Shown piece by piece: positions 1 to 64,000 of a stretch of DNA of 64,000 nucleotides. The notes below the pieces were generated by a model. That model was not told the DNA's origin, did not search any database, and saw only the letters and a program-made list of their open reading frames with translations. Made by a program: the position numbers and the translations under genes. Source of the stretch: Minisyncoccia bacterium (lineage in GTDB: Bacteria > Patescibacteriota > Minisyncoccia > UBA6257 > 2-01-FULL-56-20); the NCBI GenBank assembly GCA_049997875.1, contig JBEKRC010000001.1, positions 14,775 through 78,774 of the forward strand. Direction: 5' to 3'. How positions within the stretch are numbered: position 1 is the stretch's first letter; every line of letters starts with the position of its first letter.

Positions 1-619
1 TCCATTTTCTGACCTCGATGATTTTTTCAGGAAAATCGGCAAGACTGCGAAAGCGAGAGGTAGAAAGTTTATTTCAGCCTATTGGGACCGACTGGATGCT
101 TTAAGCCATGCCGAAGGAACGGAAAGCGAACGCACAATCCGACATTTCAGAGAGTTGGACAAGAAAATATCTGAACTGGCGAAATCGCTAAAAGATACCA
201 ATACAACCATCATCGTGACGGCAGATCATGGATTGGTTAATCGCAGCAAGGACAAAATCATCGATTTGAAAAATCATCCCAAACTCCAAGACATGCTTGT
301 CGTGCCGCTCACCGGGGATGCCCGCACCGTCTATTGTTACGTAAGGCCAGACGCAACAAAACAATTTGAGAAGTACGTGAAAACGAAGCTTAGAAAGTTC
401 TGTGAACTTTACAAGAGCGATGATCTTATAGAAAGAGGTTTTTTCGGCTTATACAAACCACATAAAAAGTTAAAGGACAGAGTTGGAGATTACACCATCA
501 TCATGAAGGAAAACTATATCATTCAAGACCATGTTCCCGGCGCAGAAAAGAAAAATCATATCGGCCGGCATGGAGGTATAAGCAAAGAGGAGATGTATGT
601 TCCGTTAATCGTCATCTGA
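1..619 (+). CDS. 5'-partial alkaline-phosphatase-superfamily metalloenzyme, C-terminal part (cofactor-independent phosphoglycerate mutase / phosphopentomutase-like)
   Basis: The frame is open from the window start, and the listed ORF begins at a TTG. It carries TADHG and HGG..S.EE..VPL motifs typical of AlkP-core metalloenzymes. Confidence 0.5.
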   Translation, partial: PFSDLDDFFRKIGKTAKARGRKFISAYWDRLDALSHAEGTESERTIRHFRELDKKISELAKSLKDTNTTIIVTADHGLVNRSKDKIIDLKNHPKLQDMLVVPLTGDARTVYCYVRPDATKQFEKYVKTKLRKFCELYKSDDLIERGFFGLYKPHKKLKDRVGDYTIIMKENYIIQDHVPGAEKKNHIGRHGGISKEEMYVPLIVI

Positions 620-702
620 AGGATACGGAAAGATAACTTCCTTGTGCAGATTTTACGATACTAAACCAGATCGGTGACTTTTCGAAAGTAATAGCTTATA
701 TT

Positions 703-1527
703 TCACAACGCAACCCTCTTCAATTTTGCGGCTTTCCCAAACCACCTGTGGGACAACCGCACATACGCCGGCGTGATGTCCGTAACAAGGAATTCCCTTT
801 TGCGCTTCCTGCTCAACTGCGAATTTATCTCCGGGTGTCGCTTTAAATAATCTTTTAACTTGTGAGGGATGATCTCGTCCTGCGAAATGACGGCAACGCC
901 TGAGATTTTTCTAATCATTGTTTTGAGTGCTGGATAATGGGTGCACCCGAGGATTATTTTTTCTACTTTTTTCTTGGCAAGCGGCGCGAGATACGCCCGC
1001 ACGATGGGCTCTGCCCAGCGCAGTCCGTCATTCTCAATTAGGGGAACGAGTAGTGGCGCGGCACTTTGGAAAACTTTCACGTGCGGGTTCAGCTTGTGCG
1101 TCTCGCGTACATATGTCCCCGACCGGACCGTGCCGTTGGTGGCGAGCACGCCGAGCCGCTTTATCTCTGGGGCATGCCTGATATTGCCCTTACCGCCAAC
1201 CGCGAGCGCTTCTTCTACGGTCGGGATTATCACGCCGAGGACTCGCCGCTTTGGATAATGATGGGGGAGATGTTGCCGCTGAATCTTCCGGAGCGCCTCC
1301 GCGGAAGCCGTGTTGCACGCAACGACAATAAGCCCGCAATTTTTTTCGCGGAAAAGATATCCCACTGCCTCTTTTAAAAATTGATGTACCGTCTCCGGCG
1401 AACGATTGCCATACGGCACCCGTTGCGTGTCGCCGAGATAGACGTAATCATATCGCGGAAGCTCGCGCGCCAAAGCCCGCATGATGAACAATCCGCCGAG
1501 GCCCGAGTCAAATACCCCGATCTTCAT
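703..1527 (-). CDS. murI: glutamate racemase
   Basis: The 274-aa product has GVFDSGLGG and ACNTAS motifs. It overlaps the serS stop by 4 nt. Confidence 0.9.
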   Translation of the reverse strand: MKIGVFDSGLGGLFIMRALARELPRYDYVYLGDTQRVPYGNRSPETVHQFLKEAVGYLFREKNCGLIVVACNTASAEALRKIQRQHLPHHYPKRRVLGVIIPTVEEALAVGGKGNIRHAPEIKRLGVLATNGTVRSGTYVRETHKLNPHVKVFQSAAPLLVPLIENDGLRWAEPIVRAYLAPLAKKKVEKIILGCTHYPALKTMIRKISGVAVISQDEIIPHKLKDYLKRHPEINSQLSRKRKREFLVTDITPAYVRLSHRWFGKAAKLKRVAL

Positions 1528-2798
1528 CCAATCACGTTCTTACCAACATACTTCTGTAACACCTTCGGCACTTCAATCTTCCCATCCTTCGTCTGGTAGT
1601 TTTCCAAAATCGCCATGAAGATCCGCGGGCTCGGGAGCGCAGTGTTATTCAGTAGATACACAAACTTTTTATTTCCCGCAGCATCAACATACTTCACATT
1701 CAGCCGACGCGCCTGCCAGTCCAAAAAGTCGCTCGCAGAACCGGTTTCCGCCCAGCGCTTCCCCACTGGAAGCCATGCTTCCAGATCAAATGCGCGATAC
1801 TTCCCCGGACTCATGTCGCCCGAACAGAGCTGTATGCGCCGATAGGGCAGCCCAAGCTCCTCGTGCATCTCACCGGAAATCGCCGTCATCTCATCCTGTA
1901 GCTTGTTCGCCTTTGAAATATCGGCTTCGGCAACCACCACCTGCTCTACTTTCATAAATTCGTGAACACGGTACATTCCTTTCACATCCTTCCCATAACT
2001 GCCTATCTCGCTCCGGTAGCACTGGCTGTAACCGCATATTTTTATCGGAAGATCTTCCACCTTGAGCGTCTCGTCGGCAAAGTATGCGAGGAGTGACGGT
2101 TCCGCCGTCCCCACAAGAAACTTTTTCTCGTGGCTCAATTCTCCGCTTGCCTCCCTGTCCGAGGTTGCTATCTGGTAAATTTCATCCACCGCGGGGTCAT
2201 ATTCAAATCCCTTGAAATAACCGCTGCCGAAGAGCGCGGAGCCCTTCACGAGCGTTGGCGGGATCATCGGCTTGTATCCCTTCTCCACCATTTTTTGGAG
2301 CGCGTACATCATAATGCCCATCATCAAAAGCGCCCCGTCGCCCTTCACGTAATAGCCGCGAAAGCCCGCGACCTTCGTCCCCCGCTCAAAATCCAGAATG
2401 TTGAGCGCCGTGCCGAGCTCTATGTGGTCTTTCGGCGTGAAATCAAATTCCTTTTGCTTCCCCCAACGATAGATCTCGGGGTTGTCCTCGCCGCTCTTTC
2501 CAACTGGCGTATCGGGAGAAATGATGTTCGGCACGAGCGCCATCAGTTCATTGAACTCCCGCTCTCTTGTTTTCAGTTCCTCTTCTTCACTCTTGAACTG
2601 CTCTTTTAATTTTTTTGCCTCGTCGCGATCCTTGGTCGCCTTTTGCTTCGCGCGCAATCCCTCCGCGGCCTGGATGCGCTCCCGCCGCGCCTTGTCCACG
2701 CGGAGAAGCTCGTCGATCACCTTCGGATCCAAATTCTTTTTCGCCGCAACGTCCTTCAGAAGTTCCGCATTCTCGCGGATAAATTTGATGTCCAACAT
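1524..2798 (-). CDS. serS: seryl-tRNA synthetase
   Basis: The 424-aa product starts MLDIKFIREN, has an N-terminal coiled-coil arm and a class II core. The ORF track extends upstream without a stop; an internal ATG at 2796-2798 was chosen, and 2810 is an alternative start. Confidence 0.9.
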   Translation of the reverse strand: MLDIKFIRENAELLKDVAAKKNLDPKVIDELLRVDKARRERIQAAEGLRAKQKATKDRDEAKKLKEQFKSEEEELKTREREFNELMALVPNIISPDTPVGKSGEDNPEIYRWGKQKEFDFTPKDHIELGTALNILDFERGTKVAGFRGYYVKGDGALLMMGIMMYALQKMVEKGYKPMIPPTLVKGSALFGSGYFKGFEYDPAVDEIYQIATSDREASGELSHEKKFLVGTAEPSLLAYFADETLKVEDLPIKICGYSQCYRSEIGSYGKDVKGMYRVHEFMKVEQVVVAEADISKANKLQDEMTAISGEMHEELGLPYRRIQLCSGDMSPGKYRAFDLEAWLPVGKRWAETGSASDFLDWQARRLNVKYVDAAGNKKFVYLLNNTALPSPRIFMAILENYQTKDGKIEVPKVLQKYVGKNVIG

Positions 2799-2886
2799 AT
2801 TGATTTTCATTCTATACCATTGAACGCGAAAGGTGAAGCGTGGTATGCTTTTTATGGATAGCAATTTGTCACAAAGGAGGGCGGGA

Positions 2887-3138
2887 ATGAAACGAGCCGC
2901 GTTCACGGTATTATTGTTGCTATTTGTTCTATTCTCCTTTCTACCGCTGTTTGCAAGCGCGAATGGCGGAATAATGGTGAATGGACAAACCGTTGTGATC
3001 GCAAAAGAAGGGCTGCCGCCGATGGTCCAGAAAAAAGTCCCCAACCAAAAGAAGTTGAAAAGGATGGGGAGGCGGCTCATAAACCATGGAAAAGTACATG
3101 TCGGGAGAATAGGACACAAAGACAACCTTCTGCATTGA
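2887..3138 (+). CDS. small secreted/membrane protein (83 aa), hypothetical
   Basis: An ATG lies 6 nt after an AAGGAGG Shine-Dalgarno site. The N-terminus is hydrophobic and signal-like (AAFTVLLLLFVLFSFLPLFASA). Confidence 0.4.
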   Translation: MKRAAFTVLLLLFVLFSFLPLFASANGGIMVNGQTVVIAKEGLPPMVQKKVPNQKKLKRMGRRLINHGKVHVGRIGHKDNLLH

Positions 3139-3221
3139 TCGGCAATCCTTGCAAGCACCTCCGCGGAGCGTTCACGGCCAGCGCCGGCGCCTCCGCGGAG
3201 GATTTTTATTTCAATGAAATC

Positions 3222-3250
3222 TTGAAAATGCGTGACTTTCGGCTTACAAT
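3222..3250 (+). promoter_or_regulatory. sigma70-like promoter (TTGAAA-17-TACAAT) upstream of thrS
   Basis: The -35 TTGAAA is at 3222-3227, a 17-nt spacer follows, and the -10 TACAAT is at 3245-3250. The predicted TSS lies 1-2 nt before the thrS ATG, suggesting a leaderless mRNA. Confidence 0.35.
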
Positions 3251-3258
3251 ATGTATAT

Positions 3259-5010
3259 ATGGGTAAATCCGAATCTGTTCCGCTTGACGCCATCCGCCAC
3301 TCGCTCGCGCACTTGCTCGCGGCGGCGGTTTTGAAAGAATTCCCGGAGGCGAAACTCGGCATCGGCCCCACGATCGAGAACGGCTTTTATTATGACTTTC
3401 TCCTTCCACGGACGCTCATACCGGACGACTTGAAGACACTTGAAAAAGCAATGCGCGAGCTCGCGAAAAAGAACCTGCCGTTTGCGGGCGAGGAAATTTC
3501 TGCTGCCGAAGCAAAGAAATTATTTGCAAAACAACCATTTAAACTGGAGCTTATCAAGGAACTCGCGGATGCCCATGAGAAGATCGGTATCTACCGCACG
3601 GGCGAGGTTTTTCTGGATCTCTGCCGCGGTGGCCACGTCACGAACACGAAGGAAATCCCGCTTGATGGATTCAAGCTGGACAAAATTGCGGGCGCTTACT
3701 GGCGCGGCGACGAGAAAAATCCGATGCTCCAGCGTATCTACGGCCTCGCGTTCGGAAGCAAAAAAGAATTGGACGACTTTTTGAAGCTCCGCGAGGAAGC
3801 CGAGAAGCGCGACCACAAAAAGCTCGGTGAGCGGCTGGATCTTTTTACGTTTTCTGACCTCGTGGGGCCGGGACTTCCTCTTTGGACCCCGAAGGGCACG
3901 CTCCTCCGCAATCTCTTGGACGACTTTGTTTGGGAACTCCGTAAAAAGCGCGGCTATGTGCAGGTGGACATTCCCCACCTCGCGAAAAAAGAACTTTATG
4001 AAACAAGCGGCCACTGGGAAAAATTCAAAGACGATCTTTTCAAGATAACGACGCGCGAGGGGCACCTCTTCGCGATGAAGCCGATGAACTGCCCGCATCA
4101 CGCACAGATCTACGCGCGGCGGCAATGGAGCTACCGTGAACTCCCCCAGCGGTATGCCACGACGACCAAAGTGTATCGCGACGAGCAGTCGGGAGAACTC
4201 GCGGGAATCACGCGCGTGCTCGCAATCACGCAAGACGATGCGCACGTGTTCTGCCGCGAGTCGCAGGCCAAAGAGGAATTCGGGAAAATCTGGGATATTG
4301 TGCACGAGTTCTACGGCGTGTTCGGTTTTTCGCTTCGCGTGCGGCTCTCGCTCCACGATCCCATGCATCCCGAAAAATACCTTGGCGACGCGAAGCATTG
4401 GAAACGGGCGGAAACCATGCTCCGCGAGATCGCTGCGGAGAAAAAAGCGGCCGCGTTCGAGGGCGCTGGCGAGGCGGCGTTCTACGGCCCGAAACTGGAC
4501 TTCATGGCAAAGGACGCGCTCGGCCGTGAACACCAAGTGGCGACCATCCAACTAGATATGAACATGCCGGAGCGTTTTGACCTTTTCTGCGTAAACGAGA
4601 AAGGCGAACGCGAGCGGATCGTAATGATCCACGCCGCCATCATGGGCTCCATTGAACGGTTCCTCGGCGTGCTTATCGAACATTTTGCCGGCGCATTTCC
4701 GGTCTGGCTCGCGCCCGTGCAGGCAACCGTACTCCCCATAAGCGAAAAATTTTCGGGATATGCGCACGAGGTTTATGAAAAACTTACGACTGCCGGCGTC
4801 CGCGCCGAACTTTCCGAAGCGAACGAATCGCTCAGCAAGCGCATCCGCGAGGCCGAACTCATGAAGATTCCCTACGTGCTCGTGGTTGGCGAGAAAGAAC
4901 AAAAAAACGGCACGGTGGCCGCACGGACAAGAAAAGGAGACGAGGGCTCGCAGAATTTGGATGATTTTCTGAAGAATATCAGAGAAAATATTGAGAGAAA
5001 AAAGCTGTAA
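3259..5010 (+). CDS. thrS: threonyl-tRNA synthetase lacking the N-terminal TGS domain
   Basis: The product starts at an HSLAHLL-type N2 region, followed by a class II core and anticodon-binding domain. The ATG at 3259 is preferred over the upstream GTG at 3232. Confidence 0.9.
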   Translation: MGKSESVPLDAIRHSLAHLLAAAVLKEFPEAKLGIGPTIENGFYYDFLLPRTLIPDDLKTLEKAMRELAKKNLPFAGEEISAAEAKKLFAKQPFKLELIKELADAHEKIGIYRTGEVFLDLCRGGHVTNTKEIPLDGFKLDKIAGAYWRGDEKNPMLQRIYGLAFGSKKELDDFLKLREEAEKRDHKKLGERLDLFTFSDLVGPGLPLWTPKGTLLRNLLDDFVWELRKKRGYVQVDIPHLAKKELYETSGHWEKFKDDLFKITTREGHLFAMKPMNCPHHAQIYARRQWSYRELPQRYATTTKVYRDEQSGELAGITRVLAITQDDAHVFCRESQAKEEFGKIWDIVHEFYGVFGFSLRVRLSLHDPMHPEKYLGDAKHWKRAETMLREIAAEKKAAAFEGAGEAAFYGPKLDFMAKDALGREHQVATIQLDMNMPERFDLFCVNEKGERERIVMIHAAIMGSIERFLGVLIEHFAGAFPVWLAPVQATVLPISEKFSGYAHEVYEKLTTAGVRAELSEANESLSKRIREAELMKIPYVLVVGEKEQKNGTVAARTRKGDEGSQNLDDFLKNIRENIERKKL

Positions 5011-5176
5011 AAAGGAAAGAAGCCTGGATGGCATGTGGTCGGGTGGGTCCGGGTGAGCGCAAGGGTGCGATAGGCCACAATACTCTCCAGGCTGAAAGAT
5101 CCGAGGGGTCCATCCTCGGATGGCTAACCATGATACTCAGGCGGGGAAACTTACCTAGAAGGAATAATACCATCTT

Positions 5177-6118
5177 ATGAAACCGCTGTCAAGTGCACGC
5201 CCTCGCTTGAAATTAGTGGCTATCGTTGGCCCAACAGCAAGCGGAAAAACCACCCTCGCGGCCGCCCTAGCCAAAAAGTTCAATAGTGAAATCGTCTCCG
5301 CCGATTCGCGACAGATCTACCGCGGGATGGACATCGGTACGGCAAAGCCGACAAAGCAGGAGCGGCGCGCCGTCCCCCATCATCTTATTGATATAAAAAA
5401 TCCGGACGAGCATTATACGGTCGCAGAGTACAAGGCGGATGCCATTGCCGCGATCAAAAACATTTTGCGGAGAAAAAAACTGCCCATTCTTGTCGGCGGC
5501 ACGGGACTGTACGTAAGGGCGGTACTGGACAACCTTGACATCCCAAAAGTAAGCGCGGACCCAACGCTACGCGCCGCGATTGAAGGCGAAATCAAGAAAA
5601 AAGGGCTCGCCGCAGTCGCGAAAAAACTTGTGGCGCTTGATCCCGAAGCAGCGGACATCGTAGATCTGAAAAATCCGCGGCGCGTCGTGCGGGCGCTTGA
5701 GGTCGCGCTCGCGACCGGGAAACCATTCACCGCCCAGCGCAAAATGCGCCCGCCGCTTTTTGACACGCTCAAAATCGGCCTCGATCCCCCGCCAGACGAA
5801 CTCCGCAAGCGCATCAACGCCCGCGTGGACCGGATGATGCGCGCCGGACTCCTCACGGAAGTCAAGCATCTCTTGAAAAAATATAGTGCCGATTGCGAGG
5901 CGTTGAGCGCCATCGGCTACCGCGAGCTTGTAAACCACCTCCAAGGAAAAATTTCCCTCAAAGATGCGGTGGCGCGCATCAAAATCAACACGTGGCGCTA
6001 CGCCAAACGCCAGTTAACGTGGTTCGGGAAAGATAAAGACCTTCACTGGATCCGGCAACCTCGCGAGGCCATAGTGTCCTTCAAGCGCCATTCAGGTGCC
6101 GTTCAAAAAGTTCTTTGA
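5177..6118 (+). CDS. miaA: tRNA dimethylallyltransferase
   Basis: VAIVGPTASGKT P-loop followed by ADSRQIYRGMDIGTAKP. Confidence 0.9.
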   Translation: MKPLSSARPRLKLVAIVGPTASGKTTLAAALAKKFNSEIVSADSRQIYRGMDIGTAKPTKQERRAVPHHLIDIKNPDEHYTVAEYKADAIAAIKNILRRKKLPILVGGTGLYVRAVLDNLDIPKVSADPTLRAAIEGEIKKKGLAAVAKKLVALDPEAADIVDLKNPRRVVRALEVALATGKPFTAQRKMRPPLFDTLKIGLDPPPDELRKRINARVDRMMRAGLLTEVKHLLKKYSADCEALSAIGYRELVNHLQGKISLKDAVARIKINTWRYAKRQLTWFGKDKDLHWIRQPREAIVSFKRHSGAVQKVL

Positions 6119-7505
6119 GCGTCGTGGGCTGCGCGCGGCCCTTCAATTTCCCCATCGCCTTGCCGATCAGAAACTGCAGACTGGCGGTCTTGCCCTTTTT
6201 ATAGTCGGCAACGGCGGTTGGATTTTCCGCAACGACCGCGCGCACGACCGCCGCTATCTCGCCCTCATCAGAGACCACGCCAATGCCCTCGCTTGCGGCG
6301 ATCTCCTCCGGATCATCGCCGGTCGCAAACATTTTCGCGAGCATATCCTTCGCCTGGCGACTTGTTATTTTCTTTTCTTCAATGAGCGCCGCGAGGTGCG
6401 CGAGGTGCTCCGGTGCCACTTTCAATTCCGAGAATGCCACATTATCCTCGTTCATCAAACCGCGCAAGTCGCTCGTAAGATAATTATAGAGCGTCGCAAC
6501 GGCGGTGGCGGACAAACGTTCACCCGGCAACTGCTCGCGAAGCTCCGACGCCGCTTCTTCAAAATAATTTGCGGCGAAAAGGTCAGAGACCAAAATTTCC
6601 ACCTGCGGCGCAGCGAGGCCGTATTCATGCGCGAATCGCACTCGCTTTTGCGCGGGAAGTTCGGGCAGCGTCTCGCGCAACCTTTCGGGCTCAAACGCAG
6701 CCGTCTCAAACGGCGGGATATCCGGCTCGGGGAAATAGCGGTAATCGTGCGCCTCCTCTTTTGATCGCTGTGACGCGGTTTTTTGTTTCGTATCGTCCCA
6801 CCCGCGCGTTTCTTGCGTCAACTTCTCCCCGCGCACGAGCACCTCTTCCTGCCGTGCGAGTTCATATTCCACCGCATCATGCACCGCCTTGAACGAATTA
6901 ATGTTTTTGAGCTCCACTTTCGTGCCCATATCCAGGCTCACGTTCACCTCAATGCGCATCTCCCCTTTTTCCATGTCGGCGTCCGAAACGCCAAGATAGC
7001 GCACTATGAGCTGAAGCTCACGCGCGAAAGCAGCCGTGTCGTCCGCACTATGCAAGTCCGGCTCCGTCACAAGTTCCATCAAAGGCACGCCGGAACGGTT
7101 GTAATCCACGAGCGAGGCACCCTCCGCGTGCACGAGCGTCCCCGTGTCTTCTTCCAGGTGGACCCGCCGGATGCGGACGCCCATCAATTCGCCGCCGTGG
7201 ATGAGCGGCCTGTCGTACTGCGAAATCTGATAACCCTTCGGGAGGTCGGGATAGAAATAATTTTTGCGGTCAAACTTGGTAACCGCGTTCACGTGTCCGC
7301 CAAGCGCGAGTCCGGTTTTCAGCACGTACGCTATCGCTTGTTTGTTTGGAACAGGCAATGTCCCCGGATGCCCGAGGCACACCGGGCAGACGTTCGTGTT
7401 TGGACGCTTTTCCCCGGGATTATTCAGTGAATCGCAGAACATCTTCGTCCGCGTTTTCAATTCCGCGTGGATCTCCAAGCCAATGGTCGGTTGATGCCCT
7501 GCCAT
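6081..7505 (-). CDS. gatB: Asp-tRNA(Asn)/Glu-tRNA(Gln) amidotransferase subunit B
   Basis: PTIGLEIHAEL, CPVCLGHPGTLP and a GatB/YqeY C-terminal domain. The ATG at 7503-7505 is preferred over the TTG at 7523. The 3' end overlaps miaA convergently. Confidence 0.9.
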   Translation of the reverse strand: MAGHQPTIGLEIHAELKTRTKMFCDSLNNPGEKRPNTNVCPVCLGHPGTLPVPNKQAIAYVLKTGLALGGHVNAVTKFDRKNYFYPDLPKGYQISQYDRPLIHGGELMGVRIRRVHLEEDTGTLVHAEGASLVDYNRSGVPLMELVTEPDLHSADDTAAFARELQLIVRYLGVSDADMEKGEMRIEVNVSLDMGTKVELKNINSFKAVHDAVEYELARQEEVLVRGEKLTQETRGWDDTKQKTASQRSKEEAHDYRYFPEPDIPPFETAAFEPERLRETLPELPAQKRVRFAHEYGLAAPQVEILVSDLFAANYFEEAASELREQLPGERLSATAVATLYNYLTSDLRGLMNEDNVAFSELKVAPEHLAHLAALIEEKKITSRQAKDMLAKMFATGDDPEEIAASEGIGVVSDEGEIAAVVRAVVAENPTAVADYKKGKTASLQFLIGKAMGKLKGRAQPTTLKELFERHLNGA

Positions 7506-7538
7506 TGGCTTGATTATCCACAATTCGCGCGATGCATG

Positions 7539-8222
7539 TCAACCCAAAACTTTTTGGACGACTTGCCACACAAGGGCATGGATCTCGTCCGGTGAAAGAA
7601 GGACGCCTCCCGGCGCGCATTCAATCACTTCAAATTCCGCGGGAAAAAGCGCGGCGATTTCCAGGTATACTTCCTCCGCACGCTTCTGGTACGCGAAGTC
7701 CGCCTCGTGGAGGTCGCGTGCTTCGTTCCCACCTCCTCGGTGCTCCCGCACATGACTTTTTCCCGCAAGCTTGTAGGAAATTTCCGCGGGCACATGGAGC
7801 ACGATAGTCATGTCCGGCTTTGGAACGCCGAAGGTTCCAAATTCCAGCTCATGGAGCCAACGGTAAAATTTTTCGCGCTCTCCCCTGTGAGCAATCTTTG
7901 CTCCTTGATACGCCATGTTGGATGCGACGTAGCGGTTCGCGAGAATGATCCTTTCCTCTCCCAACCACTGAAGGATTTTCAATTTGACGTCAAAGCGATC
8001 CACGGCGAAAAGGATAGACGCCGCATGCGGTCCGAGCTCACCGCCGTATTTCCCGGTGAGATATTTCTCCACGAAATAGGAAGACGGCTCGCCGTACTGC
8101 GGGAAGTCCAGCGTCCCCAGCTTCGTGCCTTCTGGCAACGCGAGCACCAGCCGCTCAAACTGCACGGTCTTCCCCGAGCCGTCCGTTCCCTCTATCACGA
8201 TGAATTTGCCCCTTGCCGCCAT
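7539..8222 (-). CDS. tmk: thymidylate kinase
   Basis: FIVIEGTDGSGKT P-loop. Confidence 0.9.
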   Translation of the reverse strand: MAARGKFIVIEGTDGSGKTVQFERLVLALPEGTKLGTLDFPQYGEPSSYFVEKYLTGKYGGELGPHAASILFAVDRFDVKLKILQWLGEERIILANRYVASNMAYQGAKIAHRGEREKFYRWLHELEFGTFGVPKPDMTIVLHVPAEISYKLAGKSHVREHRGGGNEARDLHEADFAYQKRAEEVYLEIAALFPAEFEVIECAPGGVLLSPDEIHALVWQVVQKVLG

Positions 8223-8298
8223 GGCGATTCACCTCATTATATACCTTTTCGCCCTGAAAACATTTCTCCAGGCCCCGCCGCTCACAATAGCAATGCAG

Positions 8299-8724
8299 TC
8301 ACTCTACCACCTCAATTCCCATGTTCCGCGCGGTGCCGCGGATAATTTTTTCCGCCGCGTCCAAGTTGTCGGTGTTCAAGTCCGGCAGCTTCTTTTCTGC
8401 AATCTTCCGCACGTCTGCTTTTGTCACCTTTCCCACTTTCGTCGTAAGCGGATTCCCGGAACCCTTTTCAATGCCGGCAGCTTTTTTCAAGAGCGCTGCG
8501 GCCGGCGGGGTTTTTAAAATAAACTTGAAGCTGCGGTCTTCATAAATGGTAATAAGCGCCGGCACGACATCTCCCTTCATGTCCTTGGTCGCGTCGTTGA
8601 ACTGCTTGCAGAATTCTTGCAGATTGATGCCCTGCGGGCCCAACACCGTGCCCACCGGAGGCGCCGGATTCGCCGCTCCCGCCGGAAGCTGCAGCTTCAA
8701 AGTTGTTTTGATCTTCTTGGCCAT
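8299..8724 (-). CDS. rplK: 50S ribosomal protein L11
   Basis: [16 protein letters not shown]...[13 protein letters not shown]. The start is placed at the internal ATG at 8722-8724. Confidence 0.9.
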
Positions 8725-8769
8725 GTGAGAAATAGAATACAAAACTATCCCATAAAAATCAAATGTGGT

Positions 8770-9548
<779 letters not shown>

Positions 9549-9598
9549 CTACCACACGTGCCATTAAAAACATCTTAAAGAAAACTTGACAGCGGCCT

Positions 9599-9662
9599 GG
9601 GTGCGCTACTCGTGTTTGGGCGACTTCGTCTTCGCAGGAACCCAAACACGAGTAGCGCACCC
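9599..9662 (-). repeat. perfect 22-bp-stem hairpin with a 20-nt loop (element H1) between rpsF and ssb
   Basis: 9599-9620 is the exact reverse complement of 9641-9662. The loop cgacttcgtcttcgcaggaa matches the loop of the hairpin at 42633-42700 in 19 of 20 positions, in the same orientation relative to transcription. Confidence 0.6.
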
Positions 9663-9666
9663 TCGG

Positions 9667-10110
9667 TCACCCCAAGATTTCTTCTATCTTCTTCTCCAGC
9701 GCTTCGTTAGAAAGCGGGCGGGGCGCCGCCGAAGGCCGAGGTTCAGAAAGTGCTCTCCCGCGTTTTGGCGCGCGGAACGGGAACGAAGGCATGGCGGTGG
9801 GTTCCCGCTGTACGGCGACGGGAGATGCCACGGTAATCATTGAACGAATCACGTCTGGCTGCGTGCGGAGGTCATGTTCAAGGTTTTTTGCGTCTTCCCC
9901 CAACGCCGCAAATACACAGGAAACAAAGACTGCCTCCATGTTTCCTTTAATCTTGTATGCAAGCGCTATTTTTTTTGCGCGCGGTTCCGCGACTACCTCG
10001 CCGTTATGCTGACGGACAAGCTCCATCATGCGCGCAGCGTCGTCCTCGCTTTTGAGGAGAAGCGCAAGCTCATAGGTCTTTGTATCCGTTTCCATTTCTG
10101 CGTCGTCCAT
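9667..10110 (-). CDS. rpsF: 30S ribosomal protein S6
   Basis: YELALLL...LAYKI...VIRSMI S6 pattern. It lies upstream of ssb, as in the canonical rpsF-ssb order. The start could also be the Met at 10095. Confidence 0.75.
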   Translation of the reverse strand: MDDAEMETDTKTYELALLLKSEDDAARMMELVRQHNGEVVAEPRAKKIALAYKIKGNMEAVFVSCVFAALGEDAKNLEHDLRTQPDVIRSMITVASPVAVQREPTAMPSFPFRAPKRGRALSEPRPSAAPRPLSNEALEKKIEEILG

Positions 10111-10149
10111 GGCGTGGTCAGTATAATGGAAGCGCTGTGGTCTGTCCAG

Positions 10150-16881
<6,732 letters not shown>

Positions 16882-16928
16882 TACACACAAAAACGGTGCC
16901 ACTCTTTATTCCAAGAGGTCCCGTTGGC

Positions 16929-17897
16929 TCACTGTTCTAAATATTTAACTGTATTTTGGTGTTGTTCGTCAATGGTACGCGCAAAGATGGTTTTCCCCGT
17001 CTTCGGGTCGCTTATATAAAACCAATAGGGAGAGCTTGTGGGCGTGAGCGCTGCTTGGATCGCCGAAATGCCGGGATTTCCAATGGGGCCGGGGGGGAGC
17101 CCCTTGTATAAGTAGGTATTATAGGGGGAATCAATTTTCAAGTCAAGGGCGGCGCAGTCCGGAGCAGTAAACGGTTCTGCGGCCTGCAACGCGTAGCACG
17201 CTGTCGCGTCGGCCTGGAGCGGCATGTGGGCCTCAAGGCGCTTCCAAAGAATTCCCGCCACAATCTTTTGATCGGCGGGGTCTGCCACTTCTTTTTCTAC
17301 GATAGACGCCACAATAAGATCGCTCGTTGCATTCGCTTCGTCCCCCTGGAGGAGCGGCGCGGCTTTCACGTTAAAATCATCGGTCATTTTCTGCACCACA
17401 TCGCTCACCTCGGCATCGGTATAAAAGCGGTAGGTGTCGGGGAACAATGTTCCTTCCAAATCCTTCCCGCGCGCGAACGCAATGAGATCGCCGCGATGGA
17501 TCACAAGCGCATTGCCGAGGACCGCATCAATTTGATAAAGATTTGATCCTTCAGGAATAGTGACCGTTGTTTCCCTTCCTGACCCGATCGCGATCTCGCG
17601 AAGAATTTCCGGCGCCGACATCCCCGTATCCAATTTATACAAGCCCGGCTGCATGGAAAGCGCCGAACCATTGAGGAGAGAAAACGCTTCGGTCGCAAAC
17701 GCCGACCGCACGACGCCTGCATCGTGAAGCCGCCCGATGATCGTGCGGAACCCTTCTCCGGGCTTTATTTCAAAAACGACCGTGCCGTGAGCAGCGCTCG
17801 CTGGCCGCAGCTCGTACAAGAAAAATCCCAGTGCGGCGACGAGGAAGAAAAGCGCAAGTGAGCCAATAAAAAATTTTTTGGTGAGAAATGGCGGCAT
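16929..17897 (-). CDS. mltG: endolytic murein transglycosylase (YceG/MltG family)
   Basis: An N-terminal TM segment and the YNTYLYKGLPPGPIGNPG signature. Confidence 0.85.
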   Translation of the reverse strand: MPPFLTKKFFIGSLALFFLVAALGFFLYELRPASAAHGTVVFEIKPGEGFRTIIGRLHDAGVVRSAFATEAFSLLNGSALSMQPGLYKLDTGMSAPEILREIAIGSGRETTVTIPEGSNLYQIDAVLGNALVIHRGDLIAFARGKDLEGTLFPDTYRFYTDAEVSDVVQKMTDDFNVKAAPLLQGDEANATSDLIVASIVEKEVADPADQKIVAGILWKRLEAHMPLQADATACYALQAAEPFTAPDCAALDLKIDSPYNTYLYKGLPPGPIGNPGISAIQAALTPTSSPYWFYISDPKTGKTIFARTIDEQHQNTVKYLEQ

Positions 17898-17906
17898 GTT
17901 TCAGAA

Positions 17907-18953
17907 CTAGGATCGCTTGCGGATGGAATTTACCACGGCCAGCAGGAAAAAATTCGCGAACATACTGGAACCGCCGTAGCTTACGAAAGGGAGCGTGACG
18001 CCCACGACCGGCGTAAGCCCCGTCGCCGACCCCGCATTCAGGAGAAACTGCACCCCGAGCATCATCGCGGTGCCGAGGCAGATGAATTTCTCAAAATTCT
18101 CGTCAGCGAGCGAGCCGACCTTCAAAATCTGGAACACCAAAAAGAACATGGCGCCGATGACGACGAGCCCTCCCGCAACCCCCCATTCCTCCACGATGCC
18201 CGCAAAGATGAAATCCTGCGAAGGCTCCGACAGGAATCCGAGCTCCGTCTGCGTCCCCTGCCCGTAGCCCTTGCCGAAAAATCCCGCCGAACCCACGGCT
18301 ATCTTCGCTTGTGTGGAACTGTAATTGATCCCCAGGAGGTCCTGCGCAGGATAGAGGAATCCGACGATCCGTGCGCGGTGATAATCCTTGAGAACGTAGA
18401 ACCACACCGCAGTGGCGGCGAGCGCAAATACGAGCACCGCGACCGCGAGGCGCCGGAGCGGAAGGCCGGAGAGAAGAAGAAATCCGAACCAGATTGCAAA
18501 AAAGATGACCGCCGAACCCATGTCCGGCAGGCGTACCGCTATGGCCGCGGGGATCAGAAAAAACACGAAAGAGGTGATAATATGCCTCCACCGCGCGACC
18601 GCCAAATGTCTTCGGCTGAAATACCACGCATAAAGGAAAATAAGGGCCACTTTCATCAGCTCAACCGGTTGGAAGCTGAACGGACCTACGAAAATCCAAC
18701 TCTTCACGTTTCTTATGGCAGGGCTAAATAAATACGTAAAAACAATGAGGAAAAGCGCAAGAAGATAAATCGCCCACACGACCCATCGCGCATTGAACAC
18801 CATCCGCCAATCCACGTAAAGAAACAGGGCGACAAGCCCTGCGCCTATTGCAACCCAGGCGATTTGAAAATAAAAAAGGTGGGGTGAAACGGCGGAAAGA
18901 AGCGTGAGGCCCGCCGCGATCAAAATGCCGAGAGGAATGAAAAGTGCAAGCAT
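17907..18953 (-). CDS. SEDS-family peptidoglycan glycosyltransferase (RodA/FtsW)
   Basis: Polytopic membrane protein with GLTPVVGVTLPFVSYGGSS. The start is placed at the ATG at 18951-18953 (MLALFIPL). Confidence 0.8.
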   Translation of the reverse strand: MLALFIPLGILIAAGLTLLSAVSPHLFYFQIAWVAIGAGLVALFLYVDWRMVFNARWVVWAIYLLALFLIVFTYLFSPAIRNVKSWIFVGPFSFQPVELMKVALIFLYAWYFSRRHLAVARWRHIITSFVFFLIPAAIAVRLPDMGSAVIFFAIWFGFLLLSGLPLRRLAVAVLVFALAATAVWFYVLKDYHRARIVGFLYPAQDLLGINYSSTQAKIAVGSAGFFGKGYGQGTQTELGFLSEPSQDFIFAGIVEEWGVAGGLVVIGAMFFLVFQILKVGSLADENFEKFICLGTAMMLGVQFLLNAGSATGLTPVVGVTLPFVSYGGSSMFANFFLLAVVNSIRKRS

Positions 18954-18972
18954 GCAAGAAATGCGCCACGGG

Positions 18973-19746
18973 CTACGACCGAAGCGCGTAGGCAAACATT
19001 TTCGTGAGAGCTGGCTCAATCGTGACGCCGGGCGTCGCAGGATACATGACGGAGAAATCCACCGTTTGGTTCGGCGCAATGGTATCAATCACGGTCTGCG
19101 AAGCCCCGACTGGTTCTCCCGCAACGCTGTAAAAAATGGCGACAATGAGCACGTGGCTGAACGACGCCACCTCTCCGTTCGTGAGGCGTCCCATGACCGT
19201 AATGGTGCTTGAGGACATCTCGCTCCCCGTGACCGGCAGCGGATTCCCGAACCGCGGCGCAAGACCCATCGCCGAGGCGGTTACCCAGTCCGGATTCTTC
19301 GCCGCGAGCACCGCGTGGTCCACGGTCGTCGTCTCCGCGACATTGGCGAGCAATAGATATTTCACCTCGCCCGCATAGACGAAGGAATGGTCCGGAAACG
19401 ATTGGAGAAGTGTCCCCGACGCATCGTAAAGATCAAATGAGTAGTCAAAGTAGCCTGCCGCGAAGCCGGTATTGTGATTTTCTATCTGCGCAAGAAATGT
19501 ATAGTACCCGGGATTCGGGATAAATACGGAGACATTGTCCGTGATAAGGCCGTCGGTACCCGCGGGGATGCATACCTTGGCGCACGGGCCGCCGCAGTCA
19601 ATACCGGCCTCTCCCTGGTTTTGGATGTTGTCAAAACAAGACGGTGCCTTCCGTATGAACGCAAAATAAACGCCGGCGATAATGCCGATGAAAACAATGA
19701 GATATGCCACGCCGTAAACCGCCTGTTTCGTCCTCCGCGAGGCCAT
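18973..19746 (-). CDS. hypothetical membrane-anchored protein
   Basis: The 257-aa product has an N-terminal TM segment and no recognisable domain. Confidence 0.5.
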   Translation of the reverse strand: MASRRTKQAVYGVAYLIVFIGIIAGVYFAFIRKAPSCFDNIQNQGEAGIDCGGPCAKVCIPAGTDGLITDNVSVFIPNPGYYTFLAQIENHNTGFAAGYFDYSFDLYDASGTLLQSFPDHSFVYAGEVKYLLLANVAETTTVDHAVLAAKNPDWVTASAMGLAPRFGNPLPVTGSEMSSSTITVMGRLTNGEVASFSHVLIVAIFYSVAGEPVGASQTVIDTIAPNQTVDFSVMYPATPGVTIEPALTKMFAYALRS

Positions 19747-19793
19747 GCATCTATTGTACCGCCTTTTCGTTGTTACGTGCAGACAGATGAGCT

Positions 19794-20582
19794 TCAGCGA
19801 TTGTCTCGCTCCTTTCCCTTTTCAAGCTCCATCAGTTTCATGATTTCATCAACTCCTTCTTCAACCGTCTTTTCAATTTGATGAATCTCTGGATAATAAT
19901 CACCCCCAAATTCAACCCCTGGTTTTTTTTCTAGCTGCTGACCCATTTGCAATTTCAACTCGATATTAGAAATCTGTAATTGAATCTTTTGATCAATCTT
20001 ATTAAGGCGCTCAAACTCTTTCTCACGTTCTGCGGCTACCGCTTTTTCCTCTCTGCGTTCGACATATCTTTTTGAAACAGCACCTATCAATCCAGAAATA
20101 CTCATAAGCAAGGCCAGGGTGAGCGAAAGACGCATACGTCTTTCTTTTTTATACCTCCCGTGTTCGGTCTCAGCTCTTTTTATAAATCCCAGAAGATCCT
20201 TATTGATCTGAACTTTTTCTTCGGTGATATCTGGTGTTTCCCACCTTTTCCCTATCTCCGAGTTTATAACCTGGATGATGGTTTGCCGACGCTCTTCGGT
20301 CTCGCTGGGATCGATCAAAAGATCCAACGCATATTGGCGCTCCTTGACCCGCCTCCCATGGTGAAAATAGCCAGCCTCAATGGGCTCTATGCTGAACCCA
20401 CTAACAAATCCTTTTGAATGCAACTCGTCAGCAATTTTTTCCAACGCCTTCTGGTCCGTAAAAACCGTCCGAATCCTTACGGCTTCCACCATTTCAATTT
20501 CTTTCTTTTCCGGCGTGCCCATGTTCTCCGGCTCGCCCGGAACGCGTTCAGGCAGTTCCTCTTTGCTCATTGACTCCAACAT
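19794..20582 (-). CDS. hypothetical protein with a central TM segment and a coiled-coil C-terminus
   Basis: The 262-aa product is Glu/Lys-rich with no recognisable domain. Confidence 0.45.
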   Translation of the reverse strand: MLESMSKEELPERVPGEPENMGTPEKKEIEMVEAVRIRTVFTDQKALEKIADELHSKGFVSGFSIEPIEAGYFHHGRRVKERQYALDLLIDPSETEERRQTIIQVINSEIGKRWETPDITEEKVQINKDLLGFIKRAETEHGRYKKERRMRLSLTLALLMSISGLIGAVSKRYVERREEKAVAAEREKEFERLNKIDQKIQLQISNIELKLQMGQQLEKKPGVEFGGDYYPEIHQIEKTVEEGVDEIMKLMELEKGKERDNR

Positions 20583-20631
20583 ACCAAATCTTATCCAAGG
20601 TTACAAATATGCTGCAAAAAAACGGCCCTTT

Positions 20632-20752
20632 GATGTCGGCACATCCTACTTTCCCCGCAGGCGAACCCGCAAGTATCATGGGATCGGGGCGCTTTCACTT
20701 CTCTGTTCGGAATGGGAAGAGGTGGGACACGCCCGGATAGAGCACCGACATC
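20632..20752 (-). rRNA. rrf: 5S rRNA
   Basis: The reverse complement reads GAUGUCGGUGCUC...CCCACCUCUUCCCAUUCCGAACAGAGAAGUGAAAGCGCC...GUGCCGACAUC. Helix I terminal pairing is present. Confidence 0.85.
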
Positions 20753-21057
20753 AAAAGGTCGTTTTGCATGATGAGCGTGCATTTTGCAGACAGTACTCAG
20801 AAGGGCCGTCTGCAAAACGCACACTCACCATGTTCAACTCCATTTGTAGAAAATGGAACGAGCGCTTGCAAAATAGCTTTTGGACGAGAGCCCTTCCGAG
20901 TACTCTCGGACAAAAGCTATTTTGCAAGCACGAAGTCAGCATTGGGATGGTTGGCGGGATTATTAGTACTCCTCGGCTGAAACCCTCGCGGGCCTTACAC
21001 CTGGAGCCTATCAACGTGGTAGTCTTCCACGAAATCACACACACCTAATCTTGGGGT

Positions 21058-21091
<34 letters not shown>

Positions 21092-21231
21092 CTTCCCTAC
21101 ATAGCTACCCGGCAGTTCAGTTGGTACCAAAGCCGGTAGACCAGAGGTAGGTTCAGCAAAGTCCTCTCGTACTAATGCCAACTCCCCTCAAGTGTAAACG
21201 CCTGCAGCAGATAGAGACCGACCTGTCTCAC

Positions 21232-21892
21232 GCAATATATTACTTCACGTCATTACTGACGGTTTGGACTATACCACTATCTCGATCCGCATCGAGATAA
21301 TCGACGTTTTATGGAATTTTTCTTCCATCCAATCTTTTAGATTGAGTCTCTACGGGGTCAATGTATATAATTTTCGCTTCTTTGAATGATTTAATTCTCT
21401 GAAACGATCTACGGTCTTCATCAGCAGGTGAAAATCGTTTCGATCTTTCACCTCAGCTTTCTTATCTAAGATTTCCAGCATAAGCATTGCCTGTTCCTTT
21501 TTCAAAATGAGATATGGCTGGACCATTACGAGGAATGCGCGGATAGCGTCTTCTCTCGCGATGGTATATTCAACCATGCCGTCATTTCTCTCTCGGATAT
21601 ATCCGAGATCAATAAGAGAACAAATCTGCTCGAACTTTTTCAGTTCTTTCCAGAAATCCTGCAATATATGCTTTTTGTGCTGACGAAAGACTTTTACACA
21701 TGACTTCCCTCGGTATTATCCTATAACCATTCAGCGCATCAAAATACTTTTTAATATATTTTTAATGGTCATTATGGTATGCACGTCCACAGGTCATGGA
21801 CGATAGGACTTCACCGATATGAGTCAATTTTTTTCAATCCGCATTACTGCGAAAAGCCGCCGTGTTCGATCATCGTAAAGGGTTCTTTCGTT
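21232..21892 (-). mobile_element. group I intron in 23S rRNA at the E. coli L2593 (I-CreI/I-CeuI) site
   Basis: The exon reads ...GGGUUCAGACCGU | intron | CGUGAGACAGGUCGG. The 5' exon ends in U and the intron ends in G. Confidence 0.7.
21350..21664 (-). pseudogene. N-terminally truncated LAGLIDADG homing endonuclease remnant inside the L2593 intron
   Basis: The 104-aa frame matches the C-terminal half of single-motif LAGLIDADG enzymes. It has no ATG and no LAGLIDADG motif, and an in-frame stop lies 17 codons upstream. Confidence 0.5.
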
Positions 21893-22547
21893 GACGGTCT
21901 GAACCCAGCTCACGTGGGCTTTTAAATGGCGAACAGCCATACGCTTGGGAGCTTCTTCACCCCCGCGCTAGCCCGAGCCGACATCGAGGTGCCGAGCGAA
22001 GTCGTCGATAGGAACTCTCGGACTTCACCAGCCTGTTATCCCCGGAGTAGCTTTTATCCGGTGTCTCCGGCCTTTCTATCAAGAATGCCGTCGGGTCACT
22101 AACTTCTGCTTTCGCACCTGCTCGTCTTGTAGGACTCGCAGTCAAGCCGGCTTTTGCGTTTGCACGTCCTGCCCGATTTCCATCCGGGCTAAGCCGACCT
22201 TAATAAACTCCTCCGTTACTCTTTTGGAGGAAAACGCCCCATTTAAACTGCCTACCAAGCACTGTCTCGGTCGGGTTTATGCTTGCGCACTCCCCAATCG
22301 GTTAGACGTTAAAGTTTTAAAGATGGCTGTTTCATTGTCGGATCCACGATGCCCGAGAGCACCGCTTCAAATCCTCACCACTACGCTACGCAGTAAAACT
22401 CTAAAATCAATACCAAGCTGCAGTAAAGCTTCCGGGGTCTTTTCGTCCCGCTGCAGGTATCCCGCGTCTTCACGGGAATCGCATTTTCACCGAGCTTGCC
22501 TCTGAGACAGTTCTCCAGTCGTTACGCCTTTCGTGCGCTTCGGAACT

Positions 22548-22746
22548 TCATTCCTGTTGTCTTCGATTTCTCGAAGTGTCGGACTATATATTCATCCCGC
22601 CCATGCGGGAGCTTGCGTGTAGTCTCTACGGAGTCCCTGATCGAATCGGGGTTCCCTCGGTATTGCCCTATTTGCCTGTGCAAACGTAGGTTTCACCGAT
22701 ACAGCAAGTGCTTCAAGATCAATCACTTGATCAAGGGGCAAGTTTC
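22548..22746 (-). mobile_element. roughly 200-nt ORF-less insertion in 23S rRNA at about L1951 (possible small or degenerate group I intron)
   Basis: The exon reads ...UUUUCGGGU | about 197 nt | AAGUUCCGAAGCGCACGAA. The insertion ends in G. Confidence 0.45.
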
Positions 22747-22769
22747 CTTACCCGAAAAGGAATTGCGCT

Positions 22770-23517
22770 CAATTGTGTTAATCTGCATGTCGCCATGCAG
22801 TTCGGACCATATCTTCCCGCGATGCGGGTTCGGCATATGGTCTCTGAGGATTCTAGAAACGGATTTTCTTTCGATTCGTTTTTGAAGCAATGGTAAGAAT
22901 TTTATTCCATCCATCTTCTTTGAGATGGAGTTTTTTACTCATCATTTCCACTACCTTTTTGAACAAAACAAAATCGTTTTGCTTATAGGTCTTTAATGGA
23001 AATTGATCAAAAAATGGAATAATTATTTCTTTCAATTCCGAAATTGATCTCACGCAGTATCGATAAAGATGTTCGTTGTGATTATCGCATCGTTTATTAA
23101 GGACGATACTGCCACACCCGAAGAACTCTTTTATCGCTACGAGGGCGTTTAAACTTTTTGCGCCTTGCGTGATAACAAATTCCGGGAATAGTTGCTTTCC
23201 GAATCGAGTGGTTGAATTTTTGATCACCGAAATAACGAAGCTACCTTCGCCGTCGGTAAATCCAGATATCCAACTTGCCGTTTTTAGTCTTTCCTGCTGA
23301 TTGTCTGCACCGATCATATTTTCACTATACTCATGAAACATTAAATTTCTCTAAAGTTTTCATGAAATACAGTAATGTCGGATGCTCAGATGTTCCAGCA
23401 TATAGCCGATTAAAGGATATTCTGCAGGGCAGAATAGGCTGCGCTTTTATTTTGTTGTACCAAAGCCATAATCGTTCCAATCCTCGCCAGCACCTTTAAT
23501 AAATAAAGACGCGGGCG
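22770..23517 (-). mobile_element. group I intron in 23S rRNA at about L1931
   Basis: The exon reads ...AACUAUAAUCGUUCUAAGGU | intron | AGCGCAAUUCCUUUUCGGGUAAG. The intron ends in G and contains an intact homing endonuclease ORF. Confidence 0.7.
22853..23341 (-). CDS. LAGLIDADG homing endonuclease (intron-encoded)
   Basis: The 162-aa product has an N-terminal WISGFTDGEGSF (LAGLIDADG-type) motif, is AT-rich, and is on the same strand as the rRNA. Confidence 0.85.
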   Translation of the reverse strand: MFHEYSENMIGADNQQERLKTASWISGFTDGEGSFVISVIKNSTTRFGKQLFPEFVITQGAKSLNALVAIKEFFGCGSIVLNKRCDNHNEHLYRYCVRSISELKEIIIPFFDQFPLKTYKQNDFVLFKKVVEMMSKKLHLKEDGWNKILTIASKTNRKKIRF

Positions 23518-25132
23518 ACCTTAGAACGATTATAGTTATCGCTGACATTGACGAGGGCTTGAGTCAGTGAGCAATACATATTACTACATATCACCCCCAA
23601 CCTTGACCTTCTCGCATCGGTCAGGCGTCACCCCCTATACATCCTCTTGCGAGTTAGCAGGGAGCTGTGTTTTTGGTAAACAGTCGCCAGAGAAACTTTC
23701 GCTGCGGCTCCATCGAGACTGAAAGAAGGAAGGGAGGGGATCCTCCCTGAAGAATAATTTGGCCGGGCGGTGCACGACGCAGTAAAAACAAGGAGAGCCT
23801 AATCTCTTCATTCCTACTTGCAGTGAAACCGCGCACCACCCGATATGCCGTTTCCTTCTTTCAGCCCCGATAGAGCAGGCCATATTGCTAACGTACGGCC
23901 GCTTTTTTGCCGAGTTCCTTAGAGGCAAATCACTCGTTCCCCTTGGGCTTCTCGCCCTATCCACCTGTGTCGGTTTACGGTACGGATCCTTTGCAACGTA
24001 ACCGCCGCGCTTTTCTCGGAAGGCTCTTCGTGCGTGTTGATGAGGTAAATTCCTCACCTTCCGCCGATCCTTGTTGAACTTCGGACCAGCGATACCAAAC
24101 CAATAAGGCATACGCACCTATTTCCTTCGCACACGACGGATAATCACAAAGGAGGGCTGGAATATTAACCAGCATTCCATCAGCTGCGGCTTTCGCCATC
24201 GCCTTAGGATCGCCTAACCCGTGGTTGATTGCCAGTGCCACGGAAACCTTGGATTTTCGGGGTTCCAATTTCTCATTGGGATTGTGGTTACTCATACCAA
24301 CATTTTCTCTTCGTATCGCTCCACTCGCCCTCACGGGTCGGGCTTCACTGCAATACGAATGCTCTCCTACCACTCACCGATCCCGAAGGATCGGCGAATC
24401 CGTATCTTCGGTACCATGCTTAGCCCCGGTACATTTTCGGCGCCACCACCCGTCGAATAGTGAGTTGTTACACACTCTTTAAAGGATGGCTACCTCTAAG
24501 CCAACCTCCTATCTGTCTATGGGTGATGACTACCTTTAACACTTAGCATGGATTTGGGGACCTTAGATAACGGTCTGGGCTCTTCCCCTCGCGACCACGG
24601 AGCTTAGCCCCCGCAGTCTGACTAGTGCGGGATCCGCCTGCGGTATTCGGAGTTTGATTGATCGATCGGCCTTTCGGCCTTTACCGATCATCCAGTGCTC
24701 TACCCCCGCAGGATTTTCCGCACCGCTAGTCCTAAAACTATTTCGGAGAGAACCAGCTATTACCGAATTCGATTAGCTTTTCACTCCTTACCTCAGCTCA
24801 TCCGAGAGTTTTGAACAACTCACCAGTTCGGGCCTCCCCTTCGATTTCTCGAAGGTTCACCCTGGCCAAGGCAAGCTCATCCGGCTTCGGGTCTACCTTG
24901 TGCTGCGATCCCACTCAATAAATTGAGTGGGATGTACGCCCTATTAAGACTCGCTTTCGCTATGCCTGCACGCTATGCGCGTTTAGACAAGCAACACAAG
25001 ATAAGTCGTTGGCTCATTCTTCAATAGGCACATTGTCGCACCGCGCGGACACATTGCTGCGTCCACGCTTAGTGCTTCAATTCCTTGTAGACAAATGGTT
25101 TCAGGTTCTATTTCAACGGCCTCACCGGCCTG

Positions 25133-25169
<37 letters not shown>

Positions 25170-25859
25170 ATCTAGAAAAGTATTTAGCCTTACCTGATAG
25201 TACAGGCAAATTCCTTCGGGACTTATTTACCCCGAAGTACTCAAGTTGAAAAACTAAGGAGATCGTAAGTTTTCGCCTACGGGACTATCACCCTCTTTGG
25301 CCCCGCCTTTCCAGGCGGCTTCGGCTAACCAACGATTTTTTTACTCCTCCTTATTTCACCAATCGCCGAATCCCCGGGACGTGCCCGGAAACTCGGCGAC
25401 CAGTAAAACAGCGTCTCTCTCTTATAACCCCAAGGTCCGATCTTGCGATCAGAACCTTAGTTTAGGCTCTTCCCTGTTCTCTCGCCGATACTAAGGGAAT
25501 AAACTGATTTGTTCTATGTTCCTTTGGCTACTGAAATGTTTTACTTCGCCAAGTACGCGAATCGGCTTGCGCCGAAACAATTACGGTTTACGTAATTAGG
25601 TTTCCCCATTCGGACATCCCCGGATCACAGGTTGCTACGCACCTCCCCGAGGCGTATCGTCGCTACGCCACGTCCTTCATCGCCTTTTCTAGTCAAGGCA
25701 TCCACCATTCGCCCTTATTGAGATCCGTCTTGCGACGGAAATGCCAACCATCCCAATGCTGACTTTTACTTATTGAGACTGAGAGAAGGAGCGGAAAAGT
25801 TTGGTGATGGTTACCATTCCTCCGCTACTTTCAATATGTTGTTCTCCTGAGCCTGAGTT

Positions 25860-25935
25860 TGGAGCGCGAGACGGGATTTGAACCCGCGACTTCTGCCTTG
25901 GCAAGGCAGCACTCTACCGCTGAGTTACTCGCGCT
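25860..25935 (-). tRNA. tRNA-Gly (GCC)
   Basis: Canonical cloverleaf GCGCGAG...CUGCCUUGCCAAGGCAG...GGGUUCAAAUCCC...CUCGCGCUCCA with CCA encoded. It lies just upstream of the 23S 5' end. Confidence 0.85.
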
Positions 25936-25970
25936 CACGACTCATGAGAAAAAAGAACCTTTCGAAGGCT

Positions 25971-26047
25971 GGCTGGCCCGACGGGATTCGAACCCGTGTT
26001 TCCACCTTGAACGGGTGACGTCTTAGCCGCTAAGACGACGGGCCAGC
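25971..26047 (-). tRNA. atypical tRNA-like gene (9-bp acceptor stem; anticodon UUC if the 7-nt loop CGUUCAA is used)
   Basis: GCUGGCCCG...CGGGCCAGC forms a 9-bp acceptor stem. The T-arm ACGGG-UUCGAAU-CCCGU is canonical. The D region is a self-complementary CGUCUUAGC-GG-GCUAAGACG. G sits at position 33. Confidence 0.45.
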
Positions 26048-26454
26048 ATAACATTCCTTCTCTCAGTCTCAATAAGACATACTCTGCTCGCCACGAGAAA
26101 TTGCCACGGAAAACAAAATTTAAAAATGCGATTATATTTTCCGGGGATCCCAACTCGCGCTGGGGTTAAGATGTGACGCAGAGCTTCTGCTATTACGCAC
26201 CTCCGACTCTACAATTCGGAGCCGCCCGATAGTTCATCCAGGCGAATGATGTTAAATTGCTCTTTTCATACGAATCCCAAGTAAAAAATCAGCCGCACAC
26301 GGCGGCTTATCCAGTGCGCAAAAACGCGCGGTTCAGCCGCTGTGATTTGAAAGATTTAATGCCTTGTCCATTCGTATCAGTCCATTATACGCAGGCCCAA
26401 AAGCATGTCAAGTGCCGTTTTCCTGACCACTTCCCTGTTCAATTCCCTAATCAA

Positions 26455-26612
26455 AAAGAATGTAAGCAGGGGTTTACAGCGGACCGCGCAGCCCCGATTG
26501 GCTAGGTCCGAAATGCCATTGCGTGCATTTCGGCAATCGGGGCGAGCGACAAGAAAAAATTCTCGCAGGAAGAATTTTATTCTGGCGCTGTAAACCCCTG
26601 CTTACATTCTTT
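26455..26612. repeat. MITE-like palindromic element with perfect 27-bp terminal inverted repeats abutting the tRNA-Pro 3' end
   Basis: 26455-26481 (aaagaatgtaagcaggggtttacagcg) is the exact reverse complement of 26586-26612. The 104-nt interior has nested hairpins (gccccgattg/caatcggggc, ccgaaatgc/gcatttcgg) and contains tcgcaggaa, which is shared with hairpin H1. Confidence 0.6.
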
Positions 26613-26613
26613 G

Positions 26614-26684
26614 TCGGGCCGCTGGGAATCGAACCCAGACCGCACGCACCCGAAGCGTGTATACTGCCACTATACGACGGCCCG
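26614..26684 (-). tRNA. tRNA-Pro (CGG)
   Basis: CGGGCCG...CACGCUUCGGGUGCGUG...CUGGGUUCGAUUCCCAG...CGGCCCGA. The anticodon loop is UUCGGGU. Confidence 0.85.
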
Positions 26685-26725
26685 TTATCTAAAGTATTTA
26701 ACCTTCTTTCCGGAAATAATTCAAC

Positions 26726-27121
26726 CTACCCCCTCCGCCGCCTCCGGTGAAGCTGTTTTGATTTTTGCGTGATGGCAAAAACGGAAAGCACCATGATGTA
26801 ATCCGCAACGACCTCGGAATCAAGGACGTAGCCCCTGCCGCCGAAGAAAAGGGCGACAATGGCAAGCACAAAAATGAGCACGGTCCATGCAATGATAAAA
26901 AGTTCGCCAGGGTGGCGGCTGTCGTGGATGTCATACCAACGGTCAAACTCCTTCGTGCCCGCGTAGAGGGTAAGGACGCCGGCGTACACCGCGCTCAAAG
27001 GAAGAATAAACGGCTCGTACCGGTTGAATAAGAAAAAGTTCGCGACCACGAAGACCATAAAAACGACGGTCCATGACGTGCAAAGGGTGCTCCATAGCTG
27101 CTCGCCGCTGAAAGCTTTCAT
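26726..27121 (-). CDS. small polytopic membrane protein, hypothetical
   Basis: The 131-aa product has three or four predicted TM helices. Confidence 0.45.
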   Translation of the reverse strand: MKAFSGEQLWSTLCTSWTVVFMVFVVANFFLFNRYEPFILPLSAVYAGVLTLYAGTKEFDRWYDIHDSRHPGELFIIAWTVLIFVLAIVALFFGGRGYVLDSEVVADYIMVLSVFAITQKSKQLHRRRRRG

Positions 27122-28578
27122 TACTTCACAAAATACTTCTTTTTTATCTCTTCTTCCAGTCCTTCCTCAAATTCGTCTTTTGTAGTGCGGGCTTTTTCGG
27201 CAAGCTTTTTCAACGCCGCGTCGGAGAGTTTCCCCAACTCCGTGACGCGCACTGTCAAGTTTTCTTTAACATTCTTTTTAGGATCATCCAGCACCTCTTC
27301 AAGCAATATGGCAAGCACCCACCCCACGCGCTGTCCGGGCGGGATTTTTAAAATTTCCATCACATCGTCGCCGTTCACTTTGAGCATCTTCGGCGAGACC
27401 GGATCGTTCTTCACTTTCTCAATCATGAACATCAGGTGGCGGTTCTTATATGGCGTTGCTTTCGGCGCACCGGAGCCGATACGGTCTGCCTCGCGCACTT
27501 TGAAAAGATCCGGCACGGTTTCCGGTCCCACGCGCGCGAGGAACCGCCGCACGCCGCGCTCGGAGACCTCGCCCACGTTGTAATAGAACATATGGTAGCG
27601 CACGAGATGGGTCACTTGTTCTATGAATTCCTTTGAGAACCGCAAGCGATCCAGTGCTTTTGTTGTCATCTTCGCACTGATGAATTCGTGCTGATAGAAC
27701 GTGGAGTTGCGGCCCTCGCCCTGTTTCGCACGCGGCTTCCCGACATCATGCAAGAGCGCCGCCATGCGGATCACGAGCGGATAATCCTGCTTCGCAGCAT
27801 AGTCCAGCGACCGAACGCTGTGCTCAAACACGGTATAAATATGATGGAGATTCTGCCCGACGCCCAGTCCCTCGCGCAGTTCCGGCAAAACGTACTGCAG
27901 CAAACCAAGTTCTTCCAAAAGAATCATCCCCTTCGCCGCCTGCGGTGTCTCCAATATCTTTACAAGCTCGTCACGGACGCGCTCTTTTGCGATCATTTCA
28001 AGCTCGTGCGAAAGCTTTTCTATCGCGCGGCGCGTGTCCATTTCAATCTCAAAATCCAATTCCACCGCAAACCGCACCGCCCGCATAAGGCGCAATGCGT
28101 CTTCGCTGAACCGTTCCGCGGGACTCCCCACGGTGCGAATCACCTTTTTCTCCAAATCACCCTTACCCCCAAACGGATCATACACTTCCCCTTTCAGGTT
28201 CATCGCGAGCGCGTTCACCGTAAAATCCCGGCGGGACAAATCTTCCTGAATCGTTTTGGCGAATTTCACTTCGTCCGGATGCCGCTTATCCGTATACCTC
28301 CCTTCAATCCGGTACGTGGTCACTTCAATCACTTTCAGCTTCGGATCCTCCGATTCGGTTTTCACTCCCACCGTGCCGAACGCATTTTCATACACGCTCT
28401 CCGGAAAAAATTTCTGGATATCCTCTGGCAACGCGCTCGTCGCAATGTCCCAATCTTTTGGCTCCCGGCCCAAAAGCATGTCCCGCACGCAACCGCCCAC
28501 CAAATACGCTTCAAATCCCGCCTTTGCGAGCGCCAAGGCGACTTCGGAAACTTCCTTTGGTACGAGAAGTTTTGCCAT
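27121..28578 (-). CDS. cca: CCA-adding enzyme (tRNA nucleotidyltransferase with HD domain)
   Basis: GGCVRD nucleotidyltransferase motif, LLHDVGKP HD motif, and a strong SD site (GTTAAGGAG) before the ATG at 28578. Confidence 0.85.
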   Translation of the reverse strand: MAKLLVPKEVSEVALALAKAGFEAYLVGGCVRDMLLGREPKDWDIATSALPEDIQKFFPESVYENAFGTVGVKTESEDPKLKVIEVTTYRIEGRYTDKRHPDEVKFAKTIQEDLSRRDFTVNALAMNLKGEVYDPFGGKGDLEKKVIRTVGSPAERFSEDALRLMRAVRFAVELDFEIEMDTRRAIEKLSHELEMIAKERVRDELVKILETPQAAKGMILLEELGLLQYVLPELREGLGVGQNLHHIYTVFEHSVRSLDYAAKQDYPLVIRMAALLHDVGKPRAKQGEGRNSTFYQHEFISAKMTTKALDRLRFSKEFIEQVTHLVRYHMFYYNVGEVSERGVRRFLARVGPETVPDLFKVREADRIGSGAPKATPYKNRHLMFMIEKVKNDPVSPKMLKVNGDDVMEILKIPPGQRVGWVLAILLEEVLDDPKKNVKENLTVRVTELGKLSDAALKKLAEKARTTKDEFEEGLEEEIKKKYFVK

Positions 28579-28600
28579 CTCCTTAACTATAACGGAATTA

Positions 28601-29737
28601 CTACCGCACCGTTCCGCCGAACTCCCCGGCAGTCTTTTTTTCAAGCGCGTGATGCATCACGTCCACCTCTGCGTTTGTAAGCGTCCGCTCGTTGCTCCGA
28701 TAGACCACGCGGAAGGTGTAGCTTGTTTTCCCCGCGCCGAACTTTTCCGGATTTTCATACTTATCAAGCAATGCAACCTCCTCCACAAGGTCGCCGCCGA
28801 TATCGCGGATCACGTCAAAATAATTGTTCGGCACAAAGTCCGCACCGACGACAAAAGAGATGTCGCGAGTGACAGGCGGGTACTTGCTTACTTCTTTATA
28901 AGCATTGCCTAAGCGGAGCTGGCGCGTCACGCGCGAATCCGCAGACCACAAAAGCCGGATGTCGGGAAGCTGCATGCTCAAGATTGCGAGCCGCTCCAGG
29001 CCAAAGCCGAACGCCCAACCGTTCCAGATGCGCGAATCAATACCGAAGTTATCCAAAACTTTTGATTGCACGACGCCGCTTCCCAAGACCTCCACCCAGC
29101 GCCCGCCTACTTCTATCACCATCTCCAAGCTCGGGTCCGTGTACGGGAACGTATCTTTATTGAAACGATACTTGATGCCCGGCCCGTAAATCGCCTGCGC
29201 GATTGTTACCAAAACGGCTTTCAGATCTTCCAAGCCGATTTCTTTTTCCTCCCGGCGGCAAAGATACCAACCATCCATCTGGTGGAATACGTTCATGTGC
29301 TCGCGGTCTATTTCATCCTTGCGGTACACCTTGCCATAGCACAGCGCGCCAACCGCTTTCCCCTGCCGTATTTTTTCTTTCACCGCAGAAAGGCCGAGCC
29401 AGTAGTACCACATGATCGTGGTGTGCGTGCGCAAAATGTAGTCGTCGTTCACGTAGTACGTATCGGAGCGGCTGCGGGCGGGATGGTCGGGCGGGAAATT
29501 AAAAAGGTCAAAACTCTCCCGCGCCGGCACGATCTCCGGCACCTGCACAACGTCAAACGCCTTGAAATCCGGGAGCGCCACGATGCGCCGCACAATCTCA
29601 TAAATCGGGCTCCCCTTCGTACGCGAAAGGTCCGGCATCCGCATGAACCGCAGCATGCGCGCCGCTTCCGCGTCGCTCCGTTTTTCTATCTCCGCGCGGA
29701 GCCGCTTTTCCTCCGGTGCCGCGATAACAAGTTCCAT
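28601..29737 (-). CDS. phenylalanyl-tRNA synthetase, monomeric mitochondrial-type (PheS-like catalytic core plus C-terminal FDX-ACB anticodon-binding domain)
   Basis: FNFPPDHPARSRSDTYY (motif 2), GWAFGFGLERLAIL (motif 3), then SKYPPVTRDISFVV...FDVIRDIGGDLVEEVALLDKY...KTSYTFRVVYRSNERTLTNAEV, which is collinear with the human FARS2 C-terminus. There is no bacterial N-terminal coiled coil. Confidence 0.8.
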   Translation of the reverse strand: MELVIAAPEEKRLRAEIEKRSDAEAARMLRFMRMPDLSRTKGSPIYEIVRRIVALPDFKAFDVVQVPEIVPARESFDLFNFPPDHPARSRSDTYYVNDDYILRTHTTIMWYYWLGLSAVKEKIRQGKAVGALCYGKVYRKDEIDREHMNVFHQMDGWYLCRREEKEIGLEDLKAVLVTIAQAIYGPGIKYRFNKDTFPYTDPSLEMVIEVGGRWVEVLGSGVVQSKVLDNFGIDSRIWNGWAFGFGLERLAILSMQLPDIRLLWSADSRVTRQLRLGNAYKEVSKYPPVTRDISFVVGADFVPNNYFDVIRDIGGDLVEEVALLDKYENPEKFGAGKTSYTFRVVYRSNERTLTNAEVDVMHHALEKKTAGEFGGTVR

Positions 29738-29842
29738 TCTTCTGATGGTAGCAAGATTGCAAAACCCGTGCAACCAAAACGAATGATAACTTTTTAATCT
29801 GTGCGCGGGCCTGGACGATCTTCGAACGATGCTTCCGCGAGA

Positions 29843-30331
29843 CTATTTCTCAACAAACCGTCCGTCTGCTCGTTTCTGGCACTTATCCCATTCATAAACC
29901 CTGCCGTTCATAGCAATGTAAACACCCTTATTCAAAACATTCAGCGCACCGATCGCTACGCCGATGTTAAATTCCGCGTCTGAATCCTTGAAGCGGAATG
30001 GTTGAGAAGCACCAGTTAGCACGATCGCCTTGTCACGAATATCGCTCAATGCTTTTGCTGTTTCGATCATAGTGTCCGTCCCATGCGTGATCAGAATTTT
30101 ATCGGCGATGGATCCTTCGCAAGCCCTCTTGATAAGCTGCCTATCCTCGTCATTCATGTCTAAGCTATCTTTTGCCAAAAGCCGCTCAATATCATACTCG
30201 AAGTTCAATTTGACCTTCTCCTCGCCCATGACCCGTATCGCTTGCTTCCCAAATGAAAAGTTAAGCGTGCCCTTTTCTTCTGAATAGATCTTATCGATTG
30301 TGCCGCCAGCCGTAAAAACCTTGATTTTCAT
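29843..30331 (-). CDS. asparaginase-family N-terminal domain protein (163 aa, stand-alone)
   Basis: VFTAGGTIDK, ITHGTDTM and VLTGASQP motifs of L-asparaginase/GatD domain 1. The C-terminal domain is absent. Confidence 0.6.
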   Translation of the reverse strand: MKIKVFTAGGTIDKIYSEEKGTLNFSFGKQAIRVMGEEKVKLNFEYDIERLLAKDSLDMNDEDRQLIKRACEGSIADKILITHGTDTMIETAKALSDIRDKAIVLTGASQPFRFKDSDAEFNIGVAIGALNVLNKGVYIAMNGRVYEWDKCQKRADGRFVEK

Positions 30332-30389
30332 AGTTTTGATTCTAACTGAATTTAAAGATGAACTCAAATGTATCTATTCTAGATTTTTG

Positions 30390-30462
30390 TGCCGGCGGCA
30401 GGATTCGAACCTGCGACCTCGGCCTTATGAAAGCCTCGCTCTGCCACTGAGCTACGCCGGCT
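30390..30462 (-). tRNA. tRNA-Met/Ile2 (CAU)
   Basis: GCCGGCGUAGCUCAGUGGCAGAGC...GGCUUUCAUAAGGCC...GCAGGUUCGAAUCCUGC...CGCCGGCA. G1-C72 is paired, so it is not an initiator. Confidence 0.8.
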
Positions 30463-30770
30463 CAAGCACTACTATAATGCGAAGGTTTTCTTTTCTCAAG
30501 GGCATCTCGGAGCCACGGCGGCTTGAGGCGACCTTCAGGTCGCCTGCCGTGGCGAGAGCGAGGCGTCGCTCGCCCGCCGGAGCGAGCGACGCCGTCCCTT
30601 TCGGGAGGAAGACCGTAGCTTGTTGCGGGGGCCGGAATCGGACCGGCTTCGGGAGCTTATGGGGCTCCCCGGAAAACCATTCCCAACCCTCCCGCGCGAT
30701 TGACACAAAACGCCCGTCAACCAATTCTAAATAACTTTTTAATACATTGTCAAAAAAGGCGAAGGGTGTG

Positions 30771-32060
30771 ATGATAACAATAATGAAGGTTGGGCTTCTT
30801 GGTTTTGGCCGTGAGGGACAATCGCTCTTGAAGTTTATAAAAGCCAAGCGCGGGTTCCACGGCGCAGAAATTTGGGTGCTGGACCGGAACAAAGCCACGA
30901 AGGTTCCGAAGGGAGTTCACGCGCGGCTCGGCAGGAATTATCTTGCGCACCTTGAGGATTTTGACCTTGTGTTGCGCTCTCCGGGCGTCCCCTATATGCT
31001 CCCCGCGCTCGTGCGTGCGCGGCGAATGGGCGTGCCGCTTTCCAGCTTGACGGCGCTCTTTTTTAAATACTGCCCGGCGAAGATCATCAGCATCACGGGG
31101 ACCAAGGGCAAGGGCACCGCGGCGACGCTGCTCTATAAAATACTCAAAGCCGCCCGCCGCGATGCCTATCTTGCAGGCAACGTGGGCACGCCGGCGCTTC
31201 TCGTCCTGCCGAAGCTTAAAAAAACTTCACTTGTCATCCTTGAACTTTCCAGCTTCCAGCTTCAGGACCTAAAAATTTCCCCGCCCATCGCCGTTATTCT
31301 TGACGTGTTCCCCGACCATCAGGATGCACACAAAAATCTCAAGGAATATTACGAGGCGAAGACCAACATTGCGCGATTCCAGTCGCCGCGTGACAGAATT
31401 TTTTTCTTCAAGAACGACCGTATGAGTGCGTGGACGGCGCGCCATGGGCGCGGCAAAAAGACCGCCGTGGACGAAAAGCGTTTCAAGCTTTTCGCACCGG
31501 AAGACCTTGCGATGCCCGGCTACCATAATTTCAAAAACGCCGTAATGGCGGCAATCATCGCACGCGCCCTCGGCGTCCCGAACCGCGCAATCACGCACAT
31601 TGTAAAATCGTTCCCGGGCAACGAGCACCGCCTTGAATTTGTGCGAAAGGTCAATGGCATCGCGTTCTATAACGATTCCGCCTCAACGAACCCGCAAACG
31701 ACCGCCGCCGCCGTGCGCGCATTCCCCGGCCAGCCCGCGGTTCTCATTGCGGGCGGGAAGGACAAAAATCTGGACTATGCACCCCTTGCGCATGCGCTCA
31801 AGAAAGCGCACGTGGTTCGCGCGGTGCTTTTCGGAGAAAACAAGAAAAAGATACGGCACGCCATCCGCGCCGCAAATGTCGGGCTCGCGCCGAGTCTTCG
31901 CGCTGCCGTACGCATCGCCTATCATGCAGCCCGATCAATGCCTCGCACCGACAAATCGCCGGTTGTTCTTTTCTCTCCCGGCGCAGCGAGCTTTGACCAA
32001 TTCGCGAATTATGCCGACCGCGGCGAACAATTTAAAACGCTCGTCCGAAAATTGAAATAA
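30771..32060 (+). CDS. murD: UDP-N-acetylmuramoylalanine--D-glutamate ligase
   Basis: VGLLGFGREG Rossmann N-terminus, ITGTKGKGT Mur-ligase P-loop and a C-terminal Mur ligase domain. The ORF opens at a TTG at 30747; the ATG at 30771 is preferred. Confidence 0.85.
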   Translation: MITIMKVGLLGFGREGQSLLKFIKAKRGFHGAEIWVLDRNKATKVPKGVHARLGRNYLAHLEDFDLVLRSPGVPYMLPALVRARRMGVPLSSLTALFFKYCPAKIISITGTKGKGTAATLLYKILKAARRDAYLAGNVGTPALLVLPKLKKTSLVILELSSFQLQDLKISPPIAVILDVFPDHQDAHKNLKEYYEAKTNIARFQSPRDRIFFFKNDRMSAWTARHGRGKKTAVDEKRFKLFAPEDLAMPGYHNFKNAVMAAIIARALGVPNRAITHIVKSFPGNEHRLEFVRKVNGIAFYNDSASTNPQTTAAAVRAFPGQPAVLIAGGKDKNLDYAPLAHALKKAHVVRAVLFGENKKKIRHAIRAANVGLAPSLRAAVRIAYHAARSMPRTDKSPVVLFSPGAASFDQFANYADRGEQFKTLVRKLK

Positions 32061-32087
32061 TCCTGCGTTCGGGCTAGAATGCAAAGC

Positions 32088-32381
32088 ATGGCATCCGCAA
32101 TTACCAAGCGCGAACTGGAACACTTGGCGAAGCTCGCACGCCTATCGCTTGATCCGAGGGAAGAGGAAAAACTTTTGAAAGACCTGGGCAGGATCCTGGA
32201 TTATTTCAAAGAACTGCAGGAGCTTGACACAGCGAACGTCGCGCCAATGACCGGCGGGACGGATCTGCGCAACGTGTTCCGCGACGACAAGGAGCGCGAG
32301 AACACAAACCGCGGTGCGGGCACGGAGGCGTTCCCCGAGAAAAAAGACGGCTACCTCAAAGTGCCGCCAGTGTTTGAATAG
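32088..32381 (+). CDS. gatC: Asp/Glu-tRNA amidotransferase subunit C
   Basis: The roughly 97-aa product (ELEHLAKLARLSL...EEKLLKDL) lies immediately upstream of gatA. Confidence 0.8.
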   Translation: MASAITKRELEHLAKLARLSLDPREEEKLLKDLGRILDYFKELQELDTANVAPMTGGTDLRNVFRDDKERENTNRGAGTEAFPEKKDGYLKVPPVFE

Positions 32382-32397
32382 CACAGCCAATTACGCC

Positions 32398-33861
32398 ATG
32401 GAACTCCTCCGCGATCTCACCATCAAAAAATTCCACGAAGGGTTGCTCAATAAAGAATTTTCCGCGCTTGAAATCACGCAAGCGTACCTCAAGCAGATCA
32501 AAGAGCGGGACAAAAAGATCGGCGCCTATCTGAGCTTGGCGGAAGAATCGGCGCTGCGGCAGGCGGAAGCGGCGGATATCGCACTCGCAAAGAACGAGGA
32601 GTTTGGCGCGCTCGCGGGCGTCCCTCTCGCAATCAAAGACGTCATTTTGATCAAGGGCCAACCGGCGACCGCGGCATCAAAGATCCTTGAAAATTACGTA
32701 GCCTCTTACGACGCGGGCGTCGTTCAAAAATTAAAAAAAGAACGGGTAGTGTTCCTCGGAAAAACAAATCTGGATGAATTTGCGATGGGGGCCTCCACCG
32801 AAAATTCCGCGTTCCAGATCACCCATAACCCGCACGATCTCGAACGCGTCCCGGGAGGCTCTTCCGGCGGCTCCGCGGCGGCGGTCGCAGCGCATCTTGC
32901 CATAGCTGCGCTCGGGTCCGACACCGGTGGTTCCATCCGGCAGCCCGCCTCGTTCTGCGGCGTCGTGGGTCTCAAACCAACTTATGGCACTGTCTCGCGC
33001 TCCGGTCTTATGGCGATGACCTCAAGTCTGGACCAAATCGGGCCGCTCGCAAAGACCGTAGAAGATGCTGCAACCCTCTTTAAGGCAATCGCGGGCCAAG
33101 ATCCGATGGACGCCACGAGTGCCCCCGTCCGGTACGGCGACGAACTCACGCATCCGAACTTTGAAAAAATAAAATCGCTCACGATCGGACTGCCGGATGA
33201 ATATTTCGTAGGCGGCATTTCGCCGGAAGTGCGCCGCGCGATGGAATCCGCCATTCAAAAACTGAAGGGCCTTGGTCTGCAATTCAAAAATATTTCTCTC
33301 CCGTACACAAAATACGGCCTGGCGTGCTATTACATCATTTGCCCCGCCGAGGTGAGTTCCAACCTCGCGCGTTTTGACGGCATCCGCTATGCCCGGAGCG
33401 TAAAAAACGCTGGCGCGAAAGAAGAATCCTTGAATGAACTTTATCTCCGACAAAAGGGAATGGGCTTCGGGCCAGAAGCCAAACGACGGATCATTCTCGG
33501 AACTTTCGTGCTCTCCTCGGGATACTACGACGCCTACTACGAGAAAGCCCAAAGAGTGCGGACGCTCATCAAGCAGGATTTTGATGAAGCATTCAAGACA
33601 GTGGATGTCATTCTTACTCCGGTCGCTCCGACGCCAGCGTTCAAAATCGGCGAAAAAGTTGATGATCCCCTCACCATGTATCTTTCGGATATTTTCACCG
33701 TTCCCGTGAACTTGGCGGGACTCCCCAGCCTCTCGATGCCCGTCAAGCCCTATCCGTACCCCGATCCATCAAAAGAACTGCCGATCGGCTTCCAACTTAT
33801 TGGAAAAAAATGGCGCGAGGAAGACATCCTCGGCCTCGGCCAGCTTTACGAAAGAAGTTGA
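32398..33861 (+). CDS. gatA: Asp/Glu-tRNA amidotransferase subunit A (amidase signature)
   Basis: GGSSGGSAAAVAA...GSDTGGSIRQPA amidase signature. The ATG at 32398 follows the gatC stop by 16 nt. Confidence 0.9.
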   Translation: MELLRDLTIKKFHEGLLNKEFSALEITQAYLKQIKERDKKIGAYLSLAEESALRQAEAADIALAKNEEFGALAGVPLAIKDVILIKGQPATAASKILENYVASYDAGVVQKLKKERVVFLGKTNLDEFAMGASTENSAFQITHNPHDLERVPGGSSGGSAAAVAAHLAIAALGSDTGGSIRQPASFCGVVGLKPTYGTVSRSGLMAMTSSLDQIGPLAKTVEDAATLFKAIAGQDPMDATSAPVRYGDELTHPNFEKIKSLTIGLPDEYFVGGISPEVRRAMESAIQKLKGLGLQFKNISLPYTKYGLACYYIICPAEVSSNLARFDGIRYARSVKNAGAKEESLNELYLRQKGMGFGPEAKRRIILGTFVLSSGYYDAYYEKAQRVRTLIKQDFDEAFKTVDVILTPVAPTPAFKIGEKVDDPLTMYLSDIFTVPVNLAGLPSLSMPVKPYPYPDPSKELPIGFQLIGKKWREEDILGLGQLYERS

Positions 33862-33896
33862 TGCTTACCGCTACGCGGGGGCGCGAATACGGGGCG

Positions 33897-34913
33897 CTAA
33901 GGGGCGGTGGAACTGCTTGTGGTGGTAGTGCTGGTGTTCACTGTGACGATGGCGGAACCATTGACCGCAGTCACTGTCATATATGGCGAACCAGGCACAT
34001 GGGTTCCCACGAGTGACACCGTACTCGTACCGTTAAGGAGCGGCTTCAGCGCCGCGGTAACATTAGCATCTGTCGCATTTTTCACATAGACGACAACGCC
34101 GTACTGCGTCGTAAGAGCATATGATGATTTTCCTCCCGTGAGCGTACCGCTCACTGAAACGGTCTCACTCGCGGGCGTGCTGGAAGAAAGCGGTGGCACC
34201 GCGGCGAACGAAAGATTGGTGAGGAGGTTGGCGTTCTCTCCCGTGAGCGACGCCACCTGCGCCGTGAGCGCGGTGTTTGAGGCGTCAAACGTTTGAACCT
34301 GGGCATTCAAAGAAGAAATGCGCGATGCCACATCGGCACTTTGAGCACCAAGCGATGCAACCTGCGCCGCAAGACCATTGTTTTGGAAGTAAAGATATCC
34401 CGCGAGGGCGCCGAGGACAACGATGATGATTATGCCGATGATCATCATAACGATAACGCGACCGCTTTTGGACACTCCTCCGGTGCGCGTGGGATCAATC
34501 GGGGAATTTTTCTGAACGGCACTCTTCGTCGAGCGGGCGGCAGGAATCGTGGCCGCACTCACGCTCGCGGAAACCAAATCGCTCATTCGTATAGTCTGCG
34601 GCTCCACACCCTTCGCCGCACCGCCGCCCGCCACAGACGGGGAAAGGCCGGCCGGGGTGGTAGATGACATCGGCTTTGGCGAAGTCCCCGTTGATATCAC
34701 GCTTGACGGCGTTGCAGTCGCAGGTGTCGTACTTGCAATCACGGTGGGCTTGCCCGCGCCCTCCACCTTTTTAAAGGTATCCTCCACGTCCGCTACCGCC
34801 CATCCGGCACCGATGAGCGCCGCCTTGATCGTCTCGCGCGAAACCCCAAGCTTCATCTGTGACAAAATGTACTCAACAAGCTGGTCCTGAACCATGCTCT
34901 CATTATACAACAT
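33897..34913 (-). CDS. hypothetical membrane protein with a Ser/Thr/Ala-rich extracellular region
   Basis: Globular N-terminus, central TM segment and a low-complexity S/T-rich C-terminal half. The start is uncertain (34913 or 34895). Confidence 0.45.
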   Translation of the reverse strand: MLYNESMVQDQLVEYILSQMKLGVSRETIKAALIGAGWAVADVEDTFKKVEGAGKPTVIASTTPATATPSSVISTGTSPKPMSSTTPAGLSPSVAGGGAAKGVEPQTIRMSDLVSASVSAATIPAARSTKSAVQKNSPIDPTRTGGVSKSGRVIVMMIIGIIIIVVLGALAGYLYFQNNGLAAQVASLGAQSADVASRISSLNAQVQTFDASNTALTAQVASLTGENANLLTNLSFAAVPPLSSSTPASETVSVSGTLTGGKSSYALTTQYGVVVYVKNATDANVTAALKPLLNGTSTVSLVGTHVPGSPYMTVTAVNGSAIVTVNTSTTTTSSSTAP

Positions 34914-35188
34914 CAAAACGCGCGCAAGGACGAGCAATCCACAGGGCAAGCAAACGCAAAACCAATCGCGACCATCCCGATCTCCCAAACTGCTGTCCGC
35001 CCCTTTGCACTACAATGTGCACCACTATCCGCGACGTTCGAACTTTTTTCAGGACGGAACCCTTGATAGAGATCTCATGCCTGCCTGAAATATCCCTTGC
35101 CCACTGAGCGGGATTGTTACTATCTTACTCTCAGAACTCAGTTTGAAAAGGTAGGGTTATTTGCCGTGGGGGCGGCTTCTCGACGAAT

Positions 35189-36304
35189 TTGAGTAATTTG
35201 TTACAATATAATAAACGTGTGGAACAAGATTTAACCATCCAAACGCCACCACCTGCGGTGGAACCTCCGGAAATCAATCGGTGGAATTGGGGAGCTTTTT
35301 TTCTTACTGCGCTGTGGGGCATCGCACACAGGGTTTGGTTCCCCTTGCTCGCGGTTTTGCCTGTGGTGGGTATACAACTTGCTTACCGGATGGCCTCCGG
35401 CACCACCGAAATCATGCTGGTTGTTTTGTTTGTTGTCTTGGAATTGATCATCGCCCTTGTCTCCGGCCATTATGGCAATCATTGGGCATGGCAAAAGAAG
35501 CATTGGCTGGACGTTGCAACATTTCAGAGTACTCAAAAGAAATGGGCAAAAGGAGGATTAATTTGCTTCATCATCGGCCTCATTGGGATTGGCGCAAATT
35601 TAACCCTGTCTTATTCCCTCTCTCGGACGCTCTCACAAAATGAGGGGTTGATTCCCAGCCAACAAGCAGTGCTGCCGGCAGATTTCCCCAAGGCTCTTAT
35701 TTTGGATAGCGCGTTCCAGCTGATAAATGCCGGTTCTGATGCCAGCGGGCAGGGTTCGGCAGTTATATTCGTGAGCACGCGAAGCTTGAGCGACCTACAA
35801 GACCTCTACCAGAGTTATTTTAAAAACGAAGGGTACTATCTATATGACCTTTTGGGCGGTGGATATCTGAGCGAGTTCTATGGAGTTGACCAAAAAGACA
35901 ACAAGACTATAGACATCATACTTGAGGATGTGTCCGGCAATCAAACCAGGCTCACGATAGACATCAGGCCCTCACTCATTGATAGTTTCCCTAAGGCTCT
36001 GTTATTAGATCCAGGCGCGGTCATCATACAGTCAGAGTATCAGCCGGACGAACCCTTATATTCTGTCCAGTTCAAACCATCATTGGATGATCAACAGTTA
36101 TACAATGCATACATAAATTACTTTACTAACCATCAGGTAAATTGTTCGCCGCTCCCACCGCAACCGCTTTCGGCGAACTGGACATTGACCTGTTTGGTTA
36201 ACCGATCATTCAACTCGTATTTCATCCACGTGAATAAGGAAAGTGACGGTACTGTTTGGGTCACAAGCGAAACTGCCGACATCAGCTCGCCATCTCTGCA
36301 ATAA
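35189..36304 (+). CDS. hypothetical membrane protein (lower-GC gene)
   Basis: The 371-aa product has an N-terminal NWGAFFLTALWGIAH TM pair. TTG/GTG are the only candidate starts. The sequence is noticeably AT-richer than its neighbours. Confidence 0.45.
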   Translation: MSNLLQYNKRVEQDLTIQTPPPAVEPPEINRWNWGAFFLTALWGIAHRVWFPLLAVLPVVGIQLAYRMASGTTEIMLVVLFVVLELIIALVSGHYGNHWAWQKKHWLDVATFQSTQKKWAKGGLICFIIGLIGIGANLTLSYSLSRTLSQNEGLIPSQQAVLPADFPKALILDSAFQLINAGSDASGQGSAVIFVSTRSLSDLQDLYQSYFKNEGYYLYDLLGGGYLSEFYGVDQKDNKTIDIILEDVSGNQTRLTIDIRPSLIDSFPKALLLDPGAVIIQSEYQPDEPLYSVQFKPSLDDQQLYNAYINYFTNHQVNCSPLPPQPLSANWTLTCLVNRSFNSYFIHVNKESDGTVWVTSETADISSPSLQ

Positions 36305-36368
36305 GTTTGTGCCCAGAACGCAACCAAAAAATCGAAGAATGCTATGCGGCGACAACTCTTGCATGAAG

Positions 36369-36395
36369 AACCCCACCCTCACGGGTGGGGTTGAA
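36369..36395 (+). terminator. stem-loop terminator candidate (ccccaccc-tcac-gggtgggg) downstream of the 35189-36304 gene
   Basis: An 8-bp GC stem followed by ttgaaatcat. The U-tract is weak. Confidence 0.4.
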
Positions 36396-36828
36396 ATCAT
36401 AATGATTCGACCTTTGCCGACCATGCTATCGTAAAAGTACTCAATTTATCTATCCTTCCTTAGTTCGAATCCACTCCCCTCGCACGTCAATTTGGATCGA
36501 ACCCCATTCCACGCAAACAAAAAATGGCCATTATATGGACATTTCTAGGATGGAAAAGTTGCCGAAAGCGGCAACTTCTTAGTGCACAGGCCAGGATTCG
36601 AACGCCTCAGATTGCGTCGGAACTGCAAGATAAAATGGATGTAGCCCCGCCTGCGGCAGATATGTTTTCGAAGAACCTAGCGGAGGCGAGGAAAGAGCGC
36701 TCTCCAAGTGAGTAGAAAATTTGACGGGACCCCCGCCGAAGGCGAGAGGGTGGCAAATTTTCGTAAGCGAGCGAGGAGAGCGCCCGAGCTGAAGCGGGTT
36801 CAAGAAAACATAATTGCCGCAGGCGGAG

Positions 36829-38550
36829 CTATGCCTCTTCCGTTTCCCGTATCACTTGCTCCATGGACGTTATCCCGTCAAGCGCCTTCATGACGCCGTC
36901 CTCGCGCAACGTGACCATCCCCTGATCCTTCGCTTCCTTCGCAATCTTCTGGGTAGTAGCGCCGCTCGCAATGATTTCTTCAAGCGCCGGCGTCATCCGG
37001 AAAACTTCGTAGATCGGGGTTCTCCCCACGATGCCCTTGCCCTTGCAGGTGGCGCATCCTTTCGTATGCCAAATCTTGTACGGCTCCGAATATTTCGCCT
37101 TGAACTCCGGGCGCACGCTTTCCAACGCCCGCCGGATGACTTTCTGCAGTTCCGGCAACGCTTCCTCCTGGAACTTGCAATCGGGGCAGAGTTCCCCCAC
37201 CAAGCGCTGCGCCATCATCACATTGAGGGAAACCGGGAGAAGGAACGGTTCAACCTTCATGTCAATAAGCCGGGGAATCACGCCCGCAGCATTATTCGTG
37301 TGAAGCGTGGAGAGTACGACGTGGCCGGTAAGCGCCGCCTGTACCGCGAGCCCTGCCGTCTCGTTGTCGCGGATCTCGCCCACCATGATAATGTCCGGAT
37401 CCTGCCGCAGAATCTGGCGCAAGCCCGACGCGAAATCATAACCGATCTCCGGACGCACCTGAGATTGGTTGACGCCCGCGATGAAATATTCCACCGGATC
37501 TTCCAGGCTTACGATGTTCACATTTTCCTGGTTCAGCGCCTGGAGGAAAGCGTAGAGCGTCGTGGTTTTTCCCGAGCCGGTCGGACCCGTGATGAGCACC
37601 ATTCCGAACGGTTTTTCAAGTCCCGCCTTTATGGCCTCAAGATTGCCGTAGCGAAACGGAAGACTTTCAAAGCTTTTGAGTCCCATAGTCGGGTCAAGAA
37701 CGCGGATCGCGACCTTCTCGCCGAGCGGCGTGGGAAACGTCGCCACGCGGAAATCAACGTCGCGGTCAAAAATCTTCGCGCGGAAACGGCCGTCCTGCGG
37801 GATCCTTGTCTCGTCTATTTTTAAATTAGAAATGACCTTGACGCGTGAAACGATCGGCTGCGCAAGCTGCGCGGGCAATGATGCCACCTGATGAAGATCG
37901 CCGTTATTGCGGAGGCGAATGCGAAGAAATCCCTGTTGCGGTTCAATATGAATGTCCGACGCCTTGCTCTCCACCGCCTCGCGGAAGGTGTCGGCCACGA
38001 TCTTAATGACAGGGGCATCTTCGCTGCCTCCCGCCTCTTCCAAGCCCACGACCCGCTGCACGCTTCCCCCTTCCTCCCCCGTGAGCGATTCAACTGCCTT
38101 TGCGATATCCGTCCGATAGGGGGAATATCTCCGAAGCACCGCTTCCCAATCGCCGTACGCGACGAGGTAGATGCCGAGATTCATATGATTCTCACGCGCA
38201 ATGAATCTTAACGCTTCCTGGGATTTCGGATCGTCGGGATGCAGCATGCCGACCACAAGAAGATTATCCTGGAGCGCGATGGGGATCACCTCGTAGCTCC
38301 TCGCGGTCTCTTCCGAAATCATTTGAAAAAGCTTTGCGTCAACGTCCGCGGGAGAAACTTTTTTATAAGGGATTTTAAGCAGCTCACTCTTGAGCTCCGC
38401 GATCTTTACGTCGTCAACCGCCCGTTGCTTCGCAATAACCGTTTCAACGGACTCTCCGCTTATGAGCGCGTCGCGCTTGATCCGGTTCGCAAGCGCAGCG
38501 TCAACGATCCCTTTCGCCTGCAGTTGCGTGAGTAGTTCGTCGGAGGTCAT
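36829..38550 (-). CDS. pilB: type IV pilus assembly / type II secretion ATPase (GspE/PilB family)
   Basis: Walker A LITGPTGSGKTTTLYA, Asp box, His box (VLSTLHTNNAAG) and a C-terminal CPDCK zinc motif. Confidence 0.85.
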   Translation of the reverse strand: MTSDELLTQLQAKGIVDAALANRIKRDALISGESVETVIAKQRAVDDVKIAELKSELLKIPYKKVSPADVDAKLFQMISEETARSYEVIPIALQDNLLVVGMLHPDDPKSQEALRFIARENHMNLGIYLVAYGDWEAVLRRYSPYRTDIAKAVESLTGEEGGSVQRVVGLEEAGGSEDAPVIKIVADTFREAVESKASDIHIEPQQGFLRIRLRNNGDLHQVASLPAQLAQPIVSRVKVISNLKIDETRIPQDGRFRAKIFDRDVDFRVATFPTPLGEKVAIRVLDPTMGLKSFESLPFRYGNLEAIKAGLEKPFGMVLITGPTGSGKTTTLYAFLQALNQENVNIVSLEDPVEYFIAGVNQSQVRPEIGYDFASGLRQILRQDPDIIMVGEIRDNETAGLAVQAALTGHVVLSTLHTNNAAGVIPRLIDMKVEPFLLPVSLNVMMAQRLVGELCPDCKFQEEALPELQKVIRRALESVRPEFKAKYSEPYKIWHTKGCATCKGKGIVGRTPIYEVFRMTPALEEIIASGATTQKIAKEAKDQGMVTLREDGVMKALDGITSMEQVIRETEEA

Positions 38551-38645
38551 TGCTTGTATTTTAACACATCCGTGAAACCATAATTTCGCCTGACGAAACT
38601 GCTGCTGGATGGACTACCTCGTCCGATAAAAACTGCTACGGCGCG

Positions 38646-38951
38646 CTAGGGCAGGATGAATGGATTCGGGCGGCCTGTGGCAGGGGAGGTCTGCGGACCG
38701 GGCAGCGGGAACGACGGGGGCTTTAACGCCTGGAAGGCAGGGCTATTGAGTACGTCTTGCGGACGTAAGGTGGCTTGCGAGATCGGTGTGATGTTTTGAA
38801 GGCTCGCGGGCGGTGAAATGACCACGAGTCCCGGTTCGGCGAAAAAGACATAATAGACCGCGACGCCGACGACCACAAGGAAGGCAAACCATCCAAGAAA
38901 GCTCATAAGATTCACCCTGCTCTTTTTCTCTTCTTCAATAATGACGGCCAT
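38646..38951 (-). CDS. small membrane protein, hypothetical (pilus-cluster associated)
   Basis: The 101-aa product has one TM segment and a Pro-rich tail. Confidence 0.4.
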   Translation of the reverse strand: MAVIIEEEKKSRVNLMSFLGWFAFLVVVGVAVYYVFFAEPGLVVISPPASLQNITPISQATLRPQDVLNSPAFQALKPPSFPLPGPQTSPATGRPNPFILP

Positions 38952-38956
38952 GGATG

Positions 38957-39586
38957 TTAGGGGAGTTCGTAATACGTTGCGACGGTGAAATTATACGTGA
39001 AAAGGTCAGGCGAAACCGCAGGGCCTTTTCCGTTCAAAGCGCCGCTCGGAGGGGGCTGGATTGAAAGCGCCGTAAGGTCGAAGATGCGGATATTCATTTC
39101 AAGCTGCGACAAAAAACTCTTGAAATTTTCATAGCTTCCGACGGCGGCGATTTGAAGGGAAAACGTTCCCATCTGCTTCGTACCCTGGCCTGCGGCGAGT
39201 CCCGCGGAGGCGCCTCCTTGCTGCGCTTGGTTCTGAAGCTCTACCATCGGCGACGTAAGGCCCATGCTCTGGATCACCACGTTGTTATTCAGGGCGATGC
39301 CGTATACTTGGGCAAGCGCCGATGCCATGTTCGGCCCCGAGGGCATAGCCAAGGCAAGGCTATCCTGCACCGCACCTTCATTTTTGTATTGGCTGATCAA
39401 TGTCTTTGCCTGGCCCACGATTTGCTGCTCATTGCTCAAAAAATTCTCGCTGCTCAATTCCGTTCCTTTTTTCGCCTGGAGATTGCCATAGGTCGGCTGG
39501 ATAAGATCAAAGAAAATCAAAAGCGCGGCCACAAGAAACACGAGGGCGATGAGCATGCTGGCGAGTCGTTTTGAGCTTTGTCTCAT
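38957..39586 (-). CDS. PilO-like type IV pilus assembly protein
   Basis: N-terminal TM, a coiled-coil region, and position within the pilM-N-O order. Confidence 0.5.
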   Translation of the reverse strand: MRQSSKRLASMLIALVFLVAALLIFFDLIQPTYGNLQAKKGTELSSENFLSNEQQIVGQAKTLISQYKNEGAVQDSLALAMPSGPNMASALAQVYGIALNNNVVIQSMGLTSPMVELQNQAQQGGASAGLAAGQGTKQMGTFSLQIAAVGSYENFKSFLSQLEMNIRIFDLTALSIQPPPSGALNGKGPAVSPDLFTYNFTVATYYELP

Positions 39587-39598
39587 GGCGTGAGTATG

Positions 39599-40156
39599 CT
39601 ACTGCGGTTCCCGCAACACCGACGGCGGATCCACGATGAGTGTCACGGTGAATTGCCACTGCCCGCCCGTGGGGGAAAGGGAAACCGCCGAAAGATTCAC
39701 GGACTTCACCTCGGGAGCAGCCTCAAAGATAGCGACTTGCTGATTCACGTCGGCCTCGGTCGGCGCGATTGCCGAAAGCACGATTTGATTCCCGGAAGAG
39801 AAGGTGAAGCGTGAATAATAAACATTCGCTTCGGTATTTTTTTCAAGCCACAGAAGAAAGCGGGAAAACACAACGTGAGTCCCGAGCGCCGCTTTCAGGT
39901 TCGTGATTTCGGAATAGAAGGCCGTGAACTGCGCCATATCGCCGGCAGATATGGACTTTGCAAGCGTATCCATTTGCGCATCGAGCTGTGCGATGCGCGA
40001 GTCCAAGTACGGCTCGTAGCCAAAGGCAAGACCGAAATAAATGAGCAGGGCGATAAGGAGAATGCCGCCGGAAAAGGCAAGCAAGCCGACTGACCAACCC
40101 GGCGTCTGGGGGGACTCCTTACTCAAGCGTTCAATAACCTGTTCTGGAAGAGCCAT
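39599..40156 (-). CDS. PilN-like type IV pilus assembly protein
   Basis: A short cytoplasmic N-terminus, TM and a periplasmic domain. Position immediately after pilM. Confidence 0.5.
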   Translation of the reverse strand: MALPEQVIERLSKESPQTPGWSVGLLAFSGGILLIALLIYFGLAFGYEPYLDSRIAQLDAQMDTLAKSISAGDMAQFTAFYSEITNLKAALGTHVVFSRFLLWLEKNTEANVYYSRFTFSSGNQIVLSAIAPTEADVNQQVAIFEAAPEVKSVNLSAVSLSPTGGQWQFTVTLIVDPPSVLREPQ

Positions 40157-40169
40157 GATAATGATTGTT

Positions 40170-41225
40170 TTATACGAATTCCTTCATCCCGAGCCCAAGC
40201 GCCACGCTCATCACGGGGTTGAGCTCCGCGACGAGCGGCGAAAGTTCAGGGGCATACTCAAATCGCAGGAAGGGCGTCGCTCGGACGACCGGCATCCCAA
40301 ACTCGCGCTCAAAATACTTTTCAATGCCCAAAAGGTTTGCCCCGCCCCCCGAAAGCACAAGCCGCTCCGTTTTTCGCGCCATGGGAAACTGCTGCGCATA
40401 GACAAATTGCGCCTTCTTCACCTCGTTAATTATAGCATCCAAAAGCGGAAGCATTATTGTGGACAATTCGTAGCTCGGGCCCGTTCCTATGATACCACGC
40501 TCTTTTTTGAGTTCCTCGGCGCGCGCCGGATTGATGCTCAAGCTTGTGGCAAGAGCCTTTGTGAGCGAGGCCGAGGCGAAATCGCTGCTCTGGGCATTCC
40601 ACACAAGTTGCCCCCCGTCAAGAAAAACGATATTCGTTGAGTGGCTGCCGATATCCACGACCATGGTAGGCGTCGGATCGCCGCCAAAAATCCGCGCAAT
40701 GCTCACGCTCTCAATCTCAAGCGCGTGGAGCGTGAGCCCCGCGGCCCCGAACATCCTTTGGTACTTTTTAACCTGCTCCTTGGGAACCGAGATGAGAAGG
40801 ATTTTCTGATGGACAAGGCCTTTGTCGTCTTCGTACTCCGCAACCTTCAGCCAGTCAAGCGCAATTTCGGAAAGCGGCATTGGCACGTATTGCCTCGCCT
40901 GATAGACCATCGCTTTTTTCATCTCTTCCGGACTCATCTGCGGAAAATCAATGACGGTGGTAAACACGGAGAATGGCGGCAGGGACGCAAAGGCGACCTT
41001 TGCCTGCGTGCCCATTTCTCGTATGATCACCTTTAAAAATTCAACGATGTCTGACTCGAAAATTCGGAGACTGCTTGTCTGCAATGCTTGGTTCGCACGC
41101 GAAAGATATCCGCCCGATTCTAAGACGCCGTAGTTTGTGACCTGCGGCCGCGTTCCGCCCTTTTTCACCTCAACGATCTTGATGGAGGTGGTGCCGATAT
41201 CCACGCCGAGACACGAGTTCGCCAT
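40170..41225 (-). CDS. pilM: type IV pilus assembly protein PilM (actin-like ATPase)
   Basis: CLGVDIGTTSIKIVEV actin-fold phosphate-1 motif. The internal ATG at 41223-41225 is preferred over 41303. Confidence 0.8.
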   Translation of the reverse strand: MANSCLGVDIGTTSIKIVEVKKGGTRPQVTNYGVLESGGYLSRANQALQTSSLRIFESDIVEFLKVIIREMGTQAKVAFASLPPFSVFTTVIDFPQMSPEEMKKAMVYQARQYVPMPLSEIALDWLKVAEYEDDKGLVHQKILLISVPKEQVKKYQRMFGAAGLTLHALEIESVSIARIFGGDPTPTMVVDIGSHSTNIVFLDGGQLVWNAQSSDFASASLTKALATSLSINPARAEELKKERGIIGTGPSYELSTIMLPLLDAIINEVKKAQFVYAQQFPMARKTERLVLSGGGANLLGIEKYFEREFGMPVVRATPFLRFEYAPELSPLVAELNPVMSVALGLGMKEFV

Positions 41226-41266
41226 TGTTAACCTGCTTTTAATCTGCCGATGCTTATTATCATACC

Positions 41267-41968
41267 ATGAGTTTTGACTTTCTGGTTTCTCTTTTTTTTC
41301 CACGCCGCTGCCTTGCCTGCGGGAAAACCCTGCGGGCGGGCGCGCTCTGTCCCGCGTGCCGCGGGAAGATAACGACCGCGCGCACGTTCTTCTGCGGCCG
41401 ATGCGGCTCGCCGCTTCCCGGTCCGAAGCTCCATGACCCCCGCCGCACCTGCCATCCTGACTTCCCCTACGTGCTCGGCGCCGCGGGAAGCTACAAGGAC
41501 GAAACCCTAAGGGCGCTCGTCCACGCCCTCAAGTTCCGCGGCGTGAGAGCGGCGGCGGAACCGCTCGCATCCATCATGGCGGAGTACGCCCTGCCATTCA
41601 AAACGGATCTGTTGCGTTACGTCGCGATGCCAATCCCGCTTTCGCGTGAGCGCTTCCGCATCCGCGGTTTCAATCAATCGGAACGCATTGCAACGCGATT
41701 CGCGGAATATTTCGGACTTCCCGTGGCAACGAAGTGCCTTGTGCGGATCAAGCACGCAAAACCACAGAGTGAAACGACGAGCGTGGCGGAGCGGAGAGAG
41801 AACATCCGCGGATGTTTTGCGGTTGCCGATGCCGCCGCCGCGTGCGGGAAAAACGTTCTCCTTGTTGACGACGTGAGCACCTCCGGCGCGACGTTTCTTG
41901 AAGCTGCGCGCGCGCTCAAGGACGCCCACGCGGCGGACATTATCGCGCTTGCGGCAGCCAAGGCATAG
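41267..41968 (+). CDS. comF: competence protein ComF (phosphoribosyltransferase domain)
   Basis: An N-terminal Cys4 zinc finger (CLACG...CPACRG...CGRCG) and a C-terminal PRTase motif (VLLVDDVSTSGATF). Confidence 0.8.
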   Translation: MSFDFLVSLFFPRRCLACGKTLRAGALCPACRGKITTARTFFCGRCGSPLPGPKLHDPRRTCHPDFPYVLGAAGSYKDETLRALVHALKFRGVRAAAEPLASIMAEYALPFKTDLLRYVAMPIPLSRERFRIRGFNQSERIATRFAEYFGLPVATKCLVRIKHAKPQSETTSVAERRENIRGCFAVADAAAACGKNVLLVDDVSTSGATFLEAARALKDAHAADIIALAAAKA

Positions 41969-42148
41969 AACCCATCTCCAAAATAGGCGCACGAGGATCA
42001 TGAACCATTTTCGAGCGAGAAACGTGAATCCCGACAAAGGAATACCTCGTGGCATTGCGAGGAGGGATTCGCGTTTCGCAGCCGAAAATGGCCATAAGAG
42101 TCGTGTGGCCTATTTTGGAGATGGGTTCTCACGTGGTAAAATAGCCAC

Positions 42149-42616
42149 ATGGCATCATTTGAAATGAAATGGGAAGCGCCGGAGTACGAGTACCGCGAGA
42201 AAGGCGTGTCGTGGTACTGGATTTCCATCATCATCGCGGCCGTCATCATCGCATTCTCCGTCTGGGAAAGGAACTTCCTCTTCGGACTTTTCGTCGTCAT
42301 CGCGGAGATGCTTTTCATCGTATGGGGCAACCGCGCGCCGCGCACGGTGCGCTTCGCGCTCACCGAAAACGGCGTAGCGATAGAAGGAGGAAAATCCCAT
42401 TCGCTCAAGGACTTTGAGAGCGTGAGTGCGACGGCAGCGAACGACGGCTGGGTTGAACTTACATTTACCTTCCGCGCAAAACTCAAAACGCCTTTAAAGA
42501 TTTTCCTCCCGGAGGCGCGGCTCACCGAATTCCGCAACAACATGAAGCTGATCCTCAGGGAAGTGCCCCACGAACCGACGCTGCTTGACTCCATTGAAAA
42601 GCTCGTCGGGTTTTAG
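42149..42616 (+). CDS. hypothetical membrane protein
   Basis: The 155-aa product has two TM helices followed by a soluble domain. Confidence 0.45.
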   Translation: MASFEMKWEAPEYEYREKGVSWYWISIIIAAVIIAFSVWERNFLFGLFVVIAEMLFIVWGNRAPRTVRFALTENGVAIEGGKSHSLKDFESVSATAANDGWVELTFTFRAKLKTPLKIFLPEARLTEFRNNMKLILREVPHEPTLLDSIEKLVGF

Positions 42617-42632
42617 TAAGGTGAAAGCGTCG

Positions 42633-42700
42633 GCATGCGCTCCCGCTGTGTGCGCCCTCCTGCGCAGACGAAGTCGGTCGCACACAGCGGGAGCGCATGC
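42633..42700 (+). repeat. perfect 22-bp-stem hairpin with a 24-nt loop (element H2), 3 nt upstream of tRNA-Arg
   Basis: 42633-42654 is the exact reverse complement of 42679-42700. The loop ccctcctgcgcagacgaagtcggt is near-identical to the reverse complement of the H1 loop. Confidence 0.6.
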
Positions 42701-42703
42701 TAC

Positions 42704-42775
42704 GCCCTCGTCGTTCAACGGACAGGACGCAAGATTGCGGATCTTGTAATAGAGGTTCGATTCCTCTCGAGGGCA
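42704..42775 (+). tRNA. tRNA-Arg (GCG)
   Basis: GCCCUCG/CGAGGGC acceptor, GUUC/GGAC D-stem, anticodon arm CAAGA-UUGCGGA-UCUUG, T-arm AGAGG-UUCGAUU-CCUCU and discriminator A. Confidence 0.8.
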
Positions 42776-42857
42776 CCTTGCACAAAACGGCAGAAAACGG
42801 TTAAATTAGGGCATAGGCGAAAAACGCCAAAGGTCTAACTAATTCTTTAACAAAAAT

Positions 42858-43616
42858 ATGAGCATTTTCTCGACCCTAAAACAAGACGCCATAAACTTCC
42901 TCGAACCGTACAAGACCAAAGAGCCAGCCACGTATGCAGCAGCGGAACAAGCAATCGGAGCCATCCTGATAACCGACGGCTTTGTAGGCATAAGCAATCC
43001 GTTCGGACGCAAAAAGCGTTCGGGCATATTCGGCACGATTGGGGGAATGGTTTTGGGAATCATCTTTATATTCATCCCGACCATAACTAACAACGTAACG
43101 GGGATTAACTCGATGACCGCAACGACTTCGGCGACCGTCGTTTCGATCGGTGCACCAAGTTATACGACCAGCAGCAATGGCAACAGGAGTGCCGCATGTC
43201 CCTTGACCGTGAGCTACTCGGTTAACGGCCAAACCTATACGCAGCAATCATCCATCTCCTCCTCGGATTACTGCTCCTTATCGCAAGGCCAGAGCATCGT
43301 TATAAATTACAACCCAACCAGCCCCGGCTCTTGGGTCTATGGGGCAAAGACGATCGGCTATATTCTCGAAATATTCTTTTGGGCGGGATGGCTCGTCTTG
43401 CTTTCCAGCATTATCACCTTCTTCATCCGGCTGTTCAGCATCATCTTCGGCTGGAAATTGGTAAGGGACGGTCGGAAGAACGCAGCCGCCCTGCCTCCGG
43501 GAACGAATCTTCAAACTATGATCGAAGAAATCAAAAAGAACTTTATAAGCAGTACATTTGGATTTGGAGGCGCAGCGAATCCACCTCTCAATGGTATTGG
43601 CGGAACCCAACTGTAA
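42858..43616 (+). CDS. hypothetical membrane protein
   Basis: The 252-aa product has TM segments flanking a Ser/Thr-rich extracellular domain. Confidence 0.45.
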   Translation: MSIFSTLKQDAINFLEPYKTKEPATYAAAEQAIGAILITDGFVGISNPFGRKKRSGIFGTIGGMVLGIIFIFIPTITNNVTGINSMTATTSATVVSIGAPSYTTSSNGNRSAACPLTVSYSVNGQTYTQQSSISSSDYCSLSQGQSIVINYNPTSPGSWVYGAKTIGYILEIFFWAGWLVLLSSIITFFIRLFSIIFGWKLVRDGRKNAAALPPGTNLQTMIEEIKKNFISSTFGFGGAANPPLNGIGGTQL

Positions 43617-44080
43617 TGATAAAAGATTTCATACGGAAAGGAACTTGCGCCGCGGTCGTGGCATGCGCGCTATTGGCTAGCGGTGTGATACTTGCGAACG
43701 GGCAAACTTATCCATCGGATACAACCACCACCATTGCAACTTCCACCTCCTCCTGCACGGTGAACGGACAGCCCGTCCCTTGCGGCCAACTATTTAAGTC
43801 TATTGGATGGTTTGCGGGGATAGGATTTGGCCTTATTATTCTTTTTATCGTCATATCCATTCTCTGCCTTATCTTTTGGATATTTATGCTAGTGGATGCA
43901 ATCAAAAAACCGATTCAGCATAAACCCCTTTGGATAATTATCCTTCTTCTTTTCGGTATTGTAGGTGCGATTGTATATTATTTCGCGGTAAAACGGAGTG
44001 CCGATCCGTTGGTGAATGGGAACATTCAGAAAAATAATATTGCTACACCAACCAGCACGCCTCCTCCAGCCGTAGGCTAA
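43616..44080 (+). CDS. small membrane protein, hypothetical
   Basis: The start overlaps the upstream stop (TAATG). It has a signal/TM segment, a Thr-rich stretch and a C-terminal PLWIIILLLFGIVGAIVYYF helix. Confidence 0.45.
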   Translation: MIKDFIRKGTCAAVVACALLASGVILANGQTYPSDTTTTIATSTSSCTVNGQPVPCGQLFKSIGWFAGIGFGLIILFIVISILCLIFWIFMLVDAIKKPIQHKPLWIIILLLFGIVGAIVYYFAVKRSADPLVNGNIQKNNIATPTSTPPPAVG

Positions 44081-44196
44081 TAGTAAACACCCGCTTTATA
44101 TATAGGTATAAAAATAGCCGCTATTCATAGGCGACCAGGTAACCCGCGGATCCTTTCTTTACTAATTTTTGCGAAGATTCTATATTGTAAACAACA

Positions 44197-44928
44197 ATGC
44201 CCTTGGAAAAATTTGACCAAGAATCTGTTTCCACCAACGGTGCAGAACAAGAAAGGGACAAAGAGATAGAAAGCGCCCTAGAGAAAATCCCCAATGCGGA
44301 CGCCGTCGTTGTTTTGGGAGAATGGTTTGAGATGAATAAGAATGGGAAAGCCGTTCCTTCTCTTGAATCAAAAATGAGAGCCATTGGGGCGCTTGAACTT
44401 TTTGAGAGGGGAAAAGTAAAAAAGATCATTATCAGCGGGAGCGGTCATCGGAAGGGCGTTTCCACCGAGGCAACAGTTGCGGAGGCGATGAAAGAGTATT
44501 TGCTCTCGCGGGGTATCCCCGAAAATGCTGTCTTTACGGAAGGAACATCTATCAATACTGCCGAGGGCCTCGAAAACGTTCTTGGCTTACTAGAGCAGGA
44601 AGACATCAGAAAAGTGCTTCTTGAGACGAACGAATACCATCTGCCACGCGCTAGACAACTTTTCGAAAATATTCTTAGGAAGCATGGCTTGGATATCAAC
44701 CTTGCAAATTCTGTTTCTGCGGAAGAGTTATTAAAGGAGCGCTCCCCGCATTACGAGAAGCTCACTTCTCATTTCGAATTTCCATCGTCCTTAAAAAACG
44801 CACCGAGAGAAGCTCTCCAGAAGGGACTGCGAGAATTTCTGCGCCGCGTACTTATTTATGTTGACCGCGACGATAAAATTGCAAAATTTCTTGCCGGGAA
44901 AATACGTGGCTCCAGAACCAGAGAATAA
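44197..44928 (+). CDS. DUF218 (YdcF/ElyC/SanA-like) domain protein
   Basis: VVVLGEW...AIGALELFERGKVKKIIISGSGH pattern of the DUF218 family. Confidence 0.55.
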   Translation: MPLEKFDQESVSTNGAEQERDKEIESALEKIPNADAVVVLGEWFEMNKNGKAVPSLESKMRAIGALELFERGKVKKIIISGSGHRKGVSTEATVAEAMKEYLLSRGIPENAVFTEGTSINTAEGLENVLGLLEQEDIRKVLLETNEYHLPRARQLFENILRKHGLDINLANSVSAEELLKERSPHYEKLTSHFEFPSSLKNAPREALQKGLREFLRRVLIYVDRDDKIAKFLAGKIRGSRTRE

Positions 44929-45071
44929 CCGCAGATCGGGGGCTTCGGCAACGATCTAAAAACAATCCTAAAAAATGTTTGTGGGGCTTTCCTCGCAAAC
45001 TTTGGAGATTCTGGAGGGACACAGGAAAGATGCAATGGCGCTTTGGAGGGATAGGGTAACTACTCTTCCGT

Positions 45072-45611
45072 TCATCCTTTTTCATCAATTCGGAAACCGA
45101 ATTGTCCCTTGTCGTCCAGTTTTTCCCGGGGCGGTTCCATAAGCTTTTTAATCGCCCTAAAGACCACCATGAATTGCCCATCATATCTCCTTTCCATGGC
45201 CTCAATCTTCCGCGCAAGTTCTTTATGCGCAGCAAGTAAAGACCGGAACCTTACGAATGCCCGCATAATGGCGACGTTTACTTGCGCTGCGCGCTCGCCC
45301 GTGAGCACACTTGAAAGCATTGCCACTCCATGTTCCGTAAAAGCATACGGGAGAAATCCGCCCAAACTGCGTTTGGAAGGTATCACATTTTGTGATACCA
45401 AAGTTTTCGCCTCTTCCCGTGAAATCTGAAACATGAAATCTTCAGGAAAGCGGTTTTTGTTCCGCCTTACTTGCTGCCGCAGCGCGATTGCCCTAACGCC
45501 ATAGAGCACCGCGAGATCTCTATCCAACATCACGCGGCATCCCCGCACCAGCAGTATCTTACTTTCAATACCCTCCGTTTTTAGGATCGCCGGAGCGATG
45601 GTTCGTTTCAT
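45072..45611 (-). CDS. ORF6N (KilA-N-related) domain DNA-binding protein, paralog 1
   Basis: ILLVRGCRVMLDRDLAVLYGV...RRNKNRFPEDFMFQ...FTEHG. About 60% identical to the 47662-48333 product. Confidence 0.7.
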   Translation of the reverse strand: MKRTIAPAILKTEGIESKILLVRGCRVMLDRDLAVLYGVRAIALRQQVRRNKNRFPEDFMFQISREEAKTLVSQNVIPSKRSLGGFLPYAFTEHGVAMLSSVLTGERAAQVNVAIMRAFVRFRSLLAAHKELARKIEAMERRYDGQFMVVFRAIKKLMEPPREKLDDKGQFGFRIDEKG

Positions 45612-45718
45612 GATTACCATACTACAGGTTGATGATTAAATTTTCTTAAAATTTTCCAATTAAAATGCCGACTTGGATTGATATTCTTTTAAAAACGTAT
45701 ACAATGAAATCCAATAGC

Positions 45719-45793
45719 GCGGGTATCGTATAGCGGCTATTATGCGACCTTGCCAAGGTCGAGATACGGGTCCGACTCCCGTTACCCGCTCCA
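45719..45793 (+). tRNA. tRNA-Gly (GCC), second copy with a noncanonical T-loop
   Basis: GCGGGUA...CGACCUUGCCAAGGUCG...ACGGGUCCGACUCCCGU...UACCCGCUCCA. The T-loop is UCCGACU instead of UUCGAAU. CCA is encoded. Confidence 0.7.
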
Positions 45794-45923
45794 GTTTTGA
45801 CCCCGGCGGCGCAACGGTATATAATGAAAACAATAGCAAAATGCCCTTATGGAGAGGGCGTTTTGCTTGAAAAGGGCGTGCGTTGCGCCCCGCGTAACGA
45901 GACCACGGCATATTACGTTCCCT

Positions 45924-46460
45924 ATGTTAGACAGCGAGCCAAAACTGATCAAGGAAGCTGTCGCCGGGAAATCCTCGGCGTTCGGCCCTCTTTACGATCA
46001 TTATCAACCGATGATCTATCGGTTCGTGCTCGTGAAGGTCGGCCGGCGTGAGGACGCCGAGGATATCACCCATCAGGTCTTCCTCTCGGCATGGCAGAAC
46101 ATCAGGAGCTACAAGCACCGCGGGTATCCTTTCTCAAGCTGGCTCTATCAGATCGCGCGGAATCAGATCGTTGATCACTACCGCGCAAAGAAAAACGAGA
46201 CGAGTCTTGAGAAAATGGATCCCGAACGCTTCGCCATTCCCGCCACGGCGCAGTTTGACCTTTCTACGAAGCTTGAGGCGGAGAGAGTGCTCGCGGTTCT
46301 CGCCACGCTTAAGCCGGAATACCAGGACGTCATCATCCTCCGATTTATTGAGGAACTCCCCATCAAGGAAACCGCCGGGGCGATGGAGAAGACCGAAGGG
46401 GCGGTAAAACTCATGCAACATCGGGCGATCAAAGAGCTGCAACGGATACTCACCGCATAA
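45924..46460 (+). CDS. ECF-type RNA polymerase sigma factor (sigma-70 regions 2 and 4)
   Basis: YRFVLVKVGRREDAEDITHQVFLSAW (region 2) and DVIILRFIEELPIKETAGAM (region 4 HTH). The ATG at 45924 is preferred over 45849. Confidence 0.85.
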   Translation: MLDSEPKLIKEAVAGKSSAFGPLYDHYQPMIYRFVLVKVGRREDAEDITHQVFLSAWQNIRSYKHRGYPFSSWLYQIARNQIVDHYRAKKNETSLEKMDPERFAIPATAQFDLSTKLEAERVLAVLATLKPEYQDVIILRFIEELPIKETAGAMEKTEGAVKLMQHRAIKELQRILTA

Positions 46461-46467
46461 TGAAACC

Positions 46468-46941
46468 ATGACCCTTTTTGAAATTCTCAAACAATTTAAA
46501 AATATAGAACCGGATGCCGCGTTCAAGGAAACTTCCAAGCGGGCGATTTTGGCTATGGAGCCGAAGGCGGCCGGATGGAGCGCGCAGCGGACTTTTTGGA
46601 AAATCATTGAAACCGGGGTGGCAGTGGCGCTTACTGGATTTTTCATATTGCTCATCACGGGCGCGTTCCCCGGATCAGAATTCTCCCCCGCCCGATATTC
46701 GGCCATTGACCCCCAGAGTCTCCGTGCGGAAGCGCAGGCGATTGATATCCAAATTCAGCTCGCCAATTTGAGCTACCGTTCGCCGGCGGCGGTTTCCACG
46801 GCGGCGGTCGCGGGAACAAAGCCCGGCAGCGCCATAACGGCGCCCACGGGCACGCTTCCCGCAGCGAATGGCACGGAGGCCACCTCAAGCGCCACTTCAA
46901 GCGTGAGCATTGATGATGCGCTCCGCAGCCTCTCTAAATAA
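46468..46941 (+). CDS. putative anti-sigma factor (single-pass membrane protein)
   Basis: It lies immediately downstream of the ECF sigma gene. It has a roughly 50-aa cytoplasmic N-domain, a TM segment and an Ala/Ser/Thr-rich extracytoplasmic tail. Confidence 0.45.
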   Translation: MTLFEILKQFKNIEPDAAFKETSKRAILAMEPKAAGWSAQRTFWKIIETGVAVALTGFFILLITGAFPGSEFSPARYSAIDPQSLRAEAQAIDIQIQLANLSYRSPAAVSTAAVAGTKPGSAITAPTGTLPAANGTEATSSATSSVSIDDALRSLSK

Positions 46942-46948
46942 CATCGGC

Positions 46949-47731
46949 GTGAAAACCTTATCCGTCAAAACCATCGTGTTTTTGATCACGCTCCCAGTCG
47001 CCCTGGGAATTTTCCTTCTTGTGTCGCGGACGGCGCGCGCTGACGCAAGCGCTCGCGCATCCTGCGTCATCATGCCCGCCGACCTTGATGCCGTAACGGC
47101 AGCCGAAGCGCAGGGGCTTCTGGCCGAACTTGCGGCCCGGAAAGCGCTCCTCGCGAAAACAATCACGTGCGCCAAGGCCGACGTGCAAACGCTTGAGGAC
47201 GACCTGACGAGCGTCTCGTCAACGAGCGACGACGCAAAAACACTCCAGTCGCAACTTTTGGGAAGGCTCGGCGATGCGATGAACTATTACGACATTGAAC
47301 TTGTGAAAGTGAACGGTGCGGGCGTCGCGGGAACGCAGGCAGTCGCAAAAGAAGTGCTCGCGTGGCGGGCTTCCCATTACGATCCTCTCGCCGGGCAGGT
47401 GGCGAATTTCATACTTTGGTCAAAGAACCAGGATCTTTGGAGCGCCGCGGAGAGCCGGCTTCAGGGAATAGGAAACCTTATTTCGCTCCTCACGCAGGCG
47501 GCGCCGAACAATGACCTCCAAAGCGATTTTGCGAACGCCCAAGTGCTCGTCCAAACCGCGAGCGATGAAAACCAGGCGGCGAGAGATTCCCTCCTCCGTT
47601 CGCTGCCCCCCGACCAGTCGCTCTCAATCATCCAGCGATCGCTCCAATCGCTTTCCGGCGCCTACCAAAAGTTTTTTGACATCAGCACGATTGCGCAGAC
47701 GCTCCTGCCCACTGAAAAGACGGGCCAGTAG
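46949..47731 (+). CDS. secreted hypothetical protein
   Basis: A GTG start 8 nt after the upstream stop gives a signal peptide (VKTLSVKTIVFLITLPVALGIFLLVSRTARADA). The ORF track's ATG at 46910 would overlap the upstream gene. Confidence 0.45.
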   Translation: MKTLSVKTIVFLITLPVALGIFLLVSRTARADASARASCVIMPADLDAVTAAEAQGLLAELAARKALLAKTITCAKADVQTLEDDLTSVSSTSDDAKTLQSQLLGRLGDAMNYYDIELVKVNGAGVAGTQAVAKEVLAWRASHYDPLAGQVANFILWSKNQDLWSAAESRLQGIGNLISLLTQAAPNNDLQSDFANAQVLVQTASDENQAARDSLLRSLPPDQSLSIIQRSLQSLSGAYQKFFDISTIAQTLLPTEKTGQ

Positions 47732-48333
47732 ATATCCTCCGCACCCGCCTTGAGGTCACAATTTACAACCTCATTTTTTTCGCCCGCTTGAAAACCAAAT
47801 GGTTCTTTGCCTGAATCGGTTTCTGGTAGCGGCTTCATAAGCTCTCTGATCGCCTCAAAAACGGCGTGGAACCTTTTATCATATCTCCTTTCCATATCTT
47901 CAACCTTTCGCGCAAGTTCCTTGTGCGCGGCGAGGAGAGTATGAAGGCGAACAAACGCCCTCACCACAAGGATGCTTGCCTCAACCGCCACGCGACTTTG
48001 CAAAACGCTCGCCAACATTACTGCGCCATGCTCGGTGAAAACATAAGGTGAATAACGAACGTTCCTTTTTGATGCGGTCGCAATTTGCGACCGCATCAAT
48101 TTTGGCAAATTTTCCGCCTCTTCTCCGGTCAACTGGAACATAAAATCCTCGGGAAAGCGACTCTTGTTCCGCTTCACTTGCTCATTGAGCCGCTTTGTGC
48201 CCACTTGATATATCGCAGCGAGATCCGCATCCAGCATGACGCGGCATCCCCGTACCATCAGTATTTTACTTTCTATGTTGCCCGTTCCGATGCCTCCCTT
48301 TTGAGTAATCGCCGCTGCAACTTGTTTCTTCAT
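47662..48333 (-). CDS. ORF6N (KilA-N-related) domain DNA-binding protein, paralog 2
   Basis: ILMVRGCRVMLDADLAAIYQV...KRNKSRFPEDFMFQ...FTEHG. The 3' end overlaps the secreted-protein gene convergently. Confidence 0.7.
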   Translation of the reverse strand: MKKQVAAAITQKGGIGTGNIESKILMVRGCRVMLDADLAAIYQVGTKRLNEQVKRNKSRFPEDFMFQLTGEEAENLPKLMRSQIATASKRNVRYSPYVFTEHGAVMLASVLQSRVAVEASILVVRAFVRLHTLLAAHKELARKVEDMERRYDKRFHAVFEAIRELMKPLPETDSGKEPFGFQAGEKNEVVNCDLKAGAEDIYWPVFSVGRSVCAIVLMSKNFW

Positions 48334-48453
48334 GCCACAATTATACGCACCGGACATTAAATCATTCTAAATTTGGTTCGTGCGCAGAAACGCGAAGGGC
48401 CCCGCGCGTGCAGGGGCCCTTCCGGCTAAACAGAACAAAGGATCCTTTGTTCG

Positions 48454-48729
48454 CTACAATACCGCTTCTTTGAGAAGCTTGCCGGCCCGGAACTTCGGCT
48501 TCGTGGAGGCCTTGATCTGGATCTTCTCGCCCGTCTTCGGATTCCGGCCCTCGCGCGCGGCGCGCTTCGCAACGCGGAATGTCCCGAAGCCCGTGACCGC
48601 CACTTCCTCGCCGTGGCTCATGGTCTTCACAATCGTGTCAAACACGGCATCCACCGCCCGCTCCGCCGCCGCTTTCGTCTCAATCTCCGCGGCTTTCATC
48701 ACCTCCTCAACCAATCCTTTTTTGTTCAT
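48454..48729 (-). CDS. hup: DNA-binding protein HU
   Basis: The 91-aa product has the GFGTFRV...R.GRNPKTGE HU/IHF arm. Confidence 0.85.
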   Translation of the reverse strand: MNKKGLVEEVMKAAEIETKAAAERAVDAVFDTIVKTMSHGEEVAVTGFGTFRVAKRAAREGRNPKTGEKIQIKASTKPKFRAGKLLKEAVL

Positions 48730-48806
48730 TGATGATGGTTACTGTTTCCGACCTTTATTTGGTTCCCCATAAGTATAGCAAATACAAGGGGGAATGGCGA
48801 CAACGC

Positions 48807-48832
48807 AAAAGGCCCCCTTGCGGGGGCCTTTT
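48807..48832 (-). terminator. rho-independent terminator (aaaaggccccc-ttgc-gggggcctttt) after the giant surface-protein gene
   Basis: A 7-bp GC stem flanked by A4/T4 runs. It lies about 45 nt beyond the stop at 48875 in minus sense. Confidence 0.6.
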
Positions 48833-48874
48833 GGCATTCCCGTCCGTCACAAGCGGAGAGGTCAGATCAAACAA

Positions 48875-51800
48875 CTACGAGTTCTGTTGGAACTGGACGT
48901 TGAAGACCTGGAGCGGAGTGGTGATTGCCGGCGTCAGAGTGACACCAGTCACAGTCGTGCTGTTGGAATTCGTGCCATCCGTGTACTGGATAGACGTTGC
49001 AGCACTGACCGTACCGGCCAGACTGACGGAGTTGTTGCTTCCCGCCACTACCGTGTTGTCCTGGTCGTCAGCATACAACTGGAAGGTAACCGGGCTGCCA
49101 TTGACCTGGAAGCCGTTGATGCCGACACCGAAACTCCACGTTATCGTGCAGCTCTGGCTGGCACAACTCGTTGTCGCGGGCGTGTACTTCGTCCCGTTCA
49201 GGTAGAGGTACGTGCTCGTCGCAAACGCGGTCGCAACGGCGCTCGTCGCCGAGATCGCCGATCCCGAGAGGGTGATCGTCGTCGTATTGACGGCGACTGA
49301 CCCGCTGTTAATCGGCGTAAATGTTACCGTCGCAAGCTGGTCAGACGTGCTCTTCGGACGGCTGCTAACGCTGCCGTTAACCGCGCCCGAGAAGCTCAAG
49401 ACGTTCTGCAAGACCGTTTGCTGCGTGCCCGCCGCGCTGGAGAGCGTGACGCCCGTAGAAATGTTGGACGTATTGCCCAACGCAACGACCGTAGCAATCG
49501 CAGTCGCTTGAGCCGTCGAAGTCGCGACTTCAAACGTGTGGATTGCGCCATCCGTAACATTTCCCGCTGAGTACGAATTCACGCCGCCCTTAAGGGTAAG
49601 CGCGAGCGTACCATTCTGCGGGATGACGAACGGACTGGGAGTGCCGCCAAACGAGAAGTGGTAGAGGAAGGCATTCTGGCCACTAACCACAGTTGCGCCG
49701 ACATACGTAGCCGCGTTGCCGACCTGTGTTGAACCGTTCCACAGGGTCAGGGTACCGAACGACGGCAAGACGTTCGCCGTGTTCGTCGCCACGCCCAAGG
49801 TAGACGTCGTCAAGGCATCAGCCACATATAAGTCGGTCACTCTCACAGGCTCAATGTTCTTCGTTTCCTGGAAGTTGAACGCTGCGAGTGTGTTGTTGTT
49901 CGTACCCATCGAAAGCTGGCTAACCGAAGGATTGTATCCTTGGTTAGTCGAAACCGTGATGGAAGTCCCGCTGGTTGCAACTGTCAAGGACTGCCCCCTC
50001 GTAATACCGCTGCACGAAAGAGCGCTGTATGAAACAACACTCGTCCCGGAACAGCCGGTAAGAGAAGAGGCGGGAGACTGGCTAGATGCTCCAGAAAGGA
50101 TATCGGCATAGACATCCACGTTCGTTGTCTGTCCTGCGGCAATCGTGAATGGCGAGCCGGAGAACGTATATGTTCCCGCGTCAGCCACAACGCCCTGCGT
50201 CGTGCCGAACTGCGTGCCGCCAATCATGACCTTCATGTTCTGGATGTCGCCAGAGCCAGTGCTGCTCGGTGCCGGCTTGAGGCTTATCGTATTGATCTGC
50301 ACGCCGCTCGCGGACGAAGCCGTGAACGAGTAGGAGCCGATGTGAACGCCAGTGCTGTTTGGCGTAACGGTCTGATTGCCGTAGGCAGAGTTCGCGGCAA
50401 TCGAGAGCAAGCTGGACTGCAGCGAGAGCGCGCTGCCCGATGCGCCGGACGAAGAACCCGGCTGGCTTGAGGTCAAGCCCTGCAGGTTGCTGGCGGTCTC
50501 GGCCAAGAGGGAAGCCGCTATCGTGAGGAAGCTTGCCGTGGACTGGATGTCGGCCTTCAAGGACAACACCCGGGTTGTGTTCGCCGGAATGATGTAGTTG
50601 ATCGGCGAATTGTTCGTGCCGAAGCAGTCAACGTAGTTACCGCTGGTTGCCTTAAAGGTACCGTCCGTGGCGCTGTTTATGATGGTATTCGTACCAGTGT
50701 CACAAGTGTTGCCCGACGGAGGCGTGTTGATGGTGGTACCCACCTGACCGCCTGCATCGTCAACGAGCGATATGTTCTTGAGCATGTTGCTCAACGCAAG
50801 CACGCCGGAACTCGTCGTCACGCTAGTGAGCGCGATCTGGAAGCCGAGGAATTTCACCTTGACCGGCTCGCCAGCCGCGTAGATGTCAAACTTCGCGAGC
50901 ACGACGCCGGACTGGCCGACCGCAATGTTGCCGGTCGGGGTCGCGGAGTCCTGCGAGACCGTGATCTGGCCCTGCTGGATGCCTACCTGCGTGCCCGCAC
51001 CACCCACCACCGATACCGAGATCGGGACGTTGTACTGCGAGTCAACCGCGTAGACGTCGTAGGAGTTCAAGATCTCGAACGCGAAGTTCTTTGAAGGAGA
51101 ACCCATGACATCCGCAAACACCTGGACGTTGTTGCTCCCGGTGTTTATGCTCGCCGGAGAGGACGAGAGGTCAAAGTAGGCCACCCCGTTCGCGCCGACG
51201 GTCGCCAAGGCGGAACCCACCTGCGCGCCGTTCACATTAAGCTTCACGTTCCGGATGTCGGCGTTGTTTGCCGAACCGATGACCGTGAACTTGATGCCTT
51301 TGAGGTACGTCAGGCTGTTCTGGCCCGTGAATGTCCAGGCGCCGACGATGTTATTCTGCGTACCCGCCGTAACCTGCGTCGCGATGGACGAAGACGCCGT
51401 CGTCAACGACGCAAGGGACGGGTTGCTGACCGTCGTTACTGTGAAGATGCTGCCGGTGAGCGGGAACGCGCCGGACGGCGTGATCGCGTTGTTGGACGCG
51501 TCAACCGCCGTGATGTCCGAGGCCGCGCTTACCGCAAATCCCACCGTGTTGCCGGAGGCAAGATTCGTTGAGGGGTCAATCGCCACCCAGAGGGTCTGCG
51601 TCTGGCCGGCTGAGACCGAAAGGGCCAAGCCGGAGAAGTCAATGACGCCTTTGTTAAGCGACGTGTACTGGTAGAGCACCTGGCCGTTCTGGACCAAGTA
51701 CGCGCCAGCGATAGAGCTGTCCGAAAGGACGCCCGTCTTGTGGACTTTAACGTCCGTTACCGTCACCGCGCCCGAGTTGGACGCCGTAAGGTTAATGGCC

Positions 51801-52429
51801 AAGACCGGAACGCGCGCCGCTGCCGCCGATTGGGAAGAGACGAGCGAACCAGCCGCCGGATTGGACGAACTAAGAGAAACCGCGAGGCCGGTCGCCGGCG
51901 GAGTCACCGTCGTCGTCGTGGTACCCGAAGCACACGACTGACCAGTCGTCGGGCTGTAACCGGACGACGAAGTGCAACCAGCTGGATAGCTAGTCGTCGT
52001 GGTAGTCGTGCCAACGGTCATAGAATTCACGAATGCTCTGGTTATAGGACCAAAGTATCCGGCTGCAGGAGAAATACCGTTCGCCGCCTGGAACTTTCCG
52101 AGGGCTGCCTGGGTTAGAGAACCAAAGTAGCCTGTCGGAGCCGAGACCGCGGTAAGGTATCCCTTGTTAATCAGGAGCTGCTGGAGCGCGGTCACGTCAG
52201 CACCCCTTGAACCAACGGTGAGGTCGCTGGTGAAGGAGTACGAAGATCCCGTGCCCTGCGTGCTTCCCAATTGTGCCTGCAACTGTTGGATCTGCGCGAG
52301 CAAAGCCGTGATCTGAGCCTGAAGGCCAGATGCGGTCTGTGCGTTCGCGAGAGGAAGGGCGGCAATCCCCAGCGCCCACACCACTGTGGTCGCCGTGAGT
52401 GCCACCGAAATCAATTTTTTACTATTCAT
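48875..52429 (-). CDS. large secreted surface protein with two peptidoglycan-binding (PG_binding_1-like) domains and long Ser/Thr-rich beta-repeat regions
   Basis: The 1184-aa product has a signal peptide, a Gln-rich coiled coil, two LQQLLINKGYL...GYFG...AALGKFQAANGI repeats, then low-complexity T/S/G/A/V repeats. Confidence 0.7.
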   Translation of the reverse strand: MNSKKLISVALTATTVVWALGIAALPLANAQTASGLQAQITALLAQIQQLQAQLGSTQGTGSSYSFTSDLTVGSRGADVTALQQLLINKGYLTAVSAPTGYFGSLTQAALGKFQAANGISPAAGYFGPITRAFVNSMTVGTTTTTTSYPAGCTSSSGYSPTTGQSCASGTTTTTVTPPATGLAVSLSSSNPAAGSLVSSQSAAAARVPVLAINLTASNSGAVTVTDVKVHKTGVLSDSSIAGAYLVQNGQVLYQYTSLNKGVIDFSGLALSVSAGQTQTLWVAIDPSTNLASGNTVGFAVSAASDITAVDASNNAITPSGAFPLTGSIFTVTTVSNPSLASLTTASSSIATQVTAGTQNNIVGAWTFTGQNSLTYLKGIKFTVIGSANNADIRNVKLNVNGAQVGSALATVGANGVAYFDLSSSPASINTGSNNVQVFADVMGSPSKNFAFEILNSYDVYAVDSQYNVPISVSVVGGAGTQVGIQQGQITVSQDSATPTGNIAVGQSGVVLAKFDIYAAGEPVKVKFLGFQIALTSVTTSSGVLALSNMLKNISLVDDAGGQVGTTINTPPSGNTCDTGTNTIINSATDGTFKATSGNYVDCFGTNNSPINYIIPANTTRVLSLKADIQSTASFLTIAASLLAETASNLQGLTSSQPGSSSGASGSALSLQSSLLSIAANSAYGNQTVTPNSTGVHIGSYSFTASSASGVQINTISLKPAPSSTGSGDIQNMKVMIGGTQFGTTQGVVADAGTYTFSGSPFTIAAGQTTNVDVYADILSGASSQSPASSLTGCSGTSVVSYSALSCSGITRGQSLTVATSGTSITVSTNQGYNPSVSQLSMGTNNNTLAAFNFQETKNIEPVRVTDLYVADALTTSTLGVATNTANVLPSFGTLTLWNGSTQVGNAATYVGATVVSGQNAFLYHFSFGGTPSPFVIPQNGTLALTLKGGVNSYSAGNVTDGAIHTFEVATSTAQATAIATVVALGNTSNISTGVTLSSAAGTQQTVLQNVLSFSGAVNGSVSSRPKSTSDQLATVTFTPINSGSVAVNTTTITLSGSAISATSAVATAFATSTYLYLNGTKYTPATTSCASQSCTITWSFGVGINGFQVNGSPVTFQLYADDQDNTVVAGSNNSVSLAGTVSAATSIQYTDGTNSNSTTVTGVTLTPAITTPLQVFNVQFQQNS

Positions 52430-52589
52430 TGAGTAATTTGTTTTTCGACTGTTTATCTGATATCGGCCATTTGGCCGTCGACCTTTCTGTTGTTTTGCTT
52501 ATGTCTGGACCGTTTTCCCCACCCTTGTCCGCGATCGCTGTGAGGTTGCGACAGCGGGAAGAATGAAGAAAACGGGGTCGTAGCTATAA

Positions 52590-52616
52590 AAATGAAAAAA
52601 CTCGCTTTTAGCGAGG
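52590..52616 (-). terminator. rho-independent terminator for the 52734-53384 gene (cucgc-uaaaa-gcgag followed by U6 in minus sense)
   Basis: The plus strand reads aaaaaactcgcttttagcgaggccgg. Confidence 0.55.
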
Positions 52617-52625
52617 CCGGTTGTT

Positions 52626-52704
52626 CTAGTAAACCTAGTTTCTAGGAAACCTAATTTCCAGCGCACCAGAAACTAAGTTTCCTGGGGTTCCCAGTTACTA
52701 GGGG
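52626..52704. promoter_or_regulatory. cluster of short palindromes/direct repeats (cctagTTTctagg, ggaaaCCTAAtttcc, gaaacTAAgtttc, ctgggGTTCcccag) upstream of the giant surface-protein gene
   Basis: The GAAAC/GTTTC and CTAG half-sites repeat three or four times within 80 nt between a regulator-like gene and the surface-protein 5'UTR. Confidence 0.4.
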
Positions 52705-52733
52705 TCCAGCCTCACACTGAACCGTTACTCATA

Positions 52734-53384
52734 TTATAACGCGTCTACAGGGGAAAGGTTACCACTTTCTTGCCGAATCCGGTACAACATGGCAGGCCCT
52801 CCGCCCCCGACCCTTTCTATGCGATTTTGCTCAAGAAGGGATTGGAGGTCGTATCGGATCGTTCTTTCGCTGCAACCCGACAAAAGTTCCTGTATATCCT
52901 TAATCCGGCAATTGCCGGATTGCCGGATTTTTTCGAGAATTGCCGATTGTCGCATCGCGGCTTTTGCATTGTTTGCCGAATTATGTGCATTTTCAGCTTC
53001 TTCGCTGTGTTGCCGCTTTGCCGGAAACAAAACATCTTGCTCGTCAAAAATATCTCCAAGCGGAACCTCGCTGATTTCTGCCGGTTTCTCCGATCCGGCA
53101 ATTGCCGCATTCAACACGCCGACCTGAAAAGCCAACGTCTCTCCGTTCGCTTTATGGATCAAGCCTACATCGCTCCCAAATCGTACGAGATGCTCAATGA
53201 CGCCAGAAATCGTCGCCATGAGGCCATAATTTCCGACCACGGCAGCATCCAAAAGGGACAGCGCTTGCCTTTCCAGAGATTCCTTGAGGGCCGCACTTGT
53301 AGATCTTGAACATACGCGGAAGATCGCGTAGCTGATTTCATATGCTTTCTTGAGCGCGAGCTTATTTTTGCCGGTTTCTTCCAT
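52734..53384 (-). CDS. putative transcriptional regulator with a C-terminal DeoR-like HTH
   Basis: AILEKIRQSGNCRIKDIQELLSGCSERTIRYDLQSLLEQNRIERVG HTH. The Met at 53384 is preferred over 53414. Confidence 0.5.
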   Translation of the reverse strand: MEETGKNKLALKKAYEISYAIFRVCSRSTSAALKESLERQALSLLDAAVVGNYGLMATISGVIEHLVRFGSDVGLIHKANGETLAFQVGVLNAAIAGSEKPAEISEVPLGDIFDEQDVLFPAKRQHSEEAENAHNSANNAKAAMRQSAILEKIRQSGNCRIKDIQELLSGCSERTIRYDLQSLLEQNRIERVGGGGPAMLYRIRQESGNLSPVDAL

Positions 53385-53456
53385 ACGGCAAAGCATAATC
53401 CGGCAATGTGGCAACCGTCAAGAGGCAACGGAGGCGAAAATACTTTAACCAAAGGC

Positions 53457-54512
53457 TCATTTTTGCGTTACATAGTTATAATAGTTATATACGAGACTAG
53501 AGATACCTTTTAGGATAGAAGTTAGTTTTGTGAGATCGTTTCCCTTGGTCATAATACAGAGCGCATAAGGGTCGTTCGGAGCGTACACGATGCCGCAGTC
53601 ATGCAATTCGATTGCTTGGATAGTAGTGCTTGAAGCGTCAACGCGCTCACCGTACTTTTGGGCCACTTCTGTCCCTTGGGGAACGCCCGCCGATATACCA
53701 TCGTGATAAGTGGATTGACTCATGAGCGAGAGGGATATTTCAGAGTACCGTTCAGATAAATAGGTGGCATTATATAGAATCCTTAAGAAATTGATGTATT
53801 GGGCCGGTGAGAGCGTATAATCCCCGGTCACGGTGTCGGGACTTCGTATGCCTAAGTCAATGTATGCCTGATCTAGTATCGTATGGTCGACATTGTCAAT
53901 GAGCAGGGTTTCCGCACCATTATCGGAATTGGCGATCATGCTTTGCATCAATTGATTAATGGGATAATAAGTCCCAACTTTCAAGTTTGTGGGAAGATCG
54001 AAGGCTAAGGAATTTACTTGTTGGTTGACCGCATTATTGTAGAGCAGGGTGCTGTTTAGAATAGGGGGGTTCAACTCGGCCTCTCTGAAATACGCCATCA
54101 TGATCAAAACTTTAAGCAGGCTTCCTGGATGATATTGAACATCTTGACTCTCTTGGGCCCATGTAGCTTGAGAAAAATTTCTAACAGCGACCGAAATGCT
54201 TTGAGCGTTTCGGCTCTGGTACTGGGTTTCCACATAGTTATGGATCGCCGTTTCTAAACCATGGTCTTCAAAAAATTGTTTTACATCTCCCAAATCATAG
54301 TAAAGCAAAGGATAAATGAAATGGTATTCTTGATTATTCTCACGGATCGGCTTTATGGTCAGGATCTCTTGCTTCATCAAATTCGTTGTGTGCATGTATG
54401 CTATCGCGTAGCCCAAACTAAAAGTGATAATAAAAAAAAGCCCCAAGGACACCACCATCTTTTTAAGGGAGAGCTTATATAACCTTCTTGCTTTCTTATC
54501 TGGGGACGGCAT
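53457..54512 (-). CDS. class A beta-lactamase / penicillin-binding-protein family serine hydrolase (lower-GC gene)
   Basis: N-terminal TM anchor, SLLK (SxxK) and ANSDNGA (SDN) motifs. Markedly AT-richer than its surroundings. Confidence 0.6.
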   Translation of the reverse strand: MPSPDKKARRLYKLSLKKMVVSLGLFFIITFSLGYAIAYMHTTNLMKQEILTIKPIRENNQEYHFIYPLLYYDLGDVKQFFEDHGLETAIHNYVETQYQSRNAQSISVAVRNFSQATWAQESQDVQYHPGSLLKVLIMMAYFREAELNPPILNSTLLYNNAVNQQVNSLAFDLPTNLKVGTYYPINQLMQSMIANSDNGAETLLIDNVDHTILDQAYIDLGIRSPDTVTGDYTLSPAQYINFLRILYNATYLSERYSEISLSLMSQSTYHDGISAGVPQGTEVAQKYGERVDASSTTIQAIELHDCGIVYAPNDPYALCIMTKGNDLTKLTSILKGISSLVYNYYNYVTQK

Positions 54513-54546
54513 AGATAGATCTTTGATGCGTTTATTCTAACAAAAA

Positions 54547-55380
54547 TCAAGTCAGATTTCCATCTCTGGTCGCCCACGATTTTGGTTTTTTCTTGAGGAA
54601 CTCTTCGGCTTCCCGAAGTTTTTCAAGGGTGCCGCAATCCAGGCGCCGGCCGGGGAACTCCCAGCCGTAAAGTTTGTTCTTCAGAATAAGGTCTATCTGC
54701 AACGCGACCGCGAGCGGCAAGGCGTCGTCCGCAACGACGGGAAGGGTATCCGCCACCATCCTAAGATTTCTCAAAATCTCCGGCGTAAGAACATATCCCC
54801 CCACGATGATGAGATTGGAGGGCGCTTCCTCCCTTTTCGGCTTCTCCACGATTTTGTTCAACCGGTACACCTTTCCGCCTTGGAAAACAGGGAGCTTCCT
54901 CGCCTCTTCAAATCCCACGACCCCGAACCGCGAAACTTTGCTCTTGGGAACGCGCTCAAGAAGCAGCACGGACGCTTTGTACTTGTGAAAAAGGTCCAAT
55001 AGGCCGCCGAGAACCGGCGGATCGCCCAGGACGATATCATCGCAGAAACGAACAGCGAACGGTTCGTCCCTAAGAATGTCGTAGGCCTTTGCGATAGCAT
55101 GCCCGTTCCCCCCGGGCGTTTCCTGGATCCTCGCATGGAATGTGAGTGTGGGGAACCTCTTCCGATTTTTCCGCACATATGCGGCGAAATCCCCGCGGTG
55201 CTTCGGGTTTATCACCAATATGACGTCTTGTATCCCGCAGGAAACCGCCTCGTCCAGCACGTACTCCAAAAGAGGCCTCCCGTTCACGGGAATAAGGTTC
55301 TTGGGCATGTGTCTGGTGAGGGGCAAAAGCCGCTTCCCAACTCCCGCAATGGGCAGTACCAGCTTCGTTACCTTTCTCAT
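54547..55380 (-). CDS. galU: UTP--glucose-1-phosphate uridylyltransferase / sugar nucleotidyltransferase
   Basis: KLVLPIAGVGKRLLPLTRHMPKNLIPV nucleotidyltransferase N-terminal motif. The ATG at 55380 is preferred. Confidence 0.8.
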   Translation of the reverse strand: MRKVTKLVLPIAGVGKRLLPLTRHMPKNLIPVNGRPLLEYVLDEAVSCGIQDVILVINPKHRGDFAAYVRKNRKRFPTLTFHARIQETPGGNGHAIAKAYDILRDEPFAVRFCDDIVLGDPPVLGGLLDLFHKYKASVLLLERVPKSKVSRFGVVGFEEARKLPVFQGGKVYRLNKIVEKPKREEAPSNLIIVGGYVLTPEILRNLRMVADTLPVVADDALPLAVALQIDLILKNKLYGWEFPGRRLDCGTLEKLREAEEFLKKKPKSWATRDGNLT

Positions 55381-55409
55381 GGCAACAATGGTTCCATTAT
55401 ACTCTATTT

Positions 55410-56114
55410 CTATAATCCCCATTGCGCCGAGCCCACGACGATTGTGAGGAGTGCAAAAAGGACCATTGCCGTGACAAGGATTTTCTTTCTTGAAATCCCG
55501 CCCGCAAGATGCTCGGGAACCGTATCAACAAGAAAAAAGGCGATCAGGAACACGAGGAGCGATTGGGCAATAAAATCAAGGGGAAGAAAAAGACCCACGA
55601 TGATCGCCTGCACAAGGAGCACGAAGGAGAGGAAAAGGGCAACCGGCTCCTCGCGGGACGCCATGCCGCCGGAAGCGCGCACCAAGCTGCGCAGGAGGAG
55701 AACGATCGCCGCGGCCACGAGGAATGCGTACCAAAGCGCCACGCCTTGGGCTCCTTCATCAAACCGCACGTACAGGGCGCGCAGGAGGAGAAAGGACAAC
55801 ACAAGCACGAGAAGCTCGTACAGGGACCGGCGATCAATGACCAAGAGATCTTTGATGAGGAAAATAACATAGAGCGCCGCACCGAACACAACCGCGAAAA
55901 ATGGCGTGGGCGGTTGGACGTACGCGAGCACAAGGAGCACAAAAAAAGGGAATGCCAGCTTTCCGGACTGGAACGGCGGCACAAAATAAAGATACAGCGC
56001 GACCAAAAAGAAAAGCGGGAACGGGAGCCAGAGCCACGCGAGCGCGAAAACCGCGGCCTTAAGAACTAAAGACCAGTGAATCCGCCTTAAAATTGACTTT
56101 AACTTTGCCGCCAT
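55410..56114 (-). CDS. hypothetical polytopic membrane protein
   Basis: Five or six predicted TM helices. Both candidate ATGs (56114, 56156) overlap the clpB 3' end, so the start is uncertain. Confidence 0.4.
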   Translation of the reverse strand: MAAKLKSILRRIHWSLVLKAAVFALAWLWLPFPLFFLVALYLYFVPPFQSGKLAFPFFVLLVLAYVQPPTPFFAVVFGAALYVIFLIKDLLVIDRRSLYELLVLVLSFLLLRALYVRFDEGAQGVALWYAFLVAAAIVLLLRSLVRASGGMASREEPVALFLSFVLLVQAIIVGLFLPLDFIAQSLLVFLIAFFLVDTVPEHLAGGISRKKILVTAMVLFALLTIVVGSAQWGL

Positions 56115-58716
56115 CCTTGAATTCGCCGCGGATGATCTTGTCCGCCAACTTATCAAGGATAACTTTCTGGATGAGCCGCTTCAAGGGCCGGGCGCCGAAC
56201 TCCGCGCTGAATCCTTCCTTCGCAAGATATTCGCGCGCCGCCGGTTCTATGGTGAGCGCAATGCCCCGCTCTTTCAGGCGTTTTTCTATGAGCGCGATCT
56301 GCAAATCCACGATCTTTTGGATTTCCTTCTTGTGCAGCGGATTGAAAATGACGATGTCGTCAATGCGGTTCAGGAACTCCGGCCGGAAGTTGCTTTTAAG
56401 GGCATCCATCACTTTGTCGCGGTAGTCCCCTTCTTCTGCCGAGGACTCCTCCGCACTTGGCGCACTGAACCCGATCCGCGACATCGCCTTCAGATATTGG
56501 CTGCCGACGTTGGACGTCATAATGATGATTGTGTTTTTGAAATTCACCGTTTTCCCTTTGCTGTCCGTGAGCCGGCCGTTGTCCAGCACTTGGAGGAGCA
56601 GGTTGAATACCTCCGGATGCGCCTTTTCTATTTCGTCAAAGAGGATCAAGCTGTACGGCCGGTGGCGCAGCATCTCCGTGAGCTGGCCGCCCTCCTCGTG
56701 GCCGACGTAGCCCGGCGGCGAACCGATGAGGCGGGAGGTGGCGTGGCGCTCCATGTATTCCGACATGTCTATGCGCACGAGCGCCTTTTCGTCGTTGAAC
56801 ATGAATTCCGCAAGCGCCTTCGCAAGCTCGGTCTTCCCTACTCCCGTGGGACCGAGGAACATGAATGAGCCGATGGGACGGTTTTCGTCCGAAAGTCCCG
56901 CCCGCGACCGGCGCAAGGCCGATGCCACGGCGCCGATGGCCTCATCCTGGCCCACCACCCGCTCGTGGAGCACCTCTTCTATTTTTATGAGCTTCTCCGA
57001 ATCCGTCTCAAGCATCCTCCGCAAAGGAATGCCGGTCCAAACCGAAACCACCGCCGCGACGTCTTCCTTGTCCACCGACTCCTTGAGGAAGCGGTCGCCT
57101 GCCGCGTTGGTGCCCGCTTTTCCTTTTTTGCCGCCCTTCGGTCCGCCGAAGTTCTTCTTCTCAAAGCTCGCAAAGTCCTTCTCGGCCTGCGGGAGCTCGC
57201 CGTACGTGATCTGCGCCACGCGCTCCAGGTTTCCCTCCCGTTCGGCGATCTCCGCCTCGCGCTTCAAATTGTCCACTTTCTGCCGCAGCTGATGCAGCGT
57301 TTCAAATTTTATTTTCTCCGAATGCCACTTGGCGGAAAGTTCGTCATTTTGCTCTCGGAGCTTCGCGACCTCTTTGTCTATTTCTTTTACGCGATCGCCC
57401 GTCTTCCCGTTTTCCTTGGTGAGCGCTTGCTTTTCTATCTCAAGCTTCGTGATCTCGCGGCGGATCGTGTCAATTTCTTTCGGCAGGCTCTCCGATTCCA
57501 ATCGCCGCGCCGCCATCGCCTCGTCAATCAGGTCCACTGCCTTATCCGGAAGGAACCGATCCGTGATGTAGCGCGCGGACAAATTGACCGCTTCTATAAT
57601 TGCCTCATCGCTGATCCGCATCCCATGATGAATCTCATACTTTTCTTTGAGCCCGCGCAAGATCGCAATGGAGTCGTCTATGGACGGCTCCTCAACCACG
57701 ATCGGCTGGAAGCGCCGTTCCAAAGCAGCGTCTTTCTCTATGTATTTTTGATATTCGCGGATAGTCGTCGCGCCGACGGCATGGAGTTCGCCGCGCGAAA
57801 GCGCCGGCTTCAATAAATTGGAGGCGTCAATCGCGCCCTCTGCCGCGCCCGCGCCCACGATCGTGTGTATCTCGTCAATGAAAAGAATGATCTGCCCCGC
57901 GGCGTTCTTTATTTCTTTCATGAATGCCTTCAGGCGGTCTTCAAATTCACCGCGGAACTTTGTGCCCGCAATGAGCGATCCGAGATCAAGCATCAAAACC
58001 TGTTTGCCCTTCAAGGGCTCCGGGACGTCCCCCGAGGCTATGCGCTGCGCCAAACCCTCTACAATGGCCGTTTTTCCTACGCCCGGCTCGCCGATCAGGC
58101 ACGGATTGTTCTTCGTGCGCCGTGAGAGCACCTGCATCACGCGGCGCAATTCTTCCTCGCGGCCGATCACGGGATCCAGCTGCCCTGCCTTCGCCTTGTC
58201 ACTCAAATTAATGGCGTATTTTTCCAAAACCTGGAATTTGCTCTCCGGCATCTCGTCCGTCACGCGCATGGAACCGCGGAGTTGCGCCAAGACGCGGAAC
58301 GCCGTCTCGCGCCGCACGCCAAATTTTTCCAAAATGCTTTTTGCGCTGCCCGCCACGTCCAAAAGCGCGAGTAATAAATGTTCGCACGAAACGAATTCAT
58401 CCTTCTGCTGCGCCGCGATCTTCGCCGACTGATCGAGCGCCTTCATCAATTCCTGCGAGAGGTAAAGCTGCCCGACGTTTGAGTTCGCAAGAATCGGCGG
58501 AATGCGGTCCAGTTCAAGTTCTATGTGCTCATGAAGTTTCTCCAGATTCACGCCCGAGCGCTCCAAGACGGGGACGACAAGGGACTGCTCGTCTTCCAAA
58601 AGCGCGGCGAGAAGATGAAGCCCTTTGAGCTCGCCGTGATTTTTCTTCGCGGCGATCTCCTGCGCGTTCTGCAATGCCTCCTGGGCTTTTATGGTGAAAC
58701 GATGAAAATTCGGCAT
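56059..58716 (-). CDS. clpB: ATP-dependent chaperone ClpB (two AAA+ modules plus coiled-coil middle domain)
   Basis: Clp_N repeats, Walker A GEPGVGKT and GPTGVGKT, and a middle coiled coil (...[17 protein letters not shown]...). The ATG at 58716 is preferred. Confidence 0.9.
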
Positions 58717-58893
58717 GGTTTGTATAGTAATTATACCGCGATAGGACCATTTTAGTTTCAAAAACGCCGATTGTCAATCTCAGGGGGAGATTGCTAATGG
58801 CAGTGTATACAAACCTCATCTTATCTGTTCGAAAATCGTCCACGCCGTGCACGGAAATTCGCTGGAAATTAGATTTGATATATACTGAGGACA

Positions 58894-59508
58894 ATGAATA
58901 GATTCAAAGCCGTTGTGTTTGATTTCGGCGGTGTCATTGAATTGAACAAGAACGGTTCAAGCGTGAAGTACGTTGCGGACGCCCTTTCGATCCCCGTGGA
59001 CGAGCTTCGGAAGGTGTATTTTCAATACAACCACCTCGCGAACGTGCATAACATGACGTATGAAGACGTGATGGTCAAAGCTGTCCGTACCTTTGATAAG
59101 AGCGAAGCAACCGCGGACCGCGTTCGCGAATTGATGCGGTCGCATAAGGAGGGCCATACTATCAACACGAATCTTTTCCCTTTGTTCTCGGCATTGCGAC
59201 GCTCGGGCTATAAGGTAGCTATTTTGAGCAACAACCGGACCGACCTGCGGCAGCGGTTGGAAAAGCAGCACATTCTGCCCTTGGTGGACGAAGTGGTAAT
59301 TTCCGTCGAAATCGGCCATCAGAAACCGGACAAAGAAGCATTCGACGCGGTATTCAGGAAACTGGGCGTCCGCCCGGAAGAAGTCGTCTTTGTGGACGAC
59401 ATTCCGAAAAGTTTGGAAAAGGCTTCCGAGATTGGTTATCATCCGATTCTTTTCAGCAACAACGACCAGCTTAGAGCCGACCTTGAGAAACTTGGGATAT
59501 GGACTTAA
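58894..59508 (+). CDS. HAD-superfamily hydrolase (subfamily IA)
   Basis: VVFDFGGVI (motif I DxG), ILSNN (motif II) and VFVDDI (motif IV). Confidence 0.8.
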   Translation: MNRFKAVVFDFGGVIELNKNGSSVKYVADALSIPVDELRKVYFQYNHLANVHNMTYEDVMVKAVRTFDKSEATADRVRELMRSHKEGHTINTNLFPLFSALRRSGYKVAILSNNRTDLRQRLEKQHILPLVDEVVISVEIGHQKPDKEAFDAVFRKLGVRPEEVVFVDDIPKSLEKASEIGYHPILFSNNDQLRADLEKLGIWT

Positions 59509-59550
59509 TGAATTTGGCTAAAGCTGTTCGATCGTCCAAGCCCGCGCACT

Positions 59551-60009
59551 TTGTTTTATAATGAAGTTGTGGAGAAGGTTTCCAACAATTTAGTTCTTGA
59601 ACTTCATATTCCCGATTTTGAAAAAGCCCGGTCTTTTTATGCGATTTTCGGTTTCAGCCAGTTGAAATACGATCCAACCTCGGGAGGAGGCAGTAATCTC
59701 GGCTATATGATACTGAGGCGGAGCGACGCTTTGGGAGAAACCCACATCAACTTTTATGGTGATAAAGAGAAGGTATCCCAGCATTCTCACTTCAAGGATT
59801 TTCCGCCCAATACTCCTCGGGGATATGAGGTGGAAATCACTATCCCGGTTTCTAATGTCGAGGAACTTTGGAATGAGACGAAGAGTAAAATTCCAGACTC
59901 CCAGATCGCTCAGCCTCTCACACTTAAGCGCTGGGGTAAAAAGGATTTCAGAGTGACCGACCCTTTCGGTTTTTATGTACGTTTTACAGAACTTGTCGAT
60001 TGGTATTGA
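59551..60009 (+). CDS. VOC/glyoxalase-bleomycin-resistance family protein
   Basis: 152 aa with a beta-alpha-beta-beta-beta-module-like pattern; the call is based on overall length and the HINFYG ... EVEI pattern. Confidence 0.6.
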   Translation: MFYNEVVEKVSNNLVLELHIPDFEKARSFYAIFGFSQLKYDPTSGGGSNLGYMILRRSDALGETHINFYGDKEKVSQHSHFKDFPPNTPRGYEVEITIPVSNVEELWNETKSKIPDSQIAQPLTLKRWGKKDFRVTDPFGFYVRFTELVDWY

Positions 60010-60169
60010 GATATCTTAAGGCTATTCGAAAGTCGTCCACTCCCATGCGCAAAAAATCATTAAAGAAATATTAAACGGTGTTTGACTTTCCATGCGGTGG
60101 CATTACCATAAAACCATGCCTGCGGGGCGGCAGCCCCTAACCGGCCTTCGGGCTGGTAGCAGGCATGTT

Positions 60170-60198
60170 AAAAAACCTCTCCGCGTGAGAGGTTTTTT
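60170..60198. terminator. bidirectional rho-independent terminator (aaaaaacctctc-cgcgt-gagaggtttttt)
   Basis: An 8-bp stem flanked by A5 and T6 between convergent genes (59551-60009 on plus, 60197-60613 on minus). Confidence 0.7.
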
Positions 60199-60613
60199 AA
60201 TAAATACTGAAAAAATGCTTTTGTCCCTTTTTGAGTTGCCTCACTAATAAAGTAACCGAGTGATTTGTACGTTGACTTTTTATCGCCCAGAAGTCAGCTT
60301 TGGTAGTTTTTCCAGCTTTCTTGCCGTGCCACTTACTCACCATGAATGTTTCTTTCTCCCTATGGATGAAGGTGGCTTTTGGATCAGCGACTATGTTTTT
60401 CGCATGCACTAAAAGGGCAAAGCGTCTCATTTGCTCGTCTTCTCGACGGCGCTTCCCTCTTTTTCTCATAAGATGGCGGAATCCGATGCTATTAAAAATA
60501 ACGAAGTCCTTAAGTGTGGGGCACCAAACCCGCCCCAGCTTTAAGTAGAGCAGCTTTGCATTCTGCAGTGCTTCTTCGCAGCTGGCGCTGTCGCGAGAAA
60601 CCGGATATTCCAT
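60197..60613 (-). CDS. hypothetical protein (138 aa)
   Basis: Basic and AT-rich, with no recognisable domain. Confidence 0.4.
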   Translation of the reverse strand: MEYPVSRDSASCEEALQNAKLLYLKLGRVWCPTLKDFVIFNSIGFRHLMRKRGKRRREDEQMRRFALLVHAKNIVADPKATFIHREKETFMVSKWHGKKAGKTTKADFWAIKSQRTNHSVTLLVRQLKKGQKHFFSIY

Positions 60614-60662
60614 CCGGTTATCATGACAAATCCCTGATTAAAAAATTTTAAAATAATATCTC

Positions 60663-61964
60663 CTACTGGCTTGTGGGACGTTGAGCAAGCGTCGCCGTGA
60701 GCGTAACTTGCTGCCCGCCGCGATTCGCGACGATTGTTACGGTATCGCCCACGTTGAATTGCGAGATCACCGTGCCGAGGTCGTGGCTGCTGTCAATTTT
60801 TTGGCCGTTGACGGAAAGGATAATATCCTCCGCCTGGATTCCCGCTTTTGCCGCGGGGGAATTCGACTCCACGGCCGGCCCTGTTTCGCTCCCGCGCACG
60901 AGCGCGCCATAGCCAACGGGAAGTTTCTGCTGCGTTGCAACGTCCGGGGTAATCGTGAGATACCGAACGCCGAGATAGGGCGTTTGCAGTTGCCCCGTGG
61001 CCTGCACCGAGCTGATGTCATGCTTCGCCCGATTCACGGGGATCGCAAAGCCGATGTTCTCCGCATTGGATGCGATTGCGGTGTTGATGCCAATCACCTC
61101 CCCGCGCAGATTGAGGAGCGGACCGCCGGAATTGCCCGGATTGATCGCGGCATCGGTTTGGATAACGCCCTGGATGGTCTCCTGCGCTCCCGTATCGGGT
61201 GCGGAAGCGGTCACCGTCCGCGCGAGTCCGGAGATCACGCCGACGGAAACCGTGTTGGAAAATTCGCCGAGCGCATTCCCGATCGCAATCGCCGTCTCAC
61301 CGAGCTCCAAACTGTCCGAATCGCCCAGAGTAACGGTTGGCAATCCCGTCGCCTTGATTTTCACGACCGTCAAATCCTGGTTCGGGTCGCGAGCGAGCAC
61401 CGTCGCATTGTATTTTGTACCATCGTTCGTAATCACCGTATAGGATGCGCTGGTATCGGATACGACATGTTTATTGGTAAGAATCAAACCGTCTGAAGAA
61501 ATGATGAAACCGCTGCCGCCGCCCACTTCCTGAAGTTGCGTTTTCCCCGTATCGCACGGCTGGGTCAGCCTTTGGGAATCGTTGCCGAAAAATTGCTGGA
61601 ACTCCGGCGGAAGGTTGCTGAAAGGATTGTAGGGACACTGCTCAACAATAGGAACGTTTTTGGAAATCACGATGGAAACCACCGCGGGCGACGCTTTTTT
61701 CACGGCACCGACCACCGCCTGCTCGTAATCAATGACCGGCTGATACAAGGGAACCGTGGAAGATGCGCCGGCGCCCATGGTGGCGTTCGTGGAAGAACTC
61801 GCGGACGGCGACCGCCCCGCAAACGGCGAAAACAGCTTGCTGAAAAAGTCGGTGAATACGTTCGCCCGCGCCTGCGGCGCGCTGATTGCGACGCCCAAAA
61901 GAAGCCCTACCACAAGGACGCCTACGAGGGCCGCTAGTATCCTTTTATTGTTGCCGCTGTCCAT
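60663..61964 (-). CDS. htrA: HtrA/DegP-family serine protease with a PDZ domain
   Basis: N-terminal TM segment, GSGFIISSDGLILTNKHVV (His), D, GNSGGPLLNLRGEVIGINTAI (Ser) and a C-terminal PDZ domain. Confidence 0.85.
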   Translation of the reverse strand: MDSGNNKRILAALVGVLVVGLLLGVAISAPQARANVFTDFFSKLFSPFAGRSPSASSSTNATMGAGASSTVPLYQPVIDYEQAVVGAVKKASPAVVSIVISKNVPIVEQCPYNPFSNLPPEFQQFFGNDSQRLTQPCDTGKTQLQEVGGGSGFIISSDGLILTNKHVVSDTSASYTVITNDGTKYNATVLARDPNQDLTVVKIKATGLPTVTLGDSDSLELGETAIAIGNALGEFSNTVSVGVISGLARTVTASAPDTGAQETIQGVIQTDAAINPGNSGGPLLNLRGEVIGINTAIASNAENIGFAIPVNRAKHDISSVQATGQLQTPYLGVRYLTITPDVATQQKLPVGYGALVRGSETGPAVESNSPAAKAGIQAEDIILSVNGQKIDSSHDLGTVISQFNVGDTVTIVANRGGQQVTLTATLAQRPTSQ

Positions 61965-62090
61965 TGGCTTTCTTATTCTTTATTTTATAGTACGAGGCCG
62001 GCGGAGGAAAGTTTCGCAACAGTATGCACACGCTTATTACTACTCGCAAAGCCCCATTTTTGTTTCATGTATTCCAGCCCGCCAAAGGTT

Positions 62091-63296
62091 TTATAACGCG
62101 CCTTTTACTATTTTTAACGCTTCTGCTACTTCCTTTTCTGTCGTCGGGCGGCCTAGGCTGAAGCGAATACTCTCCTTTGCGCGCTCTTTTGAGTGGCCGA
62201 GCGCCTGGACGACATACGAGGACTCCATCGCGCGCGAGCGACAAGCGGAACCAGAGGACGCGGAGAGACCGCGCAGATCAAATTTGGTGAGCAGGTCCTG
62301 CGCCGCGTGTCCGGGGAAATATACATTGAGGATATTCGGCAATCTTTCTCCGTTATTTTCTGATCCGTTCGTCTCCGCCTCGGGAAAAATATCTTTTAGT
62401 CCGCTCCACAGGCGATCGCGGAGCGCCGCGATGCGCTTTGCCTCGCTTTCCCGCCGCGCCGTTACAAGCTCAACCGCCTTTGCGAAACCGACGATCGCGG
62501 GAACATTCTCCGTACCCGAGCGAAGGCCGAATTCCTGCCCGCCGCCCGCAACGATCGGCAGAAGCATGTCCGCATCGCGCACAAAAAGCGCACCCGCGCC
62601 TTTCGGACCATACATTTTATGCGAAGAGATAGTCATAAAATCCACGCCAAGCGCATTCGCGTCACAATCCAAGAACTGGAACGCCTGCGCAGCATCAGTG
62701 TGGAATGCCGGAAACCGATTGTCGGCAGTTGATTCTTTGCTGCGAACCTGTTTTCTGAAATCTTCAATTATCTTCCCAATCTCCGTGATCGGCTGCATCG
62801 TCCCGATTTCGTTGTTGGCATACATGACCGATACGAGCGCGGTTTCCGGTGTCAAGCTTTCTTTAATCTTTTTTAAATCTGCGATTCCGTGCGCGCCTAC
62901 CGGCACATACGTCACGCGGACATTCTCGCGCGCAAGGTCGCGCGCGGCTTCCAAAACCGACTCGTGCTCAATCGCAGAAACAATGAGGTGCGGCGCCGCA
63001 CGCCTCGCGCGCGCGCCCGACAGATCGTGCGCCATCTGAAATCGCCGCACGACGCCACGAAGGACTAGATTGTTTGCTTCCGTCGCAGAGGCGATGAAAA
63101 CTATCTGCCGGAAATCGGCGCCGAGCGCCCTCGCGATTGTTTCGCGCGAACGATCCACCGCCGCAATCGCTTCCTGCCCGAATGCATGGAGCGAACCGGG
63201 ATTGCCGAACCGCTCGGAAAAATATGGCGCGATCGCGCGCAGAACCGTGGGATCAACCGGCGTGGACGCCGCGTAGTCAAGATAAATCCTCTTCAT
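62091..63296 (-). CDS. cysteine desulfurase (class V aminotransferase; IscS/NifS family)
   Basis: IYLDYAASTP, SSHKMYGPKGAGALFVR (PLP lysine) and SGSACRS catalytic Cys loop. The ATG at 63294-63296 is preferred. Confidence 0.85.
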   Translation of the reverse strand: MKRIYLDYAASTPVDPTVLRAIAPYFSERFGNPGSLHAFGQEAIAAVDRSRETIARALGADFRQIVFIASATEANNLVLRGVVRRFQMAHDLSGARARRAAPHLIVSAIEHESVLEAARDLARENVRVTYVPVGAHGIADLKKIKESLTPETALVSVMYANNEIGTMQPITEIGKIIEDFRKQVRSKESTADNRFPAFHTDAAQAFQFLDCDANALGVDFMTISSHKMYGPKGAGALFVRDADMLLPIVAGGGQEFGLRSGTENVPAIVGFAKAVELVTARRESEAKRIAALRDRLWSGLKDIFPEAETNGSENNGERLPNILNVYFPGHAAQDLLTKFDLRGLSASSGSACRSRAMESSYVVQALGHSKERAKESIRFSLGRPTTEKEVAEALKIVKGAL

Positions 63297-63315
63297 GGTC
63301 CGCCGCACAGTACGG

Positions 63316-63894
63316 CTAAAAAAGCCCCGCGGCCGCAAGCGGTTTCGCAAACGATACTTTCACAATCTCGCCCGTTTGTTTGTCTGGCATCAAAAAATAA
63401 TTTTGCTTCTGATACAGGTCGTAGAGCGCCTTTGTGAGCTCCACGTCCTTCAGGCAATATGCCTTGAGCTCGTCCATCTTGCCTTCCCGATACAGGCCGA
63501 TCGCCTCCGAACCGTGAAGGTCTTTTTTCACGCCAAGGTTCACTTCGGCGAGCCGGCTCAAACTCACCCGCTGCTTCGCCGCCATCTCAATCTCTTCCAA
63601 AAGGTCCACGCGCTCCTTTTCCCAAAGGCGCGGTGCTGAAGCACCGAGTTTCTGGAAATAATGATTCAGCACCGGCACGTCGTAGCGGTTCATGCTGAAT
63701 CCGACGATCCGCCGCGCTCCCGCAAAGAGCTCGGCAAGCTTGTCCATCTCGTGCTCCTCAAAGACGAAATACTTGTCGCGCAAATAGGAATAGACGCCGA
63801 CGACCGATATCTTGAGTGCCGCGAAATTGTCCCGCCCCACGTCCGGATCGGTGAAAAAATTCTGCGTTTCAATGTCAAAAACCAGCGTGTCCAT
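63316..63894 (-). CDS. DEDD-family 3'-5' exonuclease-like protein
   Basis: LVFDIETQNF (Exo I motif) and a later YCLKDVELTKALYD (Exo III-like) motif. Confidence 0.55.
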   Translation of the reverse strand: MDTLVFDIETQNFFTDPDVGRDNFAALKISVVGVYSYLRDKYFVFEEHEMDKLAELFAGARRIVGFSMNRYDVPVLNHYFQKLGASAPRLWEKERVDLLEEIEMAAKQRVSLSRLAEVNLGVKKDLHGSEAIGLYREGKMDELKAYCLKDVELTKALYDLYQKQNYFLMPDKQTGEIVKVSFAKPLAAAGLF

Positions 63895-64000
63895 TATACG
63901 TGCCGGTCGGCGACGCTGGACGCCGCATAGCTCTCTGGCTTCGTCTTCGCCTGAAAATTGTTCGCCCGGATCATCGCCACGACCTCATGGATCATCGCCT

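Follow-up and report, generated by a model that had tools for sequence, protein, structure and literature searches.

Can a bacterium charge tRNA-Phe with a phenylalanyl-tRNA synthetase (PheRS) made of a single polypeptide? Among synthetases, PheRS is the textbook case of an exception, and its single-chain form is taught as a mitochondrial peculiarity. All bacterial and archaeal PheRS studied so far are, to our knowledge, (alpha-beta)2 heterotetramers in which the beta subunit carries the editing site. The question was raised by a gene in the window, that is, the whole stretch of 64,000 nucleotides of a Minisyncoccia bacterium contig that was analysed, for which the original prediction proposed a monomeric PheRS of the mitochondrial type. 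Our analysis indicates that the gene probably encodes the housekeeping, single-polypeptide PheRS of this Minisyncoccia (Paceibacteria-type CPR) bacterium.

RESULTS

A class II core and an FDX-ACB domain in one chain

Window ORF analysis defined the gene as a minus-strand ORF encoding, from an ATG start, 378 aa plus a stop codon (Table 1). An in-frame TTG upstream, at 29773, would give an alternative product of 390 aa; the 378-aa start is shared by the JGI gene calls and by an identical NCBI protein, ABSE18_00185, from a metagenome-assembled genome (MAG) of a Minisyncoccia bacterium. The same protein is present on 19 contigs. Its public names are “hypothetical protein” at NCBI and “PheRS alpha chain” at JGI.

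Pfam searches placed PF01409, the class II core (181.3 bits vs. a cutoff of 19.8), ahead of PF03147, the FDX-ACB domain (77.8 bits vs. 31.1, profile positions 1-94 of 94), in the same chain and both above the gathering score. The predicted fusion of a class II core to a C-terminal FDX-ACB domain was thus borne out by both HMMs. The coiled coil found at the N-terminus of bacterial PheS (PF02912) gave no Pfam match, and with the core beginning at residue 43 only 42 residues lie ahead of it, in agreement with its proposed absence. In and next to this N-terminal region, D36, L37 and P44 do not vary within the family. The 378-aa architecture includes no editing domain.

The core is homologous to that of bacterial PheS (E values between 1e-24 and 1e-36 for solved PheS chains), and the FDX-ACB domain to the C-terminal ~100 residues of bacterial PheT, as seen in its matches to TIGR00472 (positions 698-798) and to the PDB beta chains 7K9M_B and 2RHS_B. 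Unlike the (alpha-beta)2 enzyme, the protein has both modules in one 378-aa chain and lacks domains B1-B7, and hence the B3/B4 editing site. With 164 bits against TIGR00468 (cutoff 237.45) and without PF02912, it does not belong to the PheS family. PheRS alpha and beta have been reported to cluster in one family (PMC6744442), and many CPR PheRS-beta to be without the B2 domain (PMC5370408).

Table 1. Position of the PheRS-like gene, its parts and its neighbours in the window
Feature	Coordinates	Strand	Evidence
Single-chain FARS2-architecture phenylalanyl-tRNA synthetase homologue, CDS	28601..29737	-	ORF; PF01409 + PF03147; best PDB match human mtPheRS; model
N-terminal extension, aa 1-42; two short helices, unlike the ~90-aa PheS coiled coil	29612..29737	-	No PF02912
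Class II catalytic core, aa 43-273	28919..29611	-	PF01409, 2.9e-53; column mapping to E. coli PheS
Clade-specific insertion of ~10 residues, within TTIMWYYWLGLSAVK, aa ~108-120, after conserved RTHTT	29378..29416	-	Alignment
FDX-ACB domain, aa 284-378	28604..28888	-	PF03147, 8.7e-22
cca, CCA-adding tRNA nucleotidyltransferase, 485 aa; 22 nt downstream, own AGGAG	27121..28578	-	Pfam/NCBIfam; gene call
Asparaginase N-terminal-domain-only ORF, 162 aa; 105 nt upstream	29843..30331	-	PF00710, N-terminal domain only
tRNA-Met(CAT), upstream, same strand	30389..30461	-	ARAGORN

Catalytic residues and the amino acid pocket

We have mapped the core by alignment columns onto E. coli PheS (R195, F206-E210, F248-T251, A294 and R301) and scored conservation over 81 species. 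Motifs 2 and 3, which had been noted in the sequence, both aligned with E. coli PheS. Motif 2 (GKVYRKDEID...FHQMDG) includes R139, F151, H152, Q153 and D155, an FPYT motif lies at 197-200, and motif 3 (GWAFGFGLERLA) carries G240-W-A242-F-G-F-G-L-E-R249; the motif residues map onto R195, R301, A294 and T251 of the E. coli protein. Invariant in the 81 species are Arg139, Arg249, F151/H152/Q153, F197-P198, T200 (E. coli T251) and A242 (E. coli A294), the last two corresponding to known determinants of Phe specificity. We propose that the core would bind ATP and Phe and form Phe-AMP, and that the enzyme would be specific for Phe.

Three pocket positions differ from both PheS and human FARS2 and are almost fixed in the clade: HTS is replaced by HTT (T107), FHQxE by FHQxD (D155) and FPF by FPY (Y199, which alternates with F within the family). 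The three positions correspond to ones that touch the amino acid in T. thermophilus PheRS structures; the changes are conservative. In the alignment, neither PheS nor organellar PheRS has the insertion that follows RTHTT; W110 within this insertion is invariant.

The predicted structure resembles closed human mitochondrial PheRS

The AlphaFold model of the protein (pLDDT 94.2, pTM 0.90) was compared with solved structures by Foldseek. The top matches were 5MGH and 3CMQ (TM 0.79/0.74, rmsd 3.0-3.1 Å, ~390 columns, 31-32% identity across the full-length superposition), so that the model shares both the fold and the domain arrangement of human mitochondrial PheRS. These two structures represent the closed form; the open, tRNA-bound 3TUP scored a TM of 0.57. 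The N-terminal helices were modelled at residues 8-19 and 23-33, and the insertion as two additional, paired helices (106-113 and 117-124).

By analogy with the human mitochondrial enzyme, the anticodon-binding domain would probably rest in a closed position, packed against the core, and swing open when tRNA binds. Being homologous to PheT domain B8, it may be the reader of the tRNA-Phe GAA anticodon, and the protein would charge tRNA-Phe.

Mitochondrial architecture in a separate bacterial clade

In HMMER, too, human mitochondrial PheRS gave the best PDB match by sequence, in both halves of the protein (E ~5e-60), with residues 170-368 alone giving 156 bits (E 1e-44). The HMMER alignment to 5MGU/3CMQ bore out, residue by residue, the collinearity of the tail with human FARS2 that had been noticed from the sequence. 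As in organellar PheRS (human FARS2, yeast MSF1), referred to as “PheRS-M” in AARS Online (PMC11580382), a PheS-like class II core is joined to a PheT-B8-like FDX-ACB domain, with neither a coiled coil nor an editing domain. Unlike the organellar enzymes, the Minisyncoccia protein is hosted by a bacterium and is shorter, because it has neither a presequence nor the organellar insertion that lies between motif 2 and the FPF strand. Further differences are the ~10-residue insertion after RTHTT and HTT/FHQxD/FPY in place of HTS/FHQxE/FPF.

The designation as mitochondrial-type held for the architecture only. The protein scored 246.2 bits against TIGR00469 (pheS_mito), below the curated cutoff of 258.35, whereas eukaryotic, giant-virus and phage forms scored 260-407. 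In a neighbour-joining tree of the catalytic core (100 bootstraps, two outgroups), the Patescibacteria/bacterial sequences formed a clade of their own with 100% bootstrap, apart from the eukaryotic/viral clade. Human FARS2 is the nearest solved relative, but the bacterial proteins do not group with the organellar sequences. The single-chain PheRS of giant viruses and huge phages (e.g., Yasminevirus P0262; forms of 340-370 aa, e.g., P0274 on a 340-kb phage-like contig) share the core plus FDX-ACB layout in one gene. Unlike the Minisyncoccia protein, the twelve viral/phage forms of 337-371 aa that were scanned pass TIGR00469, and in the neighbour-joining tree these forms and the Yasminevirus protein group with the eukaryotic clade, away from the Patescibacteria clade.

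That the human mitochondrial enzyme is the best solved relative could also suggest a eukaryotic or organellar FARS2 gene acquired by recent transfer or introduced by mis-binning. We regard this as highly improbable, since the identical gene occurs on bacterial contigs from several samples, the longest of 308 kb, with gatCA, murD, cca and tRNA genes around it, homologues in Patescibacteria number in the thousands, and the bacterial clade is separate from the eukaryotic/viral one in the tree and has its own insertion. Eukaryotic contamination was rejected on the contig context and the tree.

A single-copy gene conserved across the class

Close homologues (63-93% identity) were found in at least 296 GTDB species-representative genomes of the class Minisyncoccia. 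All named carriers belong to Paceibacteria/Minisyncoccia lineages and include complete 0.89-Mb chromosomes (OY970175.1 and OY970382.1), which, together with the Minisyncoccia (Patescibacteria/CPR) MAG encoding the identical protein, fits the reduced, CPR-like host originally proposed. Further orders carrying the family are Wolfe-, Staskawicz-, Nealson- and Portnoybacteria. Members of the clade were also found in a code-25 patescibacterium and in a MAG labelled Oligoflexia, where the gene neighbourhood does not look like CPR and where we would expect a normal PheST.

The family has one copy per locus, and 110 of the 378 positions are at least 98% identical among the 81 species. The identity of the PheRS homologues to the window protein equals or exceeds, or is close to, that of cca and gatA, and is ~18 points higher than that of thrS and murD from the same loci, with strong purifying selection on the gene. 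The gene is real and is conserved across the whole class Minisyncoccia to a high degree. Descriptions of a single-chain PheRS in CPR bacteria were not found in our full-text collection, an incomplete one in which such a result is absence of evidence, nor did the genome-paper supplements for Minisyncoccus, Vampirococcus and one patescibacterial epibiont contain PheRS entries.

No pheS or pheT beside the gene

We have compared the six-frame ORFs of the window with this protein and with E. coli PheS and PheT by phmmer, and no other PheRS-like ORF was found, in line with its description as the sole such gene of the window. The search was extended to 84 related loci, taken up to 10 kb on either side of the match (1.28 Mb; 1.34 Mb of sampled DNA in total). 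Neither the window nor these loci contained another ORF with a PheS core, FDX-ACB, B3_4 or B5 domain. A randomly placed single-copy pheST would be expected to be sighted only about twice in the 1.28 Mb, which leaves some room for a canonical pair elsewhere in the genome. The adjacent pheT reported missing was indeed absent, as a partner resembling E. coli PheT was found neither in the window nor in the 84 loci; the E. coli PheT search matched the protein's own ACB domain and one OB-fold ORF in locus L061, and nothing else.

The usual site of pheST is downstream of infC-rpmI-rplT, and none of the loci gave an L20, L35 or IF3 match. In ~14 related loci thrS is found no more than 10 kb away (16 matches with the window's own thrS, which is ~24 kb from the PheRS gene), in an arrangement unlike that of E. 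coli. The closest canonical PheS representative, P0249, comes from a diderm bacterium and has no pheT beside it. A Gracilibacteria proteome supplement lists “pheT” proteins and no “pheS,” which is uninformative for Paceibacteria (PMC11452946).

Likeness to the SrmL family

The top NCBIfam match of the protein was NF051887, “PheS-related mystery ligase SrmL.” The score of 251.4 bits falls short of the cutoff of 300, so that by the NCBI criterion the protein is not an SrmL member. The profile aligned over nearly its full span (32-342 of 349), and SrmL therefore has the core-plus-ACB layout. Our incomplete full-text collection yielded no paper on SrmL.

This likeness raises the alternative that the gene is a paralogous, SrmL-like “PheS-related ligase” of other function, present alongside ordinary pheS/pheT elsewhere in the genome. 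Such a ligase might, for instance, charge tRNA-Phe in particular circumstances, work with another amino acid or act on a non-tRNA acceptor. The SrmL profile scores marginally above pheS_mito, a trend seen in other members of the bacterial clade, and the pocket changes at T107, D155 and Y199 as well as the relative in the non-CPR “Oligoflexia” MAG point in the same direction. Nevertheless, we consider this alternative unlikely. The score is 49 bits under the SrmL cutoff, which none of the 20 representative relatives scanned reached, and the gene is class-wide, single copy and as slow as core translation genes in genomes of ~0.6-0.9 Mb. The conservative nature of the pocket changes, the Y199/F alternation, the invariance of the T251 and A294 equivalents and the lack of pheS/pheT in the 1.34 Mb sampled also argue against it and are in keeping with a housekeeping PheRS.

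Gene neighbourhood and possible partners

The gene had been placed in an operon with the asparaginase-N ORF and cca. Both are same-strand neighbours at short distance; of the two pairings, the first does not extend beyond the species, and the second is kept among closer relatives only. The asparaginase-N ORF adjoins the PheRS gene only in loci L001-L004, all of the same species, and its adjacency is species-specific, as even relatives of 91-93% identity are without that neighbour. A conserved asparaginase-PheRS operon was therefore rejected, and the ORF is an incidental neighbour. Downstream and on the same strand, ~30 of the 84 loci carry a cca homologue (within 1.5 kb in 20 of them). Within 1.5 kb upstream, tRNA-Met(CAT) was present in 34 loci and tRNA-Asp(GTC) in 17, the PheRS gene being found as a rule directly behind one of these tRNA genes. 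The tRNA-then-PheRS arrangement is conserved, and the linkage to cca and to an upstream tRNA is wider than that to asparaginase.

Class II synthetases are normally oligomeric, and a working PheRS could also act as a homodimer, or with a trans-acting tRNA-binding or editing partner replacing the functions of PheT. The helix insertion (aa ~106-124) and the N-terminal hairpin (aa 8-33), both lacking a counterpart in human FARS2, are possible interfaces, and the OB-fold tRNA-binding ORF of L061 (PheT B2-like) lies just upstream of the PheRS gene. We find such an arrangement improbable, given that the full-length model superposes on the closed, monomeric human enzyme and that, cca in closer relatives apart, the five neighbour genes tested are not kept beside PheRS through the family. 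The OB-fold ORF was rejected as a conserved helper, being found in 1 of the 84 loci. We would expect the Minisyncoccia enzyme to work as a monomer.

DISCUSSION

Several points count against a housekeeping PheRS: a possible canonical pheS/pheT pair beyond the sampled loci, the top match to SrmL, the missed pheS_mito cutoff, the pocket changes, the Oligoflexia member, the Gracilibacteria pheT, the code-25 member and the “hypothetical” name at NCBI. We still hold that this is the probable function of the gene, and that the protein would stand in for the (alpha-beta)2 enzyme in this bacterium. Without a B3/B4 editing domain, the enzyme would have no means of proofreading mischarged Tyr- or m-Tyr-tRNA-Phe in cis.

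A broader proposal, which we put forward tentatively and hold to be less likely than the reading of this one gene, is that the whole class Paceibacteria/Minisyncoccia, probably with some code-25 Patescibacteria, has dropped the (alpha-beta)2 PheRS for a single-chain, editing-free enzyme, and that this bacterial clade may be the origin of the “mitochondrial” architecture, later passed on to organelles, giant viruses and huge phages. If so, the fusion behind mtPheRS may be bacterial, and the long-unclear ancestry of FARS2 would become testable.

TIGR00468 (pheS) and TIGR00472 (pheT) are part of standard bacterial marker sets; if Paceibacteria have this enzyme alone, the two genes would be systematically “missing” from their genomes, and completeness estimates as well as phylogenomic marker sets would be biased. 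Genetic-code engineering could likewise profit from a bacterial single-chain PheRS that is compact and well behaved. Should Paceibacteria rely only on the 378-aa enzyme, they would be the first bacterial lineage known without PheT and without cis-editing of Tyr-/m-Tyr-tRNA-Phe, which would bear on the translational accuracy needed by ultra-small symbionts.

Domain architecture

The PheRS ORF has 378 codons and an ATG start. An in-frame TTG at 29773, upstream of the ATG, would extend the protein by 12 residues; the identical NCBI protein and the gene calls made independently on JGI contigs all have the 378-aa form. In Pfam, residues 43-273 matched the class II core specific for Phe (PF01409, 2.9e-53) and residues 284-378 matched the whole profile of the ferredoxin-fold anticodon-binding (FDX-ACB) domain (PF03147, 8.7e-22), which confirmed the predicted fusion of the two domains in one ORF. 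The PheS N-terminal coiled coil (PF02912), which the original prediction had reported missing, had no match in the 378-aa protein. The top HMMER match among all PDB sequences was human FARS2 (5MGU/3CMQ, E ~5e-60), and this alignment bore out the residue-by-residue similarity claimed for the tail. We have also searched all six-frame ORFs of the window by phmmer with the protein itself and with E. coli PheS and PheT (from NC_000913). No other PheS-like, FDX-ACB or PheT-like ORF was found, in agreement with the proposal that this is the only PheRS-like gene of the window.

Family comparison and phylogeny

The protein scored 251.4 bits with the NCBIfam model of the “PheS-related mystery ligase SrmL” (NF051887, cutoff 300), 246.2 bits with pheS_mito (TIGR00469, cutoff 258.35) and 164 bits with pheS (TIGR00468, cutoff 237.45), thus falling below the curated cutoff of all three families. 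Public databases list it as “hypothetical protein” or “alpha chain.”

The representative homologues split in two groups. The bacterial group comprised the Patescibacteria family, two metagenomic proteins and a small set whose type is a protein encoded in an Oligoflexia-labelled MAG; these scored higher with SrmL than with pheS_mito, always below the SrmL cutoff. The second group contained organellar enzymes of fungi and plants, forms of 340-370 aa and a giant-virus protein, and all its scanned members passed TIGR00469 (the giant-virus protein was outside that scan). In a simple neighbor-joining tree built on the catalytic core, with a sparse outgroup of two canonical PheS sequences as root, the bacterial group was recovered with 100% bootstrap and the Oligoflexia set was nested among Paceibacteria sequences with 83% support. 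Simple as it is, this tree is sufficient to rule against a recent transfer from a eukaryote. The tree fits either clade, bacterial or organellar/viral, as the ancestral one, and either may be so. The “mitochondrial-type” label therefore held for architecture and fold but not for membership, given the TIGR00469 score and the separate bacterial clade.

Some individual homologues deserve mention. The Oligoflexia-labelled MAG (locus L086) carries a bacterial-clade member whose closest relatives are a few proteins of 394-447 aa, followed by Paceibacteria sequences at ~50-55% identity. Its neighbors are unlike those of CPR genomes (M20 peptidase, GCS2, enolase-superfamily genes, FrhB), and the case suggests a transfer out of Patescibacteria, or mis-binning. 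The metagenomic protein P0128 is encoded with 13 in-frame TGA codons, which align to conserved Gly positions, e.g., in the GxAFGxGxER motif, and its source is therefore a code-25 patescibacterium (Gracilibacteria/Absconditabacteria-like, GC 32%); the database translation, which reads these codons as W, is thus wrong. P0274, a single-chain PheRS, belongs to the cluster whose representative, P0136, passes TIGR00469. Its neighbors are phage-like (PhageMetallopep, PcfJ, SNF2 helicase, many ORFans), and its 340,874-bp contig is probably that of a huge phage with its own mitochondrial-type PheRS. The giant virus Yasminevirus also carries a single-chain PheRS (P0262).

Structural model and active site

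An AlphaFold2 model built from 64 family sequences was of high confidence (pLDDT 94.2, pTM 0.90). The closest structures were two crystal structures of human mitochondrial PheRS, both showing the closed form (5MGH, 3CMQ; TM 0.79/0.74, rmsd ~3 Å, ~390 aligned columns). The open, tRNA-bound mitochondrial enzyme (3TUP) gave a TM of only 0.57, and bacterial PheS chains matched in the core only.

The PheS residues marked so in the table are invariant in the family, including the counterparts of E. coli PheS T251 and A294, which by established PheRS genetics determine how large the Phe pocket is. At three positions the clade departs from PheS and from FARS2 alike: HTS has become HTT, FHQxE has become FHQxD and FPF has become FPY. 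These are presumably amino-acid contacts, as in the T. thermophilus PheRS structures. The changes are conservative, and the Y/F alternation at position 199 speaks for a retained aromatic role; they are still the strongest grounds for caution about the fine specificity for the substrate. Also typical of the clade are ~10 residues inserted after RTHTT (TTIMWYYWLGLSAV), which the model folds into an extra helix, and, by alignment and model, a short N-terminal helical hairpin.

The protein looks and is predicted to work like a mitochondrial-type PheRS. The core would form Phe-AMP, the anticodon-binding domain would read the GAA anticodon and the enzyme may alternate between closed and open states, by analogy with the mitochondrial one. 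Cis-editing would be absent, because there is no B3/B4 domain. Charging of tRNA-Phe with Phe by this protein is highly probable.

Genes and residues considered in the analysis (window positions unless a locus or accession is named; residues mapped by alignment column to E. coli PheS; invariant means throughout the PheRS family)
Feature	Position	Strand	Description
PheRS gene	28601-29737	minus	single-chain PheRS
Asparaginase N-domain-only ORF	29843-30331	minus	162 aa, PF00710; 105 nt upstream of PheRS
tRNA-Met(CAT)	30389-30461	minus	upstream of PheRS, beyond asparaginase ORF
cca		minus	22 nt downstream of PheRS, own AGGAG
serS, mechanical ORF	1524-3371	minus	615 aa
thrS	3232-5010	plus	
Very large ORF	10150-16902	minus	2250 aa
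Very large ORF	48875-52429	minus	1184 aa
OB-fold tRNA-binding ORF	L061 685-1101	plus	139 aa, ~600 bp upstream of PheRS gene
Related locus L005	OY970175.1 882,726-898,885		
Related locus L006	OY970382.1 17,618-38,748		
PheRS of Oligoflexia-labelled MAG (GCA_019694465.1, JAIBBV010000034.1)	L086 10001-11245		414 aa
P0128	L089 8001-9371; L090 154-1524		bacterial group
P0274 (ENA contig GROS21-1...scaffold_19)	L091 8001-9047		348 aa
Motif 2 arginine	R139		E. coli PheS R195; invariant
FHQ of motif 2	F151, H152, Q153		invariant
FPF motif, first half	F197, P198		invariant
Phe pocket	T200		E. coli PheS T251; invariant
Phe pocket	A242		E. coli PheS A294; invariant
Motif 3 arginine	R249		E. coli PheS R301; invariant
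HTS to HTT	T107		nearly fixed in clade
FHQxE to FHQxD	D155		invariant in clade
FPF to FPY	Y199		Y in 75 species, F in 6

Gene neighborhood

An operon of the asparaginase ORF, PheRS and cca had been proposed. The same-strand adjacency stood, and a cca homologue lies downstream of PheRS in ~30 related loci, at a distance of up to 1.5 kb in 20 of the 84. The asparaginase link did not: the ORF adjoins PheRS in this species only and is absent beside relatives of 91-93% identity. A consensus promoter/terminator scan was compatible with read-through from upstream, without proving it. The asparaginase ORF keeps the TGGT and HGTDT active-site motifs, lacks the C-terminal domain and has weak similarity to GatD (8e-12), which is of interest because the window also carries gatCA and gatB.

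The commonest conserved neighbor of PheRS is a tRNA gene just upstream, within 1.5 kb tRNA-Met(CAT) in 34 of the 84 loci and tRNA-Asp(GTC) in 17; no related locus contained a tRNA-Phe gene. Nor did these loci (1.28 Mb in total) contain a second PheS core, a further FDX-ACB or a B3_4/B5-type PheT sequence, so the reported lack of an adjacent pheT extends from the window to all of them. An OB-fold ORF similar to domain B2 of E. coli PheT (5e-18) was seen in locus L061 only.

The window also encodes serS, thrS, gatB (these three clustered), gatCA, clpB and pilus genes. The mechanical serS ORF reaches across the beginning of the oppositely oriented thrS, and the Seryl_tRNA_N domain of the serS product starts only at residue 192; the true start is probably ~190 codons downstream. 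The two very large ORFs, the shorter with a peptidoglycan-binding domain near its N-terminus, probably encode giant surface proteins typical of CPR episymbionts.

Distribution, conservation, and role

The identical NCBI protein, ABSE18_00185 (“MAG: hypothetical protein”), belongs to a Minisyncoccia bacterium and is encoded on 19 assembled contigs, the longest of 308,631 bp. The class Minisyncoccia belongs to the phylum Minisyncoccota, previously called Ca. Patescibacteria/CPR (PMC12281837), and the guess of a CPR genome was therefore correct.

Among genomes, one for each GTDB species, that have exact 8-residue words in common with the query, a scan found at least 296 stretches encoding close relatives. 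The best 80 of these were 63-93% identical, included two complete 0.89 Mb chromosomes and, where lineage-named, all belonged to Paceibacteria/Minisyncoccia (Lipton-, Yanofsky-, Zambryski-, Kaiser-, Wildermuth- and Giovannonibacteria). A second search added homologues from Wolfe-, Staskawicz-, Nealson- and Portnoybacteria. In a 50%-identity library, the full-length Patescibacteria members formed one cluster (representative P0106), the other near matches being fragments. In L005 and L006, the loci of the two complete chromosomes, the PheRS gene lies no more than ~30 kb from one end of the sequence, which would place it near the origin if these sequences are rotated to dnaA.

Across 81 species, 110 of the 378 positions were at least 98% identical. 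In loci also carrying orthologues of window genes, PheRS was about as conserved as the CCA-adding enzyme and GatA, and ~18 identity points above ThrRS and MurD. By sequence comparison, this spread and conservation are those of an indispensable core translation gene, not of a dispensable paralogue.

We consider it probable that this protein is the sole PheRS and that its hosts do without the heterotetramer, a reading favored indirectly by class-wide presence, single copy, core-gene conservation, genomes of 0.6-0.9 Mb and the lack of any pheS or pheT in the 1.34 Mb sampled. This last argument is weak, since a randomly placed pheST operon would give only ~2 chance sightings. A paralogue working alongside a normal pheST is unlikely; in its favor are the related bacterial family to which NCBI curators assign a “mystery” function and the clade member in a non-CPR MAG.

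No description of a single-chain PheRS in CPR bacteria was found in the searchable full texts, whose coverage is incomplete. The architecture, shared with the mitochondrial enzyme, is known, whereas a distinct bacterial clade that spans the class and bears signature features of its own is new. At stake is whether a major bacterial class lives without PheT, and the clade is also a tangible starting point for tracing where mitochondrial PheRS came from.

Follow-up and report, generated by a model that had tools for sequence, protein, structure and literature searches.

Several described systems place short hairpins between or beside genes. REP and REPIN elements, which are mobilised by RAYT, are small intergenic hairpins that follow genes and vary in presence between relatives; they have a conserved stem, a GTAG or CGTC tag and a variable loop, occur in tens to hundreds of copies, are co-transcribed and have been proposed to protect mRNA 3' ends. 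The selfish palindromes of organelles, including those of Volvox and green algae and the double-hairpin and GC-cluster elements of fungal mitochondria, are short hairpin insertions in small genomes, often beside tRNAs, with a high copy number and conservation of the whole element. Conserved structured apical loops on stems free to compensate, dispersed as copies in UTRs, are represented by the IRE, lambda boxB and the MS2 operator. In murine gammaherpesvirus 68, tRNA-pre-miRNA units give tRNA-linked hairpin RNAs that are freed by tRNA processing. In CPR bacteria (Patescibacteria), whose genomes are tiny, almost no non-coding elements have, to our knowledge, been described. TIGR systems, which include a CPR clade, consist of tandem units beside a Nop-domain Tas gene, with a loop that holds two variable 8-12 nt spacers and box C/D motifs (PMC12045711).

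Here, we describe hairpin H2, which adjoins a tRNA-Arg gene of a Minisyncoccia bacterium, together with a second copy, H1, and the family to which both belong. The window, i.e. the whole stretch of DNA analysed, comprises 64,000 nucleotides. The family resembles REP and REPIN elements in following genes and in its variable presence between relatives, but it is the tip that is conserved, on locus-specific stems and in few copies. Its arms differ from copy to copy, only two copies are present in 64 kb, H1 carries no tag, and the CGTC beside H2 belongs to a pre-existing 16-nt spacer that is also found in hairpin-less relatives. No RAYT gene was found among the ~37 window ORFs (Pfam) or in the Pfam tables of the fetched relatives' loci. 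As regards MITEs, which have terminal inverted repeats common to their copies and a direct target-site duplication, the arms are again locus-specific, and alignment of the H2 flanks (ending in GCGTCG on the left and starting with TACGCC on the right) to the empty site of relative L099 reveals no direct repeat. Integron attC sites, with conserved outer R''/R' core sites around a variable centre, present the reverse pattern to that seen here, where the centre is conserved and the outer arms vary; no arrays and, among the window ORFs, no integrase were found.

Like the organelle palindromes, the hairpins described here are short, often lie beside tRNAs and occur in small genomes, but they are few in number and conserved at the tip alone. 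With TIGR elements they share variable palindromic stems, conserved short loop motifs and CPR hosts, whereas H2 is solitary, its loop is conserved over 18-24 nt and no Tas gene lies nearby (PMC12045711). The window ORFs contain no Nop or IS110 domains. The IRE, boxB and the MS2 operator are functional analogies, from which the family differs in its far longer and perfect stems, its antisense copies, its rapid turnover and the putative status of its trans-acting factor. Like the gammaherpesvirus 68 units, H2 is a pre-miRNA-sized hairpin of ~22 bp abutting a tRNA, with one end that would be set by RNase P or RNase Z; unlike them, it is bacterial, and its family occurs on either flank and in either orientation. 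Full-text searches of the CPR literature found no description of such hairpin elements, TIGR arrays being the nearest system met. Rfam 15, applied to the whole window at the gathering threshold, returned only rRNA and tRNAs, and E-value scans around H2 and H1 gave only generic miRNA-precursor hairpin matches of 15-31 bits against thresholds of 60-100. The rRNA of the window includes a 3.9-kb 23S rRNA with insertions, and the window also carries a fused rpoB-rpoC gene. No match was found by blastn in phage and plasmid records, and a search of viral contigs with the three tip variants gave a single chance match without a stem (L107).

Results

H2 is a perfect hairpin between a stop codon and tRNA-Arg

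The features of the locus are listed in Table 1. A sequence-only reading of this DNA had placed a perfect 22-bp stem at 42633-42700, 16 nt behind the stop of the 42149-42616 gene and 3 nt ahead of tRNA-Arg, and its coordinates, geometry and both gaps proved exact. All 22/22 stem pairs are Watson-Crick, the whole hairpin covers 68 bases, and the upstream stop codon TAG occupies 42614-42616. The minimum free energy of the fold is -61 kcal/mol (z = -9.1), a value reached by 0/200 shuffles, and simple arithmetic gives an expectation of ~1e-7 per 64 kb for inverted repeats of this kind (22 bp, all paired, loop ≤40 nt). The tip parses as CC UC CU G CG CAGA CG A AG UC GG + U, and TACGCCCTCG follows directly 3' of the hairpin. 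The protein encoded upstream has 201 homologues in Minisyncoccia/Paceibacterota MAGs and is 100% identical to a homologue in a Minisyncoccia MAG (peat-metagenome contig). Together with the insertions in the 23S rRNA and the rpoB-rpoC fusion, this assigns the window to the CPR.

Table 1 Features of the window referred to in the text
Feature	Positions	Strand	Remarks
H1, probable paralogous copy of H2	9599-9662	-	22-bp perfect stem plus U·G closing pair; tip TCCTGCGAAGACGAAGTCG; 4 nt after rpsF stop, upstream of ssb
27-bp inverted-repeat element	26455-26612
tRNA-Pro	26613-26684	-
Large palindromic insertion	41967-42129		absent from relatives
155-aa ORF, membrane protein	42149-42616	+	no Pfam family; stop 16 nt before H2
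Promoter-like TTGAAA-17 nt-TAAGGT (putative)	42594-42622	+	-10 directly after stop codon
H2 left arm, 22 nt	42633-42654	+	GCATGCGCTCCCGCTGTGTGCG; complementary to 42679-42700 throughout
H2 loop/tip, 24 nt	42655-42678	+	CCCTCCTGCGCAGACGAAGTCGGT; conserved core 42658-42676
H2 right arm, 22 nt	42679-42700	+	pairs with left arm
Linker, 3 nt, H2 to tRNA 5' end	42701-42703	+	TAC
tRNA-Arg(GCG)	42704-42777	+	no encoded CCA; ARAGORN; Rfam tRNA 61 bits

In the empty-site relative L099, a promoter-like TTGAAA-17-TATCGT was called that ends 10 nt before the tRNA. Its equivalent in the window (TTGAAA at 42594-42599, TAAGGT at 42617-42622) has 8/12 matches and lies below the tool threshold. This site would start transcription just before H2, so that H2 would form the 5' leader of tRNA-Arg. 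The same arrangement is seen at L026, where TAG is followed directly by TATAAT. At the tool threshold, no sigma-70 promoter or terminator consensus was found at H2 or H1, the terminator scan detected no T-run terminator after either hairpin, and no boxA-type antitermination signal accompanies H2. Sites resembling the rrn boxA (TTCTTTAACAA) number 28 in the window against 17±4 expected, which we do not count as enrichment, and none is linked to the rRNA operon; the exact match, at 42843, is found 66 nt past the tRNA-Arg 3' end. The boxA/antitermination reading was rejected for lack of enrichment.

A conserved tip on locus-specific stems defines a new hairpin family

The loop core TCCTGCGMAGACGAAGTCG of H2 is present again in H1. 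Within the window, the pattern TCCTGCGNAGACGAAGTCG matches only 42658-42676 (+) and 9621-9639 (-), against 0.07 matches expected, so the common loop reported by the sequence-only reading is real. Since the H1 motif is on the minus strand, the plus strand of the H1 loop reads as the reverse complement; rpsF and ssb are also on the minus strand, and both hairpins are thus sense to their flanking genes. The companion claim that the two stems are unrelated does not fully stand, as the H1 and H2 arms are identical at 14/23 positions in register (permutation p = 0.008) and their gapped score has p = 0.0025. This likeness of the arms suggests that H2 is a paralogue of H1 that arose by duplication. 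The two copies are solitary and lie 33 kb apart. A second hairpin family of the same design occurs in the same window.

Exact-tip scans covered 185,579 genomes (one per species) and 241 million metagenome records. Most matches were due to chance and fell in GC-rich genomes; the six with hairpin context are all on CPR-like contigs (L011, L026, L019, L044, L073 and L089). A covariance model, R1, built from seven copies, added the divergent members L106 (two copies, flanking tRNA-Arg), L109 (after the HU gene) and L115 (rpsF-ssb). The two scans and R1 together yielded 12 copies at ~9 loci, all on Minisyncoccia/Paceibacteria (CPR) contigs. The family was defined by a stem of ≥18 bp, the tip UC-NN-R-CG-RAGA-CG-A-NN-UC and a score of ≥40 bits with R1, and H2 scores 79 bits (E = 2e-18). 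These data support a new lineage-specific family of conserved-tip hairpins in Minisyncoccia/Paceibacteria.

Copies are 65-72 nt long, with stems of 18-27 bp that are mostly perfect and have a sequence specific to the locus. The tip is conserved over 18-20 nt, the H2 core having an identical or near-identical counterpart in eight further copies, and is itself structured as UC-p1 p2-R-CG-RAGA-CG-A-p2' p1'-UC, closed by C-G. Over three tip variants its mini-helix covaries, from C-G to G·U at p1-p1' and from U-A to C-G at p2-p2'; on the opposite strand, the G·U pairs would become A·C mismatches. This covariation, over only two or three independent variants, supports a small apical helix on one defined strand. 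G·U pairs are rare in the stems, at ~3 in roughly 260. By-eye comparison led us to reject the hammerhead, K-turn, sarcin-ricin, boxB and anti-Shine-Dalgarno motifs for the tip, in which invariant positions of the hammerhead are broken, tandem G·A is absent and CCUCCU is not retained in types B and C.

Tip variants are common to the copies of one contig or genome. Type A is found twice in the window and twice in OY970382.1, a complete 888-kb genome with two exact tips. Type B is found twice on contig L106, and the tip of L115 (B'), from the same sample, is identical to that of the L106 downstream copy. Two origins are conceivable for such uniform tips on locus-specific arms: the tips may co-evolve with a trans-acting factor, or a mechanism may copy them.

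Hairpins turn over at tRNA-Arg

To follow the H2 site across relatives, the spacer between stop codon and tRNA was compared at loci with the same order of a ComF-like gene, the 155-aa gene and tRNA-Arg. In the window and L098, the spacer is 87 nt long and contains H2. In L099-L102, it consists of only 16 nt, the same 16 nt that precede H2 in the window, and the site is empty. H2 is also missing from L104 and L105, which are the closest relatives (protein identity 90% and 87%); their 27-nt spacer comprises the 16 nt and an 11-mer similar to the outermost 9 nt of the H2 left arm. In the 29-nt spacer of L111, CCCTTTCGTAT agrees with the L106 hairpin's left arm at 11/11 positions, and the 47-nt spacer of L108 contains a collapsed palindrome, GTGCGC-T-GCGCAC. 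An unrelated double hairpin fills the 103-nt spacer of L103. In L106, the 90-nt spacer carries a hairpin of 24 perfectly paired bp that is oriented the other way from H2 and whose family tip is divergent; a second copy starts 1 nt past the 3' end of the same tRNA-Arg, the two being inverted, on opposite strands and within 150 nt. The L106 upstream copy agrees with H2 at 9/12 positions of the outer arm, but similarity over the whole arm is not significant (p = 0.29), so that the two may be a single ancient hairpin or separate insertions. The linkers on the tRNA side also differ, being ATACC in L106, TAT/GAC in L104/L105 and TAC in the window.

Because the same locus in relatives is empty, reduced to a remnant or otherwise filled, these comparisons show that tRNA-Arg does not need the hairpin. 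The processing or termination-antitermination element that the sequence-only reading had proposed for this tRNA is thus not obligatory: it is missing from loci of the same gene order (L099-L102), survives as remnants in L104, L105, L108 and L111, is replaced in L103 and is a reversed, divergent copy in L106. The series marks the tRNA-Arg site as a hot spot where hairpins have been gained, inverted, eroded and lost.

H1 arms are inherited and kept paired at rpsF-ssb

Orthologous hairpins with homologous arms are present between rpsF and ssb in three genomes (window, L019 and L115). L019, which has 97% rpoBC amino-acid identity to the window and 80% identity at 4-fold sites, retains the left arm at 19/22 positions and an identical tip, and has lost 19 nt of the right arm. 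The H1 tips of the window and L019 are identical at 19/19 positions, for which 0.8^19 = 0.014. L115 is distant from the window (4-fold identity 0.46) and has a 20-bp perfect hairpin at this site with tip B'; its left arm is identical to that of L019 at 18/24 positions, and its right arm has the matching changes. The two copies with both arms intact (window and L115) thus stay perfectly paired despite their arm differences, supporting that the arms are inherited locus by locus and kept paired. By contrast, L113 (4-fold identity 0.82) and L114, which are no more distant from the window than L019 is, carry another, larger branched palindrome at the H1 site; that of L113 measures 111 nt and is wholly different.

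The inheritance of H1 with compensation, together with the covariation of the tip, therefore argues, with modest statistics, for constraint on the tip and on stem pairing. A mobile insertion, the other option raised by the sequence-only reading, is for the same reasons an incomplete description on its own. The association with tRNA flanks that it implied is supported at family level by the placement of the copies.

Copies gather behind stop codons and near tRNA ends

In ten of the 12 copies, only 0-19 nt separate the hairpin from the stop codon of an upstream ORF, namely rpsF (3), the 155-aa gene (2), rplL, rplS, an S1-like gene, HU and a kinase-like gene. At 6/8 assessable sites the hairpin is ≤70 nt from a tRNA end, and both flanks and both orientations are represented: 3-6 nt from the 5' end of tRNA-Arg (H2 and the L106 upstream copy), 1 nt from its 3' end (L106 downstream), ~5 nt 5' of tRNA-Val (L026), ~28 nt 5' of tRNA-Ser (L011), 67 nt 5' of tRNA-Leu (L044) and ~11 nt 3' of a truncated tRNA (L089). 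Among the copies found by the scans, 4/5 assessable ones are this close to a tRNA (p ~7e-4, assuming that ~11% of intergenic DNA lies that near a tRNA, a rough estimate from ~20 tRNAs, with 12% of the DNA taken to be intergenic). The sequence-only reading had likewise placed the 27-bp inverted-repeat element (26455-26612) beside a tRNA, and this element does abut tRNA-Pro, at its 3' end.

Relative to local transcription, nine copies carry the motif in sense and three in antisense (L011, L026 and L106 upstream), the latter all 5' of a tRNA. The hairpins of H1, L109 and L044 are upstream of promoter-like sites of the next gene (TGGTAGAAT, TGGTAAAAT and TTGTTT-16-TATAAT, respectively), and the L089 copy lies between a convergent gene and a tRNA.

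Discussion

The explanation that we tentatively prefer is that H2 and its relatives are co-transcribed structured RNA hairpins, located in tRNA leaders or 3' UTRs, whose tip is recognised by a trans-acting factor and which rarely spread to 'safe' sites. It is favoured because the tip covaries in a strand-specific manner, because the tip is kept in vertically inherited copies and because the copies are placed at the ends of highly expressed units. Lying between the stop codon and -10 box on one side and the tRNA 5' end on the other, H2 would be transcribed as the 3' UTR of the 155-aa gene and/or the 5' leader of tRNA-Arg, from which RNase P would part it. The RNA would act on the strand bearing the TCCTGCG...GTCG motif and at the ends of highly expressed transcription units, where its very stable duplex may block 3' exonucleases and/or present a double-strand-specific processing site, and where the tip would be the docking site for the putative trans-acting factor. 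New copies would arise by rare DNA duplication and survive mainly directly after stops and in tRNA leaders or trailers, which are removed by trimming; copies would frequently be deleted again. Several observations fit this explanation less well. The three antisense copies among the 12 keep an intact tip, which is awkward for a purely strand-specific RNA role, and the near absence of G·U from the stems is less reminiscent of an ordinary RNA helix than of a DNA palindrome or of an RNase III-type requirement. A further point is the fast turnover, as seen from L113 at the H1 site and from the absence of H2 in L104 and L105.

These same observations are the strength of the main alternative, a strong rival that we consider only somewhat less likely: a selfish or neutral palindromic DNA element, akin to REP, REPIN, MITE or organelle palindromes and without host function. 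Such an element would be copied occasionally, possibly by fold-back or template-switch synthesis seeded by the tip, and would gather where it is harmless (tRNA leaders and trailers, sites just behind stop codons), while arm-to-arm correction inside the palindrome would keep the arms perfect. The scarcity of G·U in the stems, the presence/absence polymorphism and deletion remnants at tRNA-Arg, the loss of the right arm in L019, the random orientation near tRNAs, the paralogy of the H2 arms to the H1 arms, the two inverted copies flanking the L106 tRNA and the further large palindromic insertions of the window (at 41967-42129 and at tRNA-Pro) all fit this picture. The resemblance between the outer 9 nt of the H2 left arm and the 11-nt spacer of L104/L105 would be expected if the local flank had been copied in inverted form, or equally if a deletion had occurred at a GCT microhomology. 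However, the copy number is very low even in the complete 888-kb genome, the differing arms leave no terminal recognition sequence and no direct target duplication was seen. No transposase, HUH, reverse transcriptase, recombinase or Nop/Tas gene was found by Pfam among the ~37 window ORFs or in the L098 Pfam table; only L115 has an rve integrase and a reverse transcriptase, ~0.8-10 kb from its copy. Moreover, no similar element was found in the phage, plasmid and viral collections, and the tip is kept and covaries in old, vertically inherited copies, unlike the decay expected of selfish DNA.

A factor-independent terminator or attenuator without a U-tract, serving the upstream transcription unit, is improbable. 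Most copies are right behind a stop codon, those of H1, L109 and L044 precede the promoter-like sites of the next gene, that of L089 separates a convergent gene from a tRNA, and a stem is equivalent in both orientations, all of which would suit termination. The usual form of an intrinsic terminator, a short G+C-rich stem with a 3-8 nt loop and a T-run, is nevertheless absent at H2 and H1, whereas canonical hairpin-plus-T structures occur elsewhere in the window (e.g. 60168-60200). At H2, L106 and L026, the hairpin lies between the promoter-like -10 and the tRNA, so that a terminator there would prevent synthesis of the tRNA. The L073 copy is already preceded by a canonical terminator, and a conserved 19-nt tip is superfluous for termination.

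There is a similarly small chance that the hairpins act at the DNA level, with a protein (Rep, relaxase or HUH, or gyrase or a nucleoid protein as at REP/BIME) binding or nicking the loop of a cruciform or of a single-stranded hairpin. Rolling-circle origins likewise combine a conserved loop with variable stems, and orientation independent of transcription, perfect Watson-Crick stems and proximity to highly transcribed genes would be natural for such a site. In contrast, the G·T-only pairing on one tip strand favours a single-stranded fold of one strand, and the L106 copies, on opposite strands within 150 nt, are at odds with a consistent replication-strand bias. The GC-skew profile gives no origin or terminus, the skew being negative throughout the window without a switch, and no HUH or relaxase gene was seen among the window ORFs or in the L098 table.

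A more elaborate form of the RNA explanation, to which we likewise give little weight, is that free ~70-nt hairpin RNAs are made via RNase P/Z and strong housekeeping promoters and are bound by a lineage-specific protein that co-evolves with the tip. This would be a small-RNA/RNP pathway, perhaps kin to RNase III or Nop/Tas-type RNA handling, in which the tip is copied between pre-existing hairpins; such copying would explain genome-uniform tips on locus-inherited stems.

Very improbable is a dedicated maturation or antitermination signal for tRNA-Arg. The 3-nt distance of H2 from the RNase P site and the 1-6 nt that separate other copies from tRNA ends invite such a reading, which is largely refuted by the empty and remnant-bearing orthologous sites; some copies lie elsewhere than at tRNAs (rpsF-ssb, downstream of HU), and the boxA-like motif is neither enriched nor rRNA-linked. 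Equally hard to credit is a guide-RNA-like or shRNA-like small RNA, possibly kin to TIGR, with the arms as guide and the tip as handle and freed by tRNA processing: variable 20-27 bp arms on a conserved tip, tRNA linkage that would set RNase P/Z-defined ends and the TIGR stem-loop arrays with variable palindromic stems known in CPR (PMC12045711) speak for it, but the copies are solitary and not in arrays, the conserved loop is too short for two 8-12 nt spacers, the window has no Nop-domain Tas gene, the arms are inherited and drift in place with compensation (H1 site), unlike acquired spacers, and an exact search of 2.9 million viral contigs with the H2 and H1 arms found nothing, on which ground we rejected the arms as spacers.

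In summary, this family and the second one of its design in the window show that short CPR intergenic regions contain dynamic structured hairpins, with a concentration around the genes for tRNA, rRNA and ribosomal proteins. With the covariance model and the series of empty, filled and remnant sites at one locus, the nature of these hairpins can be tested on existing metagenomes and metatranscriptomes. If selfish, they would be an unusual mobile DNA in which the palindrome centre alone is conserved, and a mechanism based on fold-back or on copying of the loop would then be indicated. Should the tip be a protein handle, they would reveal a new regulon at the post-transcriptional level, or a new small-RNA pathway, in bacteria not yet amenable to genetics.

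Palindromic elements beside tRNA and rRNA genes

The window carries two large nested palindromes, of which the 158-nt element folds with an MFE of -91 kcal/mol (z = -11.7) and the 163-nt element with an MFE of -96 kcal/mol (z = -12.5). The 158-nt element is directly joined to the 3' end of tRNA-Pro, with a spacing of zero. The loop of one of its inner hairpins, UUCCUGCGA, is a 9-mer also present in the tip of H1, the hairpin in the rpsF-ssb spacer, and the element was not detected by model R1, the covariance model of the conserved-tip family containing H1 and H2 (the hairpin upstream of tRNA-Arg). The 163-nt palindrome occupies the spacer that separates the ComF-like and 155-aa genes, with H2 following ~500 nt downstream. 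Because the same spacer is just 33 nt long in relatives L099 and L100, this palindrome is another lineage-specific palindromic insertion.

Coordinates of palindromic elements and associated genes
Feature	Location	Strand	Description
Nested palindromic element, 158 nt	window 26455-26612		27-bp perfect outer arms, two nested inner hairpins
Nested palindrome, 163 nt	window 41967-42129		22-bp perfect outer arms, 28-nt inner repeat
Second-family copies	window 20779-20820, 20864-20929; L111:11742-11813, L111:15442-15517
23S rRNA	window 21811-25728	-	3.9 kb versus 2.9-kb model
Branched palindromes at rpsF-ssb	L113:10442-10615; L114:10442-10662
Fused rpoB-rpoC	window 10150-16902	-	single ORF, 2250 aa
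Serine recombinase (examples)	L102:663-2231; L103:10443-12110		just downstream of tRNA-Arg

A second hairpin family with the same design as the H1/H2 family was also observed, combining long locus-specific stems (13-32 bp, mostly perfect, differing in sequence by locus) with a conserved 12-nt tip, TACTCRGAAGGG, which can possibly fold as CUC-RGAA-GGG. Its two copies in the window are oppositely oriented and closely precede the 5S rRNA (20633-20750) within the 23S-5S spacer, and a copy with a 30-bp stem is found 5 nt past tRNA-Gly in relative L111. The 5S and 23S rRNA genes are ~1 kb apart, with an ORF-like stretch (21350-21664) inside the spacer. The 23S rRNA, judged by its length against the model, carries ~1 kb of insertions, and an inverted repeat (23707-23876) lies within it.

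The rpsF-ssb locus in relatives

In the close relatives L113 and L114, the site of H1 is occupied by a different, larger branched palindrome, the core of which is 111 nt in L113 and longer in L114 as a result of an additional nested insertion. The window (9540-9598, minus strand) and the orthologous spacers of L019, L113, L114 and L115 share a strongly conserved intergenic block, TGTCAAGTTTTCTTTAAGATGTTTTTAATGG…TGGTAGAATA, that stops 6 nt short of the ssb ATG. This block looks like an extended -10 promoter, from which the ssb mRNA would be leaderless or near-leaderless. A similar TGGTAAAAT occurs 7 nt ahead of the 155-aa gene start in L109, the locus with a hairpin copy after an HU gene.

In relative L115, which carries the type-B tip, ssb and rplK are separated by an inserted rve-family integrase (IS element; 11276-12193), and a reverse transcriptase (RVT_1) gene is found at the locus end (20305-20423). 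The rpoB-rpoC fusion is kept, at 2251 aa in L019 and 2243 aa in L113, and is broken into fragments in L114 and L115, probably by long-read frameshift errors.

The tRNA-Arg locus

The arginine tRNA reading CGN codons usually has an ACG (inosine) anticodon in bacteria. Here its anticodon is GCG in the window (42704-42777) and in all relatives, and is conserved clade-wide. No CCA is encoded in the tRNA genes here, and the window has a gene for a CCA-adding enzyme at 27121-28644. In relative L108, tRNA-Arg is followed after 6 nt by a 19-bp perfect hairpin (6549-6606) whose 20-nt loop, TCGAGTTCAAGGCAGCTCTC, is unrelated; this is an additional case in the clade of a long hairpin against a tRNA end.

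In several relatives (L099-L103), the gene that directly follows the 3' end of this tRNA-Arg encodes a large serine recombinase, and in L099-L102 a ~9-kb block of small hypothetical genes (HTH proteins) comes after it. This gene arrangement in L099-L102 suggests an integrated element using the tRNA-Arg region, which the window lacks.

Follow-up and report, generated by a model that had tools for sequence, protein, structure and literature searches.

An ECF sigma operon conserved among relatives and its two ORF6N neighbours of apparently separate origin

Results

Genes and features of the locus

The window analysed here is a 64-kb stretch of DNA from a Paceibacteria/Minisyncoccia (CPR) peat genome. 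At positions 45072-48333, two same-strand ORF6N genes, ORF6N_A and ORF6N_B, flank a tRNA-Gly and the genes for an ECF sigma factor, a membrane protein and a secreted protein (Table 1). Every feature listed by an earlier, sequence-only reading was recovered in place. The same gene arrangement was seen in more than 5 independent assemblies, and it is therefore not an assembly artefact. No further ORF6N copy was found in the 64-kb window by tblastn.

Table 1. Positions of the features discussed (window coordinates)
Feature	Position	Strand	Details
Canonical tRNA-Gly(GCC)	25860-25934	-	19.8 kb from block copy
tRNA-Arg(GCG)	42704-42777		left border of variable interval
Variable interval	42778..45657	.	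tRNA-Arg(GCG) to tRNA-Gly promoter; four genes including ORF6N_A
DUF3592 gene	42858-43616		in variable interval
PLDc_N-like gene	43616-44080		in variable interval
DUF218 gene	44197-44928		in variable interval
ORF6N_A	45072-45620	-	182 aa; solitary; PF10543 E=6e-31
tRNA-Gly sigma-70-like promoter TTGATA-16-TACAAT	45678..45705	+	10/12 consensus positions
tRNA-Gly(GCC)	45719-45793	+	ARAGORN; Infernal 54.9 bits
Sigma-70-like promoter TTGACC-17-TATAAT	45797..45825	+	strong; upstream of sigma gene; 11/12 consensus positions
Terminator-like 14-bp hairpin AGCAAAATGCCCT / AGGGCGTTTTGCT	45836..45868	+	between sigma-70-like and ECF-type promoters
ECF-type promoter-like motif GTAAC-N17-CGTT	45894..45919	+	ends 5 nt before sigma ATG
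ECF sigma factor	45924..46460	+	178 aa; Sigma70_r2 and r4_2 domains
Putative anti-sigma factor	46468..46941	+	157-aa single-pass membrane protein
Exported all-helical protein	46913..47731	+	272 aa; third operon gene
ORF6N_B	47662-48357	-	likely start 48333; PF10543 E=3e-33
ORF6N_B-carrying insertion	47715..48388	.	~670 nt; between secreted-protein gene and terminator shared with HU
Palindrome P1	47752..47775	.	GGTCACAATTTACAACC core; just 3' of ORF6N_B body; similar to P2
Palindrome P2	48069..48099	.	perfect 15-nt arms; within ORF6N_B; inverted repeat I6
HU (Bac_DNA_binding)	48454..48729	-	PF00216 E=1e-31; core gene
Giant surface protein	48875..52429	-	1184 aa; PG_binding_1 domain; gene calls
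Promoter-like motif GTAAC-N16-CGTT(ATAAT)	52739..52762	-	~310 nt upstream of giant gene

The interior of the block is conserved

The locus was compared with those of 26 GTDB species that carry orthologues of the sigma factor (58-96% identity; individual relatives are given L numbers below). Gene order could be assessed in the 24 longer loci; in 22 of these, the genes for the sigma factor, the membrane protein and the secreted protein follow one another in the same order, and HU is convergent downstream of the operon in 19 loci. The giant gene was identified in 9 related species and adjoins HU in each of them, and the closest relatives retain the order HU, giant gene, DeoR, NTP-transferase, ClpB.

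The sigma factor has regions 2 and 4 only, and it scored 104 bits against TIGR02937 (ECF superfamily), above the cut-off, while its 143 bits against the BldN-family model fell under the cut-off of 206 bits. Identity was 76-96% in the five relatives aligned, which begin MLD(S/G)E save for L017 (MVDGE), and a 203-aa sigma ORF from 45849 is probably an over-extension. The 157-aa protein, which starts 8 nt past the sigma stop codon and has a single hydrophobic/TM segment (residues 43-70), was found with the sigma gene in 26/26 species. It had no Pfam or PDB sequence match and no detectable anti-sigma domain, even with a 16-sequence profile; it probably acts as the anti-sigma factor of this sigma. 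The N-terminal part of the 272-aa protein includes a hydrophobic segment (residues 12-42), its Cys52 and Cys87 are invariant, and helices span residues 46 to 265 in its AF2 model (pLDDT 85), for which no PDB fold match was found, nor a Pfam match for the protein. Its 52 homologues, where named, belong solely to Paceibacterota/Minisyncoccia.

The T-loop of the tRNA-Gly in the block is UCCGACU, so position 55 is C. This unusual loop, and the presence of a second GCC isoacceptor within 20 kb, had both been pointed out from sequence and were confirmed here. C55 occurred in 4 of 17 tRNA copies compared; among 13 GTDB relatives, 11 had U55 and 2 had C55. The tRNA is 100% identical in L017 despite flanks that are only ~72% identical, and the relatives' copies show compensatory anticodon-stem changes. 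Its promoter falls within the block shared with L016, which begins at 45658. By these comparisons, the tRNA is a lineage-conserved second GCC isoacceptor. The core is probably an ECF sigma operon specific to this lineage, a family within the Paceibacteria/Minisyncoccia (CPR), encoding the sigma factor, an anti-sigma candidate and an exported helical-bundle protein, with the conserved tRNA-Gly(GCC) upstream and HU convergent downstream.

This conservation bears on the proposal that all 3.3 kb form a single integrated cassette of mobile or phage origin, in which the ORF6N genes mark the two ends and the cargo comprises the tRNA and the genes for the sigma factor, the anti-sigma factor and the secreted protein. 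Same-strand ORF6N genes do bracket the unit, a tRNA sits at one edge, and the ORF6N domains match PHROG anti-repressor families. However, the interior is kept in 22/24 related species, mostly without any ORF6N gene, and includes a tRNA-Gly that is itself a conserved lineage gene. Neither of the ORF6N genes is a relative of the other (see below), and their GC3 is 0.51-0.52, versus 0.63-0.80 in core genes and a core-like value for the block interior. Att-like repeats were not found in the 64 kb, the variable interval included, and Pfam scans of the window's larger ORFs, together with gene calls at 36-57 kb, gave no integrase, transposase or phage gene. We therefore consider a single cassette extremely improbable. 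The sequence-only reading of the block as an integrated element or phage-derived switch is not supported: the interior (tRNA-Gly and the genes for the sigma factor, membrane protein and secreted protein) is core DNA, conserved in relatives without ORF6N genes. Of the checks it proposed, synteny showed the operon interior kept across relatives and ORF6N genes in few of them, and by GC3 the ORF6N genes look foreign. The view that these genes are accessory and foreign-looking agrees with their low GC3 and patchy distribution.

Promoter motifs upstream of the sigma and giant surface-protein genes

Upstream of the sigma gene, the TTGACC-17-TATAAT promoter is conserved in relatives, and the 14-bp hairpin is near-invariant, with G-U wobble changes only. 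The hairpin had no Rfam match; judged by eye in the printed sequences, a G+C stem followed by a T-run occupies this position in roughly 18 of 26. In 25/26 species, the sigma start codon is preceded at a distance of 5-6 nt by a GTAAC-N16/17-CGTT motif, whose spacer sequence is not conserved. Because the motif in the window ends 5 nt from the ATG, the sigma mRNA is predicted to be leaderless, and the gene would be transcribed from its own GTAAC-N17-CGTT promoter.

The ECF promoter search that had been suggested for this region returned only two GTAAC/CGTT matches in the window, one before the sigma gene and one before the giant surface-protein gene. The second site was present in 9/9 species whose giant-gene start could be placed. 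Across 381 kb, the sigma and giant-gene sites made up 34 of 45 motif matches, with 23 expected by chance. The shared motif suggests that the sigma factor autoregulates and controls the giant surface protein, its candidate target. A TATAAT lies directly 3' of the giant-gene motif, so that the housekeeping sigma factor could use this site instead. Control of a cell-surface function by the ECF sigma, as the sequence-only reading had it, is probable from the motif before both genes; the phage-derived origin attached to that idea did not survive. The operon may be an envelope-signalling module that autoregulates and drives the giant surface protein.

Two ORF6N genes from separate sources

ORF6N_A consists of an N-terminal ORF6N (KilA-N-like) DNA-binding domain and C-terminal helices, and the N-domain of its AF2 model (pLDDT 77) resembles the Dachshund/SKI winged-helix-like fold. 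It matched PADLOC PDC-S05 at E=2e-48 and shares 60-74% identity with proteins from Planctomycetes, Omnitrophica, Acidobacteria and Zixibacteria; its sole counterpart among related species is a 74%-identical copy at another site in L030. In L016, the closest relative (flanks ~91% nucleotide identity), four unrelated genes replace the variable interval, where GC3 is 0.46-0.61 versus 0.63-0.80 in core genes. ORF6N_A is probably a stand-alone gene acquired at the edge of this tRNA-Arg/tRNA-Gly interval.

The conserved body of ORF6N_B is 47773-48333 (187 aa, GC3 0.51), while the 3' tail, which runs into the secreted-protein gene, is non-conserved read-through, resulting from an indel relative to L020. 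ORF6N_B matched PDC-S05 at E=6e-50, is 91% identical to the L020/L026 copy and has more than 100 database relatives at 56-71% identity, versus 54% to ORF6N_A. L020 carries its insertion and L017 and L018 lack it, while L016 has a copy with an internal deletion that fuses P1 to P2; no target-site duplication was visible. P2 encodes MRSQIATAS, and a palindrome pattern search gave 4 matches against 0.43 expected by chance.

The similarity of the ORF6N pair noted earlier stands, with the identity revised from about 60% to 54% over 187 aligned residues. A local duplication is contradicted by similarity ranking, in which ORF6N_A and ORF6N_B stand 115th and 124th among one another's neighbours: each has more than 100 relatives in other bacteria that are closer than the neighbouring copy, and both have many relatives in other phyla at 56-74% identity. 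On this evidence, the two were acquired separately.

An intact ORF6N gene was found near the operon in only 4/26 species, with a deletion remnant in one and two copies in none. Relatives carry ORF6N at two sites, between the secreted-protein gene and HU and between HU and the giant gene, and it occupies HU flanks in L026, L030, L031 and L032. Elsewhere, HU flanks hold AbiEi/AbiEii (L036), AbiEii with DUF6922 (L023) or a PDC-S01 ATPase (L037). Enrichment beside HU was judged on the ~20-kb loci of relatives only. Within these loci, the HU gene anchors an insertion hotspot where relatives hold other defence-type genes, and ORF6N_B is probably a stand-alone gene acquired in this small hotspot.

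The recurrence of ORF6N here could also mean that the proteins have been domesticated as local regulators of transcription, acting for example on HU, the tRNA or the sigma operon. The predicted fold is that of a DNA-binding protein, ORF6N directly adjoins HU on the same strand in five species (the window, L026, L030, L031 and L032), and the two similar palindromes flanking and inside ORF6N_B could be binding sites. Against this, ~80% of species have the operon and HU without any ORF6N, copies at the locus come from at least three ORF6N lineages, unrelated defence-type genes occupy the same sites in other species, and homologues in other phyla lack HU or sigma neighbours; we regard local regulation as quite unlikely. 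Taken jointly, the likely explanation of the region is a conserved core with two later, separately acquired ORF6N additions, and the ORF6N genes would not be part of the sigma module.

Possible roles of the ORF6N proteins

The ORF6N family comprises 12,911 clusters at E<=1e-10, and the PDC-S05 matches of both proteins are near full length (profile PDLC04856, 177 positions). The family appears to be a very large, horizontally spread group of small DNA-binding proteins that combine an ORF6N/KilA-N-like N-domain with a helical C-terminus. The window ORF6N proteins probably act on invading DNA, and would be either candidate anti-phage proteins of the single-gene kind (PDC-S05) or regulators that mobile elements left behind. 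One PDC-S05 representative cut T7 and T5 plating ~1000-fold in E. coli (bioRxiv 10.1101/2024.09.26.614923). That member has a RhuM domain, which the short window proteins lack, so any defence activity is not simply transferable. Four ORF6N homologues in other phyla had unrelated genes as neighbours, not defence islands, and in two cultured genomes the ORF6N gene is found at an integrative element's edge, directly beside an integrase, which suggests a role in recombination or regulation instead.

An ORF6N gene immediately follows a site-specific integrase in a Parabacteroides conjugative element and again on a Legionella plasmid, and the family has 277 matches in IMG/VR viral contigs. With the low GC3 of both genes and the decay of ORF6N_B by internal deletion in L016, this would fit last relics of decayed integrative elements or prophages that no longer have their integrase and other genes, the ORF6N genes being neutral and on their way to deletion. 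Yet both ORFs are intact and keep 33/33 invariant family residues (35-sequence alignment), the ~670-nt ORF6N_B insertion has clean junctions and no other foreign DNA, and the family is rare in sequenced phages (5/50,697 records). We consider decay of this kind unlikely.

Comparison with known systems

PDC-S05 comprises ORF6N/RhuM-like single-gene candidates, which Payne et al. (bioRxiv 10.1101/2024.01.29.577857) found within type I RM, BREX and DISARM loci through 'guilt by embedding'. The window ORF6N proteins match its HMMs (E 1e-48 to 1e-50) and are likewise encoded by solitary, patchy genes, with other defence-type genes (AbiE or PDC-S01) at the equivalent sites of relatives. In contrast, no RM, BREX or DISARM system surrounds them, and these short-form candidates lack the RhuM domain of the sole experimentally tested member. 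The occupation of the same intergenic sites by PDC-S05, AbiE and PDC-S01 in related genomes also recalls the 'genomic sink' idea of defence islands and hotspots (Makarova et al. 2011, as presented in a citing paper). The scale here is tiny, with one or two genes flanking HU in a ~0.9-Mb genome, and unlike in defence islands neither the window nor the relatives' gene tables examined showed an integrase or mobile-element framework.

The window proteins share their N-terminal ORF6N domain with phage anti-repressors (PF10543; PHROG anti-repressor families, E about 1e-22). Phage anti-repressors and regulators with KilA-N, ORF6N, Bro-N or Rha N-terminal domains (PHROG 4792) were reportedly described by Iyer, Koonin and Aravind in 2002. 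The window proteins differ in that they match in the N-domain only (13-125 of 268 profile positions), their C-terminal region is short, helical and family-specific, no prophage, repressor or phage gene lies near the window copies, and sequenced phages rarely carry the family.

ECF sigma/anti-sigma operons with an accessory third gene include Bacillus subtilis sigM-yhdL-yhdK and Streptomyces BldN-RsbN. The operon described here differs in that its membrane protein lacks a recognisable anti-sigma domain, its third protein lacks a Pfam or PDB relative, its promoter implies a leaderless mRNA, and the sigma factor falls under the BldN-family cut-off (143 versus 206 bits). It resembles them in its gene order, in which a sigma factor with regions 2 and 4 only is directly followed by a membrane protein with one TM segment and then by a third envelope protein. 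An AAC/CGT-type promoter lies directly upstream, an arrangement typical of ECF sigmas that autoregulate, and the predicted target is a surface protein.

A conserved operon with two inserted ORF6N genes

The sequence-only reading had described two ORF6N (KilA-N-like) genes bracketing a tRNA-Gly, an ECF sigma factor, a candidate anti-sigma factor and a secreted protein, and had suggested an integrated element or a novel regulatory module, for example a phage-derived switch. All of the features it named were found in the window where it had placed them, and more than five independent metagenome assemblies yielded the same arrangement, which speaks against an assembly artefact as its source. Positions 42000-53000 are 100% identical to a 308-kb peat metagenome contig. 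Where homologues of the secreted protein were named, the names were all of Minisyncoccia or Paceibacterota, and the lineage therefore belongs to the Candidate Phyla Radiation (CPR). The single element did not withstand comparison with relatives: the locus is a conserved ECF operon plus two independent ORF6N insertions at variable sites.

Features of the locus, with their positions in the window and the evidence for each
Feature	Position	Strand	Evidence or remark
ORF6N_A	45072-45620	-	Strong PF10543 match
tRNA-Gly(GCC)	45719-45793	+	Cloverleaf and GCC anticodon by ARAGORN and Infernal (54.9 bits)
ECF-type sigma gene	45849/45924-46460	+	Regions 2 and 4 only (Sigma70_r2, r4_2)
157-aa membrane protein	46468-46941	+	One transmembrane segment
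272-aa protein (secreted protein)	46913-47731	+	N-terminal hydrophobic segment
ORF6N_B	47662-48333/48357	-	Strong PF10543 match
Palindrome GGTCGCAATTTGCGACC			Candidate binding site for ORF6N proteins
HU gene	48454-48729	-	Neighbour of the giant gene
Giant surface-protein gene	48875-52429	-	1184 aa, PG_binding_1

Five loci fetched through homologues of the secreted protein (88%, 85%, 65%, 58% and 57% identity) shared one common backbone, in which the genes for the sigma factor, the membrane protein and the secreted protein are followed, on the opposite strand, by HU, the giant PG_binding protein, DeoR and ClpB. In four of the five, DeoR and ClpB are separated by a gene for an NTP-transferase. 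When the sigma alignment was scanned against GTDB species representatives, orthologues were identified in 26 species (58–96% identity); among the 24 loci of sufficient length for this assessment, the three-gene operon was present in 22, and HU lay convergent just downstream of it in 19. Among the closer relatives, the sigma factor was far more conserved (76–96%) than the secreted protein (57–88%). Since this interior is kept, and only the ORF6N genes and the interval 42778-45657 vary, the block does not come and go as a unit in the way of an integrative element or genomic island.

No integrase or recombinase, transposase or phage protein was detected among the ORFs scanned in the window. Searches for att-like direct or inverted repeats (near 45000 and 48400 and at the tRNA ends), including direct repeats duplicating the tRNA end at the far boundary, returned only short matches at chance level. 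Base composition set the ORF6N genes apart, with a GC3 of 0.51–0.52 and the adjoining DUF218 and PLDc_N genes at 0.46–0.47, versus 0.63–0.80 for the operon, HU and other core genes; in this respect the operon is core-like and the ORF6N genes are not. The reading as an integrated element or phage-derived switch is not supported, and what holds of it here is that the ORF6N genes are foreign accessory genes.

The rest of the window is housekeeping, and includes aminoacyl-tRNA synthetases, GatA/B, ribosomal proteins, FtsW, a Mur ligase, type IV pilus genes, ClpB and HtrA. RpoB domains and then RpoC domains were all found in a single 2250-aa ORF (10150-16902, -), so the beta and beta' subunits of RNA polymerase are fused. 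The 23S rRNA gene (21811-25728, -) spans 3918 nt against a 2925-nt model, which leaves ~1 kb of insertions, and an ORF within it (22853-23341) encodes a LAGLIDADG homing endonuclease; rRNA genes of CPR bacteria typically carry such insertions. In two relatives at a greater distance (L040, 12396-14399; L044, 12332-14301), ORFs judged dnaN-like and dnaA-like from sequence alone directly follow HU, and there the sigma operon and HU would adjoin the replication origin region.

A second tRNA-Gly with an unusual T-loop

The GlyRS identity elements (G1:C72, C2:G71, G3:C70 and U73) can all be read directly in the tRNA-Gly that precedes the sigma gene. As had been claimed, it is a second GCC isoacceptor, a canonical tRNA-Gly(GCC) being encoded at 25860-25934, and its T-loop is unusual: it reads UCCGACU, and with C at position 55 it departs from the canonical U54-U55-C56. 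This tRNA was found within 10 kb of the sigma gene in 13 GTDB species. In one relative it is 100% identical while the flanking genes are only ~72% identical at the DNA level, and the anticodon stems in relatives show compensatory changes (CGACC/GGTCG, GCACC/GGTGC, TAACC/GGTTA, GTACC/GGTAC and TCACC/GGTGA). From this identity and the compensatory changes it follows that the tRNA-Gly is functional and was inherited vertically, and so is not cargo.

Canonical U55 was observed in 11 of the 13 GTDB relatives; C55 is carried by the window and by loci L017, L020/L026 and L036. The T-stem that goes with it is ACGGG/CCCGT in the window, L017 and L026 but AGGGG/CCCCT in L036 (8206-8278), so the U55-to-C change arose at least twice. 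Staphylococcus has non-proteinogenic tRNA-Gly species that serve the cell wall. They are an unlikely analogy for the odd T-loop: most relatives have U55, and Pfam scans of the window detected no Fem-type transferase. In two independent Logan assemblies, contigs (L003/L009 and L005/L012) break inside the 5' half of the tRNA-Gly (~45720-45749), with an overlap of ~30 nt, which suggests variation among strains in the DNA upstream of the tRNA, where the variable interval lies.

The sigma module and its predicted promoters

The sigma factor, which scores 104 bits against TIGR02937 (cut-off 42.9 bits), is of the standard ECF (group 4) type. In every species, a membrane protein of the 157-aa type is encoded directly after it, with an N-terminal segment of ~30 residues, one transmembrane helix, a conserved extracytoplasmic helix (AEAQAIDxQIQLANLxY), a low-complexity linker and a conserved C-terminal motif. 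None of 16 orthologues had a Pfam hit at E<=1, a PDB profile search with 16 orthologues gave no match, and the sequence contains no HxxxCxxC motif. With no anti-sigma domain (class I, ASD / zf-HC2) detectable, the role is assigned from position and topology only, from which we infer a putative anti-sigma factor. The model of the 272-aa protein is, with confidence (pLDDT 85), a helical bundle, and two cysteines of the protein are invariant. It had no Pfam relative, and a PDB fold search gave nothing meaningful (best E=0.2). The signal peptide attributed to it is borne out to the extent of the hydrophobic N-terminal segment.

A GTAAC-N16/17-CGTT motif was found directly upstream of the sigma ATG in 25 of the 26 species. 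Its spacer is not conserved, and it ends 5–6 nt before the ATG, which implies a leaderless sigma mRNA. AAC at -35 with CGT at -10 is a signature typical of ECF promoters. The sequence-only reading had suggested a search for such motifs at the giant gene, and the only other match in the window does lie there, at 52762-52739 (-), ~310 nt upstream of the coding sequence; it was conserved in all nine related species in which the start of the giant gene was located. Together, the two motif positions make up 34 of the 45 matches in 381 kb of related loci (23 expected by chance). TATAAT comes right after the motif at the giant gene, and the housekeeping sigma factor could use this site instead. Its occurrence at both genes points to the ECF sigma factor, which would use the GTAAC/CGTT promoter of its own gene (autoregulation) and also drive the giant surface protein. 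The proposal that the ECF sigma factor controls a surface function is thus probably right.

The stretch 45797-45868, immediately before the ECF-type promoter, combines a strong sigma-70-like promoter (TTGACC-17-TATAAT) with a conserved terminator-like hairpin of 14 bp that follows it within ~10 nt, a pair that recurs in many related species. Such an arrangement could produce a tiny RNA of ~40 nt, or act as an attenuator or insulator. In the leader of the giant gene (52430-52735, -), conserved 5' sequence (GTAAAGGTTCAGTGTGAGGCTGG ... CCGGCCTCGCTAAAAGCGAGTTTTT, terminator-like) surrounds a variable core that contains repeats, and a very highly conserved third part of ~110 nt precedes the start codon; the leader is a candidate structured RNA or attenuator. 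An Rfam search of 45000-53500 at a permissive threshold returned the tRNA only, with no match for the hairpin or the leader. At ORF6N_B, a TATAAT hexamer lies 6 nt before the likely start codon (48333-48350), and at the sigma gene the CGTT element lies 5 nt before the ATG (45919-45926). A Shine-Dalgarno sequence is absent at both, and leaderless mRNAs may be common in this organism.

Identity and origin of the ORF6N genes

Both ORF6N proteins cover the full 86-position PF10543 domain (107 and 114 bits vs the 27.8-bit cut-off) and match the PADLOC PDC-S05 HMMs (E=2e-48 and 6e-50), covering positions 6-165 of 177 in PDLC04856. The AlphaFold model (pLDDT 77) has an alpha/beta N-domain, whose best structural match was the Dachshund/SKI DNA-binding domain (probability 0.92, TM 0.53), and then long helices of lower confidence. 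The picture from this model is of a small, putatively DNA-binding protein that lacks an enzymatic domain and has a tail probably used for oligomerisation.

The pair had been called paralogues of about 60% identity. They are of the same family, at a measured identity of 54%, and there is no third copy in the window, but a local duplication was ruled out by a joint rank test, in which each copy came at about position 115–124 in the other's list. ORF6N_A has thousands of relatives, the best 120 of which are 59–100% identical and include sequences labelled Planctomycetes, Omnitrophica, Bryobacteraceae, Terriglobia and Zixibacteria; for ORF6N_B, over 100 relatives share 56–71% identity. An exhaustive search at E<=1e-10 placed the family at 12,911 clusters (50% identity). 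By these ranks and numbers of relatives, ORF6N_A and ORF6N_B were acquired separately, both from a very large family that has spread horizontally.

An intact ORF6N gene was found near the operon in four of the 26 species, and two copies in none. Between the secreted-protein gene and HU, L026 has a B-type gene and L030 an A-type gene (74% identical to ORF6N_A), while L031 and L032 have one ORF6N each on the opposite side of HU. Junction alignment defined ORF6N_B as a ~670-nt insertion (~47715-48388) between the end of the secreted-protein gene and a terminator hairpin shared with HU; the insertion is absent from L017 and L018, and it showed no target-site duplication. The closest relative (L016, the same locus as L027) retains only an ORF6N remnant (10850-11100), in which ORF6N_B is inactivated by a ~325-nt deletion. 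Its end points are two similar palindromes, corresponding to 47752-47775 in the window, just downstream of the gene body, and 48069-48099, in the coding sequence, where it encodes RSQIATAS. ORF6N_A lies at the right edge of the 2.9-kb interval 42778-45657, between tRNA-Arg and the tRNA-Gly promoter, and in the closest relative four unrelated genes replace this interval.

Accessory genes beside HU

Other genes occupy the same sites in related loci. AbiEi/AbiEii in L036 and, in the more distantly related L023, AbiEii together with a DUF6922 protein were found between HU and the giant gene, and an AAA_14/DUF4143 ATPase matching PDC-S01 between the secreted-protein gene and HU (L037). With AbiE, PDC-S01 and ORF6N insertions of at least three lineages at these sites, the HU flanks appear to be a small hotspot for the turnover of accessory, defence-type genes.

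'Guilt by embedding' in RM, BREX and DISARM loci was the basis for defining the PDC families (bioRxiv 10.1101/2024.01.29.577857). The one PDC-S05 member tested against phages cut T7 and T5 plating ~1000-fold (bioRxiv 10.1101/2024.09.26.614923); it carries a RhuM domain, which the short ORF6N proteins lack. Pfam scans and gene calls revealed no RM, BREX or DISARM genes in the window, and four ORF6N homologues from other lineages were solitary, among unrelated, non-defence genes, with no general link between ORF6N and HU. We consider it improbable that the HU flanks form a dedicated miniature CPR defence locus, which would swap short ORF6N genes (the short form of PDC-S05), AbiE and PDC-S01, with the short ORF6N as minimal single-gene anti-phage effectors and a functional, not accidental, position beside an ECF module driving the giant surface protein, which is a likely attachment or phage-receptor structure.

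Two cultured examples, a Legionella plasmid (L136, 4992-5888) and a Parabacteroides conjugative element (L137, 5007-5537), have ORF6N at the edge of an integrative or conjugative element, with a site-specific integrase immediately upstream of it; in the latter, ArdA is next after ORF6N. From this neighbourhood, ORF6N may take part in integration or excision, or may control the entry of elements. IMG/VR viral contigs gave 277 ORF6N matches. The family was found in 5 of 50,697 records of sequenced phages, a rarity on which we rejected a prophage origin, and in 25 of 72,556 plasmid records.

Comparison with known systems

Phage anti-repressors of the Ant/KilA type have a C-terminal domain and come with a prophage and a cognate repressor. 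In contrast, the window ORF6N matches only the N-domain (PHROG 4792, positions 13-125 of 268) and has no C-terminal Pfam domain, and the large ORFs around it are housekeeping genes, with no phage gene. Neither of the two proteins stands out within its very large family of predicted DNA-binding proteins. For the sigma factor, the best-matching family is the BldN-family ECF sigma (TIGR02952), yet it scores 143.4 bits against a cut-off of 206.45 bits.

The attractive 'mobile cassette' reading thus gives way to a simpler picture with three testable leads for the poorly understood CPR bacteria: a conserved ECF module with a clearly defined promoter motif and a giant surface protein as its predicted target, a small insertion hotspot beside HU with turnover of candidate defence genes, and a second tRNA-Gly(GCC), itself conserved, in which C is tolerated at position 55, where U is almost universal. 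None of the three overturns current knowledge, and the locus holds members of kinds already known.
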